64,000 nt of DNA from an uncultured Spirochaetota bacterium (GTDB lineage: Bacteria > Spirochaetota > Spirochaetia > SZUA-6 > Fen-1364). Below, piece by piece: positions 1 through 64,000 of the stretch; the first letter of the stretch is position 1, and every line of letters begins with the position of its first letter. A program made the translations under genes and the position numbers. The notes beneath the pieces were generated by a model. It ran no database searches. It had not been told where the DNA came from and was given only the letters and a program-made list of their open reading frames with translations. Location: positions 32,001 through 96,000 of the forward strand of contig CAWAHW010000001.1 of assembly GCA_963781885.1 (NCBI GenBank), in the 5' to 3' direction.

Positions 1-1
1 G

Positions 2-379
2 GAATACCGCGCGCGGGGCGGCATGGTGGCGGTGATCTCGCACTCCGAGGTGGAGGTGATCGAGCGACACTACCGCGTCGCGCGCACGCCCCCATTCCTG
101 CCCGACCTCATATTCGGCTGGGAGCACGACGAGTCGCGGCGCAAGCCGTCCCCGTGGCCCGTCCGGGAGGCGCTGCGGAGGCTCGGCTGCACCCCCGGGG
201 AAGCCCTGATCATCGATGACCTGAAGCCGGGCGTGCTCATGGCGCGGGCGACGGGGGTCGCAATCGCGGCGGCGGGATGGAGTCACAGGGTGGAGGAGAT
301 CGAGCGGTACATGCGGGCGGAGGCGGACATGTACTGCGCCTGCATCGGCGATCTGGCCGCGATACTTCTTTCGTCATAG
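2..379 (+). CDS. HAD-superfamily hydrolase, C-terminal part (5' end outside window)
   Basis: Frame open from window start; HAD motifs III/IV: RKPSP...IIDDLKPGVLMARATG..AAAGWS. Confidence 0.8.
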   Translation, partial: EYRARGGMVAVISHSEVEVIERHYRVARTPPFLPDLIFGWEHDESRRKPSPWPVREALRRLGCTPGEALIIDDLKPGVLMARATGVAIAAAGWSHRVEEIERYMRAEADMYCACIGDLAAILLSS

Positions 380-470
380 CGCCGCCAAATGCCTCGGACT
401 ACCGCGGCCGCCTTGAGACACGCACGATTTCTCACTATACTAGGAAAGCGTTCCCGGGAGGGGTGAACGC

Positions 471-1673
471 TTGAGCATGAAGCGCGACACCCTGAAACTC
501 TTCAGAACGATTGAGACTCTTTTCAGCATCAAGGACCTTGACTCGCTGCTGGAGAACGTGCTCACCGAAGCGCGGCAATTCGTCAACGCGGATGCGGGCA
601 CGATCTATCTCGCCGCCCGGGGTTTTCTCTATTTCAGCTTCGTGCAGAACGACACACTGTTTCGCGGTGAGACCAAGGACAAGTACATCTCCAGCGGTGC
701 GTCGATCCCCATCGACAAGGCGTCCCTTGCCGGCTACGTGGCCAAGTCCGGTGAGACGATCCTCATCGACGACGTCTATCACATCCAAAGCGACGTCACC
801 TTCTCCTTCAATCCTGCCTTCGACCAGAAGACGAGCTATCGCACCCGCTCCATCCTTTGCGTGCCCCTGAAGACGCGGGAGAACGAGGTCGTGGGCGTCC
901 TGCAGCTCATCAACGCGAAGAACGAATCCGGCGAGGTCGTCGCGTTCTCCATGCAGGACAAGCTTTTCATCTCCCAGTTCGCGCAGAACGCGGCGGATGC
1001 CATCGAAAAGGCGCGCATGTCGCGCGAGATGGTGCTGCGCCTGGTGGAGCTCGCCGAGCTGCGCGACCCCTTCGAGACGAGCCAGCACGCCAAGCGCGTC
1101 GGGGCCTACGCGGTGGAGCTGTACGAGAAATGGGCCCAGCGCCGGAACGTCTCGGCGCGGGAGATACGAAAGGTGCGGGACGTGCTGCGCACGGCGGCGA
1201 TCCTTCACGACGTCGGCAAGGTCGCCGTGAGCGACACGATACTGAAGAAGCCCAACGCGCTCTCCTACGACGAGAAACAGGCCATGCGCCTGCACACGAT
1301 ACACGGCGCCCGGCTTTTCAAGCGCACGACGTCCTTCTGGGACTACATGTCCGCGGAGGTGGCCCTCAATCACCACGAGAACTGGGACGGCTCGGGCTAT
1401 CCCGGGCGCCTCGACAACCTCTACGCGGAGAAGATCTACATGGGCCCCGGCAAGCAGGGCACGGAGATACCGCTTTCCGCGCGCGTTGTTTCCATTGCGG
1501 ACGTCTATGACGCGCTGGTCTCCGAGCGGGCCTACAAGCAGGGGTGGCGGCAGGAGCATGCCTTGCGCTATATCCGCTACCAGGCGGAAAAGAAATTCGA
1601 TCCCGAGCTGGTCGCATTGTTCACCCAGATGGGCGACCTTCTGACCGCGATTGCAAAGAAGTACGCCTATTAG
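471..1673 (+). CDS. GAF + HD-GYP cyclic di-GMP phosphodiesterase
   Basis: N-terminal GAF (NADAGTIYL...FDQKTSYRTRSILCVPL..VGVLQLIN); LHDVGK and HHENWDGSGYP motifs; ADVYDAL. Confidence 0.92.
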   Translation: MSMKRDTLKLFRTIETLFSIKDLDSLLENVLTEARQFVNADAGTIYLAARGFLYFSFVQNDTLFRGETKDKYISSGASIPIDKASLAGYVAKSGETILIDDVYHIQSDVTFSFNPAFDQKTSYRTRSILCVPLKTRENEVVGVLQLINAKNESGEVVAFSMQDKLFISQFAQNAADAIEKARMSREMVLRLVELAELRDPFETSQHAKRVGAYAVELYEKWAQRRNVSAREIRKVRDVLRTAAILHDVGKVAVSDTILKKPNALSYDEKQAMRLHTIHGARLFKRTTSFWDYMSAEVALNHHENWDGSGYPGRLDNLYAEKIYMGPGKQGTEIPLSARVVSIADVYDALVSERAYKQGWRQEHALRYIRYQAEKKFDPELVALFTQMGDLLTAIAKKYAY

Positions 1674-1734
1674 GGCGGGCGGTGACAAACGCACGGCGTG
1701 CCGGTGTTCAATTCCTGGATCTCGGAGGTGAAAC

Positions 1735-2064
1735 ATGTATTGCCAGAATTGCGGGAAGGAGCTTTCCAACCAGGCATCATTCTGCCCGAGCTGCGGGCAT
1801 CCCGTGCGCACCGCGACCTTCGCGCCGGGCTTCCGGTCGGACAAGGCCGTGAGCCACTACAGCAGGCTGGCGGCGATGCTGCTCGCGCTCTTTCTCGGCG
1901 TTATCGGCGTGCATCGTTTCTACGTCGGCAAGATCGGTACCGGCGTTGCGATGATCTTCACCCTCGGCGGCTTCGGCATCTGGGCGCTCATCGACTTCAT
2001 CATGATCGTGGTCGGCAGCTTCACCGATTCCGAGGGTAAATACGTGCTGGACTGGGGCATCTAG
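1735..2064 (+). CDS. zinc-ribbon + TM2 domain membrane protein
   Basis: MYCQNCG...FCPSCG; LFLGVIGVHRFYVGKIGTG...TLGGFGIWALIDFI; SD GGAGG upstream. Confidence 0.9.
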   Translation: MYCQNCGKELSNQASFCPSCGHPVRTATFAPGFRSDKAVSHYSRLAAMLLALFLGVIGVHRFYVGKIGTGVAMIFTLGGFGIWALIDFIMIVVGSFTDSEGKYVLDWGI

Positions 2065-2130
2065 GGCGCCGACAGCTTCCGGCCGCCGCGACCCTTCACG
2101 CAGCGGCGCTTTCGGGCTACACTCTCCGCG

Positions 2131-4587
2131 TTGATGCCCGCCCAGGTTTCCGGCCTCTCCGGCGTTTTCCACCAGCTTCGCGATCATGCCCTCTACCTGC
2201 CCAACCCCGGTTTTGCAAACCCGTCGTGGGAGGAGGCAGGTCTGCGTGTCCTGATCGCCCGGCTGTCGCCCTTTGCCGACGTGCAGAGATCGACGCCGCA
2301 CCTCTTTCTGTGCCGCGAGGCGCGTGCGGCGCTTCCCGATGCGTACATTGACATGTCCTTTCTTCCGCTCCGTCACGATGCGGCCTTGCTCGAAGGGGCG
2401 GGCCTGCCGCTCCTGCTGGGAACGCAGTCGCACCGGGCCGCTACCGACTTCGACGTCGTGCTCGTCTCCAATTCATGGCTGCTCGAACAGGCGAATCTCC
2501 CCTATCTCCTTTCGCACTCCGGCATCCCCGTCTGGTCCCGCGAAAGGGATGACGGCTGGCCGCCCTTCATCGTGGGCGGCTCCAACGCTTCCGCGGCGCA
2601 CGCCCTTGTGAAGGAGGACGGCGACTGTATCGCGGATGCGATCTTCTTCGGCGAGGGCGAGGCCACGGTGGGGGAGATCCTTCATCTGTGGAAAAAGTTC
2701 GCACCGATGCCGAAGCGGCAGAGACTTACGCGAATAGCGTCGGAGGTGGACGGCCTGTGGCCTTCCGGCAGCCTCGACCTCCCGGTGCGAAAGGCGCAGG
2801 CTTCACCTGATGCGCCCCGCGCGGCGCTGCGGGGCGCACCCGTGCTCCCCGGCCCTGAGGCGTCCACGGCGCGCCTTTCCATCTCGCACGGCTGCCCGTG
2901 CCTCTGCTCTTTCTGCTTCGAGGGACACGACCGCGCGCCGTATCGCGAAATCAGCGCCGCCATTCTCCTGGAAGAGGCACGGGAGCTGAAGCGTGCAACC
3001 GGCGCGGACACCCTTGAAGTGGACAGTTTCAACTTCAACACCCACGTCGAGCTCGCGGCTCTGCTCGAGGGTTTTCACCTCCTTTTTCACCGGGTGAATC
3101 TCATGAGCCAGAGGGTCGACATCCTCGCGCGTCACCCCGGCCTGCTCGACCTGGAGATTGCCGCTGACAAGCGCAGCTTCACGCTCGGCATCGAGGGGAT
3201 CAGCGGCCGCATGCGGCGTTTTCTCCACAAGAGCCTGGAGGACGCGGACATCCGCCGGGCACTGGAGGCGCTGCACGGAAAGGCCATCCGGGAAATCAAG
3301 CTTTTCTATCTCCTTTCAGGTCACGAGACGGGTGACGATTTCGAGGAGCTTGCGGGTTTCGTGCGGTGGCTGAAGGAGCTCCGCCAGCGTTCGCCGGCGC
3401 CCCCGCGCATGGTGTTTTCATTCGGCATGCTCGTCCGCATGCCCTTCACGCCCCTGCGCCACGATCCTCCCCTGCTGGACGCGCAGGCGTGGCGGGCGCC
3501 GATCGGCCGGGCAAAATCGATCTGCGAGACAAATGGCTTCGAGTTCCGCCGCGCCATGGACTGGCCCGAGTACTGTGCGACACAGGTGCTCGCCGCAAGC
3601 GGCCACGACGTGTACCCTCTTCTCCTGCAGATCGCACAGGCAGGCCCGGTCGACAGCGGGGGGCTCGGTCCGGGAGCCGCAGAAGCCGTGACGCATTGGG
3701 TGGAGAACAGTCACGAAACGGTTGCCGGAAATGCAGAGACGGAACACGCGTTCGGATTCCCTTTTCTCGAGGACGCGGAGACCCGCGCATTCCTGCGCCG
3801 CCAATACAAAAAGGCCGTTGCCGGCCTGGATGACGGCTATTGCTGGAGGGGCGCGCCGGGCAGCCGTGTCTGCGCCACCTGCACGGGCTGCACGCGCAAT
3901 CCGCGCAAGCCCCGCGGCGCTGCGGCAACGGCGGAAGGAACGGCCGCGGCTCTCGCTGCCCTGGTTGGCCGCAAGCATCGGCTGAAGCCCCTCATTGCAC
4001 GGGCCCGGCTGCCGCAGGAAGCTGCCGGCATGGGCGCGATCTGGGCAGGTGCGTGGCTGCTGCGGGAAATACTGAAACGGCATCCCGAGCAAATCGACAA
4101 CGTCCTTGCCGTGCGCGAGGCATTCGTCGAGGACTCAGGCGTGCTGGGCCCGGATATTCCCTGGTTCGGGCAGACACTTGTCGCGATTACCGCGTGGGAC
4201 ACGGAGCCCTTGGCAGAAGTGATTGCAGATCCTGCCGGTCCGCTTGCTGCCGCAGAATCCCTGCACGATCGGGAGGCTGTGCGCCGCATCGGCGTGCGTC
4301 TGGAGCTTCCCACGGCGCTTTTGCCCGATCCCGCCGGGCGCCTGGCCGATTATCTGCGACAACATCACGCGCCGGTCACGCTCACGAGGTCAAACGGCGT
4401 GGAGACGCTCATCGTGCCGGAAAAATCCATGAAGAAGCAGATGCTGCGCGGGGGCACCTGCCGACGCGCGGAGGAGGCATCTGTGTTTCAGCTCGTAATG
4501 GGCAGGAGGCCTTTTCTCGGAGACTTTCTTTCGACATTCGACGGAGCCACGCGCGGCGCGCGCGCCGAGATCACCGAGATCGGCTGA
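2131..4587 (+). CDS. large radical SAM protein (resembles B12-binding TIGR03960-like family) with C-terminal extension
   Basis: CxxxCxxC motif GCPCLCSFC; IVGGSNA...DAIFFGEGE; FTLGIEGISGRMR; second Cys cluster CW...CATCTGC. Confidence 0.8.
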   Translation: MMPAQVSGLSGVFHQLRDHALYLPNPGFANPSWEEAGLRVLIARLSPFADVQRSTPHLFLCREARAALPDAYIDMSFLPLRHDAALLEGAGLPLLLGTQSHRAATDFDVVLVSNSWLLEQANLPYLLSHSGIPVWSRERDDGWPPFIVGGSNASAAHALVKEDGDCIADAIFFGEGEATVGEILHLWKKFAPMPKRQRLTRIASEVDGLWPSGSLDLPVRKAQASPDAPRAALRGAPVLPGPEASTARLSISHGCPCLCSFCFEGHDRAPYREISAAILLEEARELKRATGADTLEVDSFNFNTHVELAALLEGFHLLFHRVNLMSQRVDILARHPGLLDLEIAADKRSFTLGIEGISGRMRRFLHKSLEDADIRRALEALHGKAIREIKLFYLLSGHETGDDFEELAGFVRWLKELRQRSPAPPRMVFSFGMLVRMPFTPLRHDPPLLDAQAWRAPIGRAKSICETNGFEFRRAMDWPEYCATQVLAASGHDVYPLLLQIAQAGPVDSGGLGPGAAEAVTHWVENSHETVAGNAETEHAFGFPFLEDAETRAFLRRQYKKAVAGLDDGYCWRGAPGSRVCATCTGCTRNPRKPRGAAATAEGTAAALAALVGRKHRLKPLIARARLPQEAAGMGAIWAGAWLLREILKRHPEQIDNVLAVREAFVEDSGVLGPDIPWFGQTLVAITAWDTEPLAEVIADPAGPLAAAESLHDREAVRRIGVRLELPTALLPDPAGRLADYLRQHHAPVTLTRSNGVETLIVPEKSMKKQMLRGGTCRRAEEASVFQLVMGRRPFLGDFLSTFDGATRGARAEITEIG

Positions 4588-4593
4588 TCCCCT

Positions 4594-4959
4594 TCAGGGC
4601 GTCACGCCGGCCCCTGCGGGCCAGCTTTCCTGGATGTTCTGCAGTATTTCCTCATAGGGATACGCGCCGGTGAGCTTCATCCGCGCCTCCCCTTTCCAGA
4701 AGAGCATGATCGTGGGGATGCCCTGGACCTCATAGATCTGCGCGACGTGAGGCCTCCGGTCGACATTCACCTTGACGGTGAGGATACGCCCCGCGTATTC
4801 GTGCGCCAGCCGCTCGATAGCAGGCGAGACGATCCGGCAGGGGCCGCACCACTCGGCCCAGAAGTCCGCCAGCACGGGCATCTCTGACACGCGGATGAGC
4901 TCGAGAAATGAACCGGGCAGCCCCGCCACGTGATGATCGCCCATTGCTGCTGCATCCAT
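4594..4959 (-). CDS. trxA: thioredoxin
   Basis: DFWAEWCGPC, VKVNVD, VQGIPT; start codon uncertain (4959 or 4944). Confidence 0.92.
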   Translation of the reverse strand: MDAAAMGDHHVAGLPGSFLELIRVSEMPVLADFWAEWCGPCRIVSPAIERLAHEYAGRILTVKVNVDRRPHVAQIYEVQGIPTIMLFWKGEARMKLTGAYPYEEILQNIQESWPAGAGVTP

Positions 4960-5045
4960 TCCGAGCTTGAAGATACTCACGGGATGGCTGCGATGCAAAC
5001 CGCCCACCTCTTGCTCGCGCCGGCTCCTGCCGCTACATTATCGGC

Positions 5046-5639
5046 ATGCCAGCAGCCGTTCACGTTCCCACCCGGCAGGAGGCAATGGAGCTTTTCCTGC
5101 AGCACAATTCGAGCGAAAGCCTGCGCGGCCATGCCCTCTCCGTGGAGGCGGTCATGCGCCACTATGCGCGGCTCTACGGCGAGGACGAGGAGAAGTGGGG
5201 GATCATCGGCCTCGTCCACGATATCGACTACGAGCATTTCCCCGAGCAGCACTGCCGCAAGAGCGTGGAAATCCTCACCGAGGCGGGATGGCCACCCGAG
5301 TACATCCACGCCGTGGTGAGCCACGGGTGGGGAATATGCTCCGAGGTGGAGCCGACCGAGAGGATGGAGAAGGTCCTCTATGCCGTTGACGAGCTCACGG
5401 GACTCGTGAAGGCATCCGCGCTCATGCGGCCGTCGCGGAGCGTCCTGGACATAGAAGCCTCATCCGTGAAGAAGAAGTGGAAAGATGCCCGGTTCGCCGC
5501 CGGCGTGAACAGGTCCGTCATCGAGAAGGGCGCGGCCATGATGGGCGTGGAGATCGGCGATCTCATCGCCCAGACGATCGCCGGGATGCGGAACGTGGCA
5601 GCGCAGATCGGCCTGGCGGGAGCGGCCGCACAATCCTGA
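5046..5639 (+). CDS. HDIG/HD-domain metal-dependent hydrolase
   Basis: HALSVEAVM, GLVHDIDYE, AVDELTG, KKKWKD.RFAAGVNR. Confidence 0.88.
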   Translation: MPAAVHVPTRQEAMELFLQHNSSESLRGHALSVEAVMRHYARLYGEDEEKWGIIGLVHDIDYEHFPEQHCRKSVEILTEAGWPPEYIHAVVSHGWGICSEVEPTERMEKVLYAVDELTGLVKASALMRPSRSVLDIEASSVKKKWKDARFAAGVNRSVIEKGAAMMGVEIGDLIAQTIAGMRNVAAQIGLAGAAAQS

Positions 5640-5658
5640 CGGCTGCGGCCTCGGGCGT

Positions 5659-6336
5659 TCAGACGGCCATCAGCGTCTCCATGGCTTCGGTCGACGTCTC
5701 GGGTGCAACGACGCGGATGAAGCGCGCGATGTCTTCGAGGTGGGAGCGGACCCGCGGCGCCCCGATGCCCGCCGGCGCATAGACCGTGAACAGGAGATCC
5801 CGCGTCTCGGCCATGACGGGCGAGCGCTTGTCCGGGCCATGGAGGACGCAGGAGATGATGCCCTGGCCGTCGGATAGTGCCATGTCCCCTTCCTTCAACG
5901 TTCGCTCCTCTCCATTCAAGGTCACGTAGCTCTCGCTACCGTCGGCCGCGAACGCGCGCAGGGGCGGGGATATCCGTGCTATGTCGTGACCGGCCGTCAG
6001 GAGCATGTTCGAAAGCTCCGCCATGAACATGGCCTGCACCAGCGCGCTCACCGACGGTATCGCACGTCCTTTCCAGATCACCGACTCGAGCTGCAACGCG
6101 ACGTGGTAGGTCTTTTTGAAGCGTCGGTAGTAGGCCTCGTACGCCGCCATCACCGGCTCCGCCCGGAGCGCCTCCTTGCCGCCTGCCCCGAAGCGCGCGC
6201 GCAGGTCGGCTTCCACCTTCTCCCTCAGCCGGTCCAGACCTTCATGCCGCGCAGCGTTGCGCGCGCCGCGCATCGTGAGGATGCCGATGACCGCCCCGGG
6301 GTATGCCTTTCTCAGGCTCTCATCGATCTCCAGCAC
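5659..6336 (-). CDS. stand-alone B3/B4 (PheRS beta editing-like) domain protein
   Basis: AYEAYYRRFKKTYHV.LQLES, LLTAGHD, D.QGIISCVLHGPD; GTG start at 6336 follows SD AAGGAGGA. Confidence 0.85.
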   Translation of the reverse strand: MLEIDESLRKAYPGAVIGILTMRGARNAARHEGLDRLREKVEADLRARFGAGGKEALRAEPVMAAYEAYYRRFKKTYHVALQLESVIWKGRAIPSVSALVQAMFMAELSNMLLTAGHDIARISPPLRAFAADGSESYVTLNGEERTLKEGDMALSDGQGIISCVLHGPDKRSPVMAETRDLLFTVYAPAGIGAPRVRSHLEDIARFIRVVAPETSTEAMETLMAV

Positions 6337-7264
6337 TTCGTCCTCCTTCACTCTTTCGGCCGATCAGGATTCCCGCGACAACCGCCGCGCAGCCCAGCAG
6401 GTGAATCGGGCGCAGAGGCTCGCCGAGCACGAGCGCGGAAAGAACGAGCGCGCTCAACGGGAGGGCGGCGGTGGCGACGCCGGTCCTGCTTGCCGGTATC
6501 CGCAGTGCACCATGCCCCCAGAGAATGTAGGCGATGACGGTCGCCACCGCGCCATAGTACACGAGCGACACCCACCCCACGATCTCGATCTGCCGCAGCC
6601 GGAAGCCGCGCAGATCCAGGAGCGCGAACGGCAGCATCATGAGCGCGCTCATTGCCACGAGGACCGTCGTGTTCGTGATGGAGCCGATGCGCCCACCGGA
6701 TGACTTGCGGAAGATCGTCAGGAGGGATTCGCAGACGGTGGCGCCCAGCACGAGGAGATTGCCGACGAGATACCCGTGGGATCCGCGCGCGGGGTTGCCC
6801 CAGAGATTGATCAGGAGAAGCCCCGCGACCGCAAGCCCCACGCCGCCCGCACCGGCGATGCCGATGCGCTCCTTCAGCACCACTGCGGCGAGCACGGCCA
6901 TGACCGCGGGCGCCGCGCTCGTGATGACTCCGGCATTCACCGCGGAAGTGAAGCGCAGGCCCGACAACGTGCAGACGCGGAAGAGCACGATGCCGAAAAG
7001 GGCCTGGAGAAACATGTAGAGAAGCTCGCGGTGCCCGAGGAGCAGTAGCTCCCGTCGGCGGACGATCTGCGCGGGAAGGATGGCGACAAGGGCGGCACAG
7101 AGGCTCAGCTCGACGGAGAGAAAGACCGGTATGCGTACCGACAGAAGCTTTCCCACGACGACGCTGCTGCCGGCAAGCGCCATTGCAAGAACGACCTCCA
7201 GGAGGCCCCGTCTTTCATCGCGCGAATCGGGGCGGACCGCTGCGGGCAGGGTGTCTGCGCTCAT
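6320..7264 (-). CDS. DMT/EamA family exporter
   Basis: ~10 hydrophobic segments in two repeats; GLRFTSAVNAGVI, LKERIG, LGEPL. Confidence 0.9.
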   Translation of the reverse strand: MSADTLPAAVRPDSRDERRGLLEVVLAMALAGSSVVVGKLLSVRIPVFLSVELSLCAALVAILPAQIVRRRELLLLGHRELLYMFLQALFGIVLFRVCTLSGLRFTSAVNAGVITSAAPAVMAVLAAVVLKERIGIAGAGGVGLAVAGLLLINLWGNPARGSHGYLVGNLLVLGATVCESLLTIFRKSSGGRIGSITNTTVLVAMSALMMLPFALLDLRGFRLRQIEIVGWVSLVYYGAVATVIAYILWGHGALRIPASRTGVATAALPLSALVLSALVLGEPLRPIHLLGCAAVVAGILIGRKSEGGRSAGDR

Positions 7265-7291
7265 ACTTTTCCCGTGTCAAATGTAGGGATG

Positions 7292-7342
7292 GAAAGTGGT
7301 TTACGAAAGGTCCACTTTCATGGATAATTCATAGGTCCACTT
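7292..7342. promoter_or_regulatory. putative MocR-family operator between divergent EamA and MocR genes
   Basis: Inverted repeat GAAAGTGG(7292-7299)-N12-CCACTTTC(7312-7319) plus direct repeat AGGTCCACTT at 7308-7317 and 7333-7342. Confidence 0.7.
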
Positions 7343-7355
7343 CCAGGAGGGCCCA

Positions 7356-8762
7356 TTGCCATTCCTCGCCATCGACCGCGCGGCGACCGCCCCGCTCACG
7401 CGGCAGGTCTACGATCGGCTGCGGGGGCTCATCCTCGACGGGACGCTGCCGTCGGGATCGCGCCTGCTCTCCACGCGCCGGCTTGCCGCGGAGCTCCGCG
7501 TCTCGCGCAACATCGTCCTCGATGCCTTCGACCAGCTCCTCGCGGAGGGCTATGTCACGACGCGGACCGGCGCCGGCACCTTTGTCGCGACGGGCGCCAC
7601 GTTCCATCCCGGGAACCCGCCGGATCTTTCGGCAATACGCCGCGTCGGATTCAGACCCTTTCACGCGGATCTCATCGATTTTCGCTCCGGCCTTCCCGAT
7701 CTCAGGCTCTTTCCCGTGCGGACATGGCAGCGATTGAGCCGCGAGGTCTGGGGCAGCCTCACGCCGCTGGATCTCTCCTATGCACAGCCGGAAGGCAGGC
7801 CGGAGCTGCGGGAGGAGATCGCCCGCTATATCGCCGCCCATCGGGGGGTGCGCTGCCACCCCGAGCAGATCCTCATCACGGGCGGAACGACGCAGGCTGT
7901 CGGCATCGTGAGCAGGCTGCTCCTCCGCGGCAGCCGCGCCGCCTGCGTCCTGGAGGACCCCGTGACGGCGGACATCCAGCGCATCGTCACGGTTTCGGGG
8001 GGGCGCATCATTGCCGTGCGCGTCGACGGGCAGGGATTGGACGTGGAGGCGCTTCCCGCCCGGGCGCGGCCGGGGTTCATCTATGTCACCCCGTCGCACC
8101 AGTTCCCCCTGGGCGTGACCATGCCCATCCAACGGCGCGCGCGGCTGCTCGCCTGGGCCCGGGCACGCGGCGCCTATGTCGTGGAGGACGACTATGACAG
8201 CGAGTTCCGCTACGACTCGCCGCCCATCAGCTCGATACAGGGCCTGGACCCCCGGCAGGTCGTCTACATCGGCACCTTCAGCAAGACGCTCTGCCCTTCT
8301 CTTCGCATCGGCTATGTCGTCTTCCCTCCGGAGCTGGTGAACAGGGGCCGGGAAGCAAAGTGGTTCACCGACCTGCACAATTCATCCGTGGAGCAGATCG
8401 TCCTCGCGCATTTCATCCGGGAGGGTCATTTCGTGCGCCACCTCCACAGGATGAAGAAGGCCCACCATGCCCTGCGGCTGGCGCTGGAGACCGCGCTCCG
8501 AAAGCAATTCGGCGACGCGGTCGAGATCATCGGAAGCTCCGCGGGCCTCCACCTCTGCGCGCGTTTTCCCGGCGCGCGGTTCAACGCCGCCACCCTTGCA
8601 ACGATCGAGAAGGAAGGCGTGAAGGTTTACCCCGTGGAGGAGCACGCAATCCGCAAAGGACGATGGGCGGACACGCTCGTGCTGGGCTACGGGATGCTCA
8701 CACCCGGCCGCATCGGTGAGGGTATCGCGATCCTCCGGCGCTGCGTGAAGAAAGGCGGGTGA
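7356..8762 (+). CDS. MocR/GabR-family regulator (GntR HTH + PLP aminotransferase domain)
   Basis: LPSGSRLLSTRRLAAEL.VSRN; YVTPSHQFPLG, EDDYDSEFRY, GTFSKTL.PSLRIGY. Confidence 0.95.
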   Translation: MPFLAIDRAATAPLTRQVYDRLRGLILDGTLPSGSRLLSTRRLAAELRVSRNIVLDAFDQLLAEGYVTTRTGAGTFVATGATFHPGNPPDLSAIRRVGFRPFHADLIDFRSGLPDLRLFPVRTWQRLSREVWGSLTPLDLSYAQPEGRPELREEIARYIAAHRGVRCHPEQILITGGTTQAVGIVSRLLLRGSRAACVLEDPVTADIQRIVTVSGGRIIAVRVDGQGLDVEALPARARPGFIYVTPSHQFPLGVTMPIQRRARLLAWARARGAYVVEDDYDSEFRYDSPPISSIQGLDPRQVVYIGTFSKTLCPSLRIGYVVFPPELVNRGREAKWFTDLHNSSVEQIVLAHFIREGHFVRHLHRMKKAHHALRLALETALRKQFGDAVEIIGSSAGLHLCARFPGARFNAATLATIEKEGVKVYPVEEHAIRKGRWADTLVLGYGMLTPGRIGEGIAILRRCVKKGG

Positions 8763-9295
8763 CGATGCAACACTCCACCATCAGCGCCTGCGGCCGGATG
8801 TTTAATCTTTCGCGCTCGACGCTGCTCTACTACGATTCCATAGGGCTTCTCAGACCCTCGGACAGGACGCCGGCAGGCTATCGTCTGTATGGCGAGCAGG
8901 AATTGAAGCGTCTCGCGCAGATACGGCTTTTTCGCGACCTGGGAATTCCGCTGAAACGGATCGGGGCATACCTCGGAAAGCGGGGCGAAGGCGTCGCGCC
9001 CGTCCTCCTCCAAAGGCTCCTGGCGATCAATGCGGAGATCGATGGGCTGCGCGGCCAGCAGAAGGCGATCCTCGACCTGATCGAGCAGGATGGCGCGCTG
9101 AAAGGCGCAAAGCCTTTCCTCGGCAGGAAAAAGGAGCTGGGCAGGCAGGCGGGAATCACGCCGGCAAACTATCGCGGCATTCACCGGCTCTTCGAGAAGA
9201 CGTCACCCGCCGAGCACCGGAGATTCCTCCGGCACCTCGGCTTCACGACGACGGAGATCCGGACATTCCTGAAGGAAAACGGAAAAAAGAGTTGA
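8759..9295 (+). CDS. MerR-family transcriptional regulator
   Basis: TIS...FNLSRSTLLYYDSIGLL.P..RTPAGYRLY; GTGA overlap with MocR stop. Confidence 0.92.
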   Translation: MTMQHSTISACGRMFNLSRSTLLYYDSIGLLRPSDRTPAGYRLYGEQELKRLAQIRLFRDLGIPLKRIGAYLGKRGEGVAPVLLQRLLAINAEIDGLRGQQKAILDLIEQDGALKGAKPFLGRKKELGRQAGITPANYRGIHRLFEKTSPAEHRRFLRHLGFTTTEIRTFLKENGKKS

Positions 9296-9322
9296 CCCGT
9301 CTACGGCTTCACAGTCGAGACT
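9292..9322 (+). promoter_or_regulatory. MerR-type promoter with 19-bp spacer
   Basis: TTGACC (9292-9297), 19 nt containing imperfect dyad CCGT...ACAG, GAGACT (9317-9322); ATG 6 nt later. Confidence 0.65.
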
Positions 9323-9328
9323 GGGGAC

Positions 9329-9814
9329 ATGAAAACACCTAAATGGAAGGCTGGCGAGCGGAGCGAGCGGATCGGCAGGTTCTCTCTCGATGGAAAGCCC
9401 CGTGACATCTTCCCCCTCCTTTGTCCGGTCCGTGAGTACGAATGGCTGCCGGGCTGGTCGTGCACGATGGCGTATGCGGTCTCGGGCGCGGCGGAGAAGG
9501 ACGCGATCTTTCACACCGTCGAGGCATTCGGGAAAAAGGCGGTGTGGACTCTCATCACGTTTCAGCCGGACGGCTTCGTCGAGTACCTCATCGTTTCCGG
9601 CCGGGATGCGGTGGTCCGGCTCAGCATCTCGCTGGTCGAGAATCCCGCCGGTGGCACCGATGTGACGTGGCGGATGCTCTTCACCACCACCTCGTTGCCG
9701 GGAAAAACGGTGGTGGCCCATGCATTCTCCGAAGAGCGTTTCCGCGCGATGATGGAGCGAAGACAGGCGGAGCTGGGACACTTCCTCACAACGGGGACGA
9801 TGATCGGCACGTGA
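9329..9814 (+). CDS. hypothetical protein, SRPBCC/START-like ligand-binding fold
   Basis: IFPLLCPVREYEWLPGW...; beta-rich body with C-terminal helix (ELGHFLTTG). Confidence 0.65.
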   Translation: MKTPKWKAGERSERIGRFSLDGKPRDIFPLLCPVREYEWLPGWSCTMAYAVSGAAEKDAIFHTVEAFGKKAVWTLITFQPDGFVEYLIVSGRDAVVRLSISLVENPAGGTDVTWRMLFTTTSLPGKTVVAHAFSEERFRAMMERRQAELGHFLTTGTMIGT

Positions 9815-9829
9815 GAGGCCGAACCGCAA

Positions 9830-11338
9830 TCATCGTGCCGGATTTTTGTATGGCCGGAGCGCCGCGGGCAATCCGGCCTTTATCGCCTCAAAACCTTGCA
9901 AGGTTTGCCTGCCGATGATGAGCACGGGAAGCTCTGACCGCGTTTCTCGCAGGCCGGCAAGCCGGTCATCCAGGGCATTCGCCACGCCCTCAAGACGAAT
10001 GTCGTGCGACGCCATACGGAGGCCCACGGCGAAAGGACGGGCAAGAGCAGGAAGGTCGTTGTCGATGAAGGACCGGGCGCCCTCATTCGTGGGATCGAGA
10101 TAGACATCTGCCGGAATCATGGGCGATGCCACCGTTGCCCCGGGTTGCGGCGCACCGCCGTCGTCATCGGCGAGAAAATCGTCCAGAAACCAGGAAAGCT
10201 TTTCGTCGAGGCGACCCTGACCGCGCAGAGCGACCGTCCACAGGGGAGCGCCGTTTTCGTCGAAGAAGATCAGGAGGGGCACCGAGCGGACCTGATACGC
10301 GGCGGAAATGCCGCTCGCGTCGTTCTCCAGGAGCGGGAGATGCACGGCGAGGCTCTTTTCAAATGGCGCAAGCGCGCTGAGCACCGCGGGGAGATTGCTC
10401 GGAACCTTAACGCCGATCACGGCGACCCTGCCCCCGCTTTTCTTTTCGAGAGCCGGGGCCAGCCTGTCGAGTGCCTTCAGCTCGTCGACGCAGTAGCCGC
10501 AGGTCGTCTGGAAGAATGCGAACACCGCGCGCTTCCCGTGCAGCTCCGAGTCGGGCCGGGAGAAGGAAAGAAAACGCGACACACCCGTGGACGTGTGGAA
10601 CACTTCTCCGCCGAAGACAGGAAGCGCCTCCACGGAAGGGGACGTGCGCCTGATGTCCTCTTTGATGTCCTTTTTGACGGCGGCAATCTCATCGCGGAAT
10701 TTCTTCCTGTCGGGCAGGAAAAGCCATCGCACGACCAAGCCCACGTCGCGCAGCGGATTCGGCCCTGACTCGTCGTAGTAGCGATACGCCTTGAACTCGA
10801 AAAGGCCCCGTCGGTCGTGTGATTTGCGAAATGCATCCTCGAGGCGCCCTGCATAGAGGGGGGATGGAAAATAATGCCATCCCGCGCGAAGGCCTTGTGC
10901 GATCTCCTTCCAGCCGGCAGATGGGATCGCACCCGGACCCGCAAGCCTCTTCAGCCCGAGGTAGAGACCGCGTGCCGACGAATCAAGGTCGTCCTGGTAG
11001 CCGCTCGCGGATTCCGCGTCGTTTCGGGCAATGCAGGCCTCTTGCAGGAGAGAAAAGATTCCCTGGATAGCCAATTGCGCGGCAAGAGCGGCCCTGCTTT
11101 CGAACGAGAGGTAGCTCACGATCGCGCCGTCCACGCTTCTGTCGTCGACGCCTTTGCGCAGCAAAGGAATATAGGCATCGATCAGGAGATTACATGCCTT
11201 GTCCTTGTTTTGTGGATCGGCTGTCAGGAAGGCCTGATAGGGCGGTTGAAGTCCTGGGGAAATGCCCGTTGTTGGCGCGCTTGCCCGCGCCTGAGCGCTC
11301 GTCAGCGAAAATGCCAGCGCGAAGAGCGCGACGGACAA
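9830..11338 (-). CDS. exported protein with TlpA/redoxin domain
   Basis: Hydrophobic N-terminus; FFQTTCGYC, YQVRSVPLLIFFD; start uncertain. Confidence 0.7.
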   Translation of the reverse strand: MSVALFALAFSLTSAQARASAPTTGISPGLQPPYQAFLTADPQNKDKACNLLIDAYIPLLRKGVDDRSVDGAIVSYLSFESRAALAAQLAIQGIFSLLQEACIARNDAESASGYQDDLDSSARGLYLGLKRLAGPGAIPSAGWKEIAQGLRAGWHYFPSPLYAGRLEDAFRKSHDRRGLFEFKAYRYYDESGPNPLRDVGLVVRWLFLPDRKKFRDEIAAVKKDIKEDIRRTSPSVEALPVFGGEVFHTSTGVSRFLSFSRPDSELHGKRAVFAFFQTTCGYCVDELKALDRLAPALEKKSGGRVAVIGVKVPSNLPAVLSALAPFEKSLAVHLPLLENDASGISAAYQVRSVPLLIFFDENGAPLWTVALRGQGRLDEKLSWFLDDFLADDDGGAPQPGATVASPMIPADVYLDPTNEGARSFIDNDLPALARPFAVGLRMASHDIRLEGVANALDDRLAGLRETRSELPVLIIGRQTLQGFEAIKAGLPAALRPYKNPAR

Positions 11339-11342
11339 AGAA

Positions 11343-11372
11343 AAGATCCGTCCGGGAAACCGGACGGATCTT
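11343..11372 (-). terminator. intrinsic terminator after small lipoprotein gene
   Basis: Perfect 13-bp stem AAGATCCGTCCGG/CCGGACGGATCTT, 4-nt loop, followed by TTCTTT on the minus strand. Confidence 0.8.
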
Positions 11373-11395
11373 CGGTTTGCAGGAATCTGTTTGTC

Positions 11396-11728
11396 CTACT
11401 TGTACGTGCCGCCCTCAGCGGCACAGTCCGACTGCATTGTGCTTGGGGTCACGGCAGAGCCCCAGTATTCGGTGACGTCGTAGGCTGTCGTACCGGCACC
11501 ATAAGAAAAGCTGCATGAATGGCCGGTGAATCCCTGGGATGCACACGTGCCAAGCGTATAGCCGCCGAGTGTCACAATACTCTCGATAGTGCTGTTGTTC
11601 GTCGAGACTTCCTGGCAGTACCCGTTCACCGTGCCGCCGTACGCGTAGTAGTAGGTTTTGCTGAAGGAACATCCGCCGACCAACAGGACCACGGCCAGGA
11701 CGACGAGCAGACCGATTAGGCGCTTCAT
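11396..11728 (-). CDS. small Cys-rich lipoprotein
   Basis: MKR + hydrophobic core + lipobox VGGC; four further Cys; SD GAGGAGG. Confidence 0.8.
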   Translation of the reverse strand: MKRLIGLLVVLAVVLLVGGCSFSKTYYYAYGGTVNGYCQEVSTNNSTIESIVTLGGYTLGTCASQGFTGHSCSFSYGAGTTAYDVTEYWGSAVTPSTMQSDCAAEGGTYK

Positions 11729-11795
11729 TCTCCCTCCTCGAAAAGGATCAATTAGACTTCGGATAACGGCAGCCTACCATCGCAAGACGCGGCGG

Positions 11796-12737
11796 TCAAG
11801 CGCGCAACCGAGCGGCCTCGCTTTCCCGTGCGCGCATGAACCGCTCCGCCTCGTCCCGCGACGGGATGCCCTGCTGCCCGCCGGGCCGCGTCGCCTTGCA
11901 TGCCGCCACCGCGGAGGCGAAGCGGACGCGCGGCGCGACGGACATTCCCCGCACGAGGCCCGCGGCGTAGACGCCGTGAAAGACATCGCCGCAGCCGTTG
12001 GTATCGACCTCGGTGACGGCAAAGGACGGCTGGTGGTAGACCGTCCCCGGCTCCTCGGCGCTCACGTACCAGGACCCCTCGCCGCTCTTCGTGACGACGA
12101 CCGCCGCACGGTCATTCCGCCAGAGCGCCCGCGCGATGCCGGGCCCGTCGGCGATCCCCGTGATCCGGCGGGCGAAATCGAAGGGTAGGATGAGGTGATC
12201 GGAGAGCGACAAGAGATCGGCAAAAAGAGGCCCCGGATCGCGCTCGAGATCGGCCACGACGGGCACGCCGGCCGCGCGCGCGATGCGTGCCGCGCGCACC
12301 ATCCCCTCCAGTCCCACGTGATCGACCAGCAAGACGCGCGCGGCGGCGATGACTGTCGAAGCCGGCAGCCGGGGGTCCGCACCCACGACATGGTCCGCTT
12401 CAAAGAGAATGGTGCGAGTCGTTGCGCGCGTGTCCACGAGTATCGTCGAATGGAAAGGACGCGTGCCCTCGGCGTGCACGAGGTGCTCGACGGACACCCC
12501 TTCAGTGGCGAAGTTCGAGATGATCAGGCGCGACAGCTCGTCAGTACCGAGGCTGCCCGCGTACGCGCACGTGCAGCCCATGCGGCGCGCGGCCACCAGG
12601 GCGGTTCCCGCGATGCCCCCCGCGTGTCTTTCGCGCCTCTGGACCGGCATCTTGGTGTCCGGATCTGGATACTCATCGAGGTAGAGGATGTCGTCCACCG
12701 CCACGGCGCCAAGACCGAGCACATCGAGGGAGGCCAT
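11796..12737 (-). CDS. PfkB/ribokinase-family carbohydrate kinase
   Basis: GGIAGTALVAARRMG; VDTNGCGDVFHG signature. Confidence 0.92.
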   Translation of the reverse strand: MASLDVLGLGAVAVDDILYLDEYPDPDTKMPVQRRERHAGGIAGTALVAARRMGCTCAYAGSLGTDELSRLIISNFATEGVSVEHLVHAEGTRPFHSTILVDTRATTRTILFEADHVVGADPRLPASTVIAAARVLLVDHVGLEGMVRAARIARAAGVPVVADLERDPGPLFADLLSLSDHLILPFDFARRITGIADGPGIARALWRNDRAAVVVTKSGEGSWYVSAEEPGTVYHQPSFAVTEVDTNGCGDVFHGVYAAGLVRGMSVAPRVRFASAVAACKATRPGGQQGIPSRDEAERFMRARESEAARLRA

Positions 12738-12792
12738 GGCCCGGTAGTGTGGGAGGAATGCACCGCGGGGTCAAGGACGGGGCGTGGTGCCG

Positions 12793-14106
12793 TTACTTGC
12801 GCGAGAGGGCGGATCCGGCAAGCGCGCCATCCTGATCGAGCGGCGCGGGGCTCAACTTGTAGGGGAAGCGGCTGGTGAGCAGGGAATCGATCGCCAGGTA
12901 CGAGGCACCGAGGAGACCGGCGTCTTCGCCAAGGGCCGACACGGCGATCGTGGGCGCCTTGTACGGCACGATGCGCTCCACGTTCTTTCGCAGCGGCTCG
13001 ATGAAGAGCTCCTGCAGGCCGGGCAATCGGCAGAGGTCCCCGCCGAGCACGAGGATCTGGGGATTCAAGATCAGGATAAGGTTGATGATGGCAATCGACA
13101 GGGACTCGACGGTTTGGTCGATGATCTGCCGCGCGGTCGCGTCATTCCGGAGCGCCGCGTCGCAGACGTGGGCAGCCGTGATCTGCTCGATGTCCCCGCC
13201 GGCCAGCTCGACAATGAGCGTCGCACCATCCCGGCGCGCAGCCTCGATTGCTTTGTGCCGGATCCCTTCGATGGAGGCGAGGCTTTCGAGGTATCCTTTG
13301 TTCCGCGCCTGGTAGCTCAGCCCTTCGGCGCCCAGCAGGGTGAAGCCCAGCTCGCCGGAGGCTCCATTCCCGCCGCGGTAAACGTGGCCGTCGACGATGA
13401 TGCCGGCACCGATGCCATTGCTCACTTCCACGAAGACGACGTCGCTGTAGTTCTGCGCCACGCCGAAGTTCACCTCGGCGAGCGCCGACAGCTTCACGAT
13501 ATTCTCCACATAGACGGGGACGTGGTAGCGCTTCTCCAGCGTCTCCGAGAGGTTGACGCCTTCCAGGCTGTCGTACAGCGGTGTCGAGATGCGCGGATAG
13601 AGCGCGCTGCTGGTCGCGGCGGGAATGCCCACGCACACCGCCTTGAGTCTGCCCGCCTTCCGTCGCGGGCGCGCGCTCCCGTCATCGTGGAGGCTGAGGA
13701 TACGGTCGATCTCTGCAATGAGCTCCGGCTCTACTTTCGTGAGCTCGGAGAACTTGAAACCGCTGTACTTGTTGATGATACGTCCCCGGAAATCGGAGAT
13801 CGCGATCTTCGTGCGCTCCTTGATCAGGTCGATGCCGATGACAATTCCCTTCTGGGTATTCACGGCAAGCTGGGAGGCCTTCTTTCCCCTGCCGGTGGTG
13901 ATCTTGTCCGTCTCCACGACGAATCCGTCGCTGATGAGGTGCTCGATCACCCGAGAGACGGCGGGGGCGCTGATGCCGAGGTCCTTGGCGATCTTTGCGC
14001 GATAGACGAGGTCATTGGCGCAGAGGTAGTGGAAAATGATCGATTGATTTATCTCATTCTGAATATTCGCGTTGATGGTCGTGGATACCCGCAGACCCTT
14101 CATCAT
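12793..14106 (-). CDS. ROK-family transcriptional repressor
   Basis: N-terminal HTH (RAKIAKDLGISAPAVSRVI); VENIVKLSALAE, GIGAGII, GASGELG, GYLESLAS. Confidence 0.93.
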   Translation of the reverse strand: MMKGLRVSTTINANIQNEINQSIIFHYLCANDLVYRAKIAKDLGISAPAVSRVIEHLISDGFVVETDKITTGRGKKASQLAVNTQKGIVIGIDLIKERTKIAISDFRGRIINKYSGFKFSELTKVEPELIAEIDRILSLHDDGSARPRRKAGRLKAVCVGIPAATSSALYPRISTPLYDSLEGVNLSETLEKRYHVPVYVENIVKLSALAEVNFGVAQNYSDVVFVEVSNGIGAGIIVDGHVYRGGNGASGELGFTLLGAEGLSYQARNKGYLESLASIEGIRHKAIEAARRDGATLIVELAGGDIEQITAAHVCDAALRNDATARQIIDQTVESLSIAIINLILILNPQILVLGGDLCRLPGLQELFIEPLRKNVERIVPYKAPTIAVSALGEDAGLLGASYLAIDSLLTSRFPYKLSPAPLDQDGALAGSALSRK

Positions 14107-14118
14107 ACTTCTTACCTT

Positions 14119-14147
14119 ATGGTAACGTAATGTAACTTGAGAATCAA
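14119..14147 (-). promoter_or_regulatory. promoter of ROK gene with degenerate operator copy in spacer
   Basis: Minus strand TTGATT-N17-TACCAT; TAACGTAATGTAACT (14123-14137) matches 12/15 of the motif at 20596-20610 and 25683-25697. Confidence 0.55.
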
Positions 14148-14170
14148 GTGCGGCCGCGCCCCGCGGCGGC

Positions 14171-14929
14171 CTATTGCGTCATGATGTCGCCCGCCGTTGC
14201 CAGGAGATGCTCGCCGGTGACGTGGTCCGACAGATGGCTGGCGAAAAACAGCGCGACGCGCGCAATATCCTCAGGCTGCGCGATCCTTTTCAGCGCAGTC
14301 GCCTCGGCGTATTCGTGCTCCTTCTCTGCGGTGGTGAGGAAGGTGCCCTTGAGCATGGGCGTGAGGATCGCACCAGGACAGATGGCATTACAATAGATGC
14401 CGTACCTGCCCATGTCCTTGGCGATGACGCGCGTGAGCCCGATGAGGGCCGCTTTCGAGGAGCCATAGGCGGTTTCATCGGGAAAGGCCGCGACACCCGA
14501 ATCGGAGGCGATATTGACGATCTTGCATCCCCCCTTGGCGACCATGCAGCGGCACACCTCCTGCATGAGGAAGAAGGGGCCCTTCACGTTCACATCGTGG
14601 TGCAGGTCCCAGATCTCCTCCGTCATCTCGAAAAGCGGCGTCGGCCTGCACACACCGGCACAGTTCACAAGGATATCGATGCGGCCGAGCTCTGCATCTA
14701 CCGATCGCACGAGGGTCGCGATCTCCGTGCAATTCCTGACATCGAGCCTGCGAAACAGGGTCTTTCGTCCCGTGCTCTGCGCGATCGCCGCGGCCGCCGC
14801 CCCGCCGGCGGAGGCCTTCATGTCGCAGAGGACCACCACCGCACCCTCGCGCGAGAAAAGATCGGCGATGCCCTCTCCCAAGCCCTGGGCGGCGCCTGTC
14901 ACGAGCGCGATCTTGTTTTCAAGCAACAT
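14171..14929 (-). CDS. SDR-family NAD(P)-dependent oxidoreductase
   Basis: VTGAAQGLG, LVNCAG, YGSSK, NAICPG; SD GGAGG before ATG 14929. Confidence 0.93.
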   Translation of the reverse strand: MLLENKIALVTGAAQGLGEGIADLFSREGAVVVLCDMKASAGGAAAAAIAQSTGRKTLFRRLDVRNCTEIATLVRSVDAELGRIDILVNCAGVCRPTPLFEMTEEIWDLHHDVNVKGPFFLMQEVCRCMVAKGGCKIVNIASDSGVAAFPDETAYGSSKAALIGLTRVIAKDMGRYGIYCNAICPGAILTPMLKGTFLTTAEKEHEYAEATALKRIAQPEDIARVALFFASHLSDHVTGEHLLATAGDIMTQ

Positions 14930-14955
14930 CCAGGTCTCCTCCACGCGGCAGGCGC

Positions 14956-15990
14956 TTAATCGGCCGCGTACGCGAGCTGCTTTCCTTCCGTGCTGGATCT
15001 GCGGATGAGGTCGAGTATCTTCACCGTCTTCGCGGCCTCATACATGGTGGCGTAGGGCCGGGGCTCGCCGCGCAGAAACGCGACGAGGTCGTGATAAAAG
15101 CCGCCCTCAAGACCGGACTCCGCCACGCCGGCCATGCGGATCTTCTGGGTCTCTTTCCTGCCGTCGAGACTTACGAAGCAGACCTCCGCTTCATCCCACA
15201 CCGGGTCGCTCTTTCCCTTGACCTCCAGCGTGCCCCGGGAGCCGATGATGTACCATCGTGGGGCGCTGATGCGCGCGTTGTTGCCGACCTCCATCTGGCA
15301 GATGGTCTGGCCGCCAAAACGCAGGTCCGCGAAGAAGTAGTCGTCCACTTCCTTGCTCCAGACGCCGCTCTGCAGGATGCCATACACGGAAACAGGATCA
15401 CGGCCCATGAGGACAAGGAGCTGGTCCACGAGGTGCGGTCCCCAGTCCAGGAGGATGCCGCCGCCGTATTTCGCCTTGATGCGCCAGGGGTTTGCCATGC
15501 CTTCGATGCCCCAGGCGGGCCACCCCTCGTCGCACAGCATGACCTTCGATTGGATCAGGAGAATGTCGCCGAGCTTCCCCGACGCGATGAGGTCCTGGAC
15601 CAGCAGGAAATCCCTGTCCCAGCGGCTGGAATGGTGCACGAGCAGCTTCCCGCCGTTCTTCTCCGCTGCCGCGATCATCCGCCGGGTGCTCTCGTAGCTC
15701 ATGCTCATCGGCTTTTCGACGATGACATTCTTCTTCTTTTCAAGAGCCTTGATGGTAAGCGATTCATGCATTTCGTTCGTCGTCGTGATGACGACCCACT
15801 CCACGCCATCGGCATCGAGCAGCTTGTCCACGTCCGTGAAAGAGGCGGCGTGGTACTTCTCTTTCATCTCCGCGAGGCGTGCCTCATTCTTGTCGCAGAC
15901 GGCAACGAGGGCGAGCTCCTTGTTCTTCGCGATCCAGCCGGCGTGAAAGCCGCCCATTTTCCCGATGCCGACGATCCCCATACCCACCAT
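14956..15990 (-). CDS. Gfo/Idh/MocA-family oxidoreductase
   Basis: GIVGIGKMG, VIVEKPM, GGGILLDWGPHLVD. Confidence 0.92.
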   Translation of the reverse strand: MVGMGIVGIGKMGGFHAGWIAKNKELALVAVCDKNEARLAEMKEKYHAASFTDVDKLLDADGVEWVVITTTNEMHESLTIKALEKKKNVIVEKPMSMSYESTRRMIAAAEKNGGKLLVHHSSRWDRDFLLVQDLIASGKLGDILLIQSKVMLCDEGWPAWGIEGMANPWRIKAKYGGGILLDWGPHLVDQLLVLMGRDPVSVYGILQSGVWSKEVDDYFFADLRFGGQTICQMEVGNNARISAPRWYIIGSRGTLEVKGKSDPVWDEAEVCFVSLDGRKETQKIRMAGVAESGLEGGFYHDLVAFLRGEPRPYATMYEAAKTVKILDLIRRSSTEGKQLAYAAD

Positions 15991-16024
15991 GCGGCAAGCC
16001 TCCTTTGATGGAACGACGGCCCAC

Positions 16025-16276
16025 CTACACGGTGTCGCCTTCATCCCCGATCAGCGCGATCACGGTATTCACCGGTACCTCGTCGCCGGGCTGCGCGAGC
16101 AGCTTCTTCACGTACCCGGCCGCGAATGATTCCACTGTCTGGGTTGTCTTGTCGGTTTCCACTTCCACCAACGGCTCACCGACCGCCACCGGGTCCCCGA
16201 CCTTTTTCAGCCATTGCACGATGGTGCCCGTTTCCATGGTGAGGCCGATCTTCGCGAGCTTTACTTCCACGATCAT
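16025..16276 (-). CDS. free-standing lipoyl-carrier protein (83 aa)
   Basis: MIVEVKLAKIGLTMETGTIVQWLKKVGD...EVETDKT; ends in TAG right after the domain, with the next gene 35 nt downstream. Confidence 0.9.
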   Translation of the reverse strand: MIVEVKLAKIGLTMETGTIVQWLKKVGDPVAVGEPLVEVETDKTTQTVESFAAGYVKKLLAQPGDEVPVNTVIALIGDEGDTV

Positions 16277-16293
16277 GACGGGGTCCTCCGCAT

Positions 16294-17274
16294 TCAGCCC
16301 TGCTCCACAGTGGCGCGCAGGCTCTTTTCGATGTCCGCTTCGCTGGGCAGGACCTCGTTTTCCAGCACCGCGAGGGTTCCCAGCGGTGCCCATTTCGCCC
16401 CGACGCGCGCCACAGGTGCCTTCAGGTCCCGGAAGCCCTCCTCCGCGATGACCGCGGCGACCTCCCCGCCGAAGCCGCCGCTCTTGGGCGCTTCATGGAG
16501 GATCACGACCCTGCCGGTCTTCTTCACCGATTCCAGTACGGTGGCCTTGTCCAGCGGGACGAGTGAACGCAGGTCCACGACCTCGACGGAGACGCCGTCC
16601 TTCTCCAGCGCGCGCGCAACCTTCAGGGCCCGGTGGAGCATGTACGAGTAGGTGATCAACGTGACGTCGCTGCCGCCCTTCTTCACTTCGGCCTTGCCCA
16701 ACGGGATGCTGTACTCCTCCGCAGGGACATCGCCTTTCATCGCGTAGAGCGCCTTGTGGGTGAAAAAAACGACGGGGTTCTGATCCGCGAGTGCGGCCTT
16801 CATCATGCCCTTGGCGTCGGAGGGGGTGGCGGGGGCGACAACCTTCAGCCCGGGGGTGTTGCCGAACCAGACCTCGAGGCTCTGGGAATGCTGCGGCCCC
16901 GCCTGGATGAAGCCGCCGAGCGCCGTCATGATCACGATGGGGACTTTTGCCTGTCCGCCGAACATGTAGGAGAACTTGGCCGCCTGGTTCACCACCTGGT
17001 CCATGCACATCGCCATGAAGTCGGAGAAGGGAATGTCCGCGATGGCGCGGCATCCCGTGATGGCGGCACCGATGGCGCACCCGATGATCGCCTGCTCGGA
17101 GATGGGCGCATCCCGCACCCTGTCCGCGCCGAACATGCGGAACATGTCATGGCTGAGCTGAAACTCCCCGCCGTACTTGCCGACGTCGTAGCCGATGAGA
17201 AAGAGCTTGTCGTCCTTCGTCATCTCCTCGATCATCGCCTGGTTTATTGCGTCCCGATACATCATCGTTGCCAT
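16294..17274 (-). CDS. ThDP-dependent dehydrogenase E1 beta subunit (PdhB/AcoB-like)
   Basis: DAPISEQAIIG.AIGAA, DQVVNQAAK, QHSQSLE, VDLRSLVPLD, SVKKTGR. Confidence 0.93.
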   Translation of the reverse strand: MATMMYRDAINQAMIEEMTKDDKLFLIGYDVGKYGGEFQLSHDMFRMFGADRVRDAPISEQAIIGCAIGAAITGCRAIADIPFSDFMAMCMDQVVNQAAKFSYMFGGQAKVPIVIMTALGGFIQAGPQHSQSLEVWFGNTPGLKVVAPATPSDAKGMMKAALADQNPVVFFTHKALYAMKGDVPAEEYSIPLGKAEVKKGGSDVTLITYSYMLHRALKVARALEKDGVSVEVVDLRSLVPLDKATVLESVKKTGRVVILHEAPKSGGFGGEVAAVIAEEGFRDLKAPVARVGAKWAPLGTLAVLENEVLPSEADIEKSLRATVEQG

Positions 17275-17283
17275 TCGCTTCTC

Positions 17284-18258
17284 CTACTCGGCGTAGACGT
17301 ACTGCAGCGCATCCTCGGGTCCCACCCGGGGGCTTCCGCGCGCGAACTCAACCGCGTCGTCCACGCACGTCTGGGTCTTCTCCCGCAGCTTCCTGACGTC
17401 CTCCTCCCGCAGGATCGACGCATCGATCATGCGCTTCTCGAAATTGGCCAGGGCATCCCGGCGCTGCTGCTCCTCGATCTCTTCCTTTGACCGCACGTCC
17501 TTGTCGCCCTCCCAGTGGGGATGCTGCCGGGTCGTCATGCAGTTGAGGAGCGTCGGGCCCTTGCCGCTGCGCGCCCGTTCCACGGCCGTCTTCGCCGCTT
17601 CATAGACCTCGGTCACGTCGTTGCCGTCGAGGTCGAAGCCGGGGATGCCGTAGCCAACGGCGCGGTCGCCAAGGTGCGTGAGCGCCTTGCACACGTCGGC
17701 CGTGTTCACGCCGCAGGCGACCATGTTGTTCTCACAGACGAATACGACGGGAAGGTCCCACGAGGCTGCCATGTTGATGGCTTCGTGGAATGTGCCCTGG
17801 TTGGAGGCGCCGTCGCCGAAGAAGGAAGCGACCACCTGGCGGGTCTTCCGCAGCCGGATGGAATATGCGGCGCCGACCGCGATGGGATTTCCGTCGCCCA
17901 CGATGCCATTTGCCCCCAGCACGCCGATGCTGAAATCGGCCACGTGCAGCGATCCGCTGCGGCCCTTGCAGGAGCCGGTCTTCCGGCCGAAAAGCTCGGC
18001 CATCATCTCCTTCAGGTCGCCGCCTTTGGCGATCATGTGGCCGTGACCGCGATGGGTGCTCGTGACGTAGTCGTCCTTGTTCAGGTTCAGGCACACGCCG
18101 GTGGGCACGGCTTCCTGCCCGATGGACAGGTGCGTGAAGCCTTCCTGCTCCCCTGCCCGGAAAACCTTCGACTGCGTCGATTCAAAAAGCCTTATGCGGA
18201 GCATCCCCTCGTACATCTTCAGGACGAGGTCCCGGTCGTACTCTTTCAGCGATCTCAC
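17284..18258 (-). CDS. ThDP-dependent dehydrogenase E1 alpha subunit (PdhA/AcoA-like)
   Basis: HLSIGQEA, STHRGHGH, GDGASNQG...VCENN ThDP motif, GPTLL. Confidence 0.93.
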   Translation of the reverse strand: MRSLKEYDRDLVLKMYEGMLRIRLFESTQSKVFRAGEQEGFTHLSIGQEAVPTGVCLNLNKDDYVTSTHRGHGHMIAKGGDLKEMMAELFGRKTGSCKGRSGSLHVADFSIGVLGANGIVGDGNPIAVGAAYSIRLRKTRQVVASFFGDGASNQGTFHEAINMAASWDLPVVFVCENNMVACGVNTADVCKALTHLGDRAVGYGIPGFDLDGNDVTEVYEAAKTAVERARSGKGPTLLNCMTTRQHPHWEGDKDVRSKEEIEEQQRRDALANFEKRMIDASILREEDVRKLREKTQTCVDDAVEFARGSPRVGPEDALQYVYAE

Positions 18259-18283
18259 GAAATCCCCCTTCTGCGATGCCCTT

Positions 18284-19193
18284 TCAGGGCATTGCCTTCC
18301 GCCAGTACTCGACGGACGCCCTCAGGTCGTCCAGAACCTGGTCTTCGCGCGCTTCGAATGCCGAGATGATTTCAAGCTCAAGGTATGCCTGCTGGATGCC
18401 CGCCGCGGCGATGGCATCGAGGACCTTCTTCGGCTGGATGATGCCGATCTTGTTGAACTCCGCGGTGAACGGCCAGTGCCGGTCGCCTTTGCCGTCCGTC
18501 TGCTGGAGATGGATGATGGGGCAGCGCGCGCCGATCCTTCTGATCCACGCGTAGGGATCCAGGTCTTCGCCACTTGCCTCGAAATTGCAGGCGTGACCGA
18601 CGTCGACGAGGTACCGGATGGGAAGCGGCGCCCCGTCGTTTACGAAATCGTACATCCTCTCGGCGTCCGCGATCGTCGCGGGCCACTCCCGGCGTACGGG
18701 GTTTGCCTCCCAGATGAGGTAGGAGAGCCCGCTTCTGCTTCCCGATCTGCCCGATGGCATGCAGGGAATCGCGCAGACAGGAGAGGATATAGTCTCGCCG
18801 TTGCGCGTTGCCGTAGTCCTTCATGGAAAGCGCGCCAAGGGGCCCGCCCACACCGTCCGCGCCCAGGTCGCCGGCCATGACCGCGGCATTCTGGAACCAG
18901 TCCTGTGCGCTGGCGCGCATGCCCTGGTCAGGGCCCAGCAACAGGCTCATGTGATAACCGACGCCGCCGGTGAGGAGACTCTGAATGCGCACGCCCTGCT
19001 GGGCCGCGGCCTCCTTGATCCTCTGCGTCTGGATGCCGCGGACAGGCTCGATGGTGTGGGGGTCGAGCAGGTCGAGATCGAATTGCGCCACGGTGAGCCC
19101 CAGATCATGCCGGACGATCCGCAGCCATTCTTCAGGCTCGGGCCAGCGCTTCACGGCAAAATAATTGTTGATGCCCAGGACGAGCTTCGCCAT
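18284..19193 (-). CDS. xylose-isomerase-like TIM-barrel sugar(-phosphate) epimerase, EryC-like; one frameshift near 18731
   Basis: LGINNYFAVKRWPEP..W; frame switches at QIGKQK/GLSYLIWE; DVGH, IHLQQTDG..DRHWPF, LELE. Confidence 0.8.
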
Positions 19194-19240
19194 TTCAGGC
19201 CTCCTTTATGAGTGCGTCCCGCTCCGCGCGATACGGCCCG

Positions 19241-19579
19241 TCATGCGTACGGAGGGCTCAGGATGGCGAGGAACTCCAGGTCCACCGTGCCCGTGTTCAT
19301 CACGGAGTGGTATTCGTTGGAGTCGGCGCAGACGATCGTCCCCGGGGCGACGTCGAACGTCTGGCCGCCGACCTTGGCCTTGCCCGCGCCTTTCAGGAAG
19401 TAGTAGACCTCGATGGATTCATGCCGGTCGTCGGCAATCTCGCCCGTCGGGGCCATGCGGCAGTGATGGAAACTGATCTTGTCGGTGTCCTTGCTCGTCA
19501 GGATATCCCGGACGAAAAGGAGCTTGAAGGCTTCCGCCTTACTCTCTGCCACATCCTTCAGGAAAATCCGCTTGTTCAT
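19241..19579 (-). CDS. cupin-domain protein
   Basis: HESIEVYYFLKGAG...PG.....SNEYHSVMNTG. Confidence 0.85.
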   Translation of the reverse strand: MNKRIFLKDVAESKAEAFKLLFVRDILTSKDTDKISFHHCRMAPTGEIADDRHESIEVYYFLKGAGKAKVGGQTFDVAPGTIVCADSNEYHSVMNTGTVDLEFLAILSPPYA

Positions 19580-19651
19580 GCGCCTCTCCTTTGCGTAGCG
19601 GCGGAGGCCGGCCTCCGCGCCCGGAACAGATCATATCCGGTCATGCGCGGC

Positions 19652-20581
19652 CTAGTGCATGCTCGCCGCGCAGGTTCCGACGGCCGGCCGATAGAAGTTG
19701 AACTGGACATTCGGGTGCGCCGCCAGAAGCGACATGGGGACGGCGGTATCAGCGATGCCCTTGGATATCATGAGCGTCGTCAGGCGCATGCCAAAGGGGT
19801 TGTCATGCACGCCGGCATGCCAGATGGAAACCTTCTCCGCCTTCCACGTCTCCCGCGGCCCGACGGTGATGGCCTTGGTAGGGATGCCCGATACCTGGCC
19901 GCCGCCGGATGTCCGCGCGTTCTGGATCACGGTCATGGGGTGAAGATTGACGACGCGCGCGGAAAGCTTGCGGTAGTCCTCGGGGCATGGAGGCTCATCG
20001 GCCCAGGCCCCTTCGCGCTGCGGGGGGTCGTTGAAGGCCCAGTGCTTCACCTCCCCCTGTCCGCCCTGCATGACGAGGCATCGAACCTGGTCGTAGGAGC
20101 GGGTGTACGCGTCCATGTTGTCGGCTTTCAGGAAGTGCAGATGGGAGTCGGGCATCCGCAGCTTCTCATCGATGCGCCGGAAGCAGAGATCGAGGTCCGC
20201 GCGCGCAAAGCTGAGCGGATGGGTGACGGGGAGCTCCCGACCGTCGACGTACCATTCGTCCATGGCCCAGAAGTGAGCGTTGCGGACGCTGATGCCAAGG
20301 TCGTTGACGATGCGGGCTACCAGTGGAAGCTGTTCGGTGGGCCCGATCGGCCCACAAATCCCCGTCGGCTGGGAGTCGGTCGCCTGTCTCCAGGCTTGCA
20401 CGTACTCCAGCGCCTCGGAAAGATAGAAAGATTCCAGCGTGTCGTAGAACTGCACGGCAAAGCCGGGGCGCTGGAGCGCCGCAAGATCTTCCGCGTTCAG
20501 CCGCGCAGCGTCGTCCAAGATTTCCCTGTCCAGCGTCGTATAATCCCACCAACCCTTGGCGACCTTGCTCTGCTCCCGCAT
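19652..20581 (-). CDS. glucosamine-6-phosphate deaminase/isomerase-like (NagB fold, divergent) protein
   Basis: [48 protein letters not shown]. Confidence 0.8.
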
Positions 20582-20592
20582 GCGATCCTCTC

Positions 20593-20636
20593 TTTTAACG
20601 TACTGTTAGTAAATCACGTCGCCCTTGTCCTGTCAA
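20593..20636 (-). promoter_or_regulatory. sigma70-type promoter + operator, copy 1 (enzyme operon)
   Basis: TTGACA(20636-20631)-N17-TTTACT with extended TG; 18-mer TTTTAACGTACTGTTAGT at 20593-20610 (TAAC-N5-GTTA dyad). Confidence 0.8.
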
Positions 20637-20665
20637 GGCATCCTGGCCATGCCCGTCTGCGGCAG

Positions 20666-21772
20666 CTACCTCGACAGGATGGACGGCATCATCACGGTTT
20701 TTCCTTCTGCATCGAATCCCGTGAGCGGCCACGCCCCTGCCTGCGTAAGGATCTCCGATGAGCCCTTGCGCGAAAGGCAGGTATCTTCGGTGTTCACACC
20801 GGTGATCGTGACGAACCAGTTGAATGCCTGGCCCTCCGTCACGGCCGCTTCCGGGTCAAGGCTCAACGTCGAGTCATTCGGGATGTAGCCGGTGATTCCG
20901 CCCGGGAAATGCTCGTGCCATTCGTTTTCAAAACCCAGCTCCCGGTAGAGACGCTTCTGCGTCGTGAAAATGTCGGCAAAGCGCGTCCCCGGCACGGAGC
21001 GCGCAATGCACGTGGCCGCGATGGTGCTTGCCGCCGCGAATCTGCTCTCCAAATCGCGGTCGATTCTGTCGCCAAAACGCATCATGCGCGTGAGGGGGAC
21101 ATGAAGCCCGTGCTTCCGCGGGCAGACGACGAGCACCACGGTCTCCCGGATCTTTTTCTGCGACGGAACCGGATGCCGGTAGCGGGGGATGCGCTCATCG
21201 CTTCCGACAAGGACAACGGTGGAGACGAATCCCTTGAGGGCGAACGCGGAAACGAGCATGTTCTCAACTTCCGTTTCCGCCATCCCCGGGGCGATCCGGT
21301 CCGCGACGGAACGCAGGATCGACTCTGACTCGGCGGCGATAACTCTGTAACGCGCCGTTTCCGCTTCCGTGAGCGGATAGATGAGCCGGCAGAAGTCGCG
21401 GGGACGCCGCACGGCCCCGGGAAGCGCGATGTCAGAAAGGAAGCGTCCGATTCCCGTCTGGTCGCGGACGATCTGCTCCCGCGATTTTCCGTCCCACCGG
21501 GTCGTCACCAGATCGAATCCGAGCCCCGCCATCTCCTCGTCCTGGTTTCGCTCACCGTCCATGACGTACGCCACCAGAGTCTTCCTGGCGAGATCGATGA
21601 CGGCGATGGCATCGGACTCCGCGGAGGTGATGAGCACGCTGCTGCGCCCGCCGCAGGAAAGCCAGGAAAAGTTCGCCTGCGTGCCGATGACCACGGCATC
21701 CATGCCGCTCTCATCGAGATACGCGTGAATGCGCCGTTCCTTTTCCCTGAACTCATCCGTCCGAGCGCTCAT
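20666..21772 (-). CDS. M24-family (aminopeptidase P/creatinase fold) hydrolase
   Basis: NFSWLSCGG, DERI.RYRHP, EWHEHFPGGITGY, EDT near C-terminus. Confidence 0.82.
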   Translation of the reverse strand: MSARTDEFREKERRIHAYLDESGMDAVVIGTQANFSWLSCGGRSSVLITSAESDAIAVIDLARKTLVAYVMDGERNQDEEMAGLGFDLVTTRWDGKSREQIVRDQTGIGRFLSDIALPGAVRRPRDFCRLIYPLTEAETARYRVIAAESESILRSVADRIAPGMAETEVENMLVSAFALKGFVSTVVLVGSDERIPRYRHPVPSQKKIRETVVLVVCPRKHGLHVPLTRMMRFGDRIDRDLESRFAAASTIAATCIARSVPGTRFADIFTTQKRLYRELGFENEWHEHFPGGITGYIPNDSTLSLDPEAAVTEGQAFNWFVTITGVNTEDTCLSRKGSSEILTQAGAWPLTGFDAEGKTVMMPSILSR

Positions 21773-21795
21773 CCCTCTCTCCCATCCCGCCCGGG

Positions 21796-21832
21796 CGTCG
21801 TCAGCCGTCCGCGCAGGGCGGAGGTGACGACG
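21796..21832 (-). other. intergenic stem-loop after solute-binding protein gene
   Basis: CGTCGTCA..TCCGC/GCGGA..TGACGACG; no U tract, position typical of an mRNA-stabilising hairpin. Confidence 0.5.
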
Positions 21833-21855
21833 TCTGGCTTCACGCGGTTGCCCGC

Positions 21856-22892
21856 CTATTGCTTGACCTTCTTTTCCGCTGCCGAGTAGTACTTGATGAC
21901 CTCATCAACGTTGTCCTTGGTCACAAGGACAAGACCCGAGTCGATCGAGCGCGGCATCCAGTTGTTCGTCCAAGGATCCAGGCCGCCGGCCGGATCGCGT
22001 CGTTGTGCCACATGTAGAGCAGGGAAAGCGCCATGTACTCCATGACGTCGTACTTTTCGATCGTGATGAGCTGCACTTTCCCGTTCTTGATGTTGTTGTA
22101 GAAGTCGAGACCGGCTTCATTGACCGTCACGATCAGCTTTCCTGCTTTGCCCGCCTCATCAAGCGCGGAGACGATGCCGGGGGGAGACTCGGAGTCGAGG
22201 CCGAAGATTCCCGTGAGGTCCCTGTTCGCGCTCAGGATCGCCGCGGTCTTCTGCGCGGCGGTGGCGGCGTTGGACTCATTGTCTTCCTCCGCGACCACTT
22301 GGATGCCGGTGCCCTTCAGGGTATCCTTGATGCCCTGCCGCGCCTCCTGCATGTTCTCCTGCTGGATCGGGGAAAGGATGGCGACTTTTCCCGTCGCAAG
22401 GCCGCGCGCCTTGTGCTGGGCGACCTGGAACTGCGCCATCGTCACACCGAGGTTGTACCAGTTGGTGCCGACATAGCAGAGACGTTTCGAATTCGGCAAG
22501 TCACCGTCGGTGACGACGACGGGGACCTTCATGGCGATCAGCTTGTTCACCGGCTCCTGGAGCGACTGGTCCCAGCCGCCGACCACGATGACGCCGGCGG
22601 GCTTGCGCGCGCCTTCGGTTTCCACCGTCGCGATGTACGCGGCGAGATCGTCCGTCGTCGGACCCGCCTTCCGCACGATGACATTGAAGTCACGCTGGAA
22701 TGCGTCCAGCGCCGGGTAGACCCTTTCGACGAAGAGCGGCAGGCTGGAGAAGTTCGAGATCCACACGTACTCCTGCTTCGCCCGATCGGGTCCGCCGATG
22801 ACCACCTTGTCCGCCGGCGCGGCTCCCGCCACCCCCGCGGCAAGAAGCATGGACAGGATCGCCCATACTGCGGCTCGTTTCCCATTCCTCAT
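21856..22892 (-). CDS. sugar ABC transporter substrate-binding protein; one frameshift near 21986
   Basis: Signal peptide MRNGKRAAVWAILSMLLAAG; PVVVTDGDLPNSKRLCYVGTN; C-terminus IDSGLVLVTKDNV in shifted frame. Confidence 0.88.
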
Positions 22893-22975
22893 TGGTTGCC
22901 TCCTTGACGTTGTCGTTCTGGACTGGACACCGCGACTTCCTTCGCGGGTAAGATCTGTGTTCCCTCCTTTCCCGT

Positions 22976-23998
22976 CTATTTCTGCTTGCGCCCGAACTGG
23001 TCGATGCCGACGGCCACGAGCAGCACGATCCCGACCACGATGCCCTGGTAGAAAACCGGCACGCGCGAGATGATCAGGGCGTTCTGGATGAGCGACACGA
23101 ACAGGACCCCCAGGAAGGCGCCGGCCACCGTGCCCACCCCGCCGGCGAGACTCGCCCCGCCGAGGATGGCTGCCGTGATGGCGCGCAATTCGATGCCGTT
23201 GCCCGCCAGCACCACGGCGTTGCTCAAGCGCGAGGCGAGCACCGTGCCCGCGATCCCCGCGAAAAACCCCATGATCCCGAAGCCGATCAGGATGAAGAAT
23301 GGCACCTTGATCCCGGAGAGCGTTGCCGCCTTGGGATTGCTGCCGACGAAATAGAACTGTCGGAAAAATCGCGTTCGCGCGAGCAGGAACCAGCTCACGA
23401 GCACGACGATCACCATCCACCAGAAGGGGGACTGCAGGCCGAGGAAAACCGTCTGGCCCAGGGGCCGGAAGCTGTCGGGGAGATTCGCGACGCCCGACGG
23501 CGAGATGATCTGCGTCACCCCCCGCAGAATGCCCGACATCGCCAGCGTCGTGATCAGGGCGTTGATGCGCAGCTTTGTGATGATCAGGCCGTTCAGGAGA
23601 CCGATCACCAGGCCGGTGCCCAGCCCGCCGAGCACGGCGACGAGCACGGGAGCGCCCGCCTGCTTCACGAGAATCCCCGCGACAATGCCTGACAGGGCGA
23701 GGGTGGACCCCGTGGACAGGTCGAAGACGCCGCAGATAAGCAGGATGAGCATGCCCGTCGTGATGATGCCCGCCTGCGCCGTGTCCAGGAGAATGGCGGC
23801 GAAATTGTCCCAGTGCGGGAACGCGTCCGGAAACACGACGATCATGACGACCGACAGGAGCACGGTCATGACGACGAGGAGAAGGACCCTGTCGTACAGG
23901 ATGCGGCGGAAAAGCGCAGAGAGCGGGGGCGCCCGCCGCGGCCCCCCCGCCGCGATGACGCCGCTCGCGTCCCCTGTCGCTTTCCCTGTCTTCGCCAT
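22976..23998 (-). CDS. sugar ABC transporter permease (RbsC-like)
   Basis: FDLSTGS, INALITTLA, GSNPKAATLSGI, ELRAITAAILGGASLAGG.G. Confidence 0.94.
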   Translation of the reverse strand: MAKTGKATGDASGVIAAGGPRRAPPLSALFRRILYDRVLLLVVMTVLLSVVMIVVFPDAFPHWDNFAAILLDTAQAGIITTGMLILLICGVFDLSTGSTLALSGIVAGILVKQAGAPVLVAVLGGLGTGLVIGLLNGLIITKLRINALITTLAMSGILRGVTQIISPSGVANLPDSFRPLGQTVFLGLQSPFWWMVIVVLVSWFLLARTRFFRQFYFVGSNPKAATLSGIKVPFFILIGFGIMGFFAGIAGTVLASRLSNAVVLAGNGIELRAITAAILGGASLAGGVGTVAGAFLGVLFVSLIQNALIISRVPVFYQGIVVGIVLLVAVGIDQFGRKQK

Positions 23999-24000
23999 GT

Positions 24001-25563
24001 TCACACTGTCCTCCCTGCGGGTGGTACGGCCTTTTTCGGCGTCGCCAACTGGAGAATGGTCACCTCGTCCGCGTCCTGCGCGCTCATCTCGCCGACGGTG
24101 CGCCCCTCCGCCATCACGACAATGCGATGCGCGAGCGCGAGCACCTCGGGCAGGTCAGACGAAACGACAAGAAGAGCGGTGCCGGTTTTCACCAGCCCGC
24201 GCAGGATTTCATACAATTCAGCCTTCGCGCCGACATCCACGCCGCGCGTCGGCTCGTCGACGATCAGGAGCTTCGGCTTCCGCGAAAGCCACTTGCCGAC
24301 AAGGACTTTCTGCTGGTTTCCGCCGCTCAGGTACATCACCTCGCGGTCGATGGAGGGCGTCACGATGTGGAGGGAATCCGTCACCTCCTGCGCCAGCTGC
24401 CGCACTTTCTGCGCCACGACGACGCCGTTCCGGCTCACCAGACCCATATTCGTGACCGAAATGTTCCGGGCGACGCTCATGGCGAGGAACAATCCCTGCT
24501 CCCGTCTCTCTTCGGGCACCATGCCGATGCTGGCCTTCATCGCCTGCGACGGATGACCGGGGGCGATTTCCACACCGCTCAACCGCACGCGGCCGGAAAT
24601 GCGTCTCCGCATGCCGAATATCGTTTCGCAGAGCTCGGTCCGTCCGGCGCCCACAAGCCCCGCCAGACAGACGATTTCACCGGCGCGGACCTCGAAGGAG
24701 GCATGATTCACGCCGGGAGCGACGAGGTCCTCCACCTCCAGAACCGGGAGCCCCCCGGGGCCTGGGCCCTGCACGCTGCGCGCGAAAGACAGCTCGCGGC
24801 CGACCTCCAGGCGGATCAGCTCGTCCGGCGTCGTCCCCTTGATGGAGCAGACACCCGTCACTTTGCCATCCTTGAGGACGGTCACCCGGTCTGCGACCTC
24901 GAAGACTTCGGCGAGACGGTGCGTCACGTAGACGATCGCCACGCCGCGCGTCGCGAGGCGGTGCATGTTTTTCGCAAGATTGCGCGCCTCGCTCACCGTG
25001 AGAGACGAGGTCGGCTCGTCGAGAATCAGGACGCGCACCTGCTGGGAAAGGGCTTTCGCGATCTCCACCAGCTGCCGCTGGCTGGGAGACAGGTTGACCA
25101 CGAGCGTGGCGGGGTCGATGACGACATCGAGATCCTGCAGGAGCTGCCGGGTCTGGCGGAACATCTCCTTGGTATCGATAACGCCGAATCGCCGGACAGG
25201 CTGGCGGCCGGCAAAAATGTTCTCGGCGACGCTGAGGGTCGGAAAGAGGCTGCCTTCTTGGAACACCATGGCCACCCCTGCCCTCTCGGCGGCTTTTTCA
25301 TCCTCCGGAGTGTAAGCGCGGCCATCAAGCTCCATGTGCCCGCAGTCCGGCGGATAGACGCCGGCGACGATCTGCATCAGGGTCGACTTCCCGGCACCGT
25401 TTTCGCCCACCATCGCGTGGATTTCCCCGGGCAGCACCTCGATTGTCACATTGTCGAGAGCCTTCACGCCGGGAAATGACTTGCTGATGCCCGATGCCCG
25501 CAGGCGCGGCTGCCTCTCTGGGCCGGATTCTGGCACGTTTCGCGACTGGTCCTTTCCATCCAT
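24001..25563 (-). CDS. sugar ABC transporter ATP-binding protein (RbsA-like, two NBDs)
   Basis: GENGAGKST, LILDEPT, LSGGNQQKV, DEPTRGVDVGAK. Confidence 0.95.
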   Translation of the reverse strand: MDGKDQSRNVPESGPERQPRLRASGISKSFPGVKALDNVTIEVLPGEIHAMVGENGAGKSTLMQIVAGVYPPDCGHMELDGRAYTPEDEKAAERAGVAMVFQEGSLFPTLSVAENIFAGRQPVRRFGVIDTKEMFRQTRQLLQDLDVVIDPATLVVNLSPSQRQLVEIAKALSQQVRVLILDEPTSSLTVSEARNLAKNMHRLATRGVAIVYVTHRLAEVFEVADRVTVLKDGKVTGVCSIKGTTPDELIRLEVGRELSFARSVQGPGPGGLPVLEVEDLVAPGVNHASFEVRAGEIVCLAGLVGAGRTELCETIFGMRRRISGRVRLSGVEIAPGHPSQAMKASIGMVPEERREQGLFLAMSVARNISVTNMGLVSRNGVVVAQKVRQLAQEVTDSLHIVTPSIDREVMYLSGGNQQKVLVGKWLSRKPKLLIVDEPTRGVDVGAKAELYEILRGLVKTGTALLVVSSDLPEVLALAHRIVVMAEGRTVGEMSAQDADEVTILQLATPKKAVPPAGRTV

Positions 25564-25679
25564 CAGTGCACAACTCCTTGCGGAGAAAGCGCCCGCCGTT
25601 TCAGCGCTCTTCCCCATTCCGCGCAGGCCCCAAGCGGCCAAAGCCTTGCCGTACCCTTCAAGGATCGGATACGTTTTTG

Positions 25680-25723
25680 TTTTAACGTACTGTTAGTTAA
25701 TCACAGCTCGTTGATATTGTCAA
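25680..25723 (-). promoter_or_regulatory. sigma70-type promoter + operator, copy 2 (transporter operon)
   Basis: TTGACA(25723-25718)-N17-TTAACT with extended TG; identical 18-mer TTTTAACGTACTGTTAGT at 25680-25697. Confidence 0.8.
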
Positions 25724-25787
25724 GGATTATCCTCAGGGTTTTCGATTTCTGCTTGACCCGTAGCCCCCGACATGCATAGACTCGGAT

Positions 25788-27956
25788 ATGATCACAGAAG
25801 GGAGGGCCGTGATCAGCCCGCCGGAGCTGCGCCTGTCGCCGGGAAAGCCTCTGCCGTTCGGCGCAACGCCGGACGAGCGCGGGACGCAGTTCGCCGTCTT
25901 CAGCCGGCATGCAACCGCCGTGTCCCTCCTGCTCTTCGACCGCCCGCAGAGCGCGCAGCCATCCCACGAGATTCCACTGGATCCGCGCCTGAACCGCACG
26001 GGCGACGTCTGGCACATCCGCGTGGAAGGCGCGGGGCCGGGAACCCTCTATCTCTACCGGGTCGACGGGCCGTGGGAGCCGGAAAAAGGGCATCGCTTCG
26101 ACCCGGACCGCTTCCTTCTGGATCCGTACGTCAAGGCAGTCACGGGCAGCTTCGAATGGGACCTCACGGGCGCCCGCAGCCGCGCCCCGCGCGCCCCGCG
26201 GAAAACGCCTGGTCGTGCAGCGGACGCGTCACACTTTCCCAAGGGCATTGTCGTCTCGGACGATTTCGACTGGCAGGGCGACCGTCCGCTCAACAGGCCG
26301 CTGCGCTTCAGCGTGATCTACGAGTCGCACGTCCGCGGCCTCACCATGGACAAAAGCGCCGGCGCGGCGCACCCGGGCACCTTCCGCGGCGTCACGGAGA
26401 GGATCCCGTACTTCAAGGATCTCGGCATCACCGCCCTGGAGCTCCTGCCGGTGCAGGAGTTCGACGAGCACGACAACGCGCGCGTGAATCCCCTCACCGG
26501 CGAGCCGCTGTCGAATTACTGGGGATACAACACCATCTCCTTCTTCGCCCCCAAGGGCCGCTACGCGAGCACCGGGGCCGACGGTGAGCAGGTGGCCGAG
26601 TTCAAGGAGATGGTGCGGGCCCTCCACGCGGCAGGCATCGAGGTCATCCTCGACATGGTGTTCAACCATTCGGCGGAGGGCGACGACACCGGGCCGACGC
26701 TCTGCTTCCGCGGGTGGGACAACTCGATCTACTACATGCTCGATGAGAGCGACCCCCGGCTCTACCGCAACTACACCGGCTGCGGGAATACGATGAACTG
26801 CAATCATCCCATCGTTCGCAGCCTCATCCAGGACTGCCTGCGCTACTGGGTCGTGGAGATGCACGTGGATGGGTTCCGCTTCGACCTCGGCTCGGTGCTC
26901 GGCCGCGACACGGAGGGCCGGATCATGGAGAATCCTCCGGTGCTGGAGCGAATCGCCGAGGAGCCGATCCTGCGCCATACGAAGATCATCGCGGAGGCCT
27001 GGGACGCGGCCGGCGCCTACCAGGTGGGCTGGTTCCCGGGGGGCAGATGGGCGGAGTGGAACGACAGGTTCCGCGACGACGTGCGCCGGTTCTGGCGCGG
27101 GGACGCGGGCACCGTGTCCCATCTGGCGACGCGTCTTGCCGGCAGCTCCGACCTGTACCTGCGCGACGGCAGGAAGCCTTTTCACAGCATCAACTTCATC
27201 ACGTCCCACGACGGCTTCACGCTCAACGACCTCGTGAGCTACGCGGCGAAGCACAACGAGGGCAACGGTGAGGGAAACCGCGACGGGGCGACGCCCGACC
27301 AGTCGGCCAACTACGGCGCCGAAGGCCCGTCGAACAACGCGACGGTGGAGTCGATCCGCAACCGGCAGGTGAAAAACATGCTTGCGACGCTCCTTCTCTC
27401 CCTCGGCACGCCCATGCTGCTCGGCGGCGACGAGATCCGCCGCAGCCAGCGGGGAAACAACAACGCCTGGTGCCAGAACAACGCCGTCTCCTGGTACGAC
27501 TGGACCTTCGTCGAAAAGCACGCCGACGTGCATCGCTTCTGCCGCGAGCTGATCGCCTTCCGCCTCCGGCACCCCGCTTTTCTTCGGCCCGAGTTCTACA
27601 GCGGCAAGGATTCCTCCCACAACCAGATCCCCGACATCACCTGGCTTTCGGAGAACGCGGAGCCCGAGGACTGGGACGAATCGCGCACGACACTCGCCCT
27701 CCTCATCGACGGCAACAAGTCCGATATCGACGCCGACCGGGACGACAACGACATCCTCATGCTGCTGAACGCCTCGCCCGGGGAGACTCTTTTCACGCTC
27801 GCCCCGGTGCCGCCGGGCAAGGAGGCGTGGTACCGCGCCATCGACACCGGCTGCGCCGCGCCGCGCGATATCGCCGCTCCCGGAGCGGAAGAGCGCATCA
27901 CGCGCGACACGCTCGCCTGCGTCGGACGCTCGATGGTCGTGCTCCTGTCACGGTAG
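25788..27956 (+). CDS. glgX: glycogen debranching enzyme (GH13 isoamylase type)
   Basis: NYWGYNT, VILDMVFNH, VDGFRFDL, IAEAWD, NFITSHDGFTLNDLVSY, QRGNNNAWCQ. Confidence 0.95.
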   Translation: MITEGRAVISPPELRLSPGKPLPFGATPDERGTQFAVFSRHATAVSLLLFDRPQSAQPSHEIPLDPRLNRTGDVWHIRVEGAGPGTLYLYRVDGPWEPEKGHRFDPDRFLLDPYVKAVTGSFEWDLTGARSRAPRAPRKTPGRAADASHFPKGIVVSDDFDWQGDRPLNRPLRFSVIYESHVRGLTMDKSAGAAHPGTFRGVTERIPYFKDLGITALELLPVQEFDEHDNARVNPLTGEPLSNYWGYNTISFFAPKGRYASTGADGEQVAEFKEMVRALHAAGIEVILDMVFNHSAEGDDTGPTLCFRGWDNSIYYMLDESDPRLYRNYTGCGNTMNCNHPIVRSLIQDCLRYWVVEMHVDGFRFDLGSVLGRDTEGRIMENPPVLERIAEEPILRHTKIIAEAWDAAGAYQVGWFPGGRWAEWNDRFRDDVRRFWRGDAGTVSHLATRLAGSSDLYLRDGRKPFHSINFITSHDGFTLNDLVSYAAKHNEGNGEGNRDGATPDQSANYGAEGPSNNATVESIRNRQVKNMLATLLLSLGTPMLLGGDEIRRSQRGNNNAWCQNNAVSWYDWTFVEKHADVHRFCRELIAFRLRHPAFLRPEFYSGKDSSHNQIPDITWLSENAEPEDWDESRTTLALLIDGNKSDIDADRDDNDILMLLNASPGETLFTLAPVPPGKEAWYRAIDTGCAAPRDIAAPGAEERITRDTLACVGRSMVVLLSR

Positions 27957-28015
27957 GACCGCGGGGAAACTTTTCTTGACGCAACGCATTGCGCGGGATA
28001 CGCTTGCTAAGACAC

Positions 28016-30049
28016 ATGCGCAGGCGCATTCTGCTCGCCATCGGCGGTACGCTGCTCGCGATGCTCATCATCATATCGGTGGCCTCCCGCTCGATCCTTC
28101 TGGACAGCTACGAGGGGCTCGAACGAAGCTACCTGGAAAAGGACGTGCAGCGCATCAAGGCCGACATCACGCGACAGGAGACGGGTCTCGGGCGGACCGT
28201 CGAGGATTACGCCGCCTGGAGCGCGATGTACCAGTACGTCTTCCATCCCTCGCCGTCCTTTGTCAGTGAGAATTTCACGGAAGAAAGCGCCGCCAATCTT
28301 CGTCTCGATATCGTGCTCGTCATCGACAATGCCGGAACCACCGTCTACGGCGGCGCGTTCGGCAAAGGCGCGGCGAAGGCCGGGATCGTGGAGAGTCTTA
28401 CCCGGTGGATCGCGGCGCATCCGGAAACGGTGCGTTTCGCCGACAAGAACGGCAAGGCGGAGGGAATCGTGCGCCTCCCGCAGGGCATGCTCGTGCTCGC
28501 CTCGCGCCCCATCCTCGACGACACGCGGCAGCTGCCCGTTGCCGGCACCCTTTTCATGGGAAGGCTCTTCGACGCGGATGCCGTGCACCTGATGGGCACC
28601 CAGCTCCTCCTGTCCCTGTCGCTCTACGGGCTGGACCAGTCCCCCGTTCCCGATTCGGTGACCCTCGCGAAGACGCGTCTGGCCGGGGAGGAGAGCGTCT
28701 ATATCGACACGAGGCTGGACAGGACAGTGTCGGTCTCCACGCTGGTGCGCGACATCGCGGGAGATCCCGTCGCCCTCCTCCAGGTGGATGCGCCGCGCGA
28801 CATCCGCATGCAGGGCGTGCGGACGCTGCGCTATTTCTACCTGTGGATGCTCTTCATCGGCCTCGCATTCGGCGGCGTCGTGCTCCTCACCATCGAGCGC
28901 ACGGTGCTGTCACGGCTCGTCCACCTGGGCAAGAGCGTGCTCGCCATCGGCACGGGCAGCGACCCGACGAAAAGGATTGCGATCACCGGCATCGACCAGA
29001 TCGCCTACATCGGCGCCGCCATCAACGGCATGCTGGACGCGCTCGCCCGTTCCACCGAGCAGCTGCGGGAAAGCGAACGGCGCAACGCCGCGTTCCTCGA
29101 CGCGGTCCCCGACACGATTTTTCGCGTGACACGGGACGGGACGATACTCGATGCGCGCTCGTCGCACATCGAGACGCTCCTGGAGACGGCGGGGAATCTC
29201 GTCGGCAAGGACTCCGAGCAGATCCTCCCCCTGTACTCCTTCATCTCCCCGGACCTCTTCGACAAGTCACTGGCCGCCACGGAGGCGGCGCTGAGCACGG
29301 GCGTCACCCAGACCCTTTCCTTCTCCGTGGACACGGAGTCGGGCAGGCGGCACTTCGAGGAGCGCTTCGTCGCCGCGACCGACAACGAGGTGATTGCCCT
29401 TGTGCGCGAGGTGACGGACATCCGCAAAGCGGAGGAAGCGCGGCGGCGCGAGCTCCTCCTGAAGGAAATCCACCACCGGGTGAAGAACAACCTGCAGGTG
29501 ATTTCCAGCCTCCTCGCGCTCCAGGCAGGGGCGTCGAAGGACCAGACCACGCGGCGGCTCCTCATGGAAAGCCGCGACAGGGTGCGCTCCATGGGTCTCA
29601 TCCACGAGCGGCTCTACCAGTCGGACAGCGAGCGCGGCATGAGCTTCGCCGCCTACGTCAGTGACCTTGCGGCGCACCTGCGCCATTCCTACACGGGAAG
29701 CTCCGAGGCGATAGCGATGACACTCGACGTGCAGGACATTGCGCTCGACATGGATACCTCCGTGCCGTGCGGCCTGATCATCAACGAGCTCCTCTCCAAC
29801 GCGCTGAAGCACGCCTTCGCGGAAGGAAAGGGCGGCACGATCGCGGTGCATCTCCGCGAGGAGCCGAAGGGGACGATCGTTCTCACCGTGAGCGATGACG
29901 GGCAGGGTCTGCCGCCCGGTTTCGACATTGCGGCGACGCATACCCTGGGTCTCCGCATCGTCGGATCGCTGGTCGCCCAGCTCAAGGGCACCATCACGGC
30001 AGGTCCCGGTCCCGGGGCATCATTCACGGTCATCTTCCCGCGCGCATGA
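28016..30049 (+). CDS. CHASE4-HAMP-PAS sensor histidine kinase (HisKA_2 type)
   Basis: Two TMs flanking DYAAW-type CHASE4 domain; EIHHRVKNNLQ, NELLSNALKHAF, DDGQG; promoter TTGACG-N17-TACGCT at 27976-28004. Confidence 0.9.
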   Translation: MRRRILLAIGGTLLAMLIIISVASRSILLDSYEGLERSYLEKDVQRIKADITRQETGLGRTVEDYAAWSAMYQYVFHPSPSFVSENFTEESAANLRLDIVLVIDNAGTTVYGGAFGKGAAKAGIVESLTRWIAAHPETVRFADKNGKAEGIVRLPQGMLVLASRPILDDTRQLPVAGTLFMGRLFDADAVHLMGTQLLLSLSLYGLDQSPVPDSVTLAKTRLAGEESVYIDTRLDRTVSVSTLVRDIAGDPVALLQVDAPRDIRMQGVRTLRYFYLWMLFIGLAFGGVVLLTIERTVLSRLVHLGKSVLAIGTGSDPTKRIAITGIDQIAYIGAAINGMLDALARSTEQLRESERRNAAFLDAVPDTIFRVTRDGTILDARSSHIETLLETAGNLVGKDSEQILPLYSFISPDLFDKSLAATEAALSTGVTQTLSFSVDTESGRRHFEERFVAATDNEVIALVREVTDIRKAEEARRRELLLKEIHHRVKNNLQVISSLLALQAGASKDQTTRRLLMESRDRVRSMGLIHERLYQSDSERGMSFAAYVSDLAAHLRHSYTGSSEAIAMTLDVQDIALDMDTSVPCGLIINELLSNALKHAFAEGKGGTIAVHLREEPKGTIVLTVSDDGQGLPPGFDIAATHTLGLRIVGSLVAQLKGTITAGPGPGASFTVIFPRA

Positions 30050-30070
30050 GCCCGGGCGCGGGGACAACCG

Positions 30071-31612
30071 CTACTCTTTTTCCACCACGAGCAGCGACAC
30101 GTCGTCGCTGAAGGACTCCGATCCGCGCCAGGCCACCAGCTCCCGCCGTATCGACGCGACGAGCTCGGCGAGCGGCAGGGCCCTGCCCGCCCTCACCGCC
30201 TCCTCCAGCCGCCGTGCGCCGAAGCTCGCGCCCGCCGGATTCGCGCAGTCCATGAGGCCGTCGGAGTAGAGGAAGAGCCTGTCCCCCTTCTCCATTGCCA
30301 CCTCCTCGGAGGCGACCTCGGCGCCGGGGAATAGACCGACCGCGTAGCCTTCCGTCTTCACCATCCGCACCGTGCCGTCTGCCTTGTGGAGAAGCGGGAA
30401 CGGGTGTCCGGCCCGCACGAGGCGCACCCGGCCCGTGCCGGTGTCGACGACCCCGTAGGTCATGGTGAAGTACGGGTTGGTGTCCTCCCGGATGTAGAAC
30501 CGGCTGCTCAGCCGCTTCACGACCTCCGCCGGCGGGACGATGCGCAGCTGCGCCGGGTCGTTCGTCTTTTCGACAAGGATGCCGCCAGTATCAGGGTGGG
30601 GCGACAGGAACATGTGCAGGACGAGGGAGAACAGAGCGGAGAGCACGCCCTGCCCCACGACGTCCAACGCGTAGAAGGCGGCGTGCTGGTCGTCGACGCG
30701 GAAGCATCCCAGGGCGTCGCCGCCGCCCAGGGGCGTGGGGAGAAAGAGCCAGTCGAAGCGCAGGCCCGCGATGGCGGTCTCCCGGGACGGCAGCAGGCGC
30801 TTCTGCGCGACGGCGAGCTCTTCCAGCTGCCGGAGCACCATCTGCTGGATGCGGTCGCGCTCGGACGATTCGCGGAACACGTAGAGGATGCCGAAGAGCG
30901 TGCCCTCGGGGCTGCGCAGCGGCGAGGCGCTGAACTCGACCGGGATCTCACGGCCCTCGTCGGCAACGAGGCGGCAGTTGGCGCGCAGCGTGCTCTTGCC
31001 CTCCAGGAACGGCTCGGTGACGGGGAATTGCAGCGGTGCGCGCGTCTCCATGTCGACCAGGGACACGATCTCCGTCATGCGCTGCTCGAGTATCTGCGCG
31101 CGCCCCTTTCCCAGGAGCGCCTCCGCCGAAGGGTTGACGAACTTCACGTAGCCCTTCGGATCGCAGATGATGACCGCCTCCATCATGCTGGCCGCCACCG
31201 CCGACATCCACCAGCCGTTTTCCCGCATGCCCCGGGTACGGCGATGCTTCAGGAGCGACATCTGGATGATCGCGTGGAGGCTCTTCTCCTCGAAGGGTTT
31301 CAGCACGTAGCCATACGGCTCGCTGAGCTGCGCCTGCTCCAGCGTCTCCTCGTCGGCGAAAGCGGTGAGGTAGACGATGGGGACGTCCAGCCGCTGGCGG
31401 ATCCGCTGCGCGGCCTCGATTCCGTTCATGGCACCCTTGAGGTGGATGTCCATGAGCACGAGATCCGGCTCGGTCTCCAGGAGACGGGCCACGGCGTCTT
31501 CCCCCGTCATTGCCATCACGGGCACCTCGTACCCGAGACCCTTCAGGGCCTCGGCGATCTGCAGGGCAACGACGCCCTCGTCTTCCACCACCATGATCCG
31601 TGCTTTTGCCAT
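30071..31612 (-). CDS. response regulator receiver-PAS-PP2C (SpoIIE/RsbU-like) phosphatase
   Basis: VVEDE...LMDI...KPF; PAS; GGD, DVVGQG, RAGHP, YSDGL, DDVSLL. Confidence 0.92.
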   Translation of the reverse strand: MAKARIMVVEDEGVVALQIAEALKGLGYEVPVMAMTGEDAVARLLETEPDLVLMDIHLKGAMNGIEAAQRIRQRLDVPIVYLTAFADEETLEQAQLSEPYGYVLKPFEEKSLHAIIQMSLLKHRRTRGMRENGWWMSAVAASMMEAVIICDPKGYVKFVNPSAEALLGKGRAQILEQRMTEIVSLVDMETRAPLQFPVTEPFLEGKSTLRANCRLVADEGREIPVEFSASPLRSPEGTLFGILYVFRESSERDRIQQMVLRQLEELAVAQKRLLPSRETAIAGLRFDWLFLPTPLGGGDALGCFRVDDQHAAFYALDVVGQGVLSALFSLVLHMFLSPHPDTGGILVEKTNDPAQLRIVPPAEVVKRLSSRFYIREDTNPYFTMTYGVVDTGTGRVRLVRAGHPFPLLHKADGTVRMVKTEGYAVGLFPGAEVASEEVAMEKGDRLFLYSDGLMDCANPAGASFGARRLEEAVRAGRALPLAELVASIRRELVAWRGSESFSDDVSLLVVEKE

Positions 31613-31621
31613 GTACTCCCC

Positions 31622-32800
31622 CTATGCCGCGCAGACGTCCAGGGCAAGACCGGCGAGCGCGACGATGCCGTGCTCGAGCGCGCCGTCGTTGAAATCGAAG
31701 CTTGCCGCGTGCAGCGCCGGCCAGCTCTCCCCCAGCCCCAGACGCAGGAGAGCGCCCGGGACTTTTTCCAGGTAAAAGGCGAAATCCTCCGCCGTCATGC
31801 TGAGCGGATGCACGTCGGACCACGCCGCGCTTCCTAGGAGACGGGTGACCACGCCGCGCGCGCGCTCGACCGCGGCGGCATCGTTGACCAGGGGCACGTA
31901 GCCCTCGGTGTAGGAAAGCTCGCAGGCACAGCCCGCCGACGCGCAGACGCCTTGCACGATCCGCTCCATCCTGCCCTTCAGAATCGGCTGCAGGGACCGG
32001 TCGAAATAGCGGGTGGTTCCCTCCAAGGCGACCTCGTCGGGGATGACATTGCTCGTGTGCCCGCCCTCGATCCGGCAGATGGAGAGAACAACGGGCGCCA
32101 GGGGATCCACGCCGCGCGACACGACCGCTTGCAGCGCGCTCACGACCTGGGCGGCGGCGAGCACGGGGTCGGATGCCTTGTCCGGCATGGCCGCGTGACC
32201 GCCCTTTCCGCGGACGACAATGGTGAATGTGTCGGCCGCGGCCATGGCCGGACCGGGCGCCGCGCTGAGCGTTCCGAACGCCTGCCGGGGCCACCCGTGC
32301 AGAGCAAAGGCGTGCGCCGGCCGCGGCGCGATCTCCAGGAGCCCCTTCTCCACGAGGGCCTTGCCGCCGCACGACTCCTCCTCCGCGGGCTGGAAGACGA
32401 AGCGGACGCTGCCGGCAATATCGCGCCGCATCTCCTGGAGCGTCCGCAGCACCCCGTAGAGTATCGCCATGTGCCCGTCATGCCCGCAGGCATGCGACAT
32501 GCCGGGCCGCTCGGACTTCCATTCAACCCCAGACTTGTCCGCGACAGGCAGCGCGTCGATGTCGGCGCGGAGCAGGACGCAGGGTCCCGGCTTCCCGCCC
32601 TCCAGGAGTCCGACGGTGTCCGTCTCCAGGAGGGGCGGGAGCACGTCCACGCGCAGAGAGGAGAGTGCGCGGCGGATCGCGGCGCAGGTATCCATCTCCC
32701 GGTCATGCGGCTCCGGGATGCGGTGCAGCGCGTGGCGGAGCGCGATGACGTCGGGGAGTATGTCGGTGACGCGGCGGCGGAGCGCCGTGGGATCTGTCAT
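31622..32800 (-). CDS. M20D-family amidohydrolase
   Basis: LRADIDALP, HACGHDGH, FQPAEE, AEDFAFY. Confidence 0.93.
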   Translation of the reverse strand: MTDPTALRRRVTDILPDVIALRHALHRIPEPHDREMDTCAAIRRALSSLRVDVLPPLLETDTVGLLEGGKPGPCVLLRADIDALPVADKSGVEWKSERPGMSHACGHDGHMAILYGVLRTLQEMRRDIAGSVRFVFQPAEEESCGGKALVEKGLLEIAPRPAHAFALHGWPRQAFGTLSAAPGPAMAAADTFTIVVRGKGGHAAMPDKASDPVLAAAQVVSALQAVVSRGVDPLAPVVLSICRIEGGHTSNVIPDEVALEGTTRYFDRSLQPILKGRMERIVQGVCASAGCACELSYTEGYVPLVNDAAAVERARGVVTRLLGSAAWSDVHPLSMTAEDFAFYLEKVPGALLRLGLGESWPALHAASFDFNDGALEHGIVALAGLALDVCAA

Positions 32801-32928
32801 GCCCCGATAGTAGCAGATCGGGGCATCGTCTGCCGGGGAGAGAAAAGACGAGCCGGCCCATGCGCGGCGGAGAAGAAGACTGCCGCGGCGCGGGCCGGCT
32901 CCAGGCGAAGAAGAAACGATGAGGCGAG

Positions 32929-33696
32929 CTACATTTTAGGCGGGAACTTCTCCGGATCGATCACGAACCACACCTTTCCGACGTTCTGACCCGTCGTGTC
33001 ACCGCGCTTCGCGTCCTTGACCCAGAGGTACAGCGGGTAGCCCTTGAATGTCGCCTGGGTGCCCGCGCCATCCGTCCGGGTGATGGTGCCGAAGTCCATC
33101 GCGTTCAGGCCCGACGGCACGACGAACGACGAAGGCGCAAAGGCCGGCCACGCCTTCAGGCAGCCGCCCGTGCAGGCGCTCATGCCCGCCTTGTCGACGG
33201 TATACCAGTAGAGGGTATTGCCATTTCCATCGACAAGATAGTTGCCGAGCTTGGCATCAGTGGCCACCATGACGGTGTAGGCCGGCACCTTCAGCACGTA
33301 CCAGACCTTGTGAACACCCTCGCCCGTCATGTCCCCCGCCACCTTGTCGTTGACCCAGTAGTACAGGGGCCAGCCGTGATAGGTGGTCTGCTTCGTTCCG
33401 TCCGTGCGCGTGATGGTGCCGAAATCGGAGGCCATCAACGGGCCGGAAACGCTCGTCGTGTCGGCACTAAAGATGGGCCACGCTTTTGCGCAGCCTCCAT
33501 AACACGCGCTCTGCCCGTTCGCATCCAGGGTATAATAGTAAAGAGTCATGCCCTTGCCGTCGGTGAGGTAGCTCACACCGCTCGGGCTGGTCTGCACCTG
33601 CACCGCGCTCATCGACTGTGCGCTCGCCAGGGTGGCGGAGGCAGCCAGCACGAACAGCGTCAGGAACAGCACCAGATGAATCCTCTTCATCAGCAT
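32929..33696 (-). CDS. secreted protein with Yx(FWY)xxD (Lipoprotein_15/COG4315-like) repeats
   Basis: Signal peptide; duplicated unit YL.DG.G.TLY.YT.D...SAC.GGC.KAWP...FGTITRTDG..Q.T..G.PLY.WV.D. Confidence 0.88.
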   Translation of the reverse strand: MLMKRIHLVLFLTLFVLAASATLASAQSMSAVQVQTSPSGVSYLTDGKGMTLYYYTLDANGQSACYGGCAKAWPIFSADTTSVSGPLMASDFGTITRTDGTKQTTYHGWPLYYWVNDKVAGDMTGEGVHKVWYVLKVPAYTVMVATDAKLGNYLVDGNGNTLYWYTVDKAGMSACTGGCLKAWPAFAPSSFVVPSGLNAMDFGTITRTDGAGTQATFKGYPLYLWVKDAKRGDTTGQNVGKVWFVIDPEKFPPKM

Positions 33697-33770
33697 CTCC
33701 TTTTCAGGGAATCTTTGAACTTCAATGTATTAAGTCGTCAGCTAATAGTCTATGATTTTGGTCAGGTATA

Positions 33771-34273
33771 TCACCGAACAGCACCCGATGCCCCGAAGGC
33801 ATCGGGTGCATCGAACAGTCTCCTGTCCAGGGACAATTTTCGCGCGGGGAGCGCAAGCATGGCAAAAGTCGGGATGCCCAGGCAGAAATCGCGGATGATC
33901 GTGAGCGGTCCGACGGTGGTCTGGAGAAGCGAGCCGAAGCATCCACAATCCAGAGCGATGCCGCGCGCCCACGCGGAAGCCTGGGCGATCAGAAATGCGG
34001 CGAACAGGAGCGTGCCCACGAGCGCAGCCCCACGGACGAGCAGCCCGGCGGCCAGGTAGAGGCCGATGCCGATCTCGAGAAAGGGAAGGACGAATGCGAA
34101 TGGTCCCGCCAGCGCGTCCGGCAGGATGCCATAGCGCTGGACGAGGATCTGGAAGCTTCCGATCTGGGGATCTTCGCCGCGCCGGAGACTATCCAGACCG
34201 CGGCAGCCGCCAGACGCAGGGAAAAGCCCAGCCACGGCAGCCAGAGTGGTTCAGGACCTGCCGCTCGCTGCAT
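33771..34273 (-). CDS. MauE/DoxX-family membrane redox protein; frameshift in G-run 34166-34169
   Basis: LRLAAAAVWIVSGAAKIP/QIGSF...LPFLEIGIG...RGIALDCGCFG...IIRD. Confidence 0.88.
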
Positions 34274-35078
34274 TCTGCAACCGTTCGATCAAGAGGAGGT
34301 CGGGCTGCTCGCGGTCATTTCGCCAGGAGACGGCGCCTTTGGCATCGATGATGTAGAAGGTCGGGTACAGCGCGACTCCATACGCGCGTGTCACGGCTCC
34401 CGCCGCCCCTGCCTTCAGGAAGCTTCCCGCGGGGACCGCGGGGTCCAGGAGCAGCGGCCATTCGACGCCGAAGAATCGGCGAAATGCGTAGAGGCTCGCC
34501 GGATCTTCACCATCGGCATTCACGGAAAGGAACGCGAAGCTGTCCTTCGGCAGCGTTGCATACAGCCTGTGCAGGTGCTGCGCCTCAGCCTGGCAGTGCG
34601 GGCACCAGGTGGCAAAAAACTCCAGGAGCACTGTTTTTCCCCTGTATGCGGAAAGTCTCACCGAGTCACCCAGGGGGGTCTGCAGGGAAAAGTCGGGCGC
34701 CGGTGCGCCCACGGCGAGCATGCTCTTGCTCGGCGGAAGAAGGGTCGTCTCCGCCGGAAGATTTTCGACGACTCCGACGCTCGTGTCGGTGGTGAGGTGG
34801 AAACCCAGCGCATCAGCACCGGCTGCAAGGGCCGCTTCCGCCGGGCTCAAACCCGCGGTCGACGCGGCCGCGGCAACTGCCGTTGTGGCAGCTGGCGCGG
34901 GTGGCGGCACGATATTGGCCGCAGCCCTGGCCTGCACGCCCCAGATGATGAATGCCGCGGCGACTCCCGCCACCACGACGCCCAGCGTGGCAAAGACCGC
35001 GATGCGCTGGGTGCCTCTCCCCTTCCTGCCTCCGCCGCTGCGCGCGACAGCTTTCTCTCTCATTTTGGCGCTTCCCAT
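34251..35078 (-). CDS. membrane-anchored TlpA/AhpC-type redoxin
   Basis: N-terminal TM; APDFSL, FFATWCPHC, YGVALYPTFYIID. Confidence 0.9.
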   Translation of the reverse strand: MGSAKMREKAVARSGGGRKGRGTQRIAVFATLGVVVAGVAAAFIIWGVQARAAANIVPPPAPAATTAVAAAASTAGLSPAEAALAAGADALGFHLTTDTSVGVVENLPAETTLLPPSKSMLAVGAPAPDFSLQTPLGDSVRLSAYRGKTVLLEFFATWCPHCQAEAQHLHRLYATLPKDSFAFLSVNADGEDPASLYAFRRFFGVEWPLLLDPAVPAGSFLKAGAAGAVTRAYGVALYPTFYIIDAKGAVSWRNDREQPDLLLIERLQNAASGRS

Positions 35079-35135
35079 TTTCCCTCAGGGAAGAAAGTAC
35101 TGTTTCAGGGAAGAGCCGTCACCACGGCGGAGAAA

Positions 35136-36413
35136 TTAGGTGCGAAGGTTCCCATCCCCGCGGAGCACCCACTTGTAGGTCGTGAGCTCCTTCAGACCCA
35201 TGGGCCCGCGGGCGTGGAGCTTGTCGGTGCTGATGCCCACCTCGGCGCCGAGACCGAACACGCCGCCGTCGCTCATGCGCGTGGAGGCGTTGACCGTGAC
35301 GACCGCCGAATCCACCAGGCTCACGAAGCGCTCGATGTTGCGGGAGCTGCTGGAGCAGATGCCGTCGGTGTGCCGCGAGCCGTAGGTCTCGATGTGCGCG
35401 GCAGCCTCGTCCAGGCCGTCGACCACCTTCACGGTCATGATGAGGTCCAGATACTCCGCGTACCAGTCCTCCTCCGTTGCCGGCTTCGTTCCCGGGAGGA
35501 TGGCGATGGCGCGCGGGTCGCCGCGCAGCTCGACGCCGGGCATCTTCGCTTTCACCATCGGCAGGAGGCGCCCGGCAACGGAGGAATGCACGAGCAGCTT
35601 CTCCAGCGCGTTGCACGTGCCGGGCCGCTGGACCTTGGAGTTCACGACCACGTCGGCCGCCATGGAGAGGTCGGCCGTCTCATCCACGTACATGTGGCAG
35701 ACGCCCTTGTAGTGCTTGATGACGGGCACCGTCGCCTTGTCGACCACCCTCTGGATCAGCTTCTCACCGCCGCGGGGCACGACGAGGTCCACAAGCCCGG
35801 TCTGCGTGACCAGAAGGTCGATGGCCTCATAGTCGGGTCGGTCCACGTATTGCACTGCCTTGCCGTCCATGCCCGCCCGCGCAAGACCCTCCTGGATGCA
35901 CCGCACCAGCTCCCGGCTGGATTCCATCGCCTCGCTGCCGCCCCGGAGGATCGCCGCGTTGCCCGCCTTCACGCAGAGCGCCGCCGCATCCACCGTCACG
36001 TTCGGCCGCGATTCGTAGATCATCACGATGACGCCGATGGGCGTGCGCACCTTTTCCAGCAGGAAGCCCTCCGGCCGGCGCGTCCCGATCACCTCGCCGA
36101 CGGGGTCGTCGAACGCGGCGATGTCCTTGAGCGATGCGATCATGCCGTCGATGCGCGCGTCCGTGAGGGTGAGACGGTCCACCATTGCCGATGAGAGGCC
36201 CGCCTTCCGCCCGCCCTCCACGTCGCGGCCGTTTGCCGCCTTGATCTCGGCGCGCCGGGCGTCGATGGAGGCCGCCATGGCGGCAAGCGCCGCATTCTTG
36301 GCGTTCGCGTTCAGCGTGCGCAAGCCCACCGACGCCTTGTGCGCCGCGCAGGCCATGCCGACGATGTACTCTTTCAGGTCCATGAGGCCCTCACTCTCTC
36401 TGGTCGCGGACAC
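35136..36413 (-). CDS. proA: gamma-glutamyl phosphate reductase
   Basis: IYESRPNVT, LRGGSEA, PRGG..LI, CNALE, GLGAEVGISTDKLHARGPMGL. Confidence 0.96.
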   Translation of the reverse strand: MSATRESEGLMDLKEYIVGMACAAHKASVGLRTLNANAKNAALAAMAASIDARRAEIKAANGRDVEGGRKAGLSSAMVDRLTLTDARIDGMIASLKDIAAFDDPVGEVIGTRRPEGFLLEKVRTPIGVIVMIYESRPNVTVDAAALCVKAGNAAILRGGSEAMESSRELVRCIQEGLARAGMDGKAVQYVDRPDYEAIDLLVTQTGLVDLVVPRGGEKLIQRVVDKATVPVIKHYKGVCHMYVDETADLSMAADVVVNSKVQRPGTCNALEKLLVHSSVAGRLLPMVKAKMPGVELRGDPRAIAILPGTKPATEEDWYAEYLDLIMTVKVVDGLDEAAAHIETYGSRHTDGICSSSSRNIERFVSLVDSAVVTVNASTRMSDGGVFGLGAEVGISTDKLHARGPMGLKELTTYKWVLRGDGNLRT

Positions 36414-36472
36414 GTTGCCGTGTCATTCGCGGACACGTACCGTGTCATTCGCGGACACGTACCGTGTCATTC
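36404..36472. repeat. 3 tandem copies of a 22-bp palindromic unit
   Basis: TCGCGGACACGTACCGTGTCAT at 36427-36448 and 36449-36470, 23-nt variant at 36404-36426; each holds GACACG/CGTGTC stem. Confidence 0.92.
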
Positions 36473-37630
36473 TCTTCTATCCACCACCACGAGGTTGTCG
36501 CGGTGCACCACCTCGTCAAAATATGCCTCCGCGCCGAGCACCTGGGGAATCTGTTTCGTGTTCATGCCCTTGATGAGGGCAAGCTCACCGCTTGAGAAAT
36601 TACTGAGCCCGCGCGCCACCTCCTGCCCGTCCTCGTCGAGGATGGAGATGACGCTTCCAATGGAGAAATCCCCGCGGATGTCCTTCACGCCGGCGGGCAG
36701 CAAGGACCTGCCCTGGCGCAGGATGGCCCGCTCCGCCCCCCTGTCCACGACGATGGAGCCCTCCGTGCGCGGATTGAATGCAAGCCACTTCTTGCGGCCC
36801 TTCATCCTGCGCTCCGTCGGCACGAACCATGTCCCGATCTCCCGGCCGGCGAGCACCCCTCCCAGGTCGAGGCCTTCCCCGCGGGCAATCACCACGCCGA
36901 CGCCGCTTCGCGTCGCGATGTCCGCCGCCCTGATCTTCGCCTCCATGCCGCCGGAGGAAAACGACGACCCCTTGCCCTCCGCCCCCGCGAGCACCGCCTC
37001 CGTCACCTTTGTCACGGTGCGGAGGACGCGCGCGTCCGGGTTCCCTTTCGGGTTCCTGTCATAGACGCCGTCGGTGTCGGTGAGGATCACCAGCAGGTCC
37101 GCGTCGAGCATGATGGCGAGATGCGCGGAGATGACGTCATTGTCGCCGAACCTGATCTCGGCAAAAGAGACGGTGTCGTTCTCATTGACGATGGGCACGA
37201 CGCCGAAGCTCCAGAGCGTGAAAATGGTGTTTCGGATGTTAAGGTACCGGGCGCGGCTGCGCACGTCCTCCGACGTGAGGAGGATCTGCGCCGTCTCCCT
37301 GCTCACGGCGGCGAACTCGTGCTCGTAGGCGTGCATGAGCCGGCTCTGACCCATGGCAGCTGCCGCCTGGAGCAGGTTCAACTCGCGGGGCCGCGCCATG
37401 AGCCCCATGCGGCTGAGACCCAGCGCGATGGCGCCGGAGCTCACGATGATGAAGGACCGGCCGTTTGCATCGGCAGGAGAGCCCGGCGGCGCCATGAGGG
37501 AGCCCACCTGGCGCACGAGCGAGCCCATGACGCTTTCGGAAAAAGCATTGTCGCCCCCCGTGGCCACACTCGTGCCGACCTTGATGACGATGCGGCGGGA
37601 GTGACTGATGGAATCGCGTGCTGCGGTCAT
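36467..37630 (-). CDS. proB: glutamate 5-kinase with PUA domain
   Basis: IVIKVGTS, VSSGAIA.G, QAAAA.GQ, PIVNENDTV, FGDND, GGM.AKI, VVHRDNL. Confidence 0.96.
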   Translation of the reverse strand: MTAARDSISHSRRIVIKVGTSVATGGDNAFSESVMGSLVRQVGSLMAPPGSPADANGRSFIIVSSGAIALGLSRMGLMARPRELNLLQAAAAMGQSRLMHAYEHEFAAVSRETAQILLTSEDVRSRARYLNIRNTIFTLWSFGVVPIVNENDTVSFAEIRFGDNDVISAHLAIMLDADLLVILTDTDGVYDRNPKGNPDARVLRTVTKVTEAVLAGAEGKGSSFSSGGMEAKIRAADIATRSGVGVVIARGEGLDLGGVLAGREIGTWFVPTERRMKGRKKWLAFNPRTEGSIVVDRGAERAILRQGRSLLPAGVKDIRGDFSIGSVISILDEDGQEVARGLSNFSSGELALIKGMNTKQIPQVLGAEAYFDEVVHRDNLVVVDRRE

Positions 37631-37722
37631 GGTTGTAGAGGAGCGAGTATAACACAAAGCCCTGCGCGGGGGGAGGCGCCGGGCCGTAGGCGGGGTACGG
37701 CAACGCCGCTATACTCCCCCCG

Positions 37723-38409
37723 ATGTCCCCGGCAGCCCGTGACGGTCTCGGCCTCATCGCCTCGTACGCGTTTGTGTTCGGATTCATCGGCGCCGCGACG
37801 CTTCTGGTGAGGCAGAAGGTGCTGCAGCCCGCCGCCAGCCGCAAGGTGATCCATATCGGCGTGGCGCACTGGTGGCTCATCGCGATGGCCCTGATGGACG
37901 ATCCCTGGGTGACATCGGTGGGACCGCTCAGCTTCATCTGCATCAACGCGCTTGACATCCGCCATCGTTTCCTCCCCGCCATGGACGAGGGCGCGGACGC
38001 GCGCAACTGGGGGACCGTCTACTTTCCCGTTTCCCTCCTCATCCTCGTGAACCTCTGCTGGCGCGGCGTGATGCCGACCTGGATCGGGGGCATGGCCGTG
38101 CTGGTCCTCGGGTGGGGCGACGGGCTTGCCGCGCTGATCGGCGAAGGAAGCCGCGGGCCGGCTTTCCGTGTCTGGCACGGAAGGAAAAGCCTCGCGGGGA
38201 CGGCGGCGATGTGTGCGGCGTCATTCATCGTGGCGCTGGTCTTCATCCTTGCTTTTTCTTCCCGCGGCGGCTCCGTGCCTTCCACCGCGGGCATCGCGGC
38301 CCTGATCGCGTGCGCCGCCACGGCCGTGGAGCTCGTGACGCCCCTGGGCATCGACAATATCACGGTTCCGCTTGCGGTCGCCGGCATGGCGTGGGCGCTT
38401 TTTTCATGA
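37723..38409 (+). CDS. SEC59/VTE5-like (dolichol/phytol kinase-type) membrane kinase
   Basis: RKVIHIGV, GTVYFP, GWGDGLAALIG, KSLAGT, GIDNITVP. Confidence 0.85.
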   Translation: MSPAARDGLGLIASYAFVFGFIGAATLLVRQKVLQPAASRKVIHIGVAHWWLIAMALMDDPWVTSVGPLSFICINALDIRHRFLPAMDEGADARNWGTVYFPVSLLILVNLCWRGVMPTWIGGMAVLVLGWGDGLAALIGEGSRGPAFRVWHGRKSLAGTAAMCAASFIVALVFILAFSSRGGSVPSTAGIAALIACAATAVELVTPLGIDNITVPLAVAGMAWALFS

Positions 38410-39251
38410 GCTTTCCGCTTCTCCTCGCCATCGGTCTTGCCGTGAATGCCGCGGCGGCGCTCCTGACCCTCTGGCGCGGCTCCGTCGATGCAGAGGGCGC
38501 GGCAGCGGGAATCGTGGTGGGCGCCCTGATCTTCGCCTGCGGCGGGCCGCTTTTCTGGCTCCTGCTCATGGCATTCTTCGTTTCCTCCACGGCGCTCGGG
38601 TACATCCGCAAAAATGAAAGGGAGTGGCTGAAAGCCATCCACGAGAAGGGAAGCCGGCGTGATGCATTCCAGGTGCTCGCCAACGGCGGCATGGGCATGC
38701 TCACCGCCGTCCTCTACAAGCTCACCGCGAACCCCGCCTGGGCCGCCGCGTTTGCCGTTTCCTTCGCGTCATCCACGGCAGACACCTGGGCGAGCGAGCT
38801 TGGCGTGCTTTCCCGCGCGTCACCCGTGTCCCTGCTCACGTTCCGCCCCGTGCCGCGCGGCGTGTCCGGCGGCGTGAGCTTTCCCGGCACCCTCATCGCG
38901 CTTGCCGGGGCATTCTTCATCGCCGTGCTCTTTGCCGGCGTGGACGCCGTGCGGCACGCGCTGCCCGCGGGATTCCTGAAAGTACTCGCGGTGGTGACGG
39001 CGGCCGGCTTTGTCGGCTCGATCGTGGACAGCCTCCTCGGTGCCACGGTGCAGGCGCAATACGCCGCGGCGCCTGGTGAAGGCCCCTCCCCCGCTCCTGC
39101 GCCCGCGGTGACCGAGCGCAGGCTCTCGCCCCAGGGGCTGCCGAACCGCCTGGTGCGCGGGCTTTCATTCGTCAACAACGACGTCGTCAACTTTGCAAGC
39201 TGCGCGGCGGTGACAATCGCGACGTTTCTCCTGGCGCCGCGCCTGTTCTGA
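38406..39251 (+). CDS. DUF92/TMEM19 (VTE6-like) membrane protein
   Basis: RDAFQVLANGG, ADTWASELG, G.SGGVS..G, DSLLGATVQ, NNDVVN; ATGA overlap. Confidence 0.9.
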   Translation: MSFPLLLAIGLAVNAAAALLTLWRGSVDAEGAAAGIVVGALIFACGGPLFWLLLMAFFVSSTALGYIRKNEREWLKAIHEKGSRRDAFQVLANGGMGMLTAVLYKLTANPAWAAAFAVSFASSTADTWASELGVLSRASPVSLLTFRPVPRGVSGGVSFPGTLIALAGAFFIAVLFAGVDAVRHALPAGFLKVLAVVTAAGFVGSIVDSLLGATVQAQYAAAPGEGPSPAPAPAVTERRLSPQGLPNRLVRGLSFVNNDVVNFASCAAVTIATFLLAPRLF

Positions 39252-39302
39252 GCCAGACCGCCGTGCGTTGACTTCGCGTCGGCCCGGCTTCACACTCTGA
39301 AT

Positions 39303-40985
39303 ATGAGAAAAATCCGCGCGGCAGCTCCCGCTGTCACCGAAGCTCCGCAGCCCGCGGCCACGGCGCGGCAGTGGCTGGCGCTCCTTGTCCTCGGGCTGGG
39401 CCTGGCCATCGTCATCATCGACGGCACCATCGTCAACGTCATCCTGCCGTCCATCAGCTCCGAGTTTACCGCGAATCTCGCCGACCTGCAGTGGGTGAAC
39501 GCGGTCTACGCGCTGGTATACGCGGCCCTCATCGTGACATTCGGCAGGATCGGGGACCAGTTCGGCCGCCGGCGCATGTTCGCGATCGGCGTCGTGGTGT
39601 TCGTCGCCGGCTCGGTCCTGTCGGGCGCGGCCTCGTCCATCGGCATGCTGATCGGCGCCCGGGCGCTGCAGGGCCTCGGCGCGGCAATGACATCGCCCTC
39701 CACGCTTTCCATCATCTCGGGCACGTTCACCGGCCGCATGCGCGGTGTCGCGTTCGGGGTCTGGGGGGCGATCGCGGGCGCATCGGCTGCGCTGGGTCCG
39801 CTGCTGGGAGGGTGGCTGGCCACCTCGGCGACATGGCGGTGGGCATTCTTCATCAATGTGCCCATCGGTATCGTGGCATTCGTCGGGGCGTTCCTCGTCG
39901 TGGATGAATCGCACGTGGAAGGCCGGGGCGCCCGGGTCGACGTACCGGGCATTCTGCTGGTGACTCTTGGCGTCGGAGCGCTTGTGCTCGGTCTGATCGA
40001 AGGCCAGAGCTACGGGTGGATCGCGCCCAAGAATGGATTTGCACTTGGCTCCTGGGCGTGGCCGTTTGCCGGCGTCTCATTCTCCGCGACAAGCTTTGTG
40101 ATAGCCGTGATCGGCATCGCCGGATTCGTGCTCTGGGAGCTCTCGATGAAAAGGCGGGGAAGGGAGCCTCTCTTCGATTTCACCCTGCTGGGCTACCGCA
40201 GCTTCCGATTCGGGCTGCTCACCGTGTCCATCGTTGCCCTTGGCGAGTTCGGGGTCATCTTCGCCCTGTCCCTCTACCTCCAGGGCGTGCTGGGCTATAC
40301 CGCGCTTGCCACCGGTCTGACATTCCTGCCCTTTGCCGCCCTCACGCTGGTTGTCGCTCCCTCCGCGGGCCTGCTGGCGGCGCGTTTCGGCCCCAAATGG
40401 GTCGTGACGGCCGGCATGCTCTTCGAAGCGGTGTTCATATTCGCCTTGAGCCGCCTGCTGCGCATAGACACATCGCAGACGGCGATCATCCTCGTGCTCC
40501 TCGGCTACGGCGTCGGCGTCGGTCTTGCCATCGCGCAGCTCACGAACATCGTACTGAGCGAGATCCCCCAGAACAGGCTCGGGGCCGGGTCCGGGGCAAA
40601 CAACACGCTCCGGCAGGTGGGAGCGGCGCTGGGGACGGCGGTGATCGGCGCCGTGCTCAGCACGACGCTCTCCCTGTCCGCGCAGACACGGCTCAGCAAG
40701 GTCACGGACATCCCCCCGTTCGTGAAGAGCGCCATCGTTTCGTCACTCGACCGGGGAGCGAGCTTCTCCGAAGGGTCGATCGGCGTGAAAGGCGCGCCGG
40801 CAGGGGCCGCGAACACGGCCGCCGCGCAGGAAGTGGGGCGCGTGATCAAGGAATCCTTCGTGGACGCCACGCGCGCGGCGGCCGCGGCGGCGAGCATCTT
40901 CGTGCTGCTCGGCGCGATCAGCTCGCTCCTCATCCCGACCACCGTTCGCCGGCAGGAGCCAGGCTCCGGAAAAAAGGCGGTGTAG
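39303..40985 (+). CDS. DHA2 (EmrB/QacA) MFS efflux transporter
   Basis: IDGTIVNV.LP, GRIGDQFGRRR, GPLLGG.L....WRWAFFINVPIG. Confidence 0.93.
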   Translation: MRKIRAAAPAVTEAPQPAATARQWLALLVLGLGLAIVIIDGTIVNVILPSISSEFTANLADLQWVNAVYALVYAALIVTFGRIGDQFGRRRMFAIGVVVFVAGSVLSGAASSIGMLIGARALQGLGAAMTSPSTLSIISGTFTGRMRGVAFGVWGAIAGASAALGPLLGGWLATSATWRWAFFINVPIGIVAFVGAFLVVDESHVEGRGARVDVPGILLVTLGVGALVLGLIEGQSYGWIAPKNGFALGSWAWPFAGVSFSATSFVIAVIGIAGFVLWELSMKRRGREPLFDFTLLGYRSFRFGLLTVSIVALGEFGVIFALSLYLQGVLGYTALATGLTFLPFAALTLVVAPSAGLLAARFGPKWVVTAGMLFEAVFIFALSRLLRIDTSQTAIILVLLGYGVGVGLAIAQLTNIVLSEIPQNRLGAGSGANNTLRQVGAALGTAVIGAVLSTTLSLSAQTRLSKVTDIPPFVKSAIVSSLDRGASFSEGSIGVKGAPAGAANTAAAQEVGRVIKESFVDATRAAAAAASIFVLLGAISSLLIPTTVRRQEPGSGKKAV

Positions 40986-40986
40986 A

Positions 40987-41421
40987 ATGTACAGGAAGAT
41001 AATCGTCCCCCTCGACGGCTCCACGAGCGCGGAATGCGTCCTGGACCACGTGAATGAGATCGCCGGCAAGGGTACGGAGATCGTCCTCGTCCGCGTCATC
41101 GCCAAGCCCCACTATGAATACCTGCTCCGCGATGCGCAGCTCTCGGCGTGCCTCGACGACGATGAGACGACCGAGGCCGGCCAATACCTGAAACGGGTCG
41201 CCGCGCGCGTGAAAAAGCCCGGCGTCGCCGTCTCCCGGTGCGTCATCCCCGACAAGGGACCGATTGCCCGCGTTCTGGGGGACTTTGCGCTGCAGGCCAA
41301 AGCGGACCTGATCGCGATATCCGCCCATGGCCGGCCCGGCCTCGTCGGTCGGCTCATGGGCAGCGTCGCCGACCGACTTTCGCACGAGACAAAGATCACG
41401 GTCCTGCTGGTGCATCCCTAG
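40987..41421 (+). CDS. universal stress protein
   Basis: MYRKIIVPLDGS, ADLIAISAHGR.G...LMGSVADR. Confidence 0.93.
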   Translation: MYRKIIVPLDGSTSAECVLDHVNEIAGKGTEIVLVRVIAKPHYEYLLRDAQLSACLDDDETTEAGQYLKRVAARVKKPGVAVSRCVIPDKGPIARVLGDFALQAKADLIAISAHGRPGLVGRLMGSVADRLSHETKITVLLVHP

Positions 41422-41482
41422 CGTCGTACCCGGCGCGAGAGCGTCCGCACGATTGGCCTCCTTTTTGCTACACAATTGGGGC

Positions 41483-42100
41483 ATGCAACATGAGGAGACG
41501 AATCAGATGCCCCAAGAGTCTGCTGAATCCAACGGACAGGACCCGGTTCCGGGACTGCGGTTCCGCCCCGTCACGACGAAGACCCTCGGTGACCTCGCCT
41601 CTTTCCGGCTCTCGCACAGGACATTCGGCAGTTGCTCCTGCATGCGGTGGCGCATGCGACGTACAGAGTTTTCGCGCACGACGAAGAGCGTGCGCTGCGT
41701 CGCCTTCGACGGGCTCGTGGCGGCAGGCATACCGGTCGGTGTCCTGGGCTATGTTGATGACGTCCCGATCGGGTGGTGCTCCATCGCACCCATCGAATCC
41801 TTTGCCGGCCTGGACGGACAGGCGTCCGCCGACGCGCGGAACGAAGAGCACGTCTGGGCGGTGACCTGTTTTTACGTCGACTACCGTCATCGCCGGCAGG
41901 GTGTCGCGCTCCATCTCCTGCGCGCCGCGGTCGAATACGCGTGGGCCGAGGGCGCGAAGGTCATCGAGGGATACCCTAACGAATCGGCGCATCACCCACA
42001 TGGTTTCATGGGAACGCCGGCCGTGTTTCGCCGGGCGGGCTTCCGTGAGGCGACCCCGCCGGGGAAAAAGAAACGCGTCATGCGGAATATCGTCGGGTGA
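41483..42100 (+). CDS. GNAT-family N-acetyltransferase
   Basis: CSCMRWR, GWCSIAP, CFYV...RRQGVA, IEGYP; start 41483 or 41507. Confidence 0.88.
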   Translation: MQHEETNQMPQESAESNGQDPVPGLRFRPVTTKTLGDLASFRLSHRTFGSCSCMRWRMRRTEFSRTTKSVRCVAFDGLVAAGIPVGVLGYVDDVPIGWCSIAPIESFAGLDGQASADARNEEHVWAVTCFYVDYRHRRQGVALHLLRAAVEYAWAEGAKVIEGYPNESAHHPHGFMGTPAVFRRAGFREATPPGKKKRVMRNIVG

Positions 42101-42161
42101 GGATTATGACAAATATGTATGAATGATGGATAGATGCTACAACTCCGTATCTTCCTGCAGA

Positions 42162-42204
42162 GGGCGCCCATTGAAGGCGCCCGCAAATGCCCATGAAAAG
42201 GCAT
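42162..42204. promoter_or_regulatory. two NtrC-like inverted repeats
   Basis: GGGCGCC-N7-GGCGCCC (42162-42182) and ATGCC-N8-GGCAT (42187-42204) upstream of sigma54 site. Confidence 0.45.
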
Positions 42205-42223
42205 GAAAACGGCCCCGGGCTGC

Positions 42224-42240
42224 TTGGCACAATTCTTGCT
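42224..42240 (+). promoter_or_regulatory. sigma54 (-24/-12) promoter of amtB-glnK
   Basis: TTGGCACAATTCTTGCT matches TGGCAC-N5-TTGC with GG-N10-GC spacing. Confidence 0.85.
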
Positions 42241-42290
42241 AAAAGCCTCTATCCCCCGCCGAGGCGGACAAGGGATCGAAGGAGGTTTCT

Positions 42291-43844
42291 ATGCGAAGGG
42301 CCGGTCTACGGAAGCTTATCGTGCCGGGCATCGTGATGTTCCTGGTCTTCGTCGTCAATGGAATTGCGTCGGCCCAGACGAACGGACCCACACTCGGTGA
42401 CCTGGCAACTTCCACGAATATCATGTGGACCTTCATCACGGGGTTCCTCGTGTTCTTCATGCAGGCGGGCTTCGCGCTGGTCGAGACGGGATTCACCCGT
42501 TCGAAGAACGTTGCCCACACGATGATGATGAACATGATGGTCTTCTGCATTGGCGCGCTTGGATACTGGCTTGTCGGCTTCGCCTTCCAGTTCGGCGGCG
42601 TGGGCTTCACCTTCCCCGCCATCGGCGCAAAGGCGGCCAACAGCTTCGGTCCCAGCACGCTGGGTGACTTCGGCAGTCACCTGAGTACGTGGTTGATCCG
42701 ATTCGGACAGACCGGCATCCTGGGCGGTGACGGCTTCCTTCTCACGAAGGGCGTCCGCGACGTGAGCGGCATCCTTGCCTTCTTCCTCTTCCAGATGGTG
42801 TTCATGGACACCGCGGCAACAATCCCGACTGGCGCCATGGCGGAGCGGCTGAAATTCACCGGCTTTGTCCTGATGGGCCTCTGGGTGAGCATGGTGATCT
42901 ACCCGCTCGTGGGCAACTGGGTCTGGGGCGGCGGCTGGTTGGCCAACCTCGGGCGCACCGCGGGCCTGGGAAACGGGGCAGTGGACTTTGCCGGATCCGG
43001 CGTCGTGCACATGATCGGAGGCGCAGTGGCACTTGCCGGAGCGGTCGCCATCGGCCCGCGCATCGGCAGGTTCAACAAGGACGGAACGGCCAACGCGATG
43101 CCCGGGCACAACATCCCCCTTGGCGTCCTGGGAACGATCATACTGTTCTTCGGCTGGTTCGGCTTCAACCCCGGTTCATCGCTTGCATTCGTCGGCGGCG
43201 GACAGAATCTTGCCGCGAACGCGGCAGTCAACACGCTCCTTGCGGGTGGTGCGGGCGGCGTCTCGGCGATGCTCTACATGTGGTGGTTCGGACCCACCAA
43301 GAAGCCTGACCCGAGTCTCTCGGTCAACGGCGTCCTTGCAGGGTTGGTCGCCATCACTTCACCCTGCGCTTTCGTGAACGCCACCGGCGCCGTGGCAATC
43401 GGGCTGATCGCAGGAGTGATCGTCTGCCTCGCCGTCTTCCTTCTTGAACGGCTCCACATCGACGACCCCGTGGGTGCCGTTCCCGTGCACTTCTTCAACG
43501 GCATCTGGGGCCTGCTCTCGGTCGGCATCTTCGCGGACAAGGGTGCGAGCTCCGCAGGTTGGAACGGCGTGGACGGACCCGTCACGGGGCTCCTGTTCGG
43601 CGGTGGGACGCAGATCCTTGCACAGCTCTTGGAGGTCGCGTCGATCTTCGTGGTTGTCGGCGGGCTTTCCTTCCTGTTCTTCAAGCTCCTGTCGGCGTTG
43701 AAGCTCCTTCGCAGCGAGCCCGAGCACGAGCTCATGGGGCTGGACATGCCGGAGATGGGCGCGCAGGGTTACAGCAACATCGACGTGCATACGCACGGTA
43801 TCCGCCTGACGAGACCCGAAGTGCGCGCCGCGGGCCGTGAGTGA
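42291..43844 (+). CDS. amtB: ammonium transporter
   Basis: FFMQAGFALVETG, FQMVF, GAMAER, DFAGSGVVH, GWFGFN.GS, IDDPVGAVPVH. Confidence 0.96.
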   Translation: MRRAGLRKLIVPGIVMFLVFVVNGIASAQTNGPTLGDLATSTNIMWTFITGFLVFFMQAGFALVETGFTRSKNVAHTMMMNMMVFCIGALGYWLVGFAFQFGGVGFTFPAIGAKAANSFGPSTLGDFGSHLSTWLIRFGQTGILGGDGFLLTKGVRDVSGILAFFLFQMVFMDTAATIPTGAMAERLKFTGFVLMGLWVSMVIYPLVGNWVWGGGWLANLGRTAGLGNGAVDFAGSGVVHMIGGAVALAGAVAIGPRIGRFNKDGTANAMPGHNIPLGVLGTIILFFGWFGFNPGSSLAFVGGGQNLAANAAVNTLLAGGAGGVSAMLYMWWFGPTKKPDPSLSVNGVLAGLVAITSPCAFVNATGAVAIGLIAGVIVCLAVFLLERLHIDDPVGAVPVHFFNGIWGLLSVGIFADKGASSAGWNGVDGPVTGLLFGGGTQILAQLLEVASIFVVVGGLSFLFFKLLSALKLLRSEPEHELMGLDMPEMGAQGYSNIDVHTHGIRLTRPEVRAAGRE

Positions 43845-43857
43845 AAGGAGGATTGCA

Positions 43858-44244
43858 ATGACCAGGAAAATAGAAGCAATCATACGCGAAGAGGCTCTGG
43901 ATGCGGTGAAGGATGCTCTGCACGATATCGGAATCGTGGGCATGAACGTCTTCGAGATCCGTGGGCATGGGCGCCAGGGAGGCATTCCGCTCTCCTGGCG
44001 GGGCACCTCCTACAAAATGGACCTCATCCCCAAGGTGCAGCTCAACATCATCCTGAGCGACAACAACGTGGACAAGACCATCGATGCGATCGTGAAGGCG
44101 GCCCGCACGGGAAACGAAGGCGACGGCATAATCTTCGTCTACCCCGTGGAGGACGTCGTGCGCATCCGCACGGGTGAGCGGGGGCACCAGGCGATCATGT
44201 ACCCCGACGACATCGACACGAAGGCGGGAAAGAAGGGCAAGTAA
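43858..44244 (+). CDS. glnK: P-II nitrogen regulatory protein
   Basis: KIEAIIR, G.GRQ.G....RG..Y..D.IPKV, ARTG..GDG.IFV, VRIRTGERG; adjacent to amtB. Confidence 0.92.
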   Translation: MTRKIEAIIREEALDAVKDALHDIGIVGMNVFEIRGHGRQGGIPLSWRGTSYKMDLIPKVQLNIILSDNNVDKTIDAIVKAARTGNEGDGIIFVYPVEDVVRIRTGERGHQAIMYPDDIDTKAGKKGK

Positions 44245-44386
44245 GAAGCCCCTTTTCATTGGGAATGGACCCGCGGCGGACGTGCGACCCTCCTCGACCG
44301 TCCGCCGCTTTCTTGTCCCCGGGGTTACGGGGCCGGCTTGCCTCGGGCGCGCCTGTCCCGGTATTGTAACATCAGGCGATCCCGCC

Positions 44387-46516
44387 ATGGCGAAAGAGAA
44401 ACAGGACAGGCTTCCGTCCCCCGACGTCGACGCGCCGACCCCGGACCCGTCCGACGAAGCGCTCGACATGCTGCGGAAATCAATCGATATCGCTTACGAC
44501 GCGGCGTTCTGGCTCGATGGGACCGGGAGGTTCGTCTACGTCAACCAGTCCGCGTGCCACTCCGTTGGATACACGCGGGAAGAGCTCCTGTCGATGCATC
44601 TTTCCGACGTCAACCTGACGTCGCCGCCGGGCGGTTGGGAGGTCATGCTCGATCGGGTCCGGAAAGTCGGCACCGTGCGCATGGAATCGGAGCATCGCCG
44701 CAAGGACGGCACGGTGTTTCCGGTGGAAATCGTCTCGACGTATGTCGTTGTCGGCGGGCATGGATACGTGAACGGGTTCGCGCGCGACATCACCCAGCGC
44801 AAGCAGGCTGAGACGGCGCTGCGGCAGCGCATCGACGAGCTTTCCGCGCTCCAGTCCACGGTGCTGGAGATCACGGCCCCGCATGAGCTCTCCGATCTCC
44901 TCCAGACCATCGTCGAAAGGGCGGCGCGCCTTCTCAACGCGGACGGCGGGGCGCTCTACCTCTGCGATTCACAGACGCAGGCGGCGCGCTGCGTCGTGAG
45001 CTACAATACGCCGCGCGACTTTTCCGGCACGGTCCTGAAATACGGCGAGGGCGCCGCCGGCATCGTGTGGAAAACCGGCGAACCCCTGCTCATCGACGAC
45101 TACCGGACATGGAACGGGCGCGCCGCCACCTTCGACAGCGAGCAGCCCTTCCGCGCCGTGGCCACTGCCCCCCTGCTCTGGCGGGGCGACGTGACGGGCG
45201 TCATCCACGCGCTGCGCTTCCGGGACAGCAACCCCTTCACCCCGGACGACCTGGGGCTCCTCACTCTTTTTGCCAATCATGCCGCCATTGCCGCGGAGAA
45301 CGCGCGGCTGCGGGAGGGTCTCCGCCGCGAGCTGGCCGAGCACAAACGCAGCGAGGAGCAGCGCATCGCCCTGGAGCGCCGGATGCTCTCCGCGCAGAAA
45401 CTCGAGGGTCTGGGGCTGCTCGCGGGTGGCGTGGCCCACGATTTCAACAACATGCTCGCCGTGATCATCGGCTACGCGGAGATGCTGAAGAGCACGCTGC
45501 CGGCGCTCTCCGACGCGCGGACGAGCGTCGATGAGATCATCATGGCGGCGGGCCGGTCGCGCGACCTCACGAAGAAGCTGCTCGCCATCGGCCGCCGGCA
45601 GGCGCTCGCCATGGAGCCTCTGGACCTGAACCAGGTGATCCGCGGCTCCGAGAATCTCCTGCGGCGCACCGTGCGGGAAAACATCGCCATCGAACTGCGC
45701 GCGGCCCCTTCCCTTGCGCGGGTGATGGCCGACGGCGGACAGATCGAGCAGGTCATCCTGAATCTCGCCGCGAACGCGCAGGATGCCATGCCCCAGGGCG
45801 GGACGCTCCTCTTTGAAACGCGCGACCTGGTCCTGGAGGAAGCCGCCGCCGCGGAGCGCGAGATCGCGCCCGGCAGATGCGTGCTTCTGTCAGTGAAGGA
45901 CACGGGGTACGGCATGACCACGGAGACGCTGGGAAAGATATTCGATCCGTTCTTCACCACCAAGGACGAGGGAAAGGGAACGGGCCTGGGGCTATCGACC
46001 GTCTACGGCATCGTGAAACAGCACAATGGCAGCATCGACGTCCAGAGCGAGCCGGGCGCGGGGACTCGATTCGACATCTACTTTCCCGGCACCGAGGCGC
46101 CGAGCCTTCAGAAAAGCAATGAAGAACAGCGAAAGCCCGAGAAGGGCGCCGAGACAATACTCGTGGTGGAGGACCAGGACCAGCTGCGGAAGCTCGTCTG
46201 CCGCCAGCTCAGCACCGGCGGCTACACCATACTCGATGCGCGGGACGGCGCGTCCGCCCTCCAGGCGGCCTCGAATCACGCCGGCCCCATCCACCTCCTG
46301 GTCACCGACGTCGTGCTGCCCGGCGTGAACGGCAGGGAGATCTTCGACCGCCTGCGTGAAGAGCGCGGAGACCTGAAGGTGATCTATATGTCCGGCTACG
46401 CGGGCGACATCCTGAACGAAAGCGGCATCACGCCCGAAGGCGTCGACCTGATCCAGAAGCCGTTCCGTTTGCACGATCTTGCCGCAAAGGTGCGCGACGT
46501 GCTGAACCGTGACTGA
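44387..46516 (+). CDS. cytoplasmic hybrid histidine kinase PAS-GAF-HisKA-HATPase-REC
   Basis: HRRKDGTVFPVE; GAF; LAGGVAHDFNN, NA.DAM, PFFTTK..GKGTGLGL; REC with KPF. Confidence 0.93.
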   Translation: MAKEKQDRLPSPDVDAPTPDPSDEALDMLRKSIDIAYDAAFWLDGTGRFVYVNQSACHSVGYTREELLSMHLSDVNLTSPPGGWEVMLDRVRKVGTVRMESEHRRKDGTVFPVEIVSTYVVVGGHGYVNGFARDITQRKQAETALRQRIDELSALQSTVLEITAPHELSDLLQTIVERAARLLNADGGALYLCDSQTQAARCVVSYNTPRDFSGTVLKYGEGAAGIVWKTGEPLLIDDYRTWNGRAATFDSEQPFRAVATAPLLWRGDVTGVIHALRFRDSNPFTPDDLGLLTLFANHAAIAAENARLREGLRRELAEHKRSEEQRIALERRMLSAQKLEGLGLLAGGVAHDFNNMLAVIIGYAEMLKSTLPALSDARTSVDEIIMAAGRSRDLTKKLLAIGRRQALAMEPLDLNQVIRGSENLLRRTVRENIAIELRAAPSLARVMADGGQIEQVILNLAANAQDAMPQGGTLLFETRDLVLEEAAAAEREIAPGRCVLLSVKDTGYGMTTETLGKIFDPFFTTKDEGKGTGLGLSTVYGIVKQHNGSIDVQSEPGAGTRFDIYFPGTEAPSLQKSNEEQRKPEKGAETILVVEDQDQLRKLVCRQLSTGGYTILDARDGASALQAASNHAGPIHLLVTDVVLPGVNGREIFDRLREERGDLKVIYMSGYAGDILNESGITPEGVDLIQKPFRLHDLAAKVRDVLNRD

Positions 46517-46530
46517 GAAGCGAGAAAACA

Positions 46531-49500
46531 ATGCGTCGTTGGATCGGTCGTATCGTTCATCCACCCGTCTTTTCCGATGCCGAGCGGACCCGGCGGGCAA
46601 ATGCACTGCGGGCCTGTCTGGCGGCGTATCTCCTGATCGCCGTCATCGGTATTGCGCTGGCTCCCTTCGTGGCGGTTCCCCCGGTCGCGAGCGCGATTTT
46701 TCTTTCCTGCGTTCTGCTCGGCCTTGCGGGCGCCTTCTTGCTTGCCAGTCTCGGACGGGTGACCGCCGCTGCCTTTCTCTTTCCCTTCATCCTCTGGTGC
46801 GCGCTGGCCCTGCTCGGGTTGTTCGGGGGCGGCCTGCGCAGCTTCGCCTTTCCCCTTTTCGGGCTCGTCGTGCTTCTCTCCAGCCTCCTGGTCGGACCAA
46901 GAGGCGACGCAATCTTCATCCCGCTGAGCATCGGGGCAGGCGCAGTCTTCTACTATCTTGACGCGCGCGGCCTTCTGCCCACGCCGTTTTTCGCTCCGAA
47001 CCCCCTGGCGCTCGGCGTTGTGCTGGCCGTGGGATGGTTCCTGACCGGCAGCGCGATCTTCCTCTCCCGCCGGGGCCCCCTGGACCTCATCATCGGGGCG
47101 CGGCGCAGCAACGCTTTCCTCATCGAGCAGACCCGGCAGCTTCGGACCGAGATCGAGCAGCGCCGCGAGGCGGAGGTCGTCGCGGAAGCGCGGACCCGCA
47201 GCCTGATCGCGGCAAGCAGGATGGCGGTGCAATGCGCCACGGCGCCCCGGGGAAGCGACCCGCTGCTGCTGATCGCGGAGCAGATCCACGAGGTGACGGG
47301 CGCGGTCGGCACGGTCATATCGACCTACGACCCCGACCGGCGGGAATTGCACGTCCGGCAGGTCGTCGTCCGCGACCCCCTCCGCAGGCTCGGCGAACGG
47401 ATCGTCGGCGGCGGCGCGCAGGGAATGGTCGTGCCCGTGCCGCCCGAACAGGTGGAACGGATGCTCCGCAGCGGGGTCGTGGAGACGACCGATCTTGCGG
47501 AGGTCACGTTCGGCGCGATACCTCCTTCCGTTGCATTTGCGCTGAAGAAGGCCCTGCATATCGAGCGCTTCACGGGCTTCGCGCTGCACGACGCGGACCG
47601 GATACTCGCGACGGTGCTCGTGGGACTGGCGCCGGGCACGCCGCACCTCGATCCCGAGGTGACGGAGATATTCAGTACGGTGGCGACGATGCTCCTGCGC
47701 GAGCAGAGAGCGGAAGACGTCGTGCGGGAATCCGAAAGCCGGTTCAAGGAAATGGTGGACCAGCTTCCCCAGCCGGTCGTCGAGCTGGACGCGGCGGGCG
47801 CGCTGATCTTTGCCAACGAGATGGCGCGTGAGGTCTTCGGCGGCGCGGGACGCGACGCGCAGGCGATGCGGCCATTCGACATGGTGGTGCCCCGGGACCG
47901 GCGCGCCGCGCGCGCGGAGTTTGCCTCCGTTCGCGCCGGACGTATCCAGAGGAGAACCGAGTTCACGTGCGTGCGGGCCGACGGGAGCCCGTTCACGGCC
48001 GTCATCTCGGCCCGGCCGATCCGCCGCGGCAATCGCGTGAGCGGCGTGCGGGGCGTCATTGCCGATGTCTCATCGGTTCGGAAAGCGGAAGAAGACGCGC
48101 GCGATTCGCGGCGCATGCTCCAGCTCGTCCTCGATCTCATTCCCCAGTCGATCTTCTGGAAGGATACGAAATCGCGGTATCTCGGCTGCAACGGCGTCTT
48201 TGCCGAGATGGCCGGTCTTGCCCGTCCCGAGGACGTCGTCGGGCTCACGGACGATGATTTGCTCTGGTCCGGCGAGGCGGAAAGCTATCGTGAGATCGAC
48301 ATGCAGGTTCTCACGTCGGGGAGCCCCCGGGACCAGTACGTGCAGACGATGGTGACGAACGCGGGGGAAAACCGACAGGTCAGGGTCAGCAAGCTGCCCC
48401 TGCGCAGCGCCGACGGAACGCTGCTCGGCGTGCTGGGCGTGGCGGAGGACATCACGGCATGGATCAGCAGCGAGGCGGAGAGGCTCCTCCTGGGCACCGC
48501 GATAGAGAAGGCCGTGGAAAGCGTGGTCATCACGGACGCGGCCGGTGCCATAGAATACGTCAACCCCGTGTTCCTGAAAAACTTCGGCTACACGCGGGAG
48601 GAGGTGCTCGGCCGCAACCCGAGGCTCCTGAAGAGCGGACGGCATGACGAGGAATACTATCGAGAGCTCTGGGCGACAATAGACGCGGGGAAGGTCTGGC
48701 AGGGGAAGTTCTACAACCTGCGCAAGGACCGGTCCCTGCTCATCGAGGAGGCCATCATCAGCCCCGTGCTGGGGCCGGGCGGCACGGCGTCGCATTTCGT
48801 GAAGGTGGCCCGCGACGTCACCTACGAGATGAGCCTGGAGGAGCGCTTCCAGCAGGCGCAGAAGATGGAAGCCGTCGGGCGGCTTGCCGGCGGGATGGCG
48901 CACGACTTCAACAACATCCTCACCGTGATCTCGGGCTACAGCGAGATCCTGGACCGCACGCTCGGCAATGACGGCCAGGGCCGCGACGAAATACGGGCCA
49001 TCATCGACGCGGCGGCGCGGGCGAGCACGCTGACCGGGCAGCTCCTTGCCTTCAGCCGCAAGCAGAAGCTTCAGCCGCAGGTCATCGAGCTGAACGCGGT
49101 GGTCCGCGGCATCGAGCAGATGCTGCGCCGCCTGATCGGGGAGGACGTCGACCTCACGACGGAGCTCGTGCCCTTCGCGGGCAATGTCTTTGTCGACAAG
49201 GGGCAAATCGAACAGGTGATCCTGAATCTCGCGGTGAATGCGCGCGACGCCATGCCCAAGGGCGGCCACCTCCACCTGCAGACCCGTACGGTGCAGCCCG
49301 ACGAGGCACTGCTCGACGCGCACGTGAACGCGGCCCCCGGGCCGTACGCGGTCCTGGAGGTGACGGACACGGGGACGGGCATGACGGAGGAGGTGAAGGC
49401 GCACCTGTTCGAGCCATTCTTCACCACGAAGCCCGAGCACAAGGGAACGGGGCTCGGGCTCGCCACCGTCTATGGGATCGTGGCGCAAAGCGGCGGATTC

Positions 49501-49986
49501 ATCGAGGTCGACAGCAGGGTGGATGTCGGCACCCGTTTCCAGATCTACATTCCCCTCACCCAGGCCGCGGAAACCGCGCGCACGAAAACCCGGCATGAAG
49601 GGCCGTCCGCCGGGAGGATGGAGAACATCCTGCTCGTGGAGGACGACCCCGCCATCCGCAAGCTGCTGCTGCGGTCGCTGCGGGAGAGCGGCTATGCCGT
49701 GAAGGAGGCTGCCGACGGCGCGCGGGCTCTGGAGATACTGCGGCGGGAGCCGGGGTCCATCAACCTGCTCGTCACGGACGTCATCATGCCCGACAGGAGC
49801 GGGCCCGAGCTCGCGGATGTCGTGCGCCGGGAACAGCCCGGCATCAAGGTGCTCTTCATCTCGGGCTACACGTCCAACGAAACGGTGGAGTACGGCGTTC
49901 TCGGCAGCGAGCTCAACCTGCTGCAGAAGCCCTTCAGCATGCAGGAATTGTCGCGGAGGGTGCGGGAAACCCTGGATCGCGCCTGA
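46531..49986 (+). CDS. membrane hybrid histidine kinase (multi-TM, GAF-like, 3 PAS, HisKA, HATPase, REC)
   Basis: N-terminal TMs; three PAS/PAC; GRLAGGMAHDFNN, FFTTK..KGTGLGL, REC. Confidence 0.93.
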   Translation: MRRWIGRIVHPPVFSDAERTRRANALRACLAAYLLIAVIGIALAPFVAVPPVASAIFLSCVLLGLAGAFLLASLGRVTAAAFLFPFILWCALALLGLFGGGLRSFAFPLFGLVVLLSSLLVGPRGDAIFIPLSIGAGAVFYYLDARGLLPTPFFAPNPLALGVVLAVGWFLTGSAIFLSRRGPLDLIIGARRSNAFLIEQTRQLRTEIEQRREAEVVAEARTRSLIAASRMAVQCATAPRGSDPLLLIAEQIHEVTGAVGTVISTYDPDRRELHVRQVVVRDPLRRLGERIVGGGAQGMVVPVPPEQVERMLRSGVVETTDLAEVTFGAIPPSVAFALKKALHIERFTGFALHDADRILATVLVGLAPGTPHLDPEVTEIFSTVATMLLREQRAEDVVRESESRFKEMVDQLPQPVVELDAAGALIFANEMAREVFGGAGRDAQAMRPFDMVVPRDRRAARAEFASVRAGRIQRRTEFTCVRADGSPFTAVISARPIRRGNRVSGVRGVIADVSSVRKAEEDARDSRRMLQLVLDLIPQSIFWKDTKSRYLGCNGVFAEMAGLARPEDVVGLTDDDLLWSGEAESYREIDMQVLTSGSPRDQYVQTMVTNAGENRQVRVSKLPLRSADGTLLGVLGVAEDITAWISSEAERLLLGTAIEKAVESVVITDAAGAIEYVNPVFLKNFGYTREEVLGRNPRLLKSGRHDEEYYRELWATIDAGKVWQGKFYNLRKDRSLLIEEAIISPVLGPGGTASHFVKVARDVTYEMSLEERFQQAQKMEAVGRLAGGMAHDFNNILTVISGYSEILDRTLGNDGQGRDEIRAIIDAAARASTLTGQLLAFSRKQKLQPQVIELNAVVRGIEQMLRRLIGEDVDLTTELVPFAGNVFVDKGQIEQVILNLAVNARDAMPKGGHLHLQTRTVQPDEALLDAHVNAAPGPYAVLEVTDTGTGMTEEVKAHLFEPFFTTKPEHKGTGLGLATVYGIVAQSGGFIEVDSRVDVGTRFQIYIPLTQAAETARTKTRHEGPSAGRMENILLVEDDPAIRKLLLRSLRESGYAVKEAADGARALEILRREPGSINLLVTDVIMPDRSGPELADVVRREQPGIKVLFISGYTSNETVEYGVLGSELNLLQKPFSMQELSRRVRETLDRA

Positions 49987-50019
49987 TCGAAGCGGCGGCT
50001 CCGACGATGGAACGGATGC

Positions 50020-50817
50020 CTACAGGGGCCAGCTCCAGAAGACGTGGCTCGCGGAGGCCGCCGCGGGGAAGAGCAGCGGCAGGAGCCCGTCGAGGGTCAC
50101 GTTGCCGGCCTCCGCGGCCATGACGGCCAGGAATGCAATCTCTGCAAGCTCGATTGTCGCGCCCAGCACGTCACCGGTGCAGCCGCCGATCTTTCGCCAG
50201 GCGAGCAGCCAGAATATGGCGATAGCGATGAATGCCGCGGCCGCGGGAATCGGAGTGATGCAGGCGATCATGGCCAGGATCAGCCCCGCGCCGATGGCGA
50301 GCGGCAGCGACACCGTGGACCCGGGCCGAAGTATCCCCCCCTCGCTTCGCACATAGGGCAGAAGCTTCATGCCGACAACCACCGCAGTACGGGAAAGCAT
50401 CGCCGACAAGGGAAAGGCAATCAGCAGGGCGGCCGCTGGCAGCAAGGAGAGTGAGGCGAAACGGGCAAGGAGCGACAGGCCGATTGCCGCGCCGCCCATG
50501 GTGCCGATACGCGGGTCCTTGAGTATTTCCAGCACCCGGGCCCTGTCGCGCCTGCCGTAAAATGCATCCGCGCAGTCGGCCAGGCCGTCGAGGTGGATGC
50601 CGCCGGTCAGGAAGAGGTTCAGGGCAACGAGCGCGACAGCGGCCAGAAGGCCGGGCAGGATCGCGCACAGCCCCGCGGATGCCGCAGCGAGAAGAACGCC
50701 GATGAGAAAGCCGGCAAGGGGATAGCCGGCGAACATGGCGTTGGGATCCTCCGCGGTGAGCCTTCGGGGGATCGGTATGATCGTGAGGAACGAGAGCGCG
50801 GAAAAGAACCGCCGCAT
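50020..50817 (-). CDS. cobS: adenosylcobinamide-GDP ribazoletransferase (cobalamin synthase)
   Basis: FLTIIP, TGGIHLDGLADCADA, LKDPRIGTMG, GG.TGDVLGA..E. Confidence 0.93.
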   Translation of the reverse strand: MRRFFSALSFLTIIPIPRRLTAEDPNAMFAGYPLAGFLIGVLLAAASAGLCAILPGLLAAVALVALNLFLTGGIHLDGLADCADAFYGRRDRARVLEILKDPRIGTMGGAAIGLSLLARFASLSLLPAAALLIAFPLSAMLSRTAVVVGMKLLPYVRSEGGILRPGSTVSLPLAIGAGLILAMIACITPIPAAAAFIAIAIFWLLAWRKIGGCTGDVLGATIELAEIAFLAVMAAEAGNVTLDGLLPLLFPAAASASHVFWSWPL

Positions 50818-51873
50818 CAATGCCCGGTCACGCCGGCCTCGGCGAATGTGGCCATCTCGCGTATCACCTTTGCCCCCGCCTCAATGATCGGCATGGCCAG
50901 CGCGCATCCCGTTCCTTCGCCCAGACGCATGCCGAGGTCGAGGATCGGCCGAAGCCCCATGCGCGCGAGCATGGCCGCCTGCGCCTGCTCCACCGAGCGA
51001 TGCGCGGCGAACATGTAGTCGCTCACGTGGGGAGCAAGCATCCATGCGATCATGGCCCCGGCCGCGGAGATCACCCCGTCGATCACCACCGGCACCCTGC
51101 TCTGCGCCGCGCCGAGCACGAGGCCCGCAATGCCGCCGATTTCGAAGCCCCCCACCTTGGACAGGATGTCGAGGGCATCCGAGGGGTCGGGCCGGTTGCG
51201 GTCGAGCGCGTCCATGAGCACTTTCACCTTGCGCGTCCTGCCCTCGTCGTCCAGTCCCGTGCCCCGGCCGGCAAGCTCCGCCGCGGTGCCTCCCGTGGTG
51301 ACGATGGCAATCGCCGTGGAAGGCGTGGTGTTGCCGATGCCCATGTCGCCCGTGCCCAGCATGCGCACGCCTTCGCCGGCAAGCCGGCGCGCGATTGCCG
51401 CCCCACGCTCGATGCTGTCCAGCGCCTGGCCGCGGCTCATCGCCGGGCCCTTGCGCATGTTCGCCGTGCCCGCGGCGACCTTCGAAATCGATCACCTTTC
51501 CCTGCGCCACGAGGTCGCTGAAATCGGCGCGGCAGCCCATGTCGACCACGCACACCTCGATGCCGGCATGCCGGCTCAGGACGTTGATTCCCGCCATGCC
51601 CGCCGCGAAGCCGCGCACCATCTGGCCCGTCACCTCGGGCGGGTAGGCGCTCACCCCTTCGTCGGTCACGCCGTGATCGCCCGCCATCACCACCACCATC
51701 TTGCGCGCAAGACCCATGTTGTCGTAGCCGGTGATGCCTGCCACCTTTTCCCCGAGCTCCAACAGCGTCCCCAAGGCCCGCTTCGGCATAAGGAGCTGCT
51801 CAACCCTGTCCGCCGCCTTTCTCCTGCTTGCCTGGTCCACCGGGGGAACGCGGAACGACAACTCTCTGCTCAT
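50817..51873 (-). CDS. cobT: nicotinate-nucleotide:DMB phosphoribosyltransferase; one frameshift near 51485
   Basis: P..ALG.L, AGDHGV..EGVSAYP.EVT.QM; GDMGIGNTT, GRGTG, MRLGEGTG, MATF.EAGV. Confidence 0.92.
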
Positions 51874-52406
51874 GACGGGCCTCCCTGTTTCGATTTCACG
51901 GCGACGGGAACGCCGCTCACGAGGAGATAGACCTCGTCGGCACCCGCTGCCAGCACCTGGTTCGCCCGGCCGGCGCAGTCGCGGAACCTGCGGCTCAACT
52001 CGTTGTCGGGGACGATGCCAGAGCCGACCTCGTTGGTGACGATAATGACGTCCCCGGTCCCCCGCGCGGCATCCAGGAGCGCCACGGCGTGGCGCGCGGC
52101 GTCGGTCTCACCGAAGGAAGCGTCCGCGAGCAGGAGATTGGAGATCCAGAGCGTCACGCAGTCCACGACGATGGTGCCTGCCGTGCCGCGCGCCGCGGCC
52201 AGTGCGGCCGGCACATTCACCGGCTCCTCCACCAGCCCCCAGTCCGCGGGACGCGCCGCGCGGTGCGCCGTGATGCGGCGGCGCATCTCGTCGTCAAACG
52301 CCTGTGCGGTGGCAAGGAAAAGGCGCGGCGGCTGCCCGCGGCCGGCGAGCTTCTGCGCAAAGCCCGACTTGCCGCTCCTGCTGCCCCCCGTGACGAGCGT
52401 CACCAT
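51870..52406 (-). CDS. cobU: bifunctional adenosylcobinamide kinase/guanylyltransferase
   Basis: TGGSRSGKS, EM..RI..H, VDCVTLW.SN, VTNEVG.GIVP, FRD..G.ANQ. Confidence 0.95.
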   Translation of the reverse strand: MVTLVTGGSRSGKSGFAQKLAGRGQPPRLFLATAQAFDDEMRRRITAHRAARPADWGLVEEPVNVPAALAAARGTAGTIVVDCVTLWISNLLLADASFGETDAARHAVALLDAARGTGDVIIVTNEVGSGIVPDNELSRRFRDCAGRANQVLAAGADEVYLLVSGVPVAVKSKQGGPS

Positions 52407-52418
52407 GAAAGCATCTCC

Positions 52419-53204
52419 TCAAGCGCCGAGAAGGGAGGCCAGGAAGTATTCCACGGAAAAGACCTCCAGCGAGAGGCTGCCCCGATAGTTTTCTTCTTTC
52501 AGGACAGCGCCGATCCGCGCCCGCGTTCCCGGGTCCAGGGCCGAAAGAGGCAGGTGGTCCTTCTGCCCTTGCACGCCGTGAAGGTGCACCATCGTGATGG
52601 ACCCCCGGAACGATTCGAAGAAGGCTCCGACGTCCCGGCCCGCGGCAAGCAAATGGCCGATGTCGATGCAGACGGAGAAGCCCAGGGCCGCAAGCAGGTC
52701 TTTCACATCCCGCAGGTCCCAGTCCAGCGTTTCCACGGAAAACCGGGAGCGCGGCTCTGGCAGGAGCGAAAGGGACTTGGCGACCCGCGCGCGCCAGGCT
52801 GCCAGGTCTTCCATCGCGGGGCGCGGCACGTGAAGGACGAACGTGGACACCGAAAGCGGCGCGGCCAACGCGAGCACGCGGCCTATTGTATCGTGCGCCC
52901 GCGCGCGTGCCGCCGGGTCCGCCGATGCAAGGTCGATGTCCAGGGGGAGGTGCACGTTCAGCTTCAAGCCTGCGGGAGCCGCGTGCGACGCGATGAGGGC
53001 GATCTCCTCCTCCAACGGCAGGCTGCAGCTCCCTCTGCTTTCGAAAAGCAGGAGCTCCACCTCATCGACTACCGCGGCCAGACGTTCGACATTGTATGCC
53101 CAGCCCGCCTGGTAGAGGAATGAAGGCACACCGAAAGAAAAGGGGAAACGTCCCTTGCCCGACCAGGAAATGGCGGGCGCATCCACGTCAAGGTCATGCG
53201 GCAT
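52419..53204 (-). CDS. cbiR: CbiR-like cobamide-remodelling phosphodiesterase (AP-endonuclease-2/TIM-barrel fold)
   Basis: FPFSFG.PSF...NV..LA..VDEVELLLFES, VHLPLD, VLH, VETL, CIDIGHL, VHLHG...DHL, LEVF; sits between cobQ and cobU. Confidence 0.75.
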   Translation of the reverse strand: MPHDLDVDAPAISWSGKGRFPFSFGVPSFLYQAGWAYNVERLAAVVDEVELLLFESRGSCSLPLEEEIALIASHAAPAGLKLNVHLPLDIDLASADPAARARAHDTIGRVLALAAPLSVSTFVLHVPRPAMEDLAAWRARVAKSLSLLPEPRSRFSVETLDWDLRDVKDLLAALGFSVCIDIGHLLAAGRDVGAFFESFRGSITMVHLHGVQGQKDHLPLSALDPGTRARIGAVLKEENYRGSLSLEVFSVEYFLASLLGA

Positions 53205-54617
53205 CAATCGTCCTGCTCCATCCCGAGGTCGTGACAAGCCCTGCCACCTTGTCCAGCTCCGCGTCGATTCGGGCCCGCCAGTCCTCTGATCGGCCCTTCC
53301 ATCCCAGGCGACGGAGAAAGCTGTCCCGATAGTCGGTGTTCTCGAACAGCCCGTGCAGGTACACGCCGCGGACGCTGCCCTGCTCCCAGCCCAGGTCATC
53401 TTCGAGGTGGAGCCCGGGCAAGCGGCCCTGTCACGGTCCGGCCATGGTGGATTTCATATCCTTCCACCATGCCGCCCGGGACCCAGCGGACCTTCCGCTG
53501 CCGGGTGGTCTTTTCCCGCTCGAGAGTCGTCACGAGGTCCAGGAGACCGAGGCCTTCGATATCGCCGGACTCCAGGCTCTCCGGGTCGTCGATGCGGCGC
53601 CCAAGGAGCTGCATGCCGCCGCAGACCCCCATGACGGGTGTGCCTTTCCGCGCGGCCTCGGCCACTTCGGCGAAAAGACCGTTCTCCCGCATCCAGCGAA
53701 GGCTCGCGGCGGTGTTCTTGCTGCCGGGCAGGATGACGGCCTCATACGCATCGAGCCGCGCAAAATCGCGTATCGGCACCACCGAGACGCCGCGCTCGTA
53801 GACGAGCGGATCGAACTCGTCGAGATTGCTCGCATAGGGGTAGGCGATGAGGGCGATATTGACGTGCCCGACAATGGGCTGCGCGCGATGGTGCAGCGTG
53901 TCCTCTTCCGGCAGCGCATGGGGGACCAGCGGGACGATGGCGACCGTCGGCACCCCGGTCCTGTCCTGCAGCCATTCCATGGCATTGCCCAGGAGCGCGG
54001 CATCGCCGCGAAACTTGTTGAGCACGAATCCCCGGATGAGCGCCCGGTCCTCCGGCTCCAGGCACGACCAGGTGCCAAGGAGGTGGGCGAAAGAGCCGCC
54101 GCGGTCGATGTCGGAGACAAGGTAGACGTCGGCGCCGCATTCCCGCGCGACGCTCATGTTCACGATGTCTCCCTGCCGCAGGTTGATCTCCGCGGGGCTT
54201 CCGGCTCCCTCGATCACCACTTGCTCGTAGTCTTCGATCAGATCCCCGTAGCGCCTCCCACACGATGGGCCACAGGCGATCCCGGCGCGCATTCCACGGC
54301 AGCGCCGTGATCGCGTGATCGAGCCTGCCCATGACGATCACCTGGCTGAAGGTATCCGCGCTCGGCTTGAGGAGCACCGGGTTCATGCGCGCCTGGGGCG
54401 CCGTGCGCGCCGCCAATGCCTGGAGGTACTGGGCGCGTCCCATCTCCAGGCCTTCCGCGGTGACGGCCGCATTGTTGCTCATGTTCTGCGCCTTGAAAGG
54501 CGCCACGCGGACACCCCTGTTGGAGTAGTGCCGGCACAGGGCCGCCACCAGGAAGGATTTCCCGGCATCACTGGTGCAGCCCATGACCATGACGGGCTTC
54601 TTCGCTCCGCGATCCAT
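53194..54617 (-). CDS. cobQ: cobyric acid synthase; frameshifts near 54245 and 53414
   Basis: [27 protein letters not shown]; [44 protein letters not shown]; [10 protein letters not shown]. Confidence 0.92.
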
Positions 54618-54640
54618 GTCCGGCGCTCCGGCCCGACCGC

Positions 54641-55588
54641 TCAGGGGAACAGCGTCGGGTAGGCCGTGCGCGCCAGCCATTCCACGGACGAGGCGATGTA
54701 CTGTGAGATCGCGCTCTTCAAGTTCTCCGGCATCATGTACACCCGCTTCGCTTTCACCGCGGTGAGATCCCTGAACGCCGGGTCCCCCACGACCTGGGCA
54801 TAGAAGGATGAGGCGCCCTTCGGGTCGCCGTAGACCCAGCCGGGCAGGATGAGGATGTCAGGGTCGAGCTGGAGGATTCTCTCCTTGGACACGGGCACCT
54901 GTCCCCACTGGTCGGGCGTGATATCGGCCACGGCATCGATGAGACCGGCGCGCCGGATGATCTCGTCCCACGAGCTTCCGCTGCCCTGTGCCGACCCCCA
55001 CGTCGCATAGTCGATGACCCGGAGCTTCTTTTGCGCGGGCAGCGTGGAAACCCTGTCCTTCACCGCCGCGAGCCGGGCCTCCATGGTGGCAATGATCTCC
55101 CGCGCCTTTGGCTGGTCTCCCGTCATGAGGGCGAGCCTGTTGATCTTCTCTTCGATCGCGGCCACCGAGAGGCCGCTCGCCATCAGGTAGACGGGCACGC
55201 CCGCATCGCGAAGCTGCTTCACCGCCGCGGCGTCGCTCCAGTTGGCGACGATCGCGAGATCGGGTGAGAGGGAGATGATTGTTTCGACGCTCAGGGTGAG
55301 CTTGTTCGGGATGGCCGCCGCTTGCACGGCGACATTGGAAACCTGCGGATCGATGGCGAAGGTGGTCACGCCGATCAGCCTGCTCCTGTCCACGAGAGAA
55401 AGGAGGATCTCGTCCGTGAACAGGGTGAGCGAAACGATCCTGCGCGGCTGCGCGGTAAGGGTGATCGCATTCCCCACGTCATCGGTGACGGTGAGCGGGT
55501 AGCGGGTCTGCTGCTGCGCGGCAAGCCCCGCGGCACAGAGGCACAGCAGAGCGACGAGGAGAACGCCGAAGAGACGCCGGGTTTTCAT
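54641..55588 (-). CDS. btuF: corrinoid ABC transporter substrate-binding protein (BtuF-like)
   Basis: Signal peptide; VTDD.G......PRRIVSL, E.I.SL.PDL, E.IL.LDPD.LI; first gene behind B12 riboswitch. Confidence 0.8.
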
Positions 55589-55675
55589 GGGACCTCCTGC
55601 AAAGAAACGCGTGCAGGCAGGGTATCGGCGGGATGCGTCGCGCTGAGCGCGAGCGGCCGACGGCCCTGTGTGCCG

Positions 55676-55826
55676 AGGCCCCAACGTCTCCTGACTTCCG
55701 GGTCACCCTCCCGCCCCGCCTTCCCAGCCTTTCCCTCCCGGGGAAAGCCAGTGGCATTCAGGGGCGCTCGTCACCGGTCACAGTGGCGCGTCCGCGGCGG
55801 ATTCTCACCGCCTTCCGTTCGAGGCC
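55676..55826 (-). ncRNA. cobalamin riboswitch
   Basis: Minus strand: ACGGAA GGCGGTGAGAATCCGCC GCGGACGCGCCACTGTGA...GCCACTG...CTGGGAAGG...GAAGTCAGGAGAC (B12 box); TTGACA -35 at 55862-55857. Confidence 0.92.
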
Positions 55827-55858
55827 GCACACGAGCTTGGCGCGGGGGAGGGAACCTG

Positions 55859-56829
55859 TCAAGGGCCGGGATAACATTCGTCGGGCAGGAGGACCACGGA
55901 GAAACTGCTGCGCATCGCCCGGCGGCTGTGGAAGCAGAGATCGCATTCGTCGCGGAAGGTGCGTGGGGCCGGAGCCTGGCCCCTGTCCACTGCCATGCGG
56001 TACAGGCCGATGGGACCTTCTTCCGCGAGCGCCCGGGTGATCGGGTTGGCGCGCGGATCGTAGCGCTCGAGCAGCCTGGCAAGCGGCGCATCGCGCAAAT
56101 TGCCGATCGCGATGCCGTAGCAAATCATCACATTGCCGTACGGGTCGATCCAGATCATGCGCGGATCGAATGGCCCCGTCTCCCCCAGGCACGTCGCGAG
56201 ATCCCGGCAAGGACCGTCCGGCAGACCCTGCATCCGGTTTTCGCCGAGGCGTGCCCCGCGGCCGATGGGTCGGATCGGTATTTCCGCGACGGGAAGCCCG
56301 GTCCTTTCAGACACGCCGTGTGCCAGGGCCCGGGAAGCCCGGTTCGTGGCATCCGCTTCCGCCGCATCACCGGGCAGGAGAGAGAGCACGAGCCACGAGT
56401 GCCGGCGCATGCCCGCCTCCGCGACTGCGGCCGCGGCATTCTCCAGGGCAGCGGATGAAACGCCCGGCTGGTGAAAGGCGTCGATGCTGAGAGAGATGCC
56501 GCTCACGCCGCGGCCGCGCGCCTCTGCGACGACGCTCCGCGCCCGGACTGCATCTGCTCCCCAGTACCCGTTTGATGCGATGCCGATGTCGCCGTATGGC
56601 GCGCGCGCGTCGCGTCCAGGAGCCGCAGGAGCCGCGCAGCGTCGAGGAATGGCTCCCCTCCGGTGAAGTGTATCCATCGCAGCGGCCGATCGAGTGATTC
56701 CAGCGCCGCCTCGACGGTCCGCGGCTCCAGCGACCCGGCGGACGCGCGGCCGTCGAAGAAGCAATGCGCGCAGGAGAGATTGCACCGATACGTGACGATG
56801 AAGGCGATGCCTTCCAGTGCGAGCCCCAT
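55859..56829 (-). CDS. radical SAM protein with SPASM/twitch-like C-terminus; frameshift near 56600
   Basis: TYRCNLSCAHC, FTGGEPF; shifted frame SNGYW, SIDAFHQ, IDPYGNVMIC, ECDLC. Confidence 0.85.
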
Positions 56830-57040
56830 TGGTCCGCGAGCATAGTAATCCCGCCGACCGCCATCAAGGGGGCGCGAGAAGGCGTCGAGCGGCAGAGGCC
56901 GTCCTCTTGCGATCACCTCCATAAGACGTGATATAATTCAACGCGGCTGAGTCCGACACCCGCCAAACACATCACAGCCGCGAATGAATTGGCGAGCATT
57001 CGGAAAAATAGACTGTTTCGTCGATTGAAAAGAGGCTGCC

Positions 57041-59311
57041 ATGAAAAAACCGGCGTTTTCGACGCGCATTTCGTGTCTTGCCCGATTTACATGGTGGGTG
57101 ATCTTCACCGCGATCCTGGCCGCCCCGATCGCAGCTCAGAACAATCCGGATTCGGGCGAGGCACGAATCGCGTTGGTCATAGGCAACGGCGCGTACCTCA
57201 ATGCGCCGCTCAAGAACCCGCCCAATGATGCAAGAGACATGGCCGCGGCGCTGCAGAATCTCGGCTTTTCCGTCACCCTGCTCGTGGATGGCGACTTTGC
57301 CGGCATGAACCGCGCGATCCGGGATTTTGGAAACGCGATAAGACGCACGGACGCGGTTGCCCTTTTCTACTTCTCGGGCCACGGCGTGCAATACCAGGGA
57401 GCAAATTACCTGATACCCGCGCATGCCGACGTTGAAGGGGCCGACGAGCTGCCATATTCCGCGGTCAACGCGGAGCAGGTGTACGCGAAGATGGAAGAGT
57501 CGGGCGCCAAGACGAACCTCATCATTCTCGACGCCTGCCGCAACAATCCGTTCCCCGGATCCGAACGCGCCCTGGACCGGGGCCTCGCCGTGGTCAGCAA
57601 CGTGCAGCCGCCGCGTTCCCTCATCGTCTACTCCACCGCCCCCGGGAAGACTGCCCAGGACGGAGAAGGCCGCAACGGCGTCTTCACGACCGCCCTTCTC
57701 AAGCATCTAGCAGATCCGGGGCTCGACGCAGAGCTCATGATCCGCCGGGTTCGCGAAGACGTGATCGCCTCCACGGCCGGAGCACAGGTTCCCTGGAACA
57801 ACTCGTCGATCACCGGGGAAGGCTTCTTCTTCGCGGGTCGCGGCGAGATCGATGTGACCACCGATCCCACGGGAGCCGAGATATCGCTGAATGGCGAGCG
57901 CCGCGGGCTTTCTCCCCTTCAGCTCACCGATGTCCCGCGTTTTGGCGACGTCGAGGTCACCGCGCGGTTGAACAATCAGAGCGCAACGCGCCGGCTTTCG
58001 CTTCGCGACGTCGCTTCGATGAGACTCGATCTCAAGCTGCAGACCGAGCAGGGAAGCCTTGCCATCAAGGCAAATGAAGCGAAGTTTTCCGTGCTTCTGG
58101 ATGGCGTGGCAATGACAGTCTCCCCATCCGGCGTGCTGGAGGGGCTGGGAGTCGGGCCGCACAGCCTGGAGGTAAGGGGAGACTCCAGCGTCTACCAAGG
58201 CAGCGTCTCGGTCGCGAGCGGGAAAATGACCATCGTCGCGGTCACCCTTGTTCCCTGCGGATCGCTCACTCTGAATCTGCCGGCGGACACTGTGTGCAGA
58301 ATCGAAGGCGCGGGAATAGCGGACAGCAGCGCCCGCAAGGATTACGGTCAGGTGCCCGCCGGCGACTATCGCTTGACCGTGACCGGAGGCGGTTACGAGT
58401 CATATGTGGAAAGCGTCACGGTAAAAAGGGCTCAGGCGTATCAGTTCACGCCACGTCTTCGGTTCACGGCAGCGTATCTGACCGCGAAATATGGCGCACA
58501 GCTCGATGCCCTTTCGCTGGTGGAAAAGCGCAGTTACGTGGACCAGCTCGATGTCGACCAGGTGGCGGCATTCCAGAAAAGCATCACGGACGAAGCGCGT
58601 CCCGAGCTCCAACCGCTCTTCGATCGAGCCGAAGAGCTGAAGACGCGCCTGACTTCGGTGCTCGCGCGCCAGGCTTCTGCCGCACAGGGAGAGGGCACGA
58701 TGCCCGCTCAAGGCCCGAAGGAGCTGTACCTGGCTTACTCCACAGAGCTTAGCGGGTATTCAAACCTTGAAAAAAGCACGGCGCTTACCCAGAACGACAT
58801 GGACAAAGTGGCGGCATTCGTTCTCAAGGCGCTTGCCCAGCCATACGAGGATTTCCAGGAGCTAGGAAAGCAGGCGGATGACCTCAAGACGAGGCTCGTC
58901 GTTCTGAAGGCCGCGCAGGATCGAAAAGCTCAGTATGACACTCTCGTCCAGCAAAAGGCGGCGGCTGCAAAGAATTACAAGGACGCGGTGACCAAAGGGA
59001 AGTTTCTGTCCACGATGGGGTGGTGGTTCGTGGTGCCGGGTGGCCTCAGCCTTGTGACCTCTGGAGTCTTTCTTGTCCTTGGCTTGAATGTTGCCCCCCA
59101 ATACTACGCCGCGACGACGATGAAGGACGCAACGACGCTTGGCGGCCAATTGAAGCTTTACCAGGAGACGATGGATCTTGCGGCCGGCCTTGGCCTCGGC
59201 TTGGGTGGGCTGGGCTCGCTATTCCTTGCAACAAGACCGAATCCAAAACCCCTACAGGAAGCGATAGACCGCCTGGATCAGCAGATAGCCTCTTTTGGAG
59301 ACACGAAATGA
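57041..59311 (+). CDS. exported caspase-family (C14) peptidase with PEGA repeats, helical repeats and C-terminal hydrophobic hairpin
   Basis: Signal peptide; RIALVIGN.AY...LKNP.NDA, FYFSGHG, ILDACRNNP, STAPG..A.DG; TDPTGAEISLNG. Confidence 0.9.
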   Translation: MKKPAFSTRISCLARFTWWVIFTAILAAPIAAQNNPDSGEARIALVIGNGAYLNAPLKNPPNDARDMAAALQNLGFSVTLLVDGDFAGMNRAIRDFGNAIRRTDAVALFYFSGHGVQYQGANYLIPAHADVEGADELPYSAVNAEQVYAKMEESGAKTNLIILDACRNNPFPGSERALDRGLAVVSNVQPPRSLIVYSTAPGKTAQDGEGRNGVFTTALLKHLADPGLDAELMIRRVREDVIASTAGAQVPWNNSSITGEGFFFAGRGEIDVTTDPTGAEISLNGERRGLSPLQLTDVPRFGDVEVTARLNNQSATRRLSLRDVASMRLDLKLQTEQGSLAIKANEAKFSVLLDGVAMTVSPSGVLEGLGVGPHSLEVRGDSSVYQGSVSVASGKMTIVAVTLVPCGSLTLNLPADTVCRIEGAGIADSSARKDYGQVPAGDYRLTVTGGGYESYVESVTVKRAQAYQFTPRLRFTAAYLTAKYGAQLDALSLVEKRSYVDQLDVDQVAAFQKSITDEARPELQPLFDRAEELKTRLTSVLARQASAAQGEGTMPAQGPKELYLAYSTELSGYSNLEKSTALTQNDMDKVAAFVLKALAQPYEDFQELGKQADDLKTRLVVLKAAQDRKAQYDTLVQQKAAAAKNYKDAVTKGKFLSTMGWWFVVPGGLSLVTSGVFLVLGLNVAPQYYAATTMKDATTLGGQLKLYQETMDLAAGLGLGLGGLGSLFLATRPNPKPLQEAIDRLDQQIASFGDTK

Positions 59312-60279
59312 GGAACAAACAATCGTTTGTCATCCTTTTAGTTGTAATTTTATTGGCGGTTGCCTTGTGCGGTTGTACCTTTTGGACTCTGAACAATCCC
59401 TTTGATGCGGATGTAACTCATGCCGCGACTGTCACAATCCTTGCGGGAAGCAAAGGCATTTCTGGAAGCGTGGATGGGACCGGAGCTTTGGCGCAGTTCA
59501 ACTACCCCCGGGAAATTTGCAGCGACGGAGCAAATCTCTATGTACTGGATGACAGCGCAATCAGGAAAATAGTCGCCGCAACGGGCGTCGTCACGACGGT
59601 ATGCCTTGGCGCGTTCGATGGAAGCATCTGCACGGACGGAACCACGCTTTTCCTGTCAAATAGCTACAGCAATTGCATCTATGAGGTGCCGCTCGCAACG
59701 GGGGTTCCCTCGATATACGCCGGCTCTTCCACGCCGGGGACAACCGATGGTACCGGTACAGCCGCGCGGTTCAACGGTCCTGCTGGAATTTGCACGGATG
59801 GGTCCAAGCTCTACGTAGCAGACAAAGGCAACAACAGCATCAGGCAGATCGACATAGCAAGCGCGGTCGTCACAACGATTGCGGGAAGTACGTCCGGTCA
59901 AAGCGGAACAACCGACGGCATCGGCAATTCGGCCTTGTTCAGTGGTCCTTTCAACGTTTTTTTGGTCGGCAACAACCTCGTCGTCTGCCAAAGCACCTAC
60001 TCCTACGAATTACGGATCATTCTGCTGTCAACGATGTCCGTCTCAACGCAAAGCTTGTTGGGCAGCGGGCAAAGTATTACTGGGTCGGCTTATGATGGGA
60101 ACCAATTCGTGTATGGAGTCGGTGACGGTGAAATTGGCAAAATTGACACATCGAGCTGGTACGGCCTTGCTGCCAATATGACCGGGTATTCCGCCTCTTC
60201 GCTCTGCGTGGCCGGATCTGACGTCTTCATTACCGACAGCGCCAATGATGTGGTTCTGAAACTGGTGAGCATCGAATAG
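59308..60279 (+). CDS. lipoprotein with NHL-like beta-propeller repeats
   Basis: Lipobox LCGC; G..DG.G..A.F..P..I.TDG..LYVAD..N..IR.I repeats; ATGA overlap. Confidence 0.85.
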   Translation: MRNKQSFVILLVVILLAVALCGCTFWTLNNPFDADVTHAATVTILAGSKGISGSVDGTGALAQFNYPREICSDGANLYVLDDSAIRKIVAATGVVTTVCLGAFDGSICTDGTTLFLSNSYSNCIYEVPLATGVPSIYAGSSTPGTTDGTGTAARFNGPAGICTDGSKLYVADKGNNSIRQIDIASAVVTTIAGSTSGQSGTTDGIGNSALFSGPFNVFLVGNNLVVCQSTYSYELRIILLSTMSVSTQSLLGSGQSITGSAYDGNQFVYGVGDGEIGKIDTSSWYGLAANMTGYSASSLCVAGSDVFITDSANDVVLKLVSIE

Positions 60280-60394
60280 CAAAGGATTCCCGCACTGACG
60301 CGCCTCCCCGGCTGATCCCAGCAGTAATTGGCGAGGTGTCCCGGTGATTTGTCTCATTTGGACCGGTGGCATACCTTGATCTTTCATATGCCTC

Positions 60395-62718
60395 TTAATG
60401 CGGATGGACAACGACGAGGTATTGCGGCCCTGTTCCAGCGGGGAAGGGGGAGCCGCTGACAGCGGTCAGCGCTCCAGTGGTGCCCTCGATCTTGTAGGCC
60501 GAGACGTTACCGGAAGCCATAGTTCGCAACATAGAGGAACTTGCCCGTGGGATCAACAACGAGCTGATCAGGCGCTGTTCCTGCCAGGAAGGCGGAGCCG
60601 CTGACAGCGGTGAGCGCTCCAGTGGTGCCGTCTATCTTGTAGGCCGAAATACTGTTGTCATCGGTGTTCGCTATATAGAGGAAATTGCTTGTGGGATCAA
60701 CAACGAGGTATTGGGGCCCTGTTCCTGTAGAGAAAGGAGAGCCGCTGACAACGGTTAGCACTCCACTCGTGCTATTGATCTTGTAGGCCGAAACGCTATC
60801 GGAACCGTTGTTTGACACATAAAGAAACTTGCCCGTGGGATCAACAGCAAGTCGATCTGGGTCGGTCCCCGCAGGGAAGGGCGAGCCGCTCGCGGCTGTC
60901 AGGGCTCCAGTGGTGCTATTGATCTTGTAGGCCGAGACGGTACTGTCGCCCAGTTCGCCACATAAAGGAACTTGCCCGTGGGATCAACAACGAGATGGCG
61001 AGGCAATCCTCCCGCGCCATAGGGGGAGCCGCTCACGGCCGTCAGGGCTCCAGTGGTGCCGTTGATCGTATAGGCTAAAACTTGATTGGCGCCGTTCGTT
61101 GCGTAGAGAAACTTGCCCGTGGGATCGACGATAAGCTCATCCAGCACACTGACGCCGTATAGAAGGGAGAGCCGCTCATGGCCGTCAGTGCTCCGGTGGT
61201 GCCATTGATCGTGTAGGCGGAGACGCGGGTGTCCACATAGAGAAACTTGCTTGTAGGATCAACGACCAAGTATTGGGGCTCTATTATTCCCGAGAAGGGA
61301 GAACCATTGACAGCCGACAGCACTCCGTTTGCGCTATTGATCGCGTAGCCGGAGATATTATTAGAAGCGAAATTCGCTGCATAGAGAAATTTGACCGCAG
61401 GATCAACGACAAGACCTTCAGGCTCTGTTCCTGCAGAGAAGGGGGAGCCGTCGACAGCCGTCAGCGCTCCAGTCGTGCTATTGATGACGAAGGCAGAGAT
61501 GTTATTTGAGCTCAAATTCGTAACATAAAGCGCCTCTGCGTACATGAAGTTCGCCTGAATAGTCGCGGCGCTGCCTGTGAAGGTAACCGTTGTACTGGCA
61601 CTGTTGGGATCGCCGAATGTTGCCGCACCGCTGCTCAACGTCCAGTTTTGGAAGAAGTAGCCGAGATTCGGGGTTGCGCTGATGGGAATCGGTGAGCCGG
61701 TAGTCTGGAGACCGCTGCCTGGGCTTGTCGTGCCATTTCCATCGCTTTGCACTGTCAGTGAATATTGAATCTTATAGATCGCGGGAATCACCGCAGAGTT
61801 CTGCCAGCCCGATTTATACGCCATGGCGTTGACAGTCTCGCTGGTGGAGACTGAGACACTTGCTGGCGATGGGACTCCGCCCGAAGCGGGAGGGTTTGAT
61901 CCATCCGTAGTATAGCTGATTGAGGATCCTGGTGTCGTCGAGTAAATCGAAAGGCTTTGAGCGCCAGAATACGTTCCCGCATTCGGGCTGAACGTCGGTG
62001 CCGCCACTTGAAGCGTATATATCGCACTGTTGACCGGTGAGTCGGCCATCAAGCTCTTGTAGGCGATTGCCGTCAAGGTCATGCTTGAAGAAACCGTCAC
62101 CGTCACCGGGGCAGGAGCTCCACCAGACGAGGGTGGTGTCGACCCGTCTGTGGTATAGCTGACGTAGGCTCCAGAAGTTGTCGTTGAGATGTTTACGCTT
62201 AGCATGACGTCAGAGGTTTCTGCTCCGGGGCTGAAAAGCGGCGTGGATACCTGGTCGTAGTTGATCTTGTAGGTTTGTTGAGCGGGTGCAGAATCCGTCA
62301 TTCCCGATTTGGTGCCAATCGCCTTTATCGTCATCACTGTCCCATTCCCCGTCACGGATATCGGCCCGCTGTAGGTCGTCGCGGAGAACGTCGGGGTTGA
62401 GCCATCAGTAGTGTAGTGAATGGCGGCTCCAGAGGTGGAGCAGGTGATCGTGACCGCGGTTGCGCCCGTCATGTCGCTCGAGGATGAGTAGATGCCTCCT
62501 GTCGCCGCAGGGCTGATCTGGGGAGTGGCCACAATCTCCCCGCTGCTCTGAGCAGAATGCACCTTGTCCTGCACATCCAGAAGCAAGGCGCTAGGCGGAC
62601 AAGAGAGGACCAGCGAAGCGGTTGCGACAACGACCCCGACGAAAAGAATGCGCTTGGCTTTTTGCCATCGCCCACTTGAGTTCACTTCTGATTCTCTTGG
62701 CGAATGCCTGCTTCTCAT
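60395..62718 (-). CDS. surface lipoprotein: 3 Fn3-associated (CHB_HEX_C-like) domains, InlB-B-like repeat, lactonase-type beta-propeller; frameshifts near 61150, 60950 and 60515
   Basis: Lipobox VLSC; TP.FSP...I.YTTDGS.P x3; ~48-aa VDPTGKFLYVAN..SAY.I..TTGALTAVSGSPF repeats continuing across frames to VVVHPH-TAA. Confidence 0.8.
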
Positions 62719-62892
62719 CGCTTCTCCTCAGCCTATTGAAGCCAGCGATTCTACCGCCTCGTCCCCCAAATCCCCGCTCTCTCCCGAATTCGCTACGATA
62801 TACAGGCGCGCATAAGACGCCCTACCATTCACCTGTCGTTTCAATTATGTGACCTTTCTCCTCTATCTGCGATAGATGTTCCATCCGCCCCC

Positions 62893-64000
62893 CTAGTGCG
62901 GATGGACTACAATAAGATTGAAGGGATACGCCCCCGCAGTGAAGGGTGAACCACTAACAGCGGCCAATGATCCGCTTACGCTGTCGATTGTATAGGCTGA
63001 AACATTACTAGAGTCATGATTTGCCACATAGAGAAATTTGTCGTTTGGATCAACAACGAGATAGTCAGGAGATAGCGGAGAGGAGAATGGAGATCCGCTC
63101 GCCGCTGTAAGAACCCCAGTTGTGCTGTTTATCGAATACGCATAGACGCGGGCGGCGGGCGGCTCTGTCACATAGAGGAACTTCCCAAGCTGATCAACCA
63201 TAAGAAACCTCGATTGGTAATATGCCGTGAATGGAGAACCGCTTATGGCGGCTAACGCTCCAGTTGTGCCATTAATCTTATAGGCTGAAATGTCTCCGGA
63301 AACGATGTTCGCTACATAGAGGAACTTGCCTGAAGGATCAATAACGGGATTATATGGCATGTTCCCTGTGGCGAAAGGCGAACCGCTTACTACTGTCAGC
63401 ACACCTGTTGTGCTGTTTATTGAATAGGCTGTAATTGTATTTGCACCTTGATTTGCTATATAGAGGAACTTGCCGTAATGGTCAATGACAAGAAATTCTG
63501 CTGAGTTTCCTGCGCCATAGGGGGATCCGCTTATGGCCGTCAGCGCTCCAGTCGTGCTGTTGATCGTGTAGGCAGAGACGTCACCGGAGCCATAGTTCGC
63601 TACATAGAGGAATTTTCCTTGCGGATCAATGACAAGATCAAATGGGTCCGGGCCGGTCGGATAGGGTGAACCGCTTATCGATGTCAGTGCCCCGGTTGAC
63701 GAATTGATGGTGTAGGCCGAGAGGCTATACTGACCGTAACCGGAATTGCAGTTTGTCACATAGAGGAACTTGCCGGTAGGATCGACAACAAGATTATATG
63801 TATATGGCCCCGCGGCGAAAGGGGAACCGTTAATTACTTCCAGTGTTCCATTTGTAGAGTTTATTCTATATGCCGAAACGTTATTGGAGCCATAATTCGC
63901 CGCAAAAAGAAATTTGCCATTTGGATCGGAGACGAGGTTCTGCGGATTTGCTCCCGTTGCGTATGGGGAGCCGCTCATCTCTTTTAGGACTCCAGTAGTG
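62893..64000 (-). CDS. lactonase-type beta-propeller repeat protein, C-terminal part (5' end outside window)
   Basis: At least seven ~48-aa DP.GKFLYV.N...SAY.INS.TG.L..ISGSP repeats; ends IVVHPH. Confidence 0.88.
   Translation of the reverse strand, partial: TTGVLKEMSGSPYATGANPQNLVSDPNGKFLFAANYGSNNVSAYRINSTNGTLEVINGSPFAAGPYTYNLVVDPTGKFLYVTNCNSGYGQYSLSAYTINSSTGALTSISGSPYPTGPDPFDLVIDPQGKFLYVANYGSGDVSAYTINSTTGALTAISGSPYGAGNSAEFLVIDHYGKFLYIANQGANTITAYSINSTTGVLTVVSGSPFATGNMPYNPVIDPSGKFLYVANIVSGDISAYKINGTTGALAAISGSPFTAYYQSRFLMVDQLGKFLYVTEPPAARVYAYSINSTTGVLTAASGSPFSSPLSPDYLVVDPNDKFLYVANHDSSNVSAYTIDSVSGSLAAVSGSPFTAGAYPFNLIVVHPH

Follow-up and report, generated by a model that had tools for sequence, protein, structure and literature searches.

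In textbook 2-oxoacid and acetoin dehydrogenases, E1 and E3 are tethered to a central E2 core, which also channels the swinging lipoyl arm. Dependence on lipoyl groups in trans, those of E2p (AceF), is described for OdhA/KGD of actinobacteria (Corynebacterium, Mycobacterium) (PMC10415282), and QncN/QncL/QncM (and SclQ1-4) are described as obtaining a glycolyl unit from ketose phosphates (PMC6335953). Here, we analysed a window of 64,000 nucleotides (C1:32001-96000 of genome G000), in which a heterotetrameric E1 pair is followed by a free-standing lipoyl domain. Judging from sequence conservation across genomes, E1 alpha/beta plus the free lipoyl domain is a genuine conserved module in a sugar-type operon, whose genes are as follows:

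11796..12737, reverse strand, PfkB-family sugar kinase, 313 aa (Pfam PfkB, 2.8e-36; ribokinase-like, below cut-off)
12793..14106, reverse strand, ROK-family regulator, 437 aa (Pfam ROK; NagC/Mlc-like, below their cut-offs)
14171..14944, reverse strand, short-chain dehydrogenase (SDR), 257 aa (Pfam adh_short_C2, 2e-61)
14956..15990, reverse strand, Gfo/Idh/MocA oxidoreductase (Gfo), 344 aa from ATG 15990 (Pfam GFO_IDH_MocA and C-terminal domains)
16025..16276, reverse strand, free-standing lipoyl-domain protein, 83 aa, E2 remnant (Pfam Biotin_lipoyl, 3.5e-19)
16294..17274, reverse strand, E1 beta, 326 aa (Pfam Transket_pyr, 4.9e-39, and Transketolase_C, 1.4e-38)
17284..18258, reverse strand, E1 alpha, ThDP-binding subunit of AcoA/PdhA type, 324 aa (Pfam E1_dh, 2e-78)
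18284..19193, reverse strand, TIM-barrel-like gene in two overlapping frames, 18378-19193 and 18284-18760 (AP_endonuc_2 marginal, 15.7 bits)
19241..19579, reverse strand, cupin, 112 aa (Pfam Cupin_2, 1e-12)
19652..20581, reverse strand, NagB/6-phosphogluconolactonase-like protein, 309 aa, without a Pfam family (weak TIGR00502 match; PDB NagB, E 0.06)
20666..21772, reverse strand, M24-family (creatinase/prolidase-fold) protein, 368 aa (Pfam Peptidase_M24, 1.6e-8)
21921..25641, reverse strand, sugar ABC transporter of ribose/arabinose type: binding protein (likely start 22892), permease (22976-24004) and double ATPase (24001-25641) (Pfam Peripla_BP_4, BPD_transp_2 and two ABC_tran; resembling AraH/AraG and RbsA, below cut-offs)

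By their Pfam domains, both E1 subunits belong to the heterotetrameric ThDP-dependent enzymes (AcoA/AcoB, PdhA/PdhB type), and their reading frames are intact with the catalytic residues present. E1 beta scored 352.8 bits with the NCBIfam subfamily model NF006667 (cut-off 321), and E1 alpha reached 320.3 bits with TIGR03182, the pyruvate dehydrogenase E1 equivalog, below the cut-off of 393.85. A PDB search identified human PDH E1 alpha as the closest solved relative of E1 alpha (2e-54). An E1 phylogeny, which the preliminary description of this DNA had proposed as a check, placed E1 alpha inside the radiation of Aco-type E1s, and the nearest relatives from other phyla (47-55% identity) lie in Aco-type operons. 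Of 80 loci from other phyla, 70 show E1a-E1b followed by a full E2, usually with E3 after it; the Clostridium magnum locus, whose aco system has reportedly been characterised experimentally, belongs to these 80. A metagenome scan for close orthologues returned sequences at best 55% identical, and the 80 metagenome loci comprised 51 with a full E2, 27 without a lipoyl ORF in the DNA covered, one cut and one unclear, with no clear lipoyl-only case among them.

The 83-aa ORF after E1 beta has its own GGAGGA ribosome-binding site and a TAG stop, and its predicted lipoyl lysine is K43 in the motif VETDK. The match to PF00364 and the lysine in the D-K motif identify it as an E2-type lipoyl domain, and the top NCBIfam and PDB matches were all N-terminal lipoyl domains of E2. 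The AcoC-type model NF011457 was matched at positions 2-81 of 372 only, with 80.5 bits against a cut-off of 307. The Pfam scan yielded Biotin_lipoyl alone, with no GcvH-family membership. The preliminary description had read this ORF as a lipoyl domain (ETDK) and nothing more, ending cleanly, and the Pfam match and the stop codon agree with that. It had also stated that 34 nt separate the ORF from the Gfo gene, leaving no space for a hidden E2 core, and that neither E2 nor E3 occurs in the window; both statements held. The spacer is exactly 34 nt, as measured to the Gfo ATG at 15990, a start that is preceded by AAGGAGG and is consistent with the N-termini of Gfo orthologues. Profile searches found no match to the E2 catalytic family PF00198 in the window, the sole match on C1 being at 4035-4907, and no match in the window to the E3 model TIGR01350, which gave a single 22-bit C1 match at 592499. 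Beside E1 there is thus no E2 with lipoyl, subunit-binding and catalytic (2-oxoacid_dh) domains, since the ORF stops after the lipoyl domain, and tblastn with orthologous E2 sequences found no remnant of the lost part at E<=10.

Compared with acetoin dehydrogenase (AcoA/AcoB as E1, AcoC as E2, AcoL as E3) and heterotetrameric PDH, the window module has the same E1 domain architecture, the catalytic His and an E2-type lipoyl domain. It differs in having no peripheral-subunit-binding domain, E2 catalytic domain or E3 in cis, in lying in a sugar-transport/oxidoreductase operon, in an E1 alpha below the PDH equivalog cut-off, and in a Pro that replaces a near-invariant Gly of the E1 alpha loop. 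With OdhA/KGD, as described in PMC10415282, it shares the placing of lipoyl and acyltransferase domains on separate polypeptides and the use of one E3. There, however, E1 and the catalytic domain form one fusion protein and a full E2p carries the lipoyl domain, whereas here the lipoyl domain is free; the substrate there is a 2-oxoacid of central metabolism, whereas here it would be a product of the sugar operon, and no dedicated catalytic domain is known here. The likeness to Qnc would be that a ThDP-dependent E1-like enzyme moves a C2 unit of a sugar via a lipoyl group, as described in PMC6335953. By the same description, Qnc keeps a lipoyl-plus-acyltransferase protein and an ACP and lies in NRPS clusters, whereas the window lacks an acyltransferase domain and the 15 operon proteins, which by Pfam are of catabolic or transport types, gave no ACP or NRPS match; QncN/QncL entered this comparison by description. 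Like GcvH/LbpA, the 83-aa protein, with lipoylation predicted, would be a small free carrier between separate enzymes, but it belongs to a different family and, as an E2-type lipoyl domain, demonstrably comes from an E2. Our literature search found no account of a sugar-catabolic E1ab pair accompanied by a free lipoyl protein derived from E2; the 'lipoyl carrier protein' named in a Pelobacter genome paper proved to be GcvH-like and unrelated, and PMC8305020 offered nothing of relevance.

The origin of the carrier can be read from orthologous loci. A second genome of the same genus (G010) has the same trio of genes, its carrier being 87 aa long and ending in a stop codon, and E1 alpha orthologues with 64-67% identity were found in nine other genomes. 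Five of these (G065, G073, G078, G267 and G218) have a full E2 of 394-431 aa after E1 beta, and in two (G080 and G081) the E2 is broken into 2-3 frames; the loci of G079 and G161 are cut by contig ends, so that the state after E1 beta is not readable there. A full E2 thus stands at five of the seven other readable orthologous loci, and the lipoyl domain of these full-length proteins is 59-65% identical to the window carrier. The E1 alpha of the window, that of G010 and those of six genomes of family f6 form one clade with an SH-like support of 100. Orthologues with a full E2 occur in two sister families, and the lipoyl-only form occurs in the window genus. Because orthologous loci keep a full E2 at the same position, the E2-less state is evidently derived and the carrier is evidently a remnant of E2, rather than a GcvH/LbpA-like carrier of separate origin as the preliminary description had implied by assigning free carriers to that mode. 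That description had also held that a full-length E2 in related genomes would speak for local deletion or misassembly and so against its reading. Such an E2 was indeed found, at the five loci, so that this objection applies in part, but the truncation, which recurs in the same genus and in the metagenomic carriers described below, is old and conserved and not a misassembly. On the E1 alpha tree, the lipoyl-only state requires 2-4 origins, and short lipoyl-only genes follow E1 beta in at least three other paralogous E1 pairs of the same family (L116, L117 and L118).

Conservation of the carrier was examined beyond these loci. Fourteen further metagenomic proteins of 83-85 aa, one of them encoded on a 170-kb contig, are 64-84% identical to it, and all of them stop 0-5 residues past the lipoyl domain; the same end point is found in 16 carrier proteins. 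All 24 aligned sequences have K43, D42 and E40 unchanged. Between the window and G010, pN was 0.23 and pS 0.81 for the carrier, with pN of 0.16-0.17 for the E1 genes; synonymous sites are saturated in this comparison, and pN/pS is given instead of dN/dS. The conserved length, the invariant residues, a pN well below pS and the ribosome-binding site of its own therefore indicate that the carrier is kept by selection. The lipoyl domain has changed about as fast as its counterparts inside a working E2, with 63-65% identity to them against 64-67% for E1 alpha.

The E1 subunits of the two E2-less loci also carry changes of their own. The unusual E1 alpha loop to which the preliminary description had drawn attention, TTRQHPHWEGD, is real but only partly distinctive. 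Its catalytic His is invariant in 111 of 111 aligned sequences, the window included, and the Gly-to-Pro replacement, which gives Pro247 in the window, occurs among these 111 only in the window and the G010 orthologue, a restriction that was repeated in an alignment of 197 E1 alpha sequences. The Thr in place of an aromatic residue (Tyr/Phe/Trp), however, is not peculiar to the E2-less form, as Thr or Ala also occupies this position in two orthologues with a full E2. In E1 beta, the His of column 139 (His in 90% of 177 relatives) is replaced by Asn, which is common only to the G010 orthologue, and further conserved columns are altered, such as Ala52 to Pro in E1 alpha and Glu172 to Thr/Gly and more in E1 beta. 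These changes at otherwise conserved columns are confined to the two E2-less orthologues and could reflect a changed mechanism rather than a mere relocation of E2.

Several genes of the operon recur with related E1 genes. Gfo, SDR, TIM-barrel and M24-like genes are found beside related E1ab-E2 genes in Chloroflexota (L017), Bacillota (L089) and the same order (L120 and f6). Gfo orthologues (58-61%) stand beside the E1 alpha orthologue in G065, G073, G078, G080 and G161, SDR homologues (49-53%) adjoin E1ab-E2 in L120 and L089, and M24-like homologues (27-44%) accompany E1ab-E2 in L017, L089, L120 and the orthologous loci of f6 and f26. A PDB sequence search with the M24-like protein returned no match, and the Atlas gave only 'M24 family'. 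Among the 92 genomes of the order, 37 have the NagB-like gene (63-75% identity), in unrelated surroundings, and it was apart from the other operon genes in all eight relatives inspected. Relatives of the TIM-barrel gene in other genomes are intact (302-327 aa), and the split in the window is either a frameshift or an assembly indel; given this split, the operon may be partly decayed.

Elsewhere in the genome, the search for E2, E3 and lipoate ligases that the preliminary description had suggested was productive: the genome carries five other E2 genes, one E3, LipA and two genes of LplA/LipB (lipoate-ligase) type. The true E3 is located at C4:674355-675725 (519 bits; cut-off 408.8). Because this one E3 must serve five E2 systems, the missing E3 in the window is uninformative, and its absence, earlier taken as a sign of an unusual system, carries no weight. 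A lone ORF with an E2 catalytic domain at C1:4002-4934 was considered as the missing partner and rejected. Its identity to the orthologous E2 cores is only 24%, and it lies by transposase-like ORFs in a stretch of 45% GC (contig, 63% GC); homologues exist in only two others of the 92 genomes (G013 and G082), both without the E1 orthologue and with unrelated neighbours, and none was found in G010 (89% complete). A second small biotinyl/lipoyl ORF, at C2:1082781, is AccB and adjoins biotin carboxylase.

The best explanation of these data is that an AcoA/AcoB-like ThDP enzyme was recruited into a sugar/polyol catabolic operon and that, in the window genus, its E2 was cut down to the cognate lipoyl domain. 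We infer, with confidence that is evenly balanced, that a sugar-derived hydroxyketone is what the Aco-type E1 cleaves, that the acyl group goes to its own free lipoyl domain, and that a shared E2 and E3 complete the reaction in trans. The Gfo, SDR and TIM-barrel enzymes would convert the imported sugar into a 2-hydroxyketone or 1,2-diketone, E1 alpha/beta would cut the C-C bond beside the carbonyl and release an aldehyde fragment, and the ThDP-bound fragment would be passed reductively by E1 to the lipoyl-lysine K43. The acyl-dihydrolipoyl carrier would then diffuse to the core of one of the five other E2 proteins, giving acyl-CoA, and would be re-oxidised by the single genomic E3. As a rule, an E1 recognises its cognate lipoyl domain only, and E2 cores and E3 accept foreign domains, even free lipoamide; this would explain why exactly the lipoyl domain was retained. 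Counting against completion in trans, no E2 in the genome is orthologous to the lost core, the closest core being 36-38% identical; also, E1 has no peripheral-subunit-binding domain to tether it to any core, and turnover would rest on diffusion. The earlier proposal of a diffusible carrier unloaded by an enzyme encoded in trans agrees with this reading. Its other option, release by a neighbouring hydrolase, finds no support, as the M24-like gene also stands with full-E2 relatives and the NagB-like gene is widespread and located elsewhere in all eight contexts, and the data give no hint that the acyl group is glycolyl.

Alternatively, the acyl group might leave the free carrier without any E2 acyltransferase, only E3 being borrowed. 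The thioester might be hydrolysed, a polyhydroxy-acyl thioester might close to an internal lactone, or an operon enzyme not recognised as such (M24-like, NagB-like or cupin) might release the group. We regard such unloading as unlikely, even though the loss of the E2 core was clean and left no remnant, no orthologous core lies elsewhere in the genome, and the lineage-specific changes of the E1 active-site loop fit an altered reaction. The 2-4 origins and the paralogous lipoyl-only pairs also speak for it, suggesting that the core is readily dispensable for such chemistry; if the idea is true, it would be a distinct use of lipoate in sugar C-C cleavage, reached through repeated truncation of E2, 2-4 times in the order. 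However, the operon contains no thioesterase or alpha/beta-hydrolase by Pfam. An AcoC-type hydrolase acting in trans was rejected, the matches to the hydrolase part of NF011457 being generic and elsewhere in the genome, with none in the window. The NagB-like gene was dismissed as a dedicated unloading enzyme for its wide and unrelated distribution, and the M24-like protein as a substitute for E2 for its co-occurrence with full E2.

It is rather improbable that the lipoyl gene is a leftover without catalytic role, with E1 using the lipoyl domains of other E2 proteins or acting as a non-oxidative ThDP lyase/carboligase, or with the whole module decaying. Its descent from E2 and the frame-split TIM-barrel gene next door would suit such a history. 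So would the G010 orthologue, whose 5.4-kb contig offers a different neighbourhood, made up of IS and toxin-antitoxin genes, and the patchy distribution of E1 alpha orthologues (8 of 92 genomes of the order and 4 of 401 sampled from the phylum, G000 being included in both counts). A leftover, however, would hardly keep its length and sequence over 16 proteins, some as low as 64% identical, with the lipoyl lysine always in place and non-synonymous change far under synonymous, nor diverge at about the pace seen where the domain belongs to a working E2; moreover, the E1 genes are intact and retain their catalytic residues. An error of the long-read assembly, in which a deletion or collapse took out the E2 core, can be given hardly any credence. 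The assembly does contain frame-split genes (the window TIM gene, E1 at C2:542 kb and C4:671 kb, and the E2 3' end at C7:398 kb), but the short gene with its stop recurs in an independent genome, 14 independent metagenomic proteins share the end point, and the lipoyl and Gfo genes each have a ribosome-binding site across a clean 34-nt spacer. DNA run X1 (share 0.06) gave short contigs of a relative, none of which spans the junction of these two genes.

Two sister families have the orthologous E1 genes with a full E2 and the window genus has them with the lipoyl domain alone, which gives a natural before-and-after pair. This pair makes it testable which parts of E2 are needed, and it provides a control for asking if a soluble E1 and a shared E2/E3 can be linked by a free, shuttling lipoyl domain, as the preferred reading would have it. 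The locus also draws attention to a pairing, seen across phyla and so far uncharacterised, of Aco-type E1/E2 genes in sugar operons with genes of the Gfo, SDR, TIM-barrel and M24-like types. At present, such 83-aa genes are annotated as "pyruvate dehydrogenase E2 component", which is misleading.

The E1 module sits in a minus-strand operon at 11796-25641 of the window, with the following genes.

Operon genes in transcription order
24001-25641, minus strand: ATPase of a sugar ABC transporter of the ribose/arabinose type (first gene)
22976-24004, minus strand: sugar ABC transporter permease
21921 to about 22892 (likely start), minus strand: sugar ABC transporter binding protein
20666-21772, minus strand: M24-family protein
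19652-20581, minus strand: NagB/6-phosphogluconolactonase-like protein, 309 aa, without a Pfam family
19241-19579, minus strand: cupin
18284-19193, minus strand: TIM-barrel-like gene, in two frames
17284-18258, minus strand: E1 alpha
16294-17274, minus strand: E1 beta
16025-16276, minus strand: lipoyl-domain protein, 83 aa (the carrier), directly after E1 beta
14956-15990, minus strand: Gfo/Idh/MocA oxidoreductase
14171-14944, minus strand: SDR
12793-14106, minus strand: ROK regulator
11796-12737, minus strand: PfkB kinase (last gene)

The lipoyl ORF carries a VETDK motif, terminates at TAG and is equipped with a GGAGGA site of its own, and 34 nt separate it from the start codon of the Gfo gene, which is preceded by an AAGGAGG site. 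Profile searches of the 64-kb window revealed no match to an E2 catalytic family or to the E3 model, confirming the preliminary description of E1 alpha and E1 beta with a lipoyl-only ORF and neither E2 nor E3 in the window.

A search for E1 alpha orthologues covered 92 genomes from the order, plus 401 sampled from the phylum, and found them at 64-67% identity in six genomes of the sister family f6 and three of family f26. The preliminary description had counted a full-length E2 in related genomes against its reading, and five orthologous loci (G065, G073, G078, G267 and G218) do carry a full E2, 394-431 aa long, after E1 beta. In G080 and G081 the E2 is fragmented over two to three frames, and in G079 and G161 the gene is truncated at the contig end. 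The E1 phylogeny, also suggested there, placed the window sequence within the Aco-type radiation: in a FastTree phylogeny of 111 E1 alpha sequences, which leaves out the three from f26, a single clade with an SH-like support of 100 unites the window, the same-genus genome G010 and all six f6 sequences, and is nested among Aco-type enzymes, almost all with full E2. The carrier shares 59-65% identity with the lipoyl domains of the orthologous E2 proteins, a divergence about equal to that of E1 alpha. When three orthologous E2 proteins were used as tblastn queries against the window and the G010 contig, the lipoyl part alone was recovered, with nothing more at E<=10, and the closest match to the orthologous E2 cores in the whole genome under study (G000) is a paralogue of 36-38% identity. 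The carrier is thus an E2 cleanly stripped of its linker, subunit-binding domain and catalytic domain in the lineage to this genus. We class the module as an Aco-type dehydrogenase module with its E2 truncated to the lipoyl domain.

G010, the sole same-genus genome with an orthologue (E1 alpha 73% identical), shows the same arrangement, E1 alpha and E1 beta followed by a lipoyl protein of 87 aa that ends in a stop. A protein search restricted to 45-146 aa returned 14 more 90%-identity clusters from several sources, 83-85 aa long and 64-84% identical to the carrier. The ends of 16 aligned short lipoyl proteins differ by 0-5 residues and fall just past the lipoyl domain, and the lipoyl lysine K43 and its neighbours E40 and D42 are invariant in 24 of 24 aligned sequences. 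Between the window and G010, pN and pS were 0.23 and 0.81 for the carrier gene, compared with 0.16-0.17 and 0.83-0.89 for the E1 genes; both are given without a ratio because synonymous sites are saturated. Amino-acid change in the carrier is clearly constrained, and these comparisons show a stable form of the gene kept under selection rather than a misassembly; an assembly artefact is very unlikely. The conservation of its sequence likewise makes a vestigial carrier unlikely.

Among the best 80 loci of other phyla (E1 alpha 47-55% identical), a full E2 is present in 70, 3 break off at the end of the locus and 7 lack a lipoyl ORF in the available sequence; none has a short lipoyl ORF alone. 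Metagenome loci gave a full E2 in 51 of 80 and no clear lipoyl-only case. Three paralogous E1 pairs from the same family as the window (G024, G014 and G022; E1 alpha 47-48% identical) also have a lipoyl domain of 74-85 aa and a stop after them, in lipoyl ORFs of 79-134 aa. The E1 alpha tree requires 2-4 origins of the lipoyl-only state.

The E1 alpha loop TTRQHPHWEGD, previously described as unusual, aligns to TYRYHGHSMSD of human PDH E1 alpha, and its catalytic His is kept in 111 of 111 sequences. The replacement of a near-invariant Gly by Pro is indeed special to the window and G010, while the change from aromatic to Thr is independent of E2 loss: at this position, two f26 orthologues that retain a full E2 carry Thr or Ala. 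Further changes confined to the two E2-less orthologues, at columns with at least 90% conservation among relatives, include Ala52 to Pro in E1 alpha, and Ala126 to Gly, His139 to Asn and Glu172 to Thr or Gly in E1 beta. Position 129 of E1 beta, the His of the QHSQ motif that we take to be catalytic as in the Geobacillus and human enzymes, is retained.

The whole-genome survey of E2, E3 and lipoate ligases proposed in the preliminary description was carried out on the G000 assembly (4.64 Mb, 7 contigs, 92.6% complete). It revealed five further E2 genes that combine lipoyl and catalytic parts, one with a frame disruption close to its 3' end, together with one LipA and two LplA/LipB-type genes. 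Only one true E3 is present, adjoining the E2 at C4:673 kb, so the local absence of E3 is normal for this organism and the absent E2 core is the only unusual point of the module. The only small biotinyl/lipoyl ORF besides the carrier proved to be AccB. A 310-aa ORF at C1:4002-4934, 28 kb before the window start, encodes an E2-type catalytic domain alone (DHRAVD motif), without a lipoyl or subunit-binding domain. It lies 44 kb upstream of the module in a 45% GC stretch adjoining transposase-like ORFs, and has homologues in just 2 other genomes among the 92 of the order; we rejected it as the module's partner given its low GC, its neighbours and the lack of co-occurrence with the module. A second orphan E1 alpha/beta pair, without an adjoining lipoyl gene, is located at C2:1548833-1550815, where inspection by eye indicated aminotransferase, epimerase, nucleotidyltransferase and methyltransferase genes resembling a sugar-nucleotide/polysaccharide cluster; this pair probably has a role in branched-chain sugar biosynthesis.

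E1 enzymes are strongly selective for particular lipoyl domains, a selectivity that E2 cores and E3 lack. G000 holds five E2 cores and an already-shared E3. The most economical reading is completion in trans, in which E1 would retain its need for the cognate lipoyl domain while the remaining E2 and E3 functions would be supplied by other loci. In actinobacterial OdhA, lipoyl groups are able to serve the catalytic domain of another polypeptide (PMC10415282). The main rival to trans completion is that the carrier is unloaded without any E2; easy and recurrent loss of the core would suit such a mode, but neither the operon proteins nor a hydrolase search of the genome yielded a candidate hydrolase. 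Our full-text literature search found no account of a sugar-catabolic E1 alpha/beta paired with a free lipoyl protein that derives from E2. The nearest published chemistry, glycolyl transfer by QncN/QncL, retains an acyltransferase domain (PMC6335953), whereas the window module has none. The main value of the system is a natural orthologue pair with and without the E2 core.

Gfo orthologues (58-61%) adjoin the E1 alpha orthologue in five genomes, and M24-like, SDR and xylose-isomerase-like TIM-barrel genes lie near related E1ab-E2 sets in several loci.

Examples of related loci
L089 (Bacillota): GH43, Gfo, TIM, E1a, E1b, E2, SDR, M24, E3
L017 (Chloroflexia): DXR-like oxidoreductase, M24, TIM, E1ab, SDR, ADH, NAD-kinase-like gene, E2, E3, LplA
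L120 (window's family): TIM, apiosidase-like, M24, E1ab, E2, SDR, sugar ABC transporter

Aco-type E1/E2 sets are therefore associated with sugar oxidoreductases across phyla, an association that points to no single substrate. By analogy with acetoin cleavage, we propose that the module may act on a sugar-derived 2-hydroxyketone or 1,2-diketone, and the transferred group could be acetyl, glycolyl or longer. The f6 loci contain additional MttB-like, corrinoid-binding and URO-D-like genes, hinting at a methylated substrate there. MttB-like methyltransferases flank E1ab-E2 in L222, L224, L226, L227 and L229, with a corrinoid-binding protein in L224 only; the orthologous f6 loci have two M24 proteins, and in three of them E1 beta and E2 are separated by a URO-D-like gene. 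The DXR-like (DRL_cat) oxidoreductase of L017 (3979-5274) is located a few genes upstream of E1ab, and no such gene is present among the 15 operon proteins of the window (11796-25641). The NagB-like protein (19652-20581) is a conserved family without a Pfam model. Of the order's 92 genomes, 37 encode it at 63-75% identity (mostly 70-75%), always in different gene surroundings. Because it is this widespread, and because no other operon gene adjoined it in any of the 8 contexts inspected, it is not specific to the module.

Directly upstream of E1 alpha, the TIM-barrel-like gene falls into two overlapping frames (18378-19193 and 18284-18760), and its relatives of 302-327 aa are unbroken in other genomes; the split reflects either a true frameshift or an indel from long-read sequencing. 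Frame-split dehydrogenase-complex genes also occur at C2:542 kb, C4:671 kb and C7:398 kb of G000, consistent with indel errors of long-read assembly; an isolated frameshift in G000 should therefore not be taken for a pseudogene unless reads confirm it. In base composition, AT skew reaches -0.26 at 38001-40000 of the window, and GC falls from about 65% to 52-57% in its last 6 kb (58001-64000).
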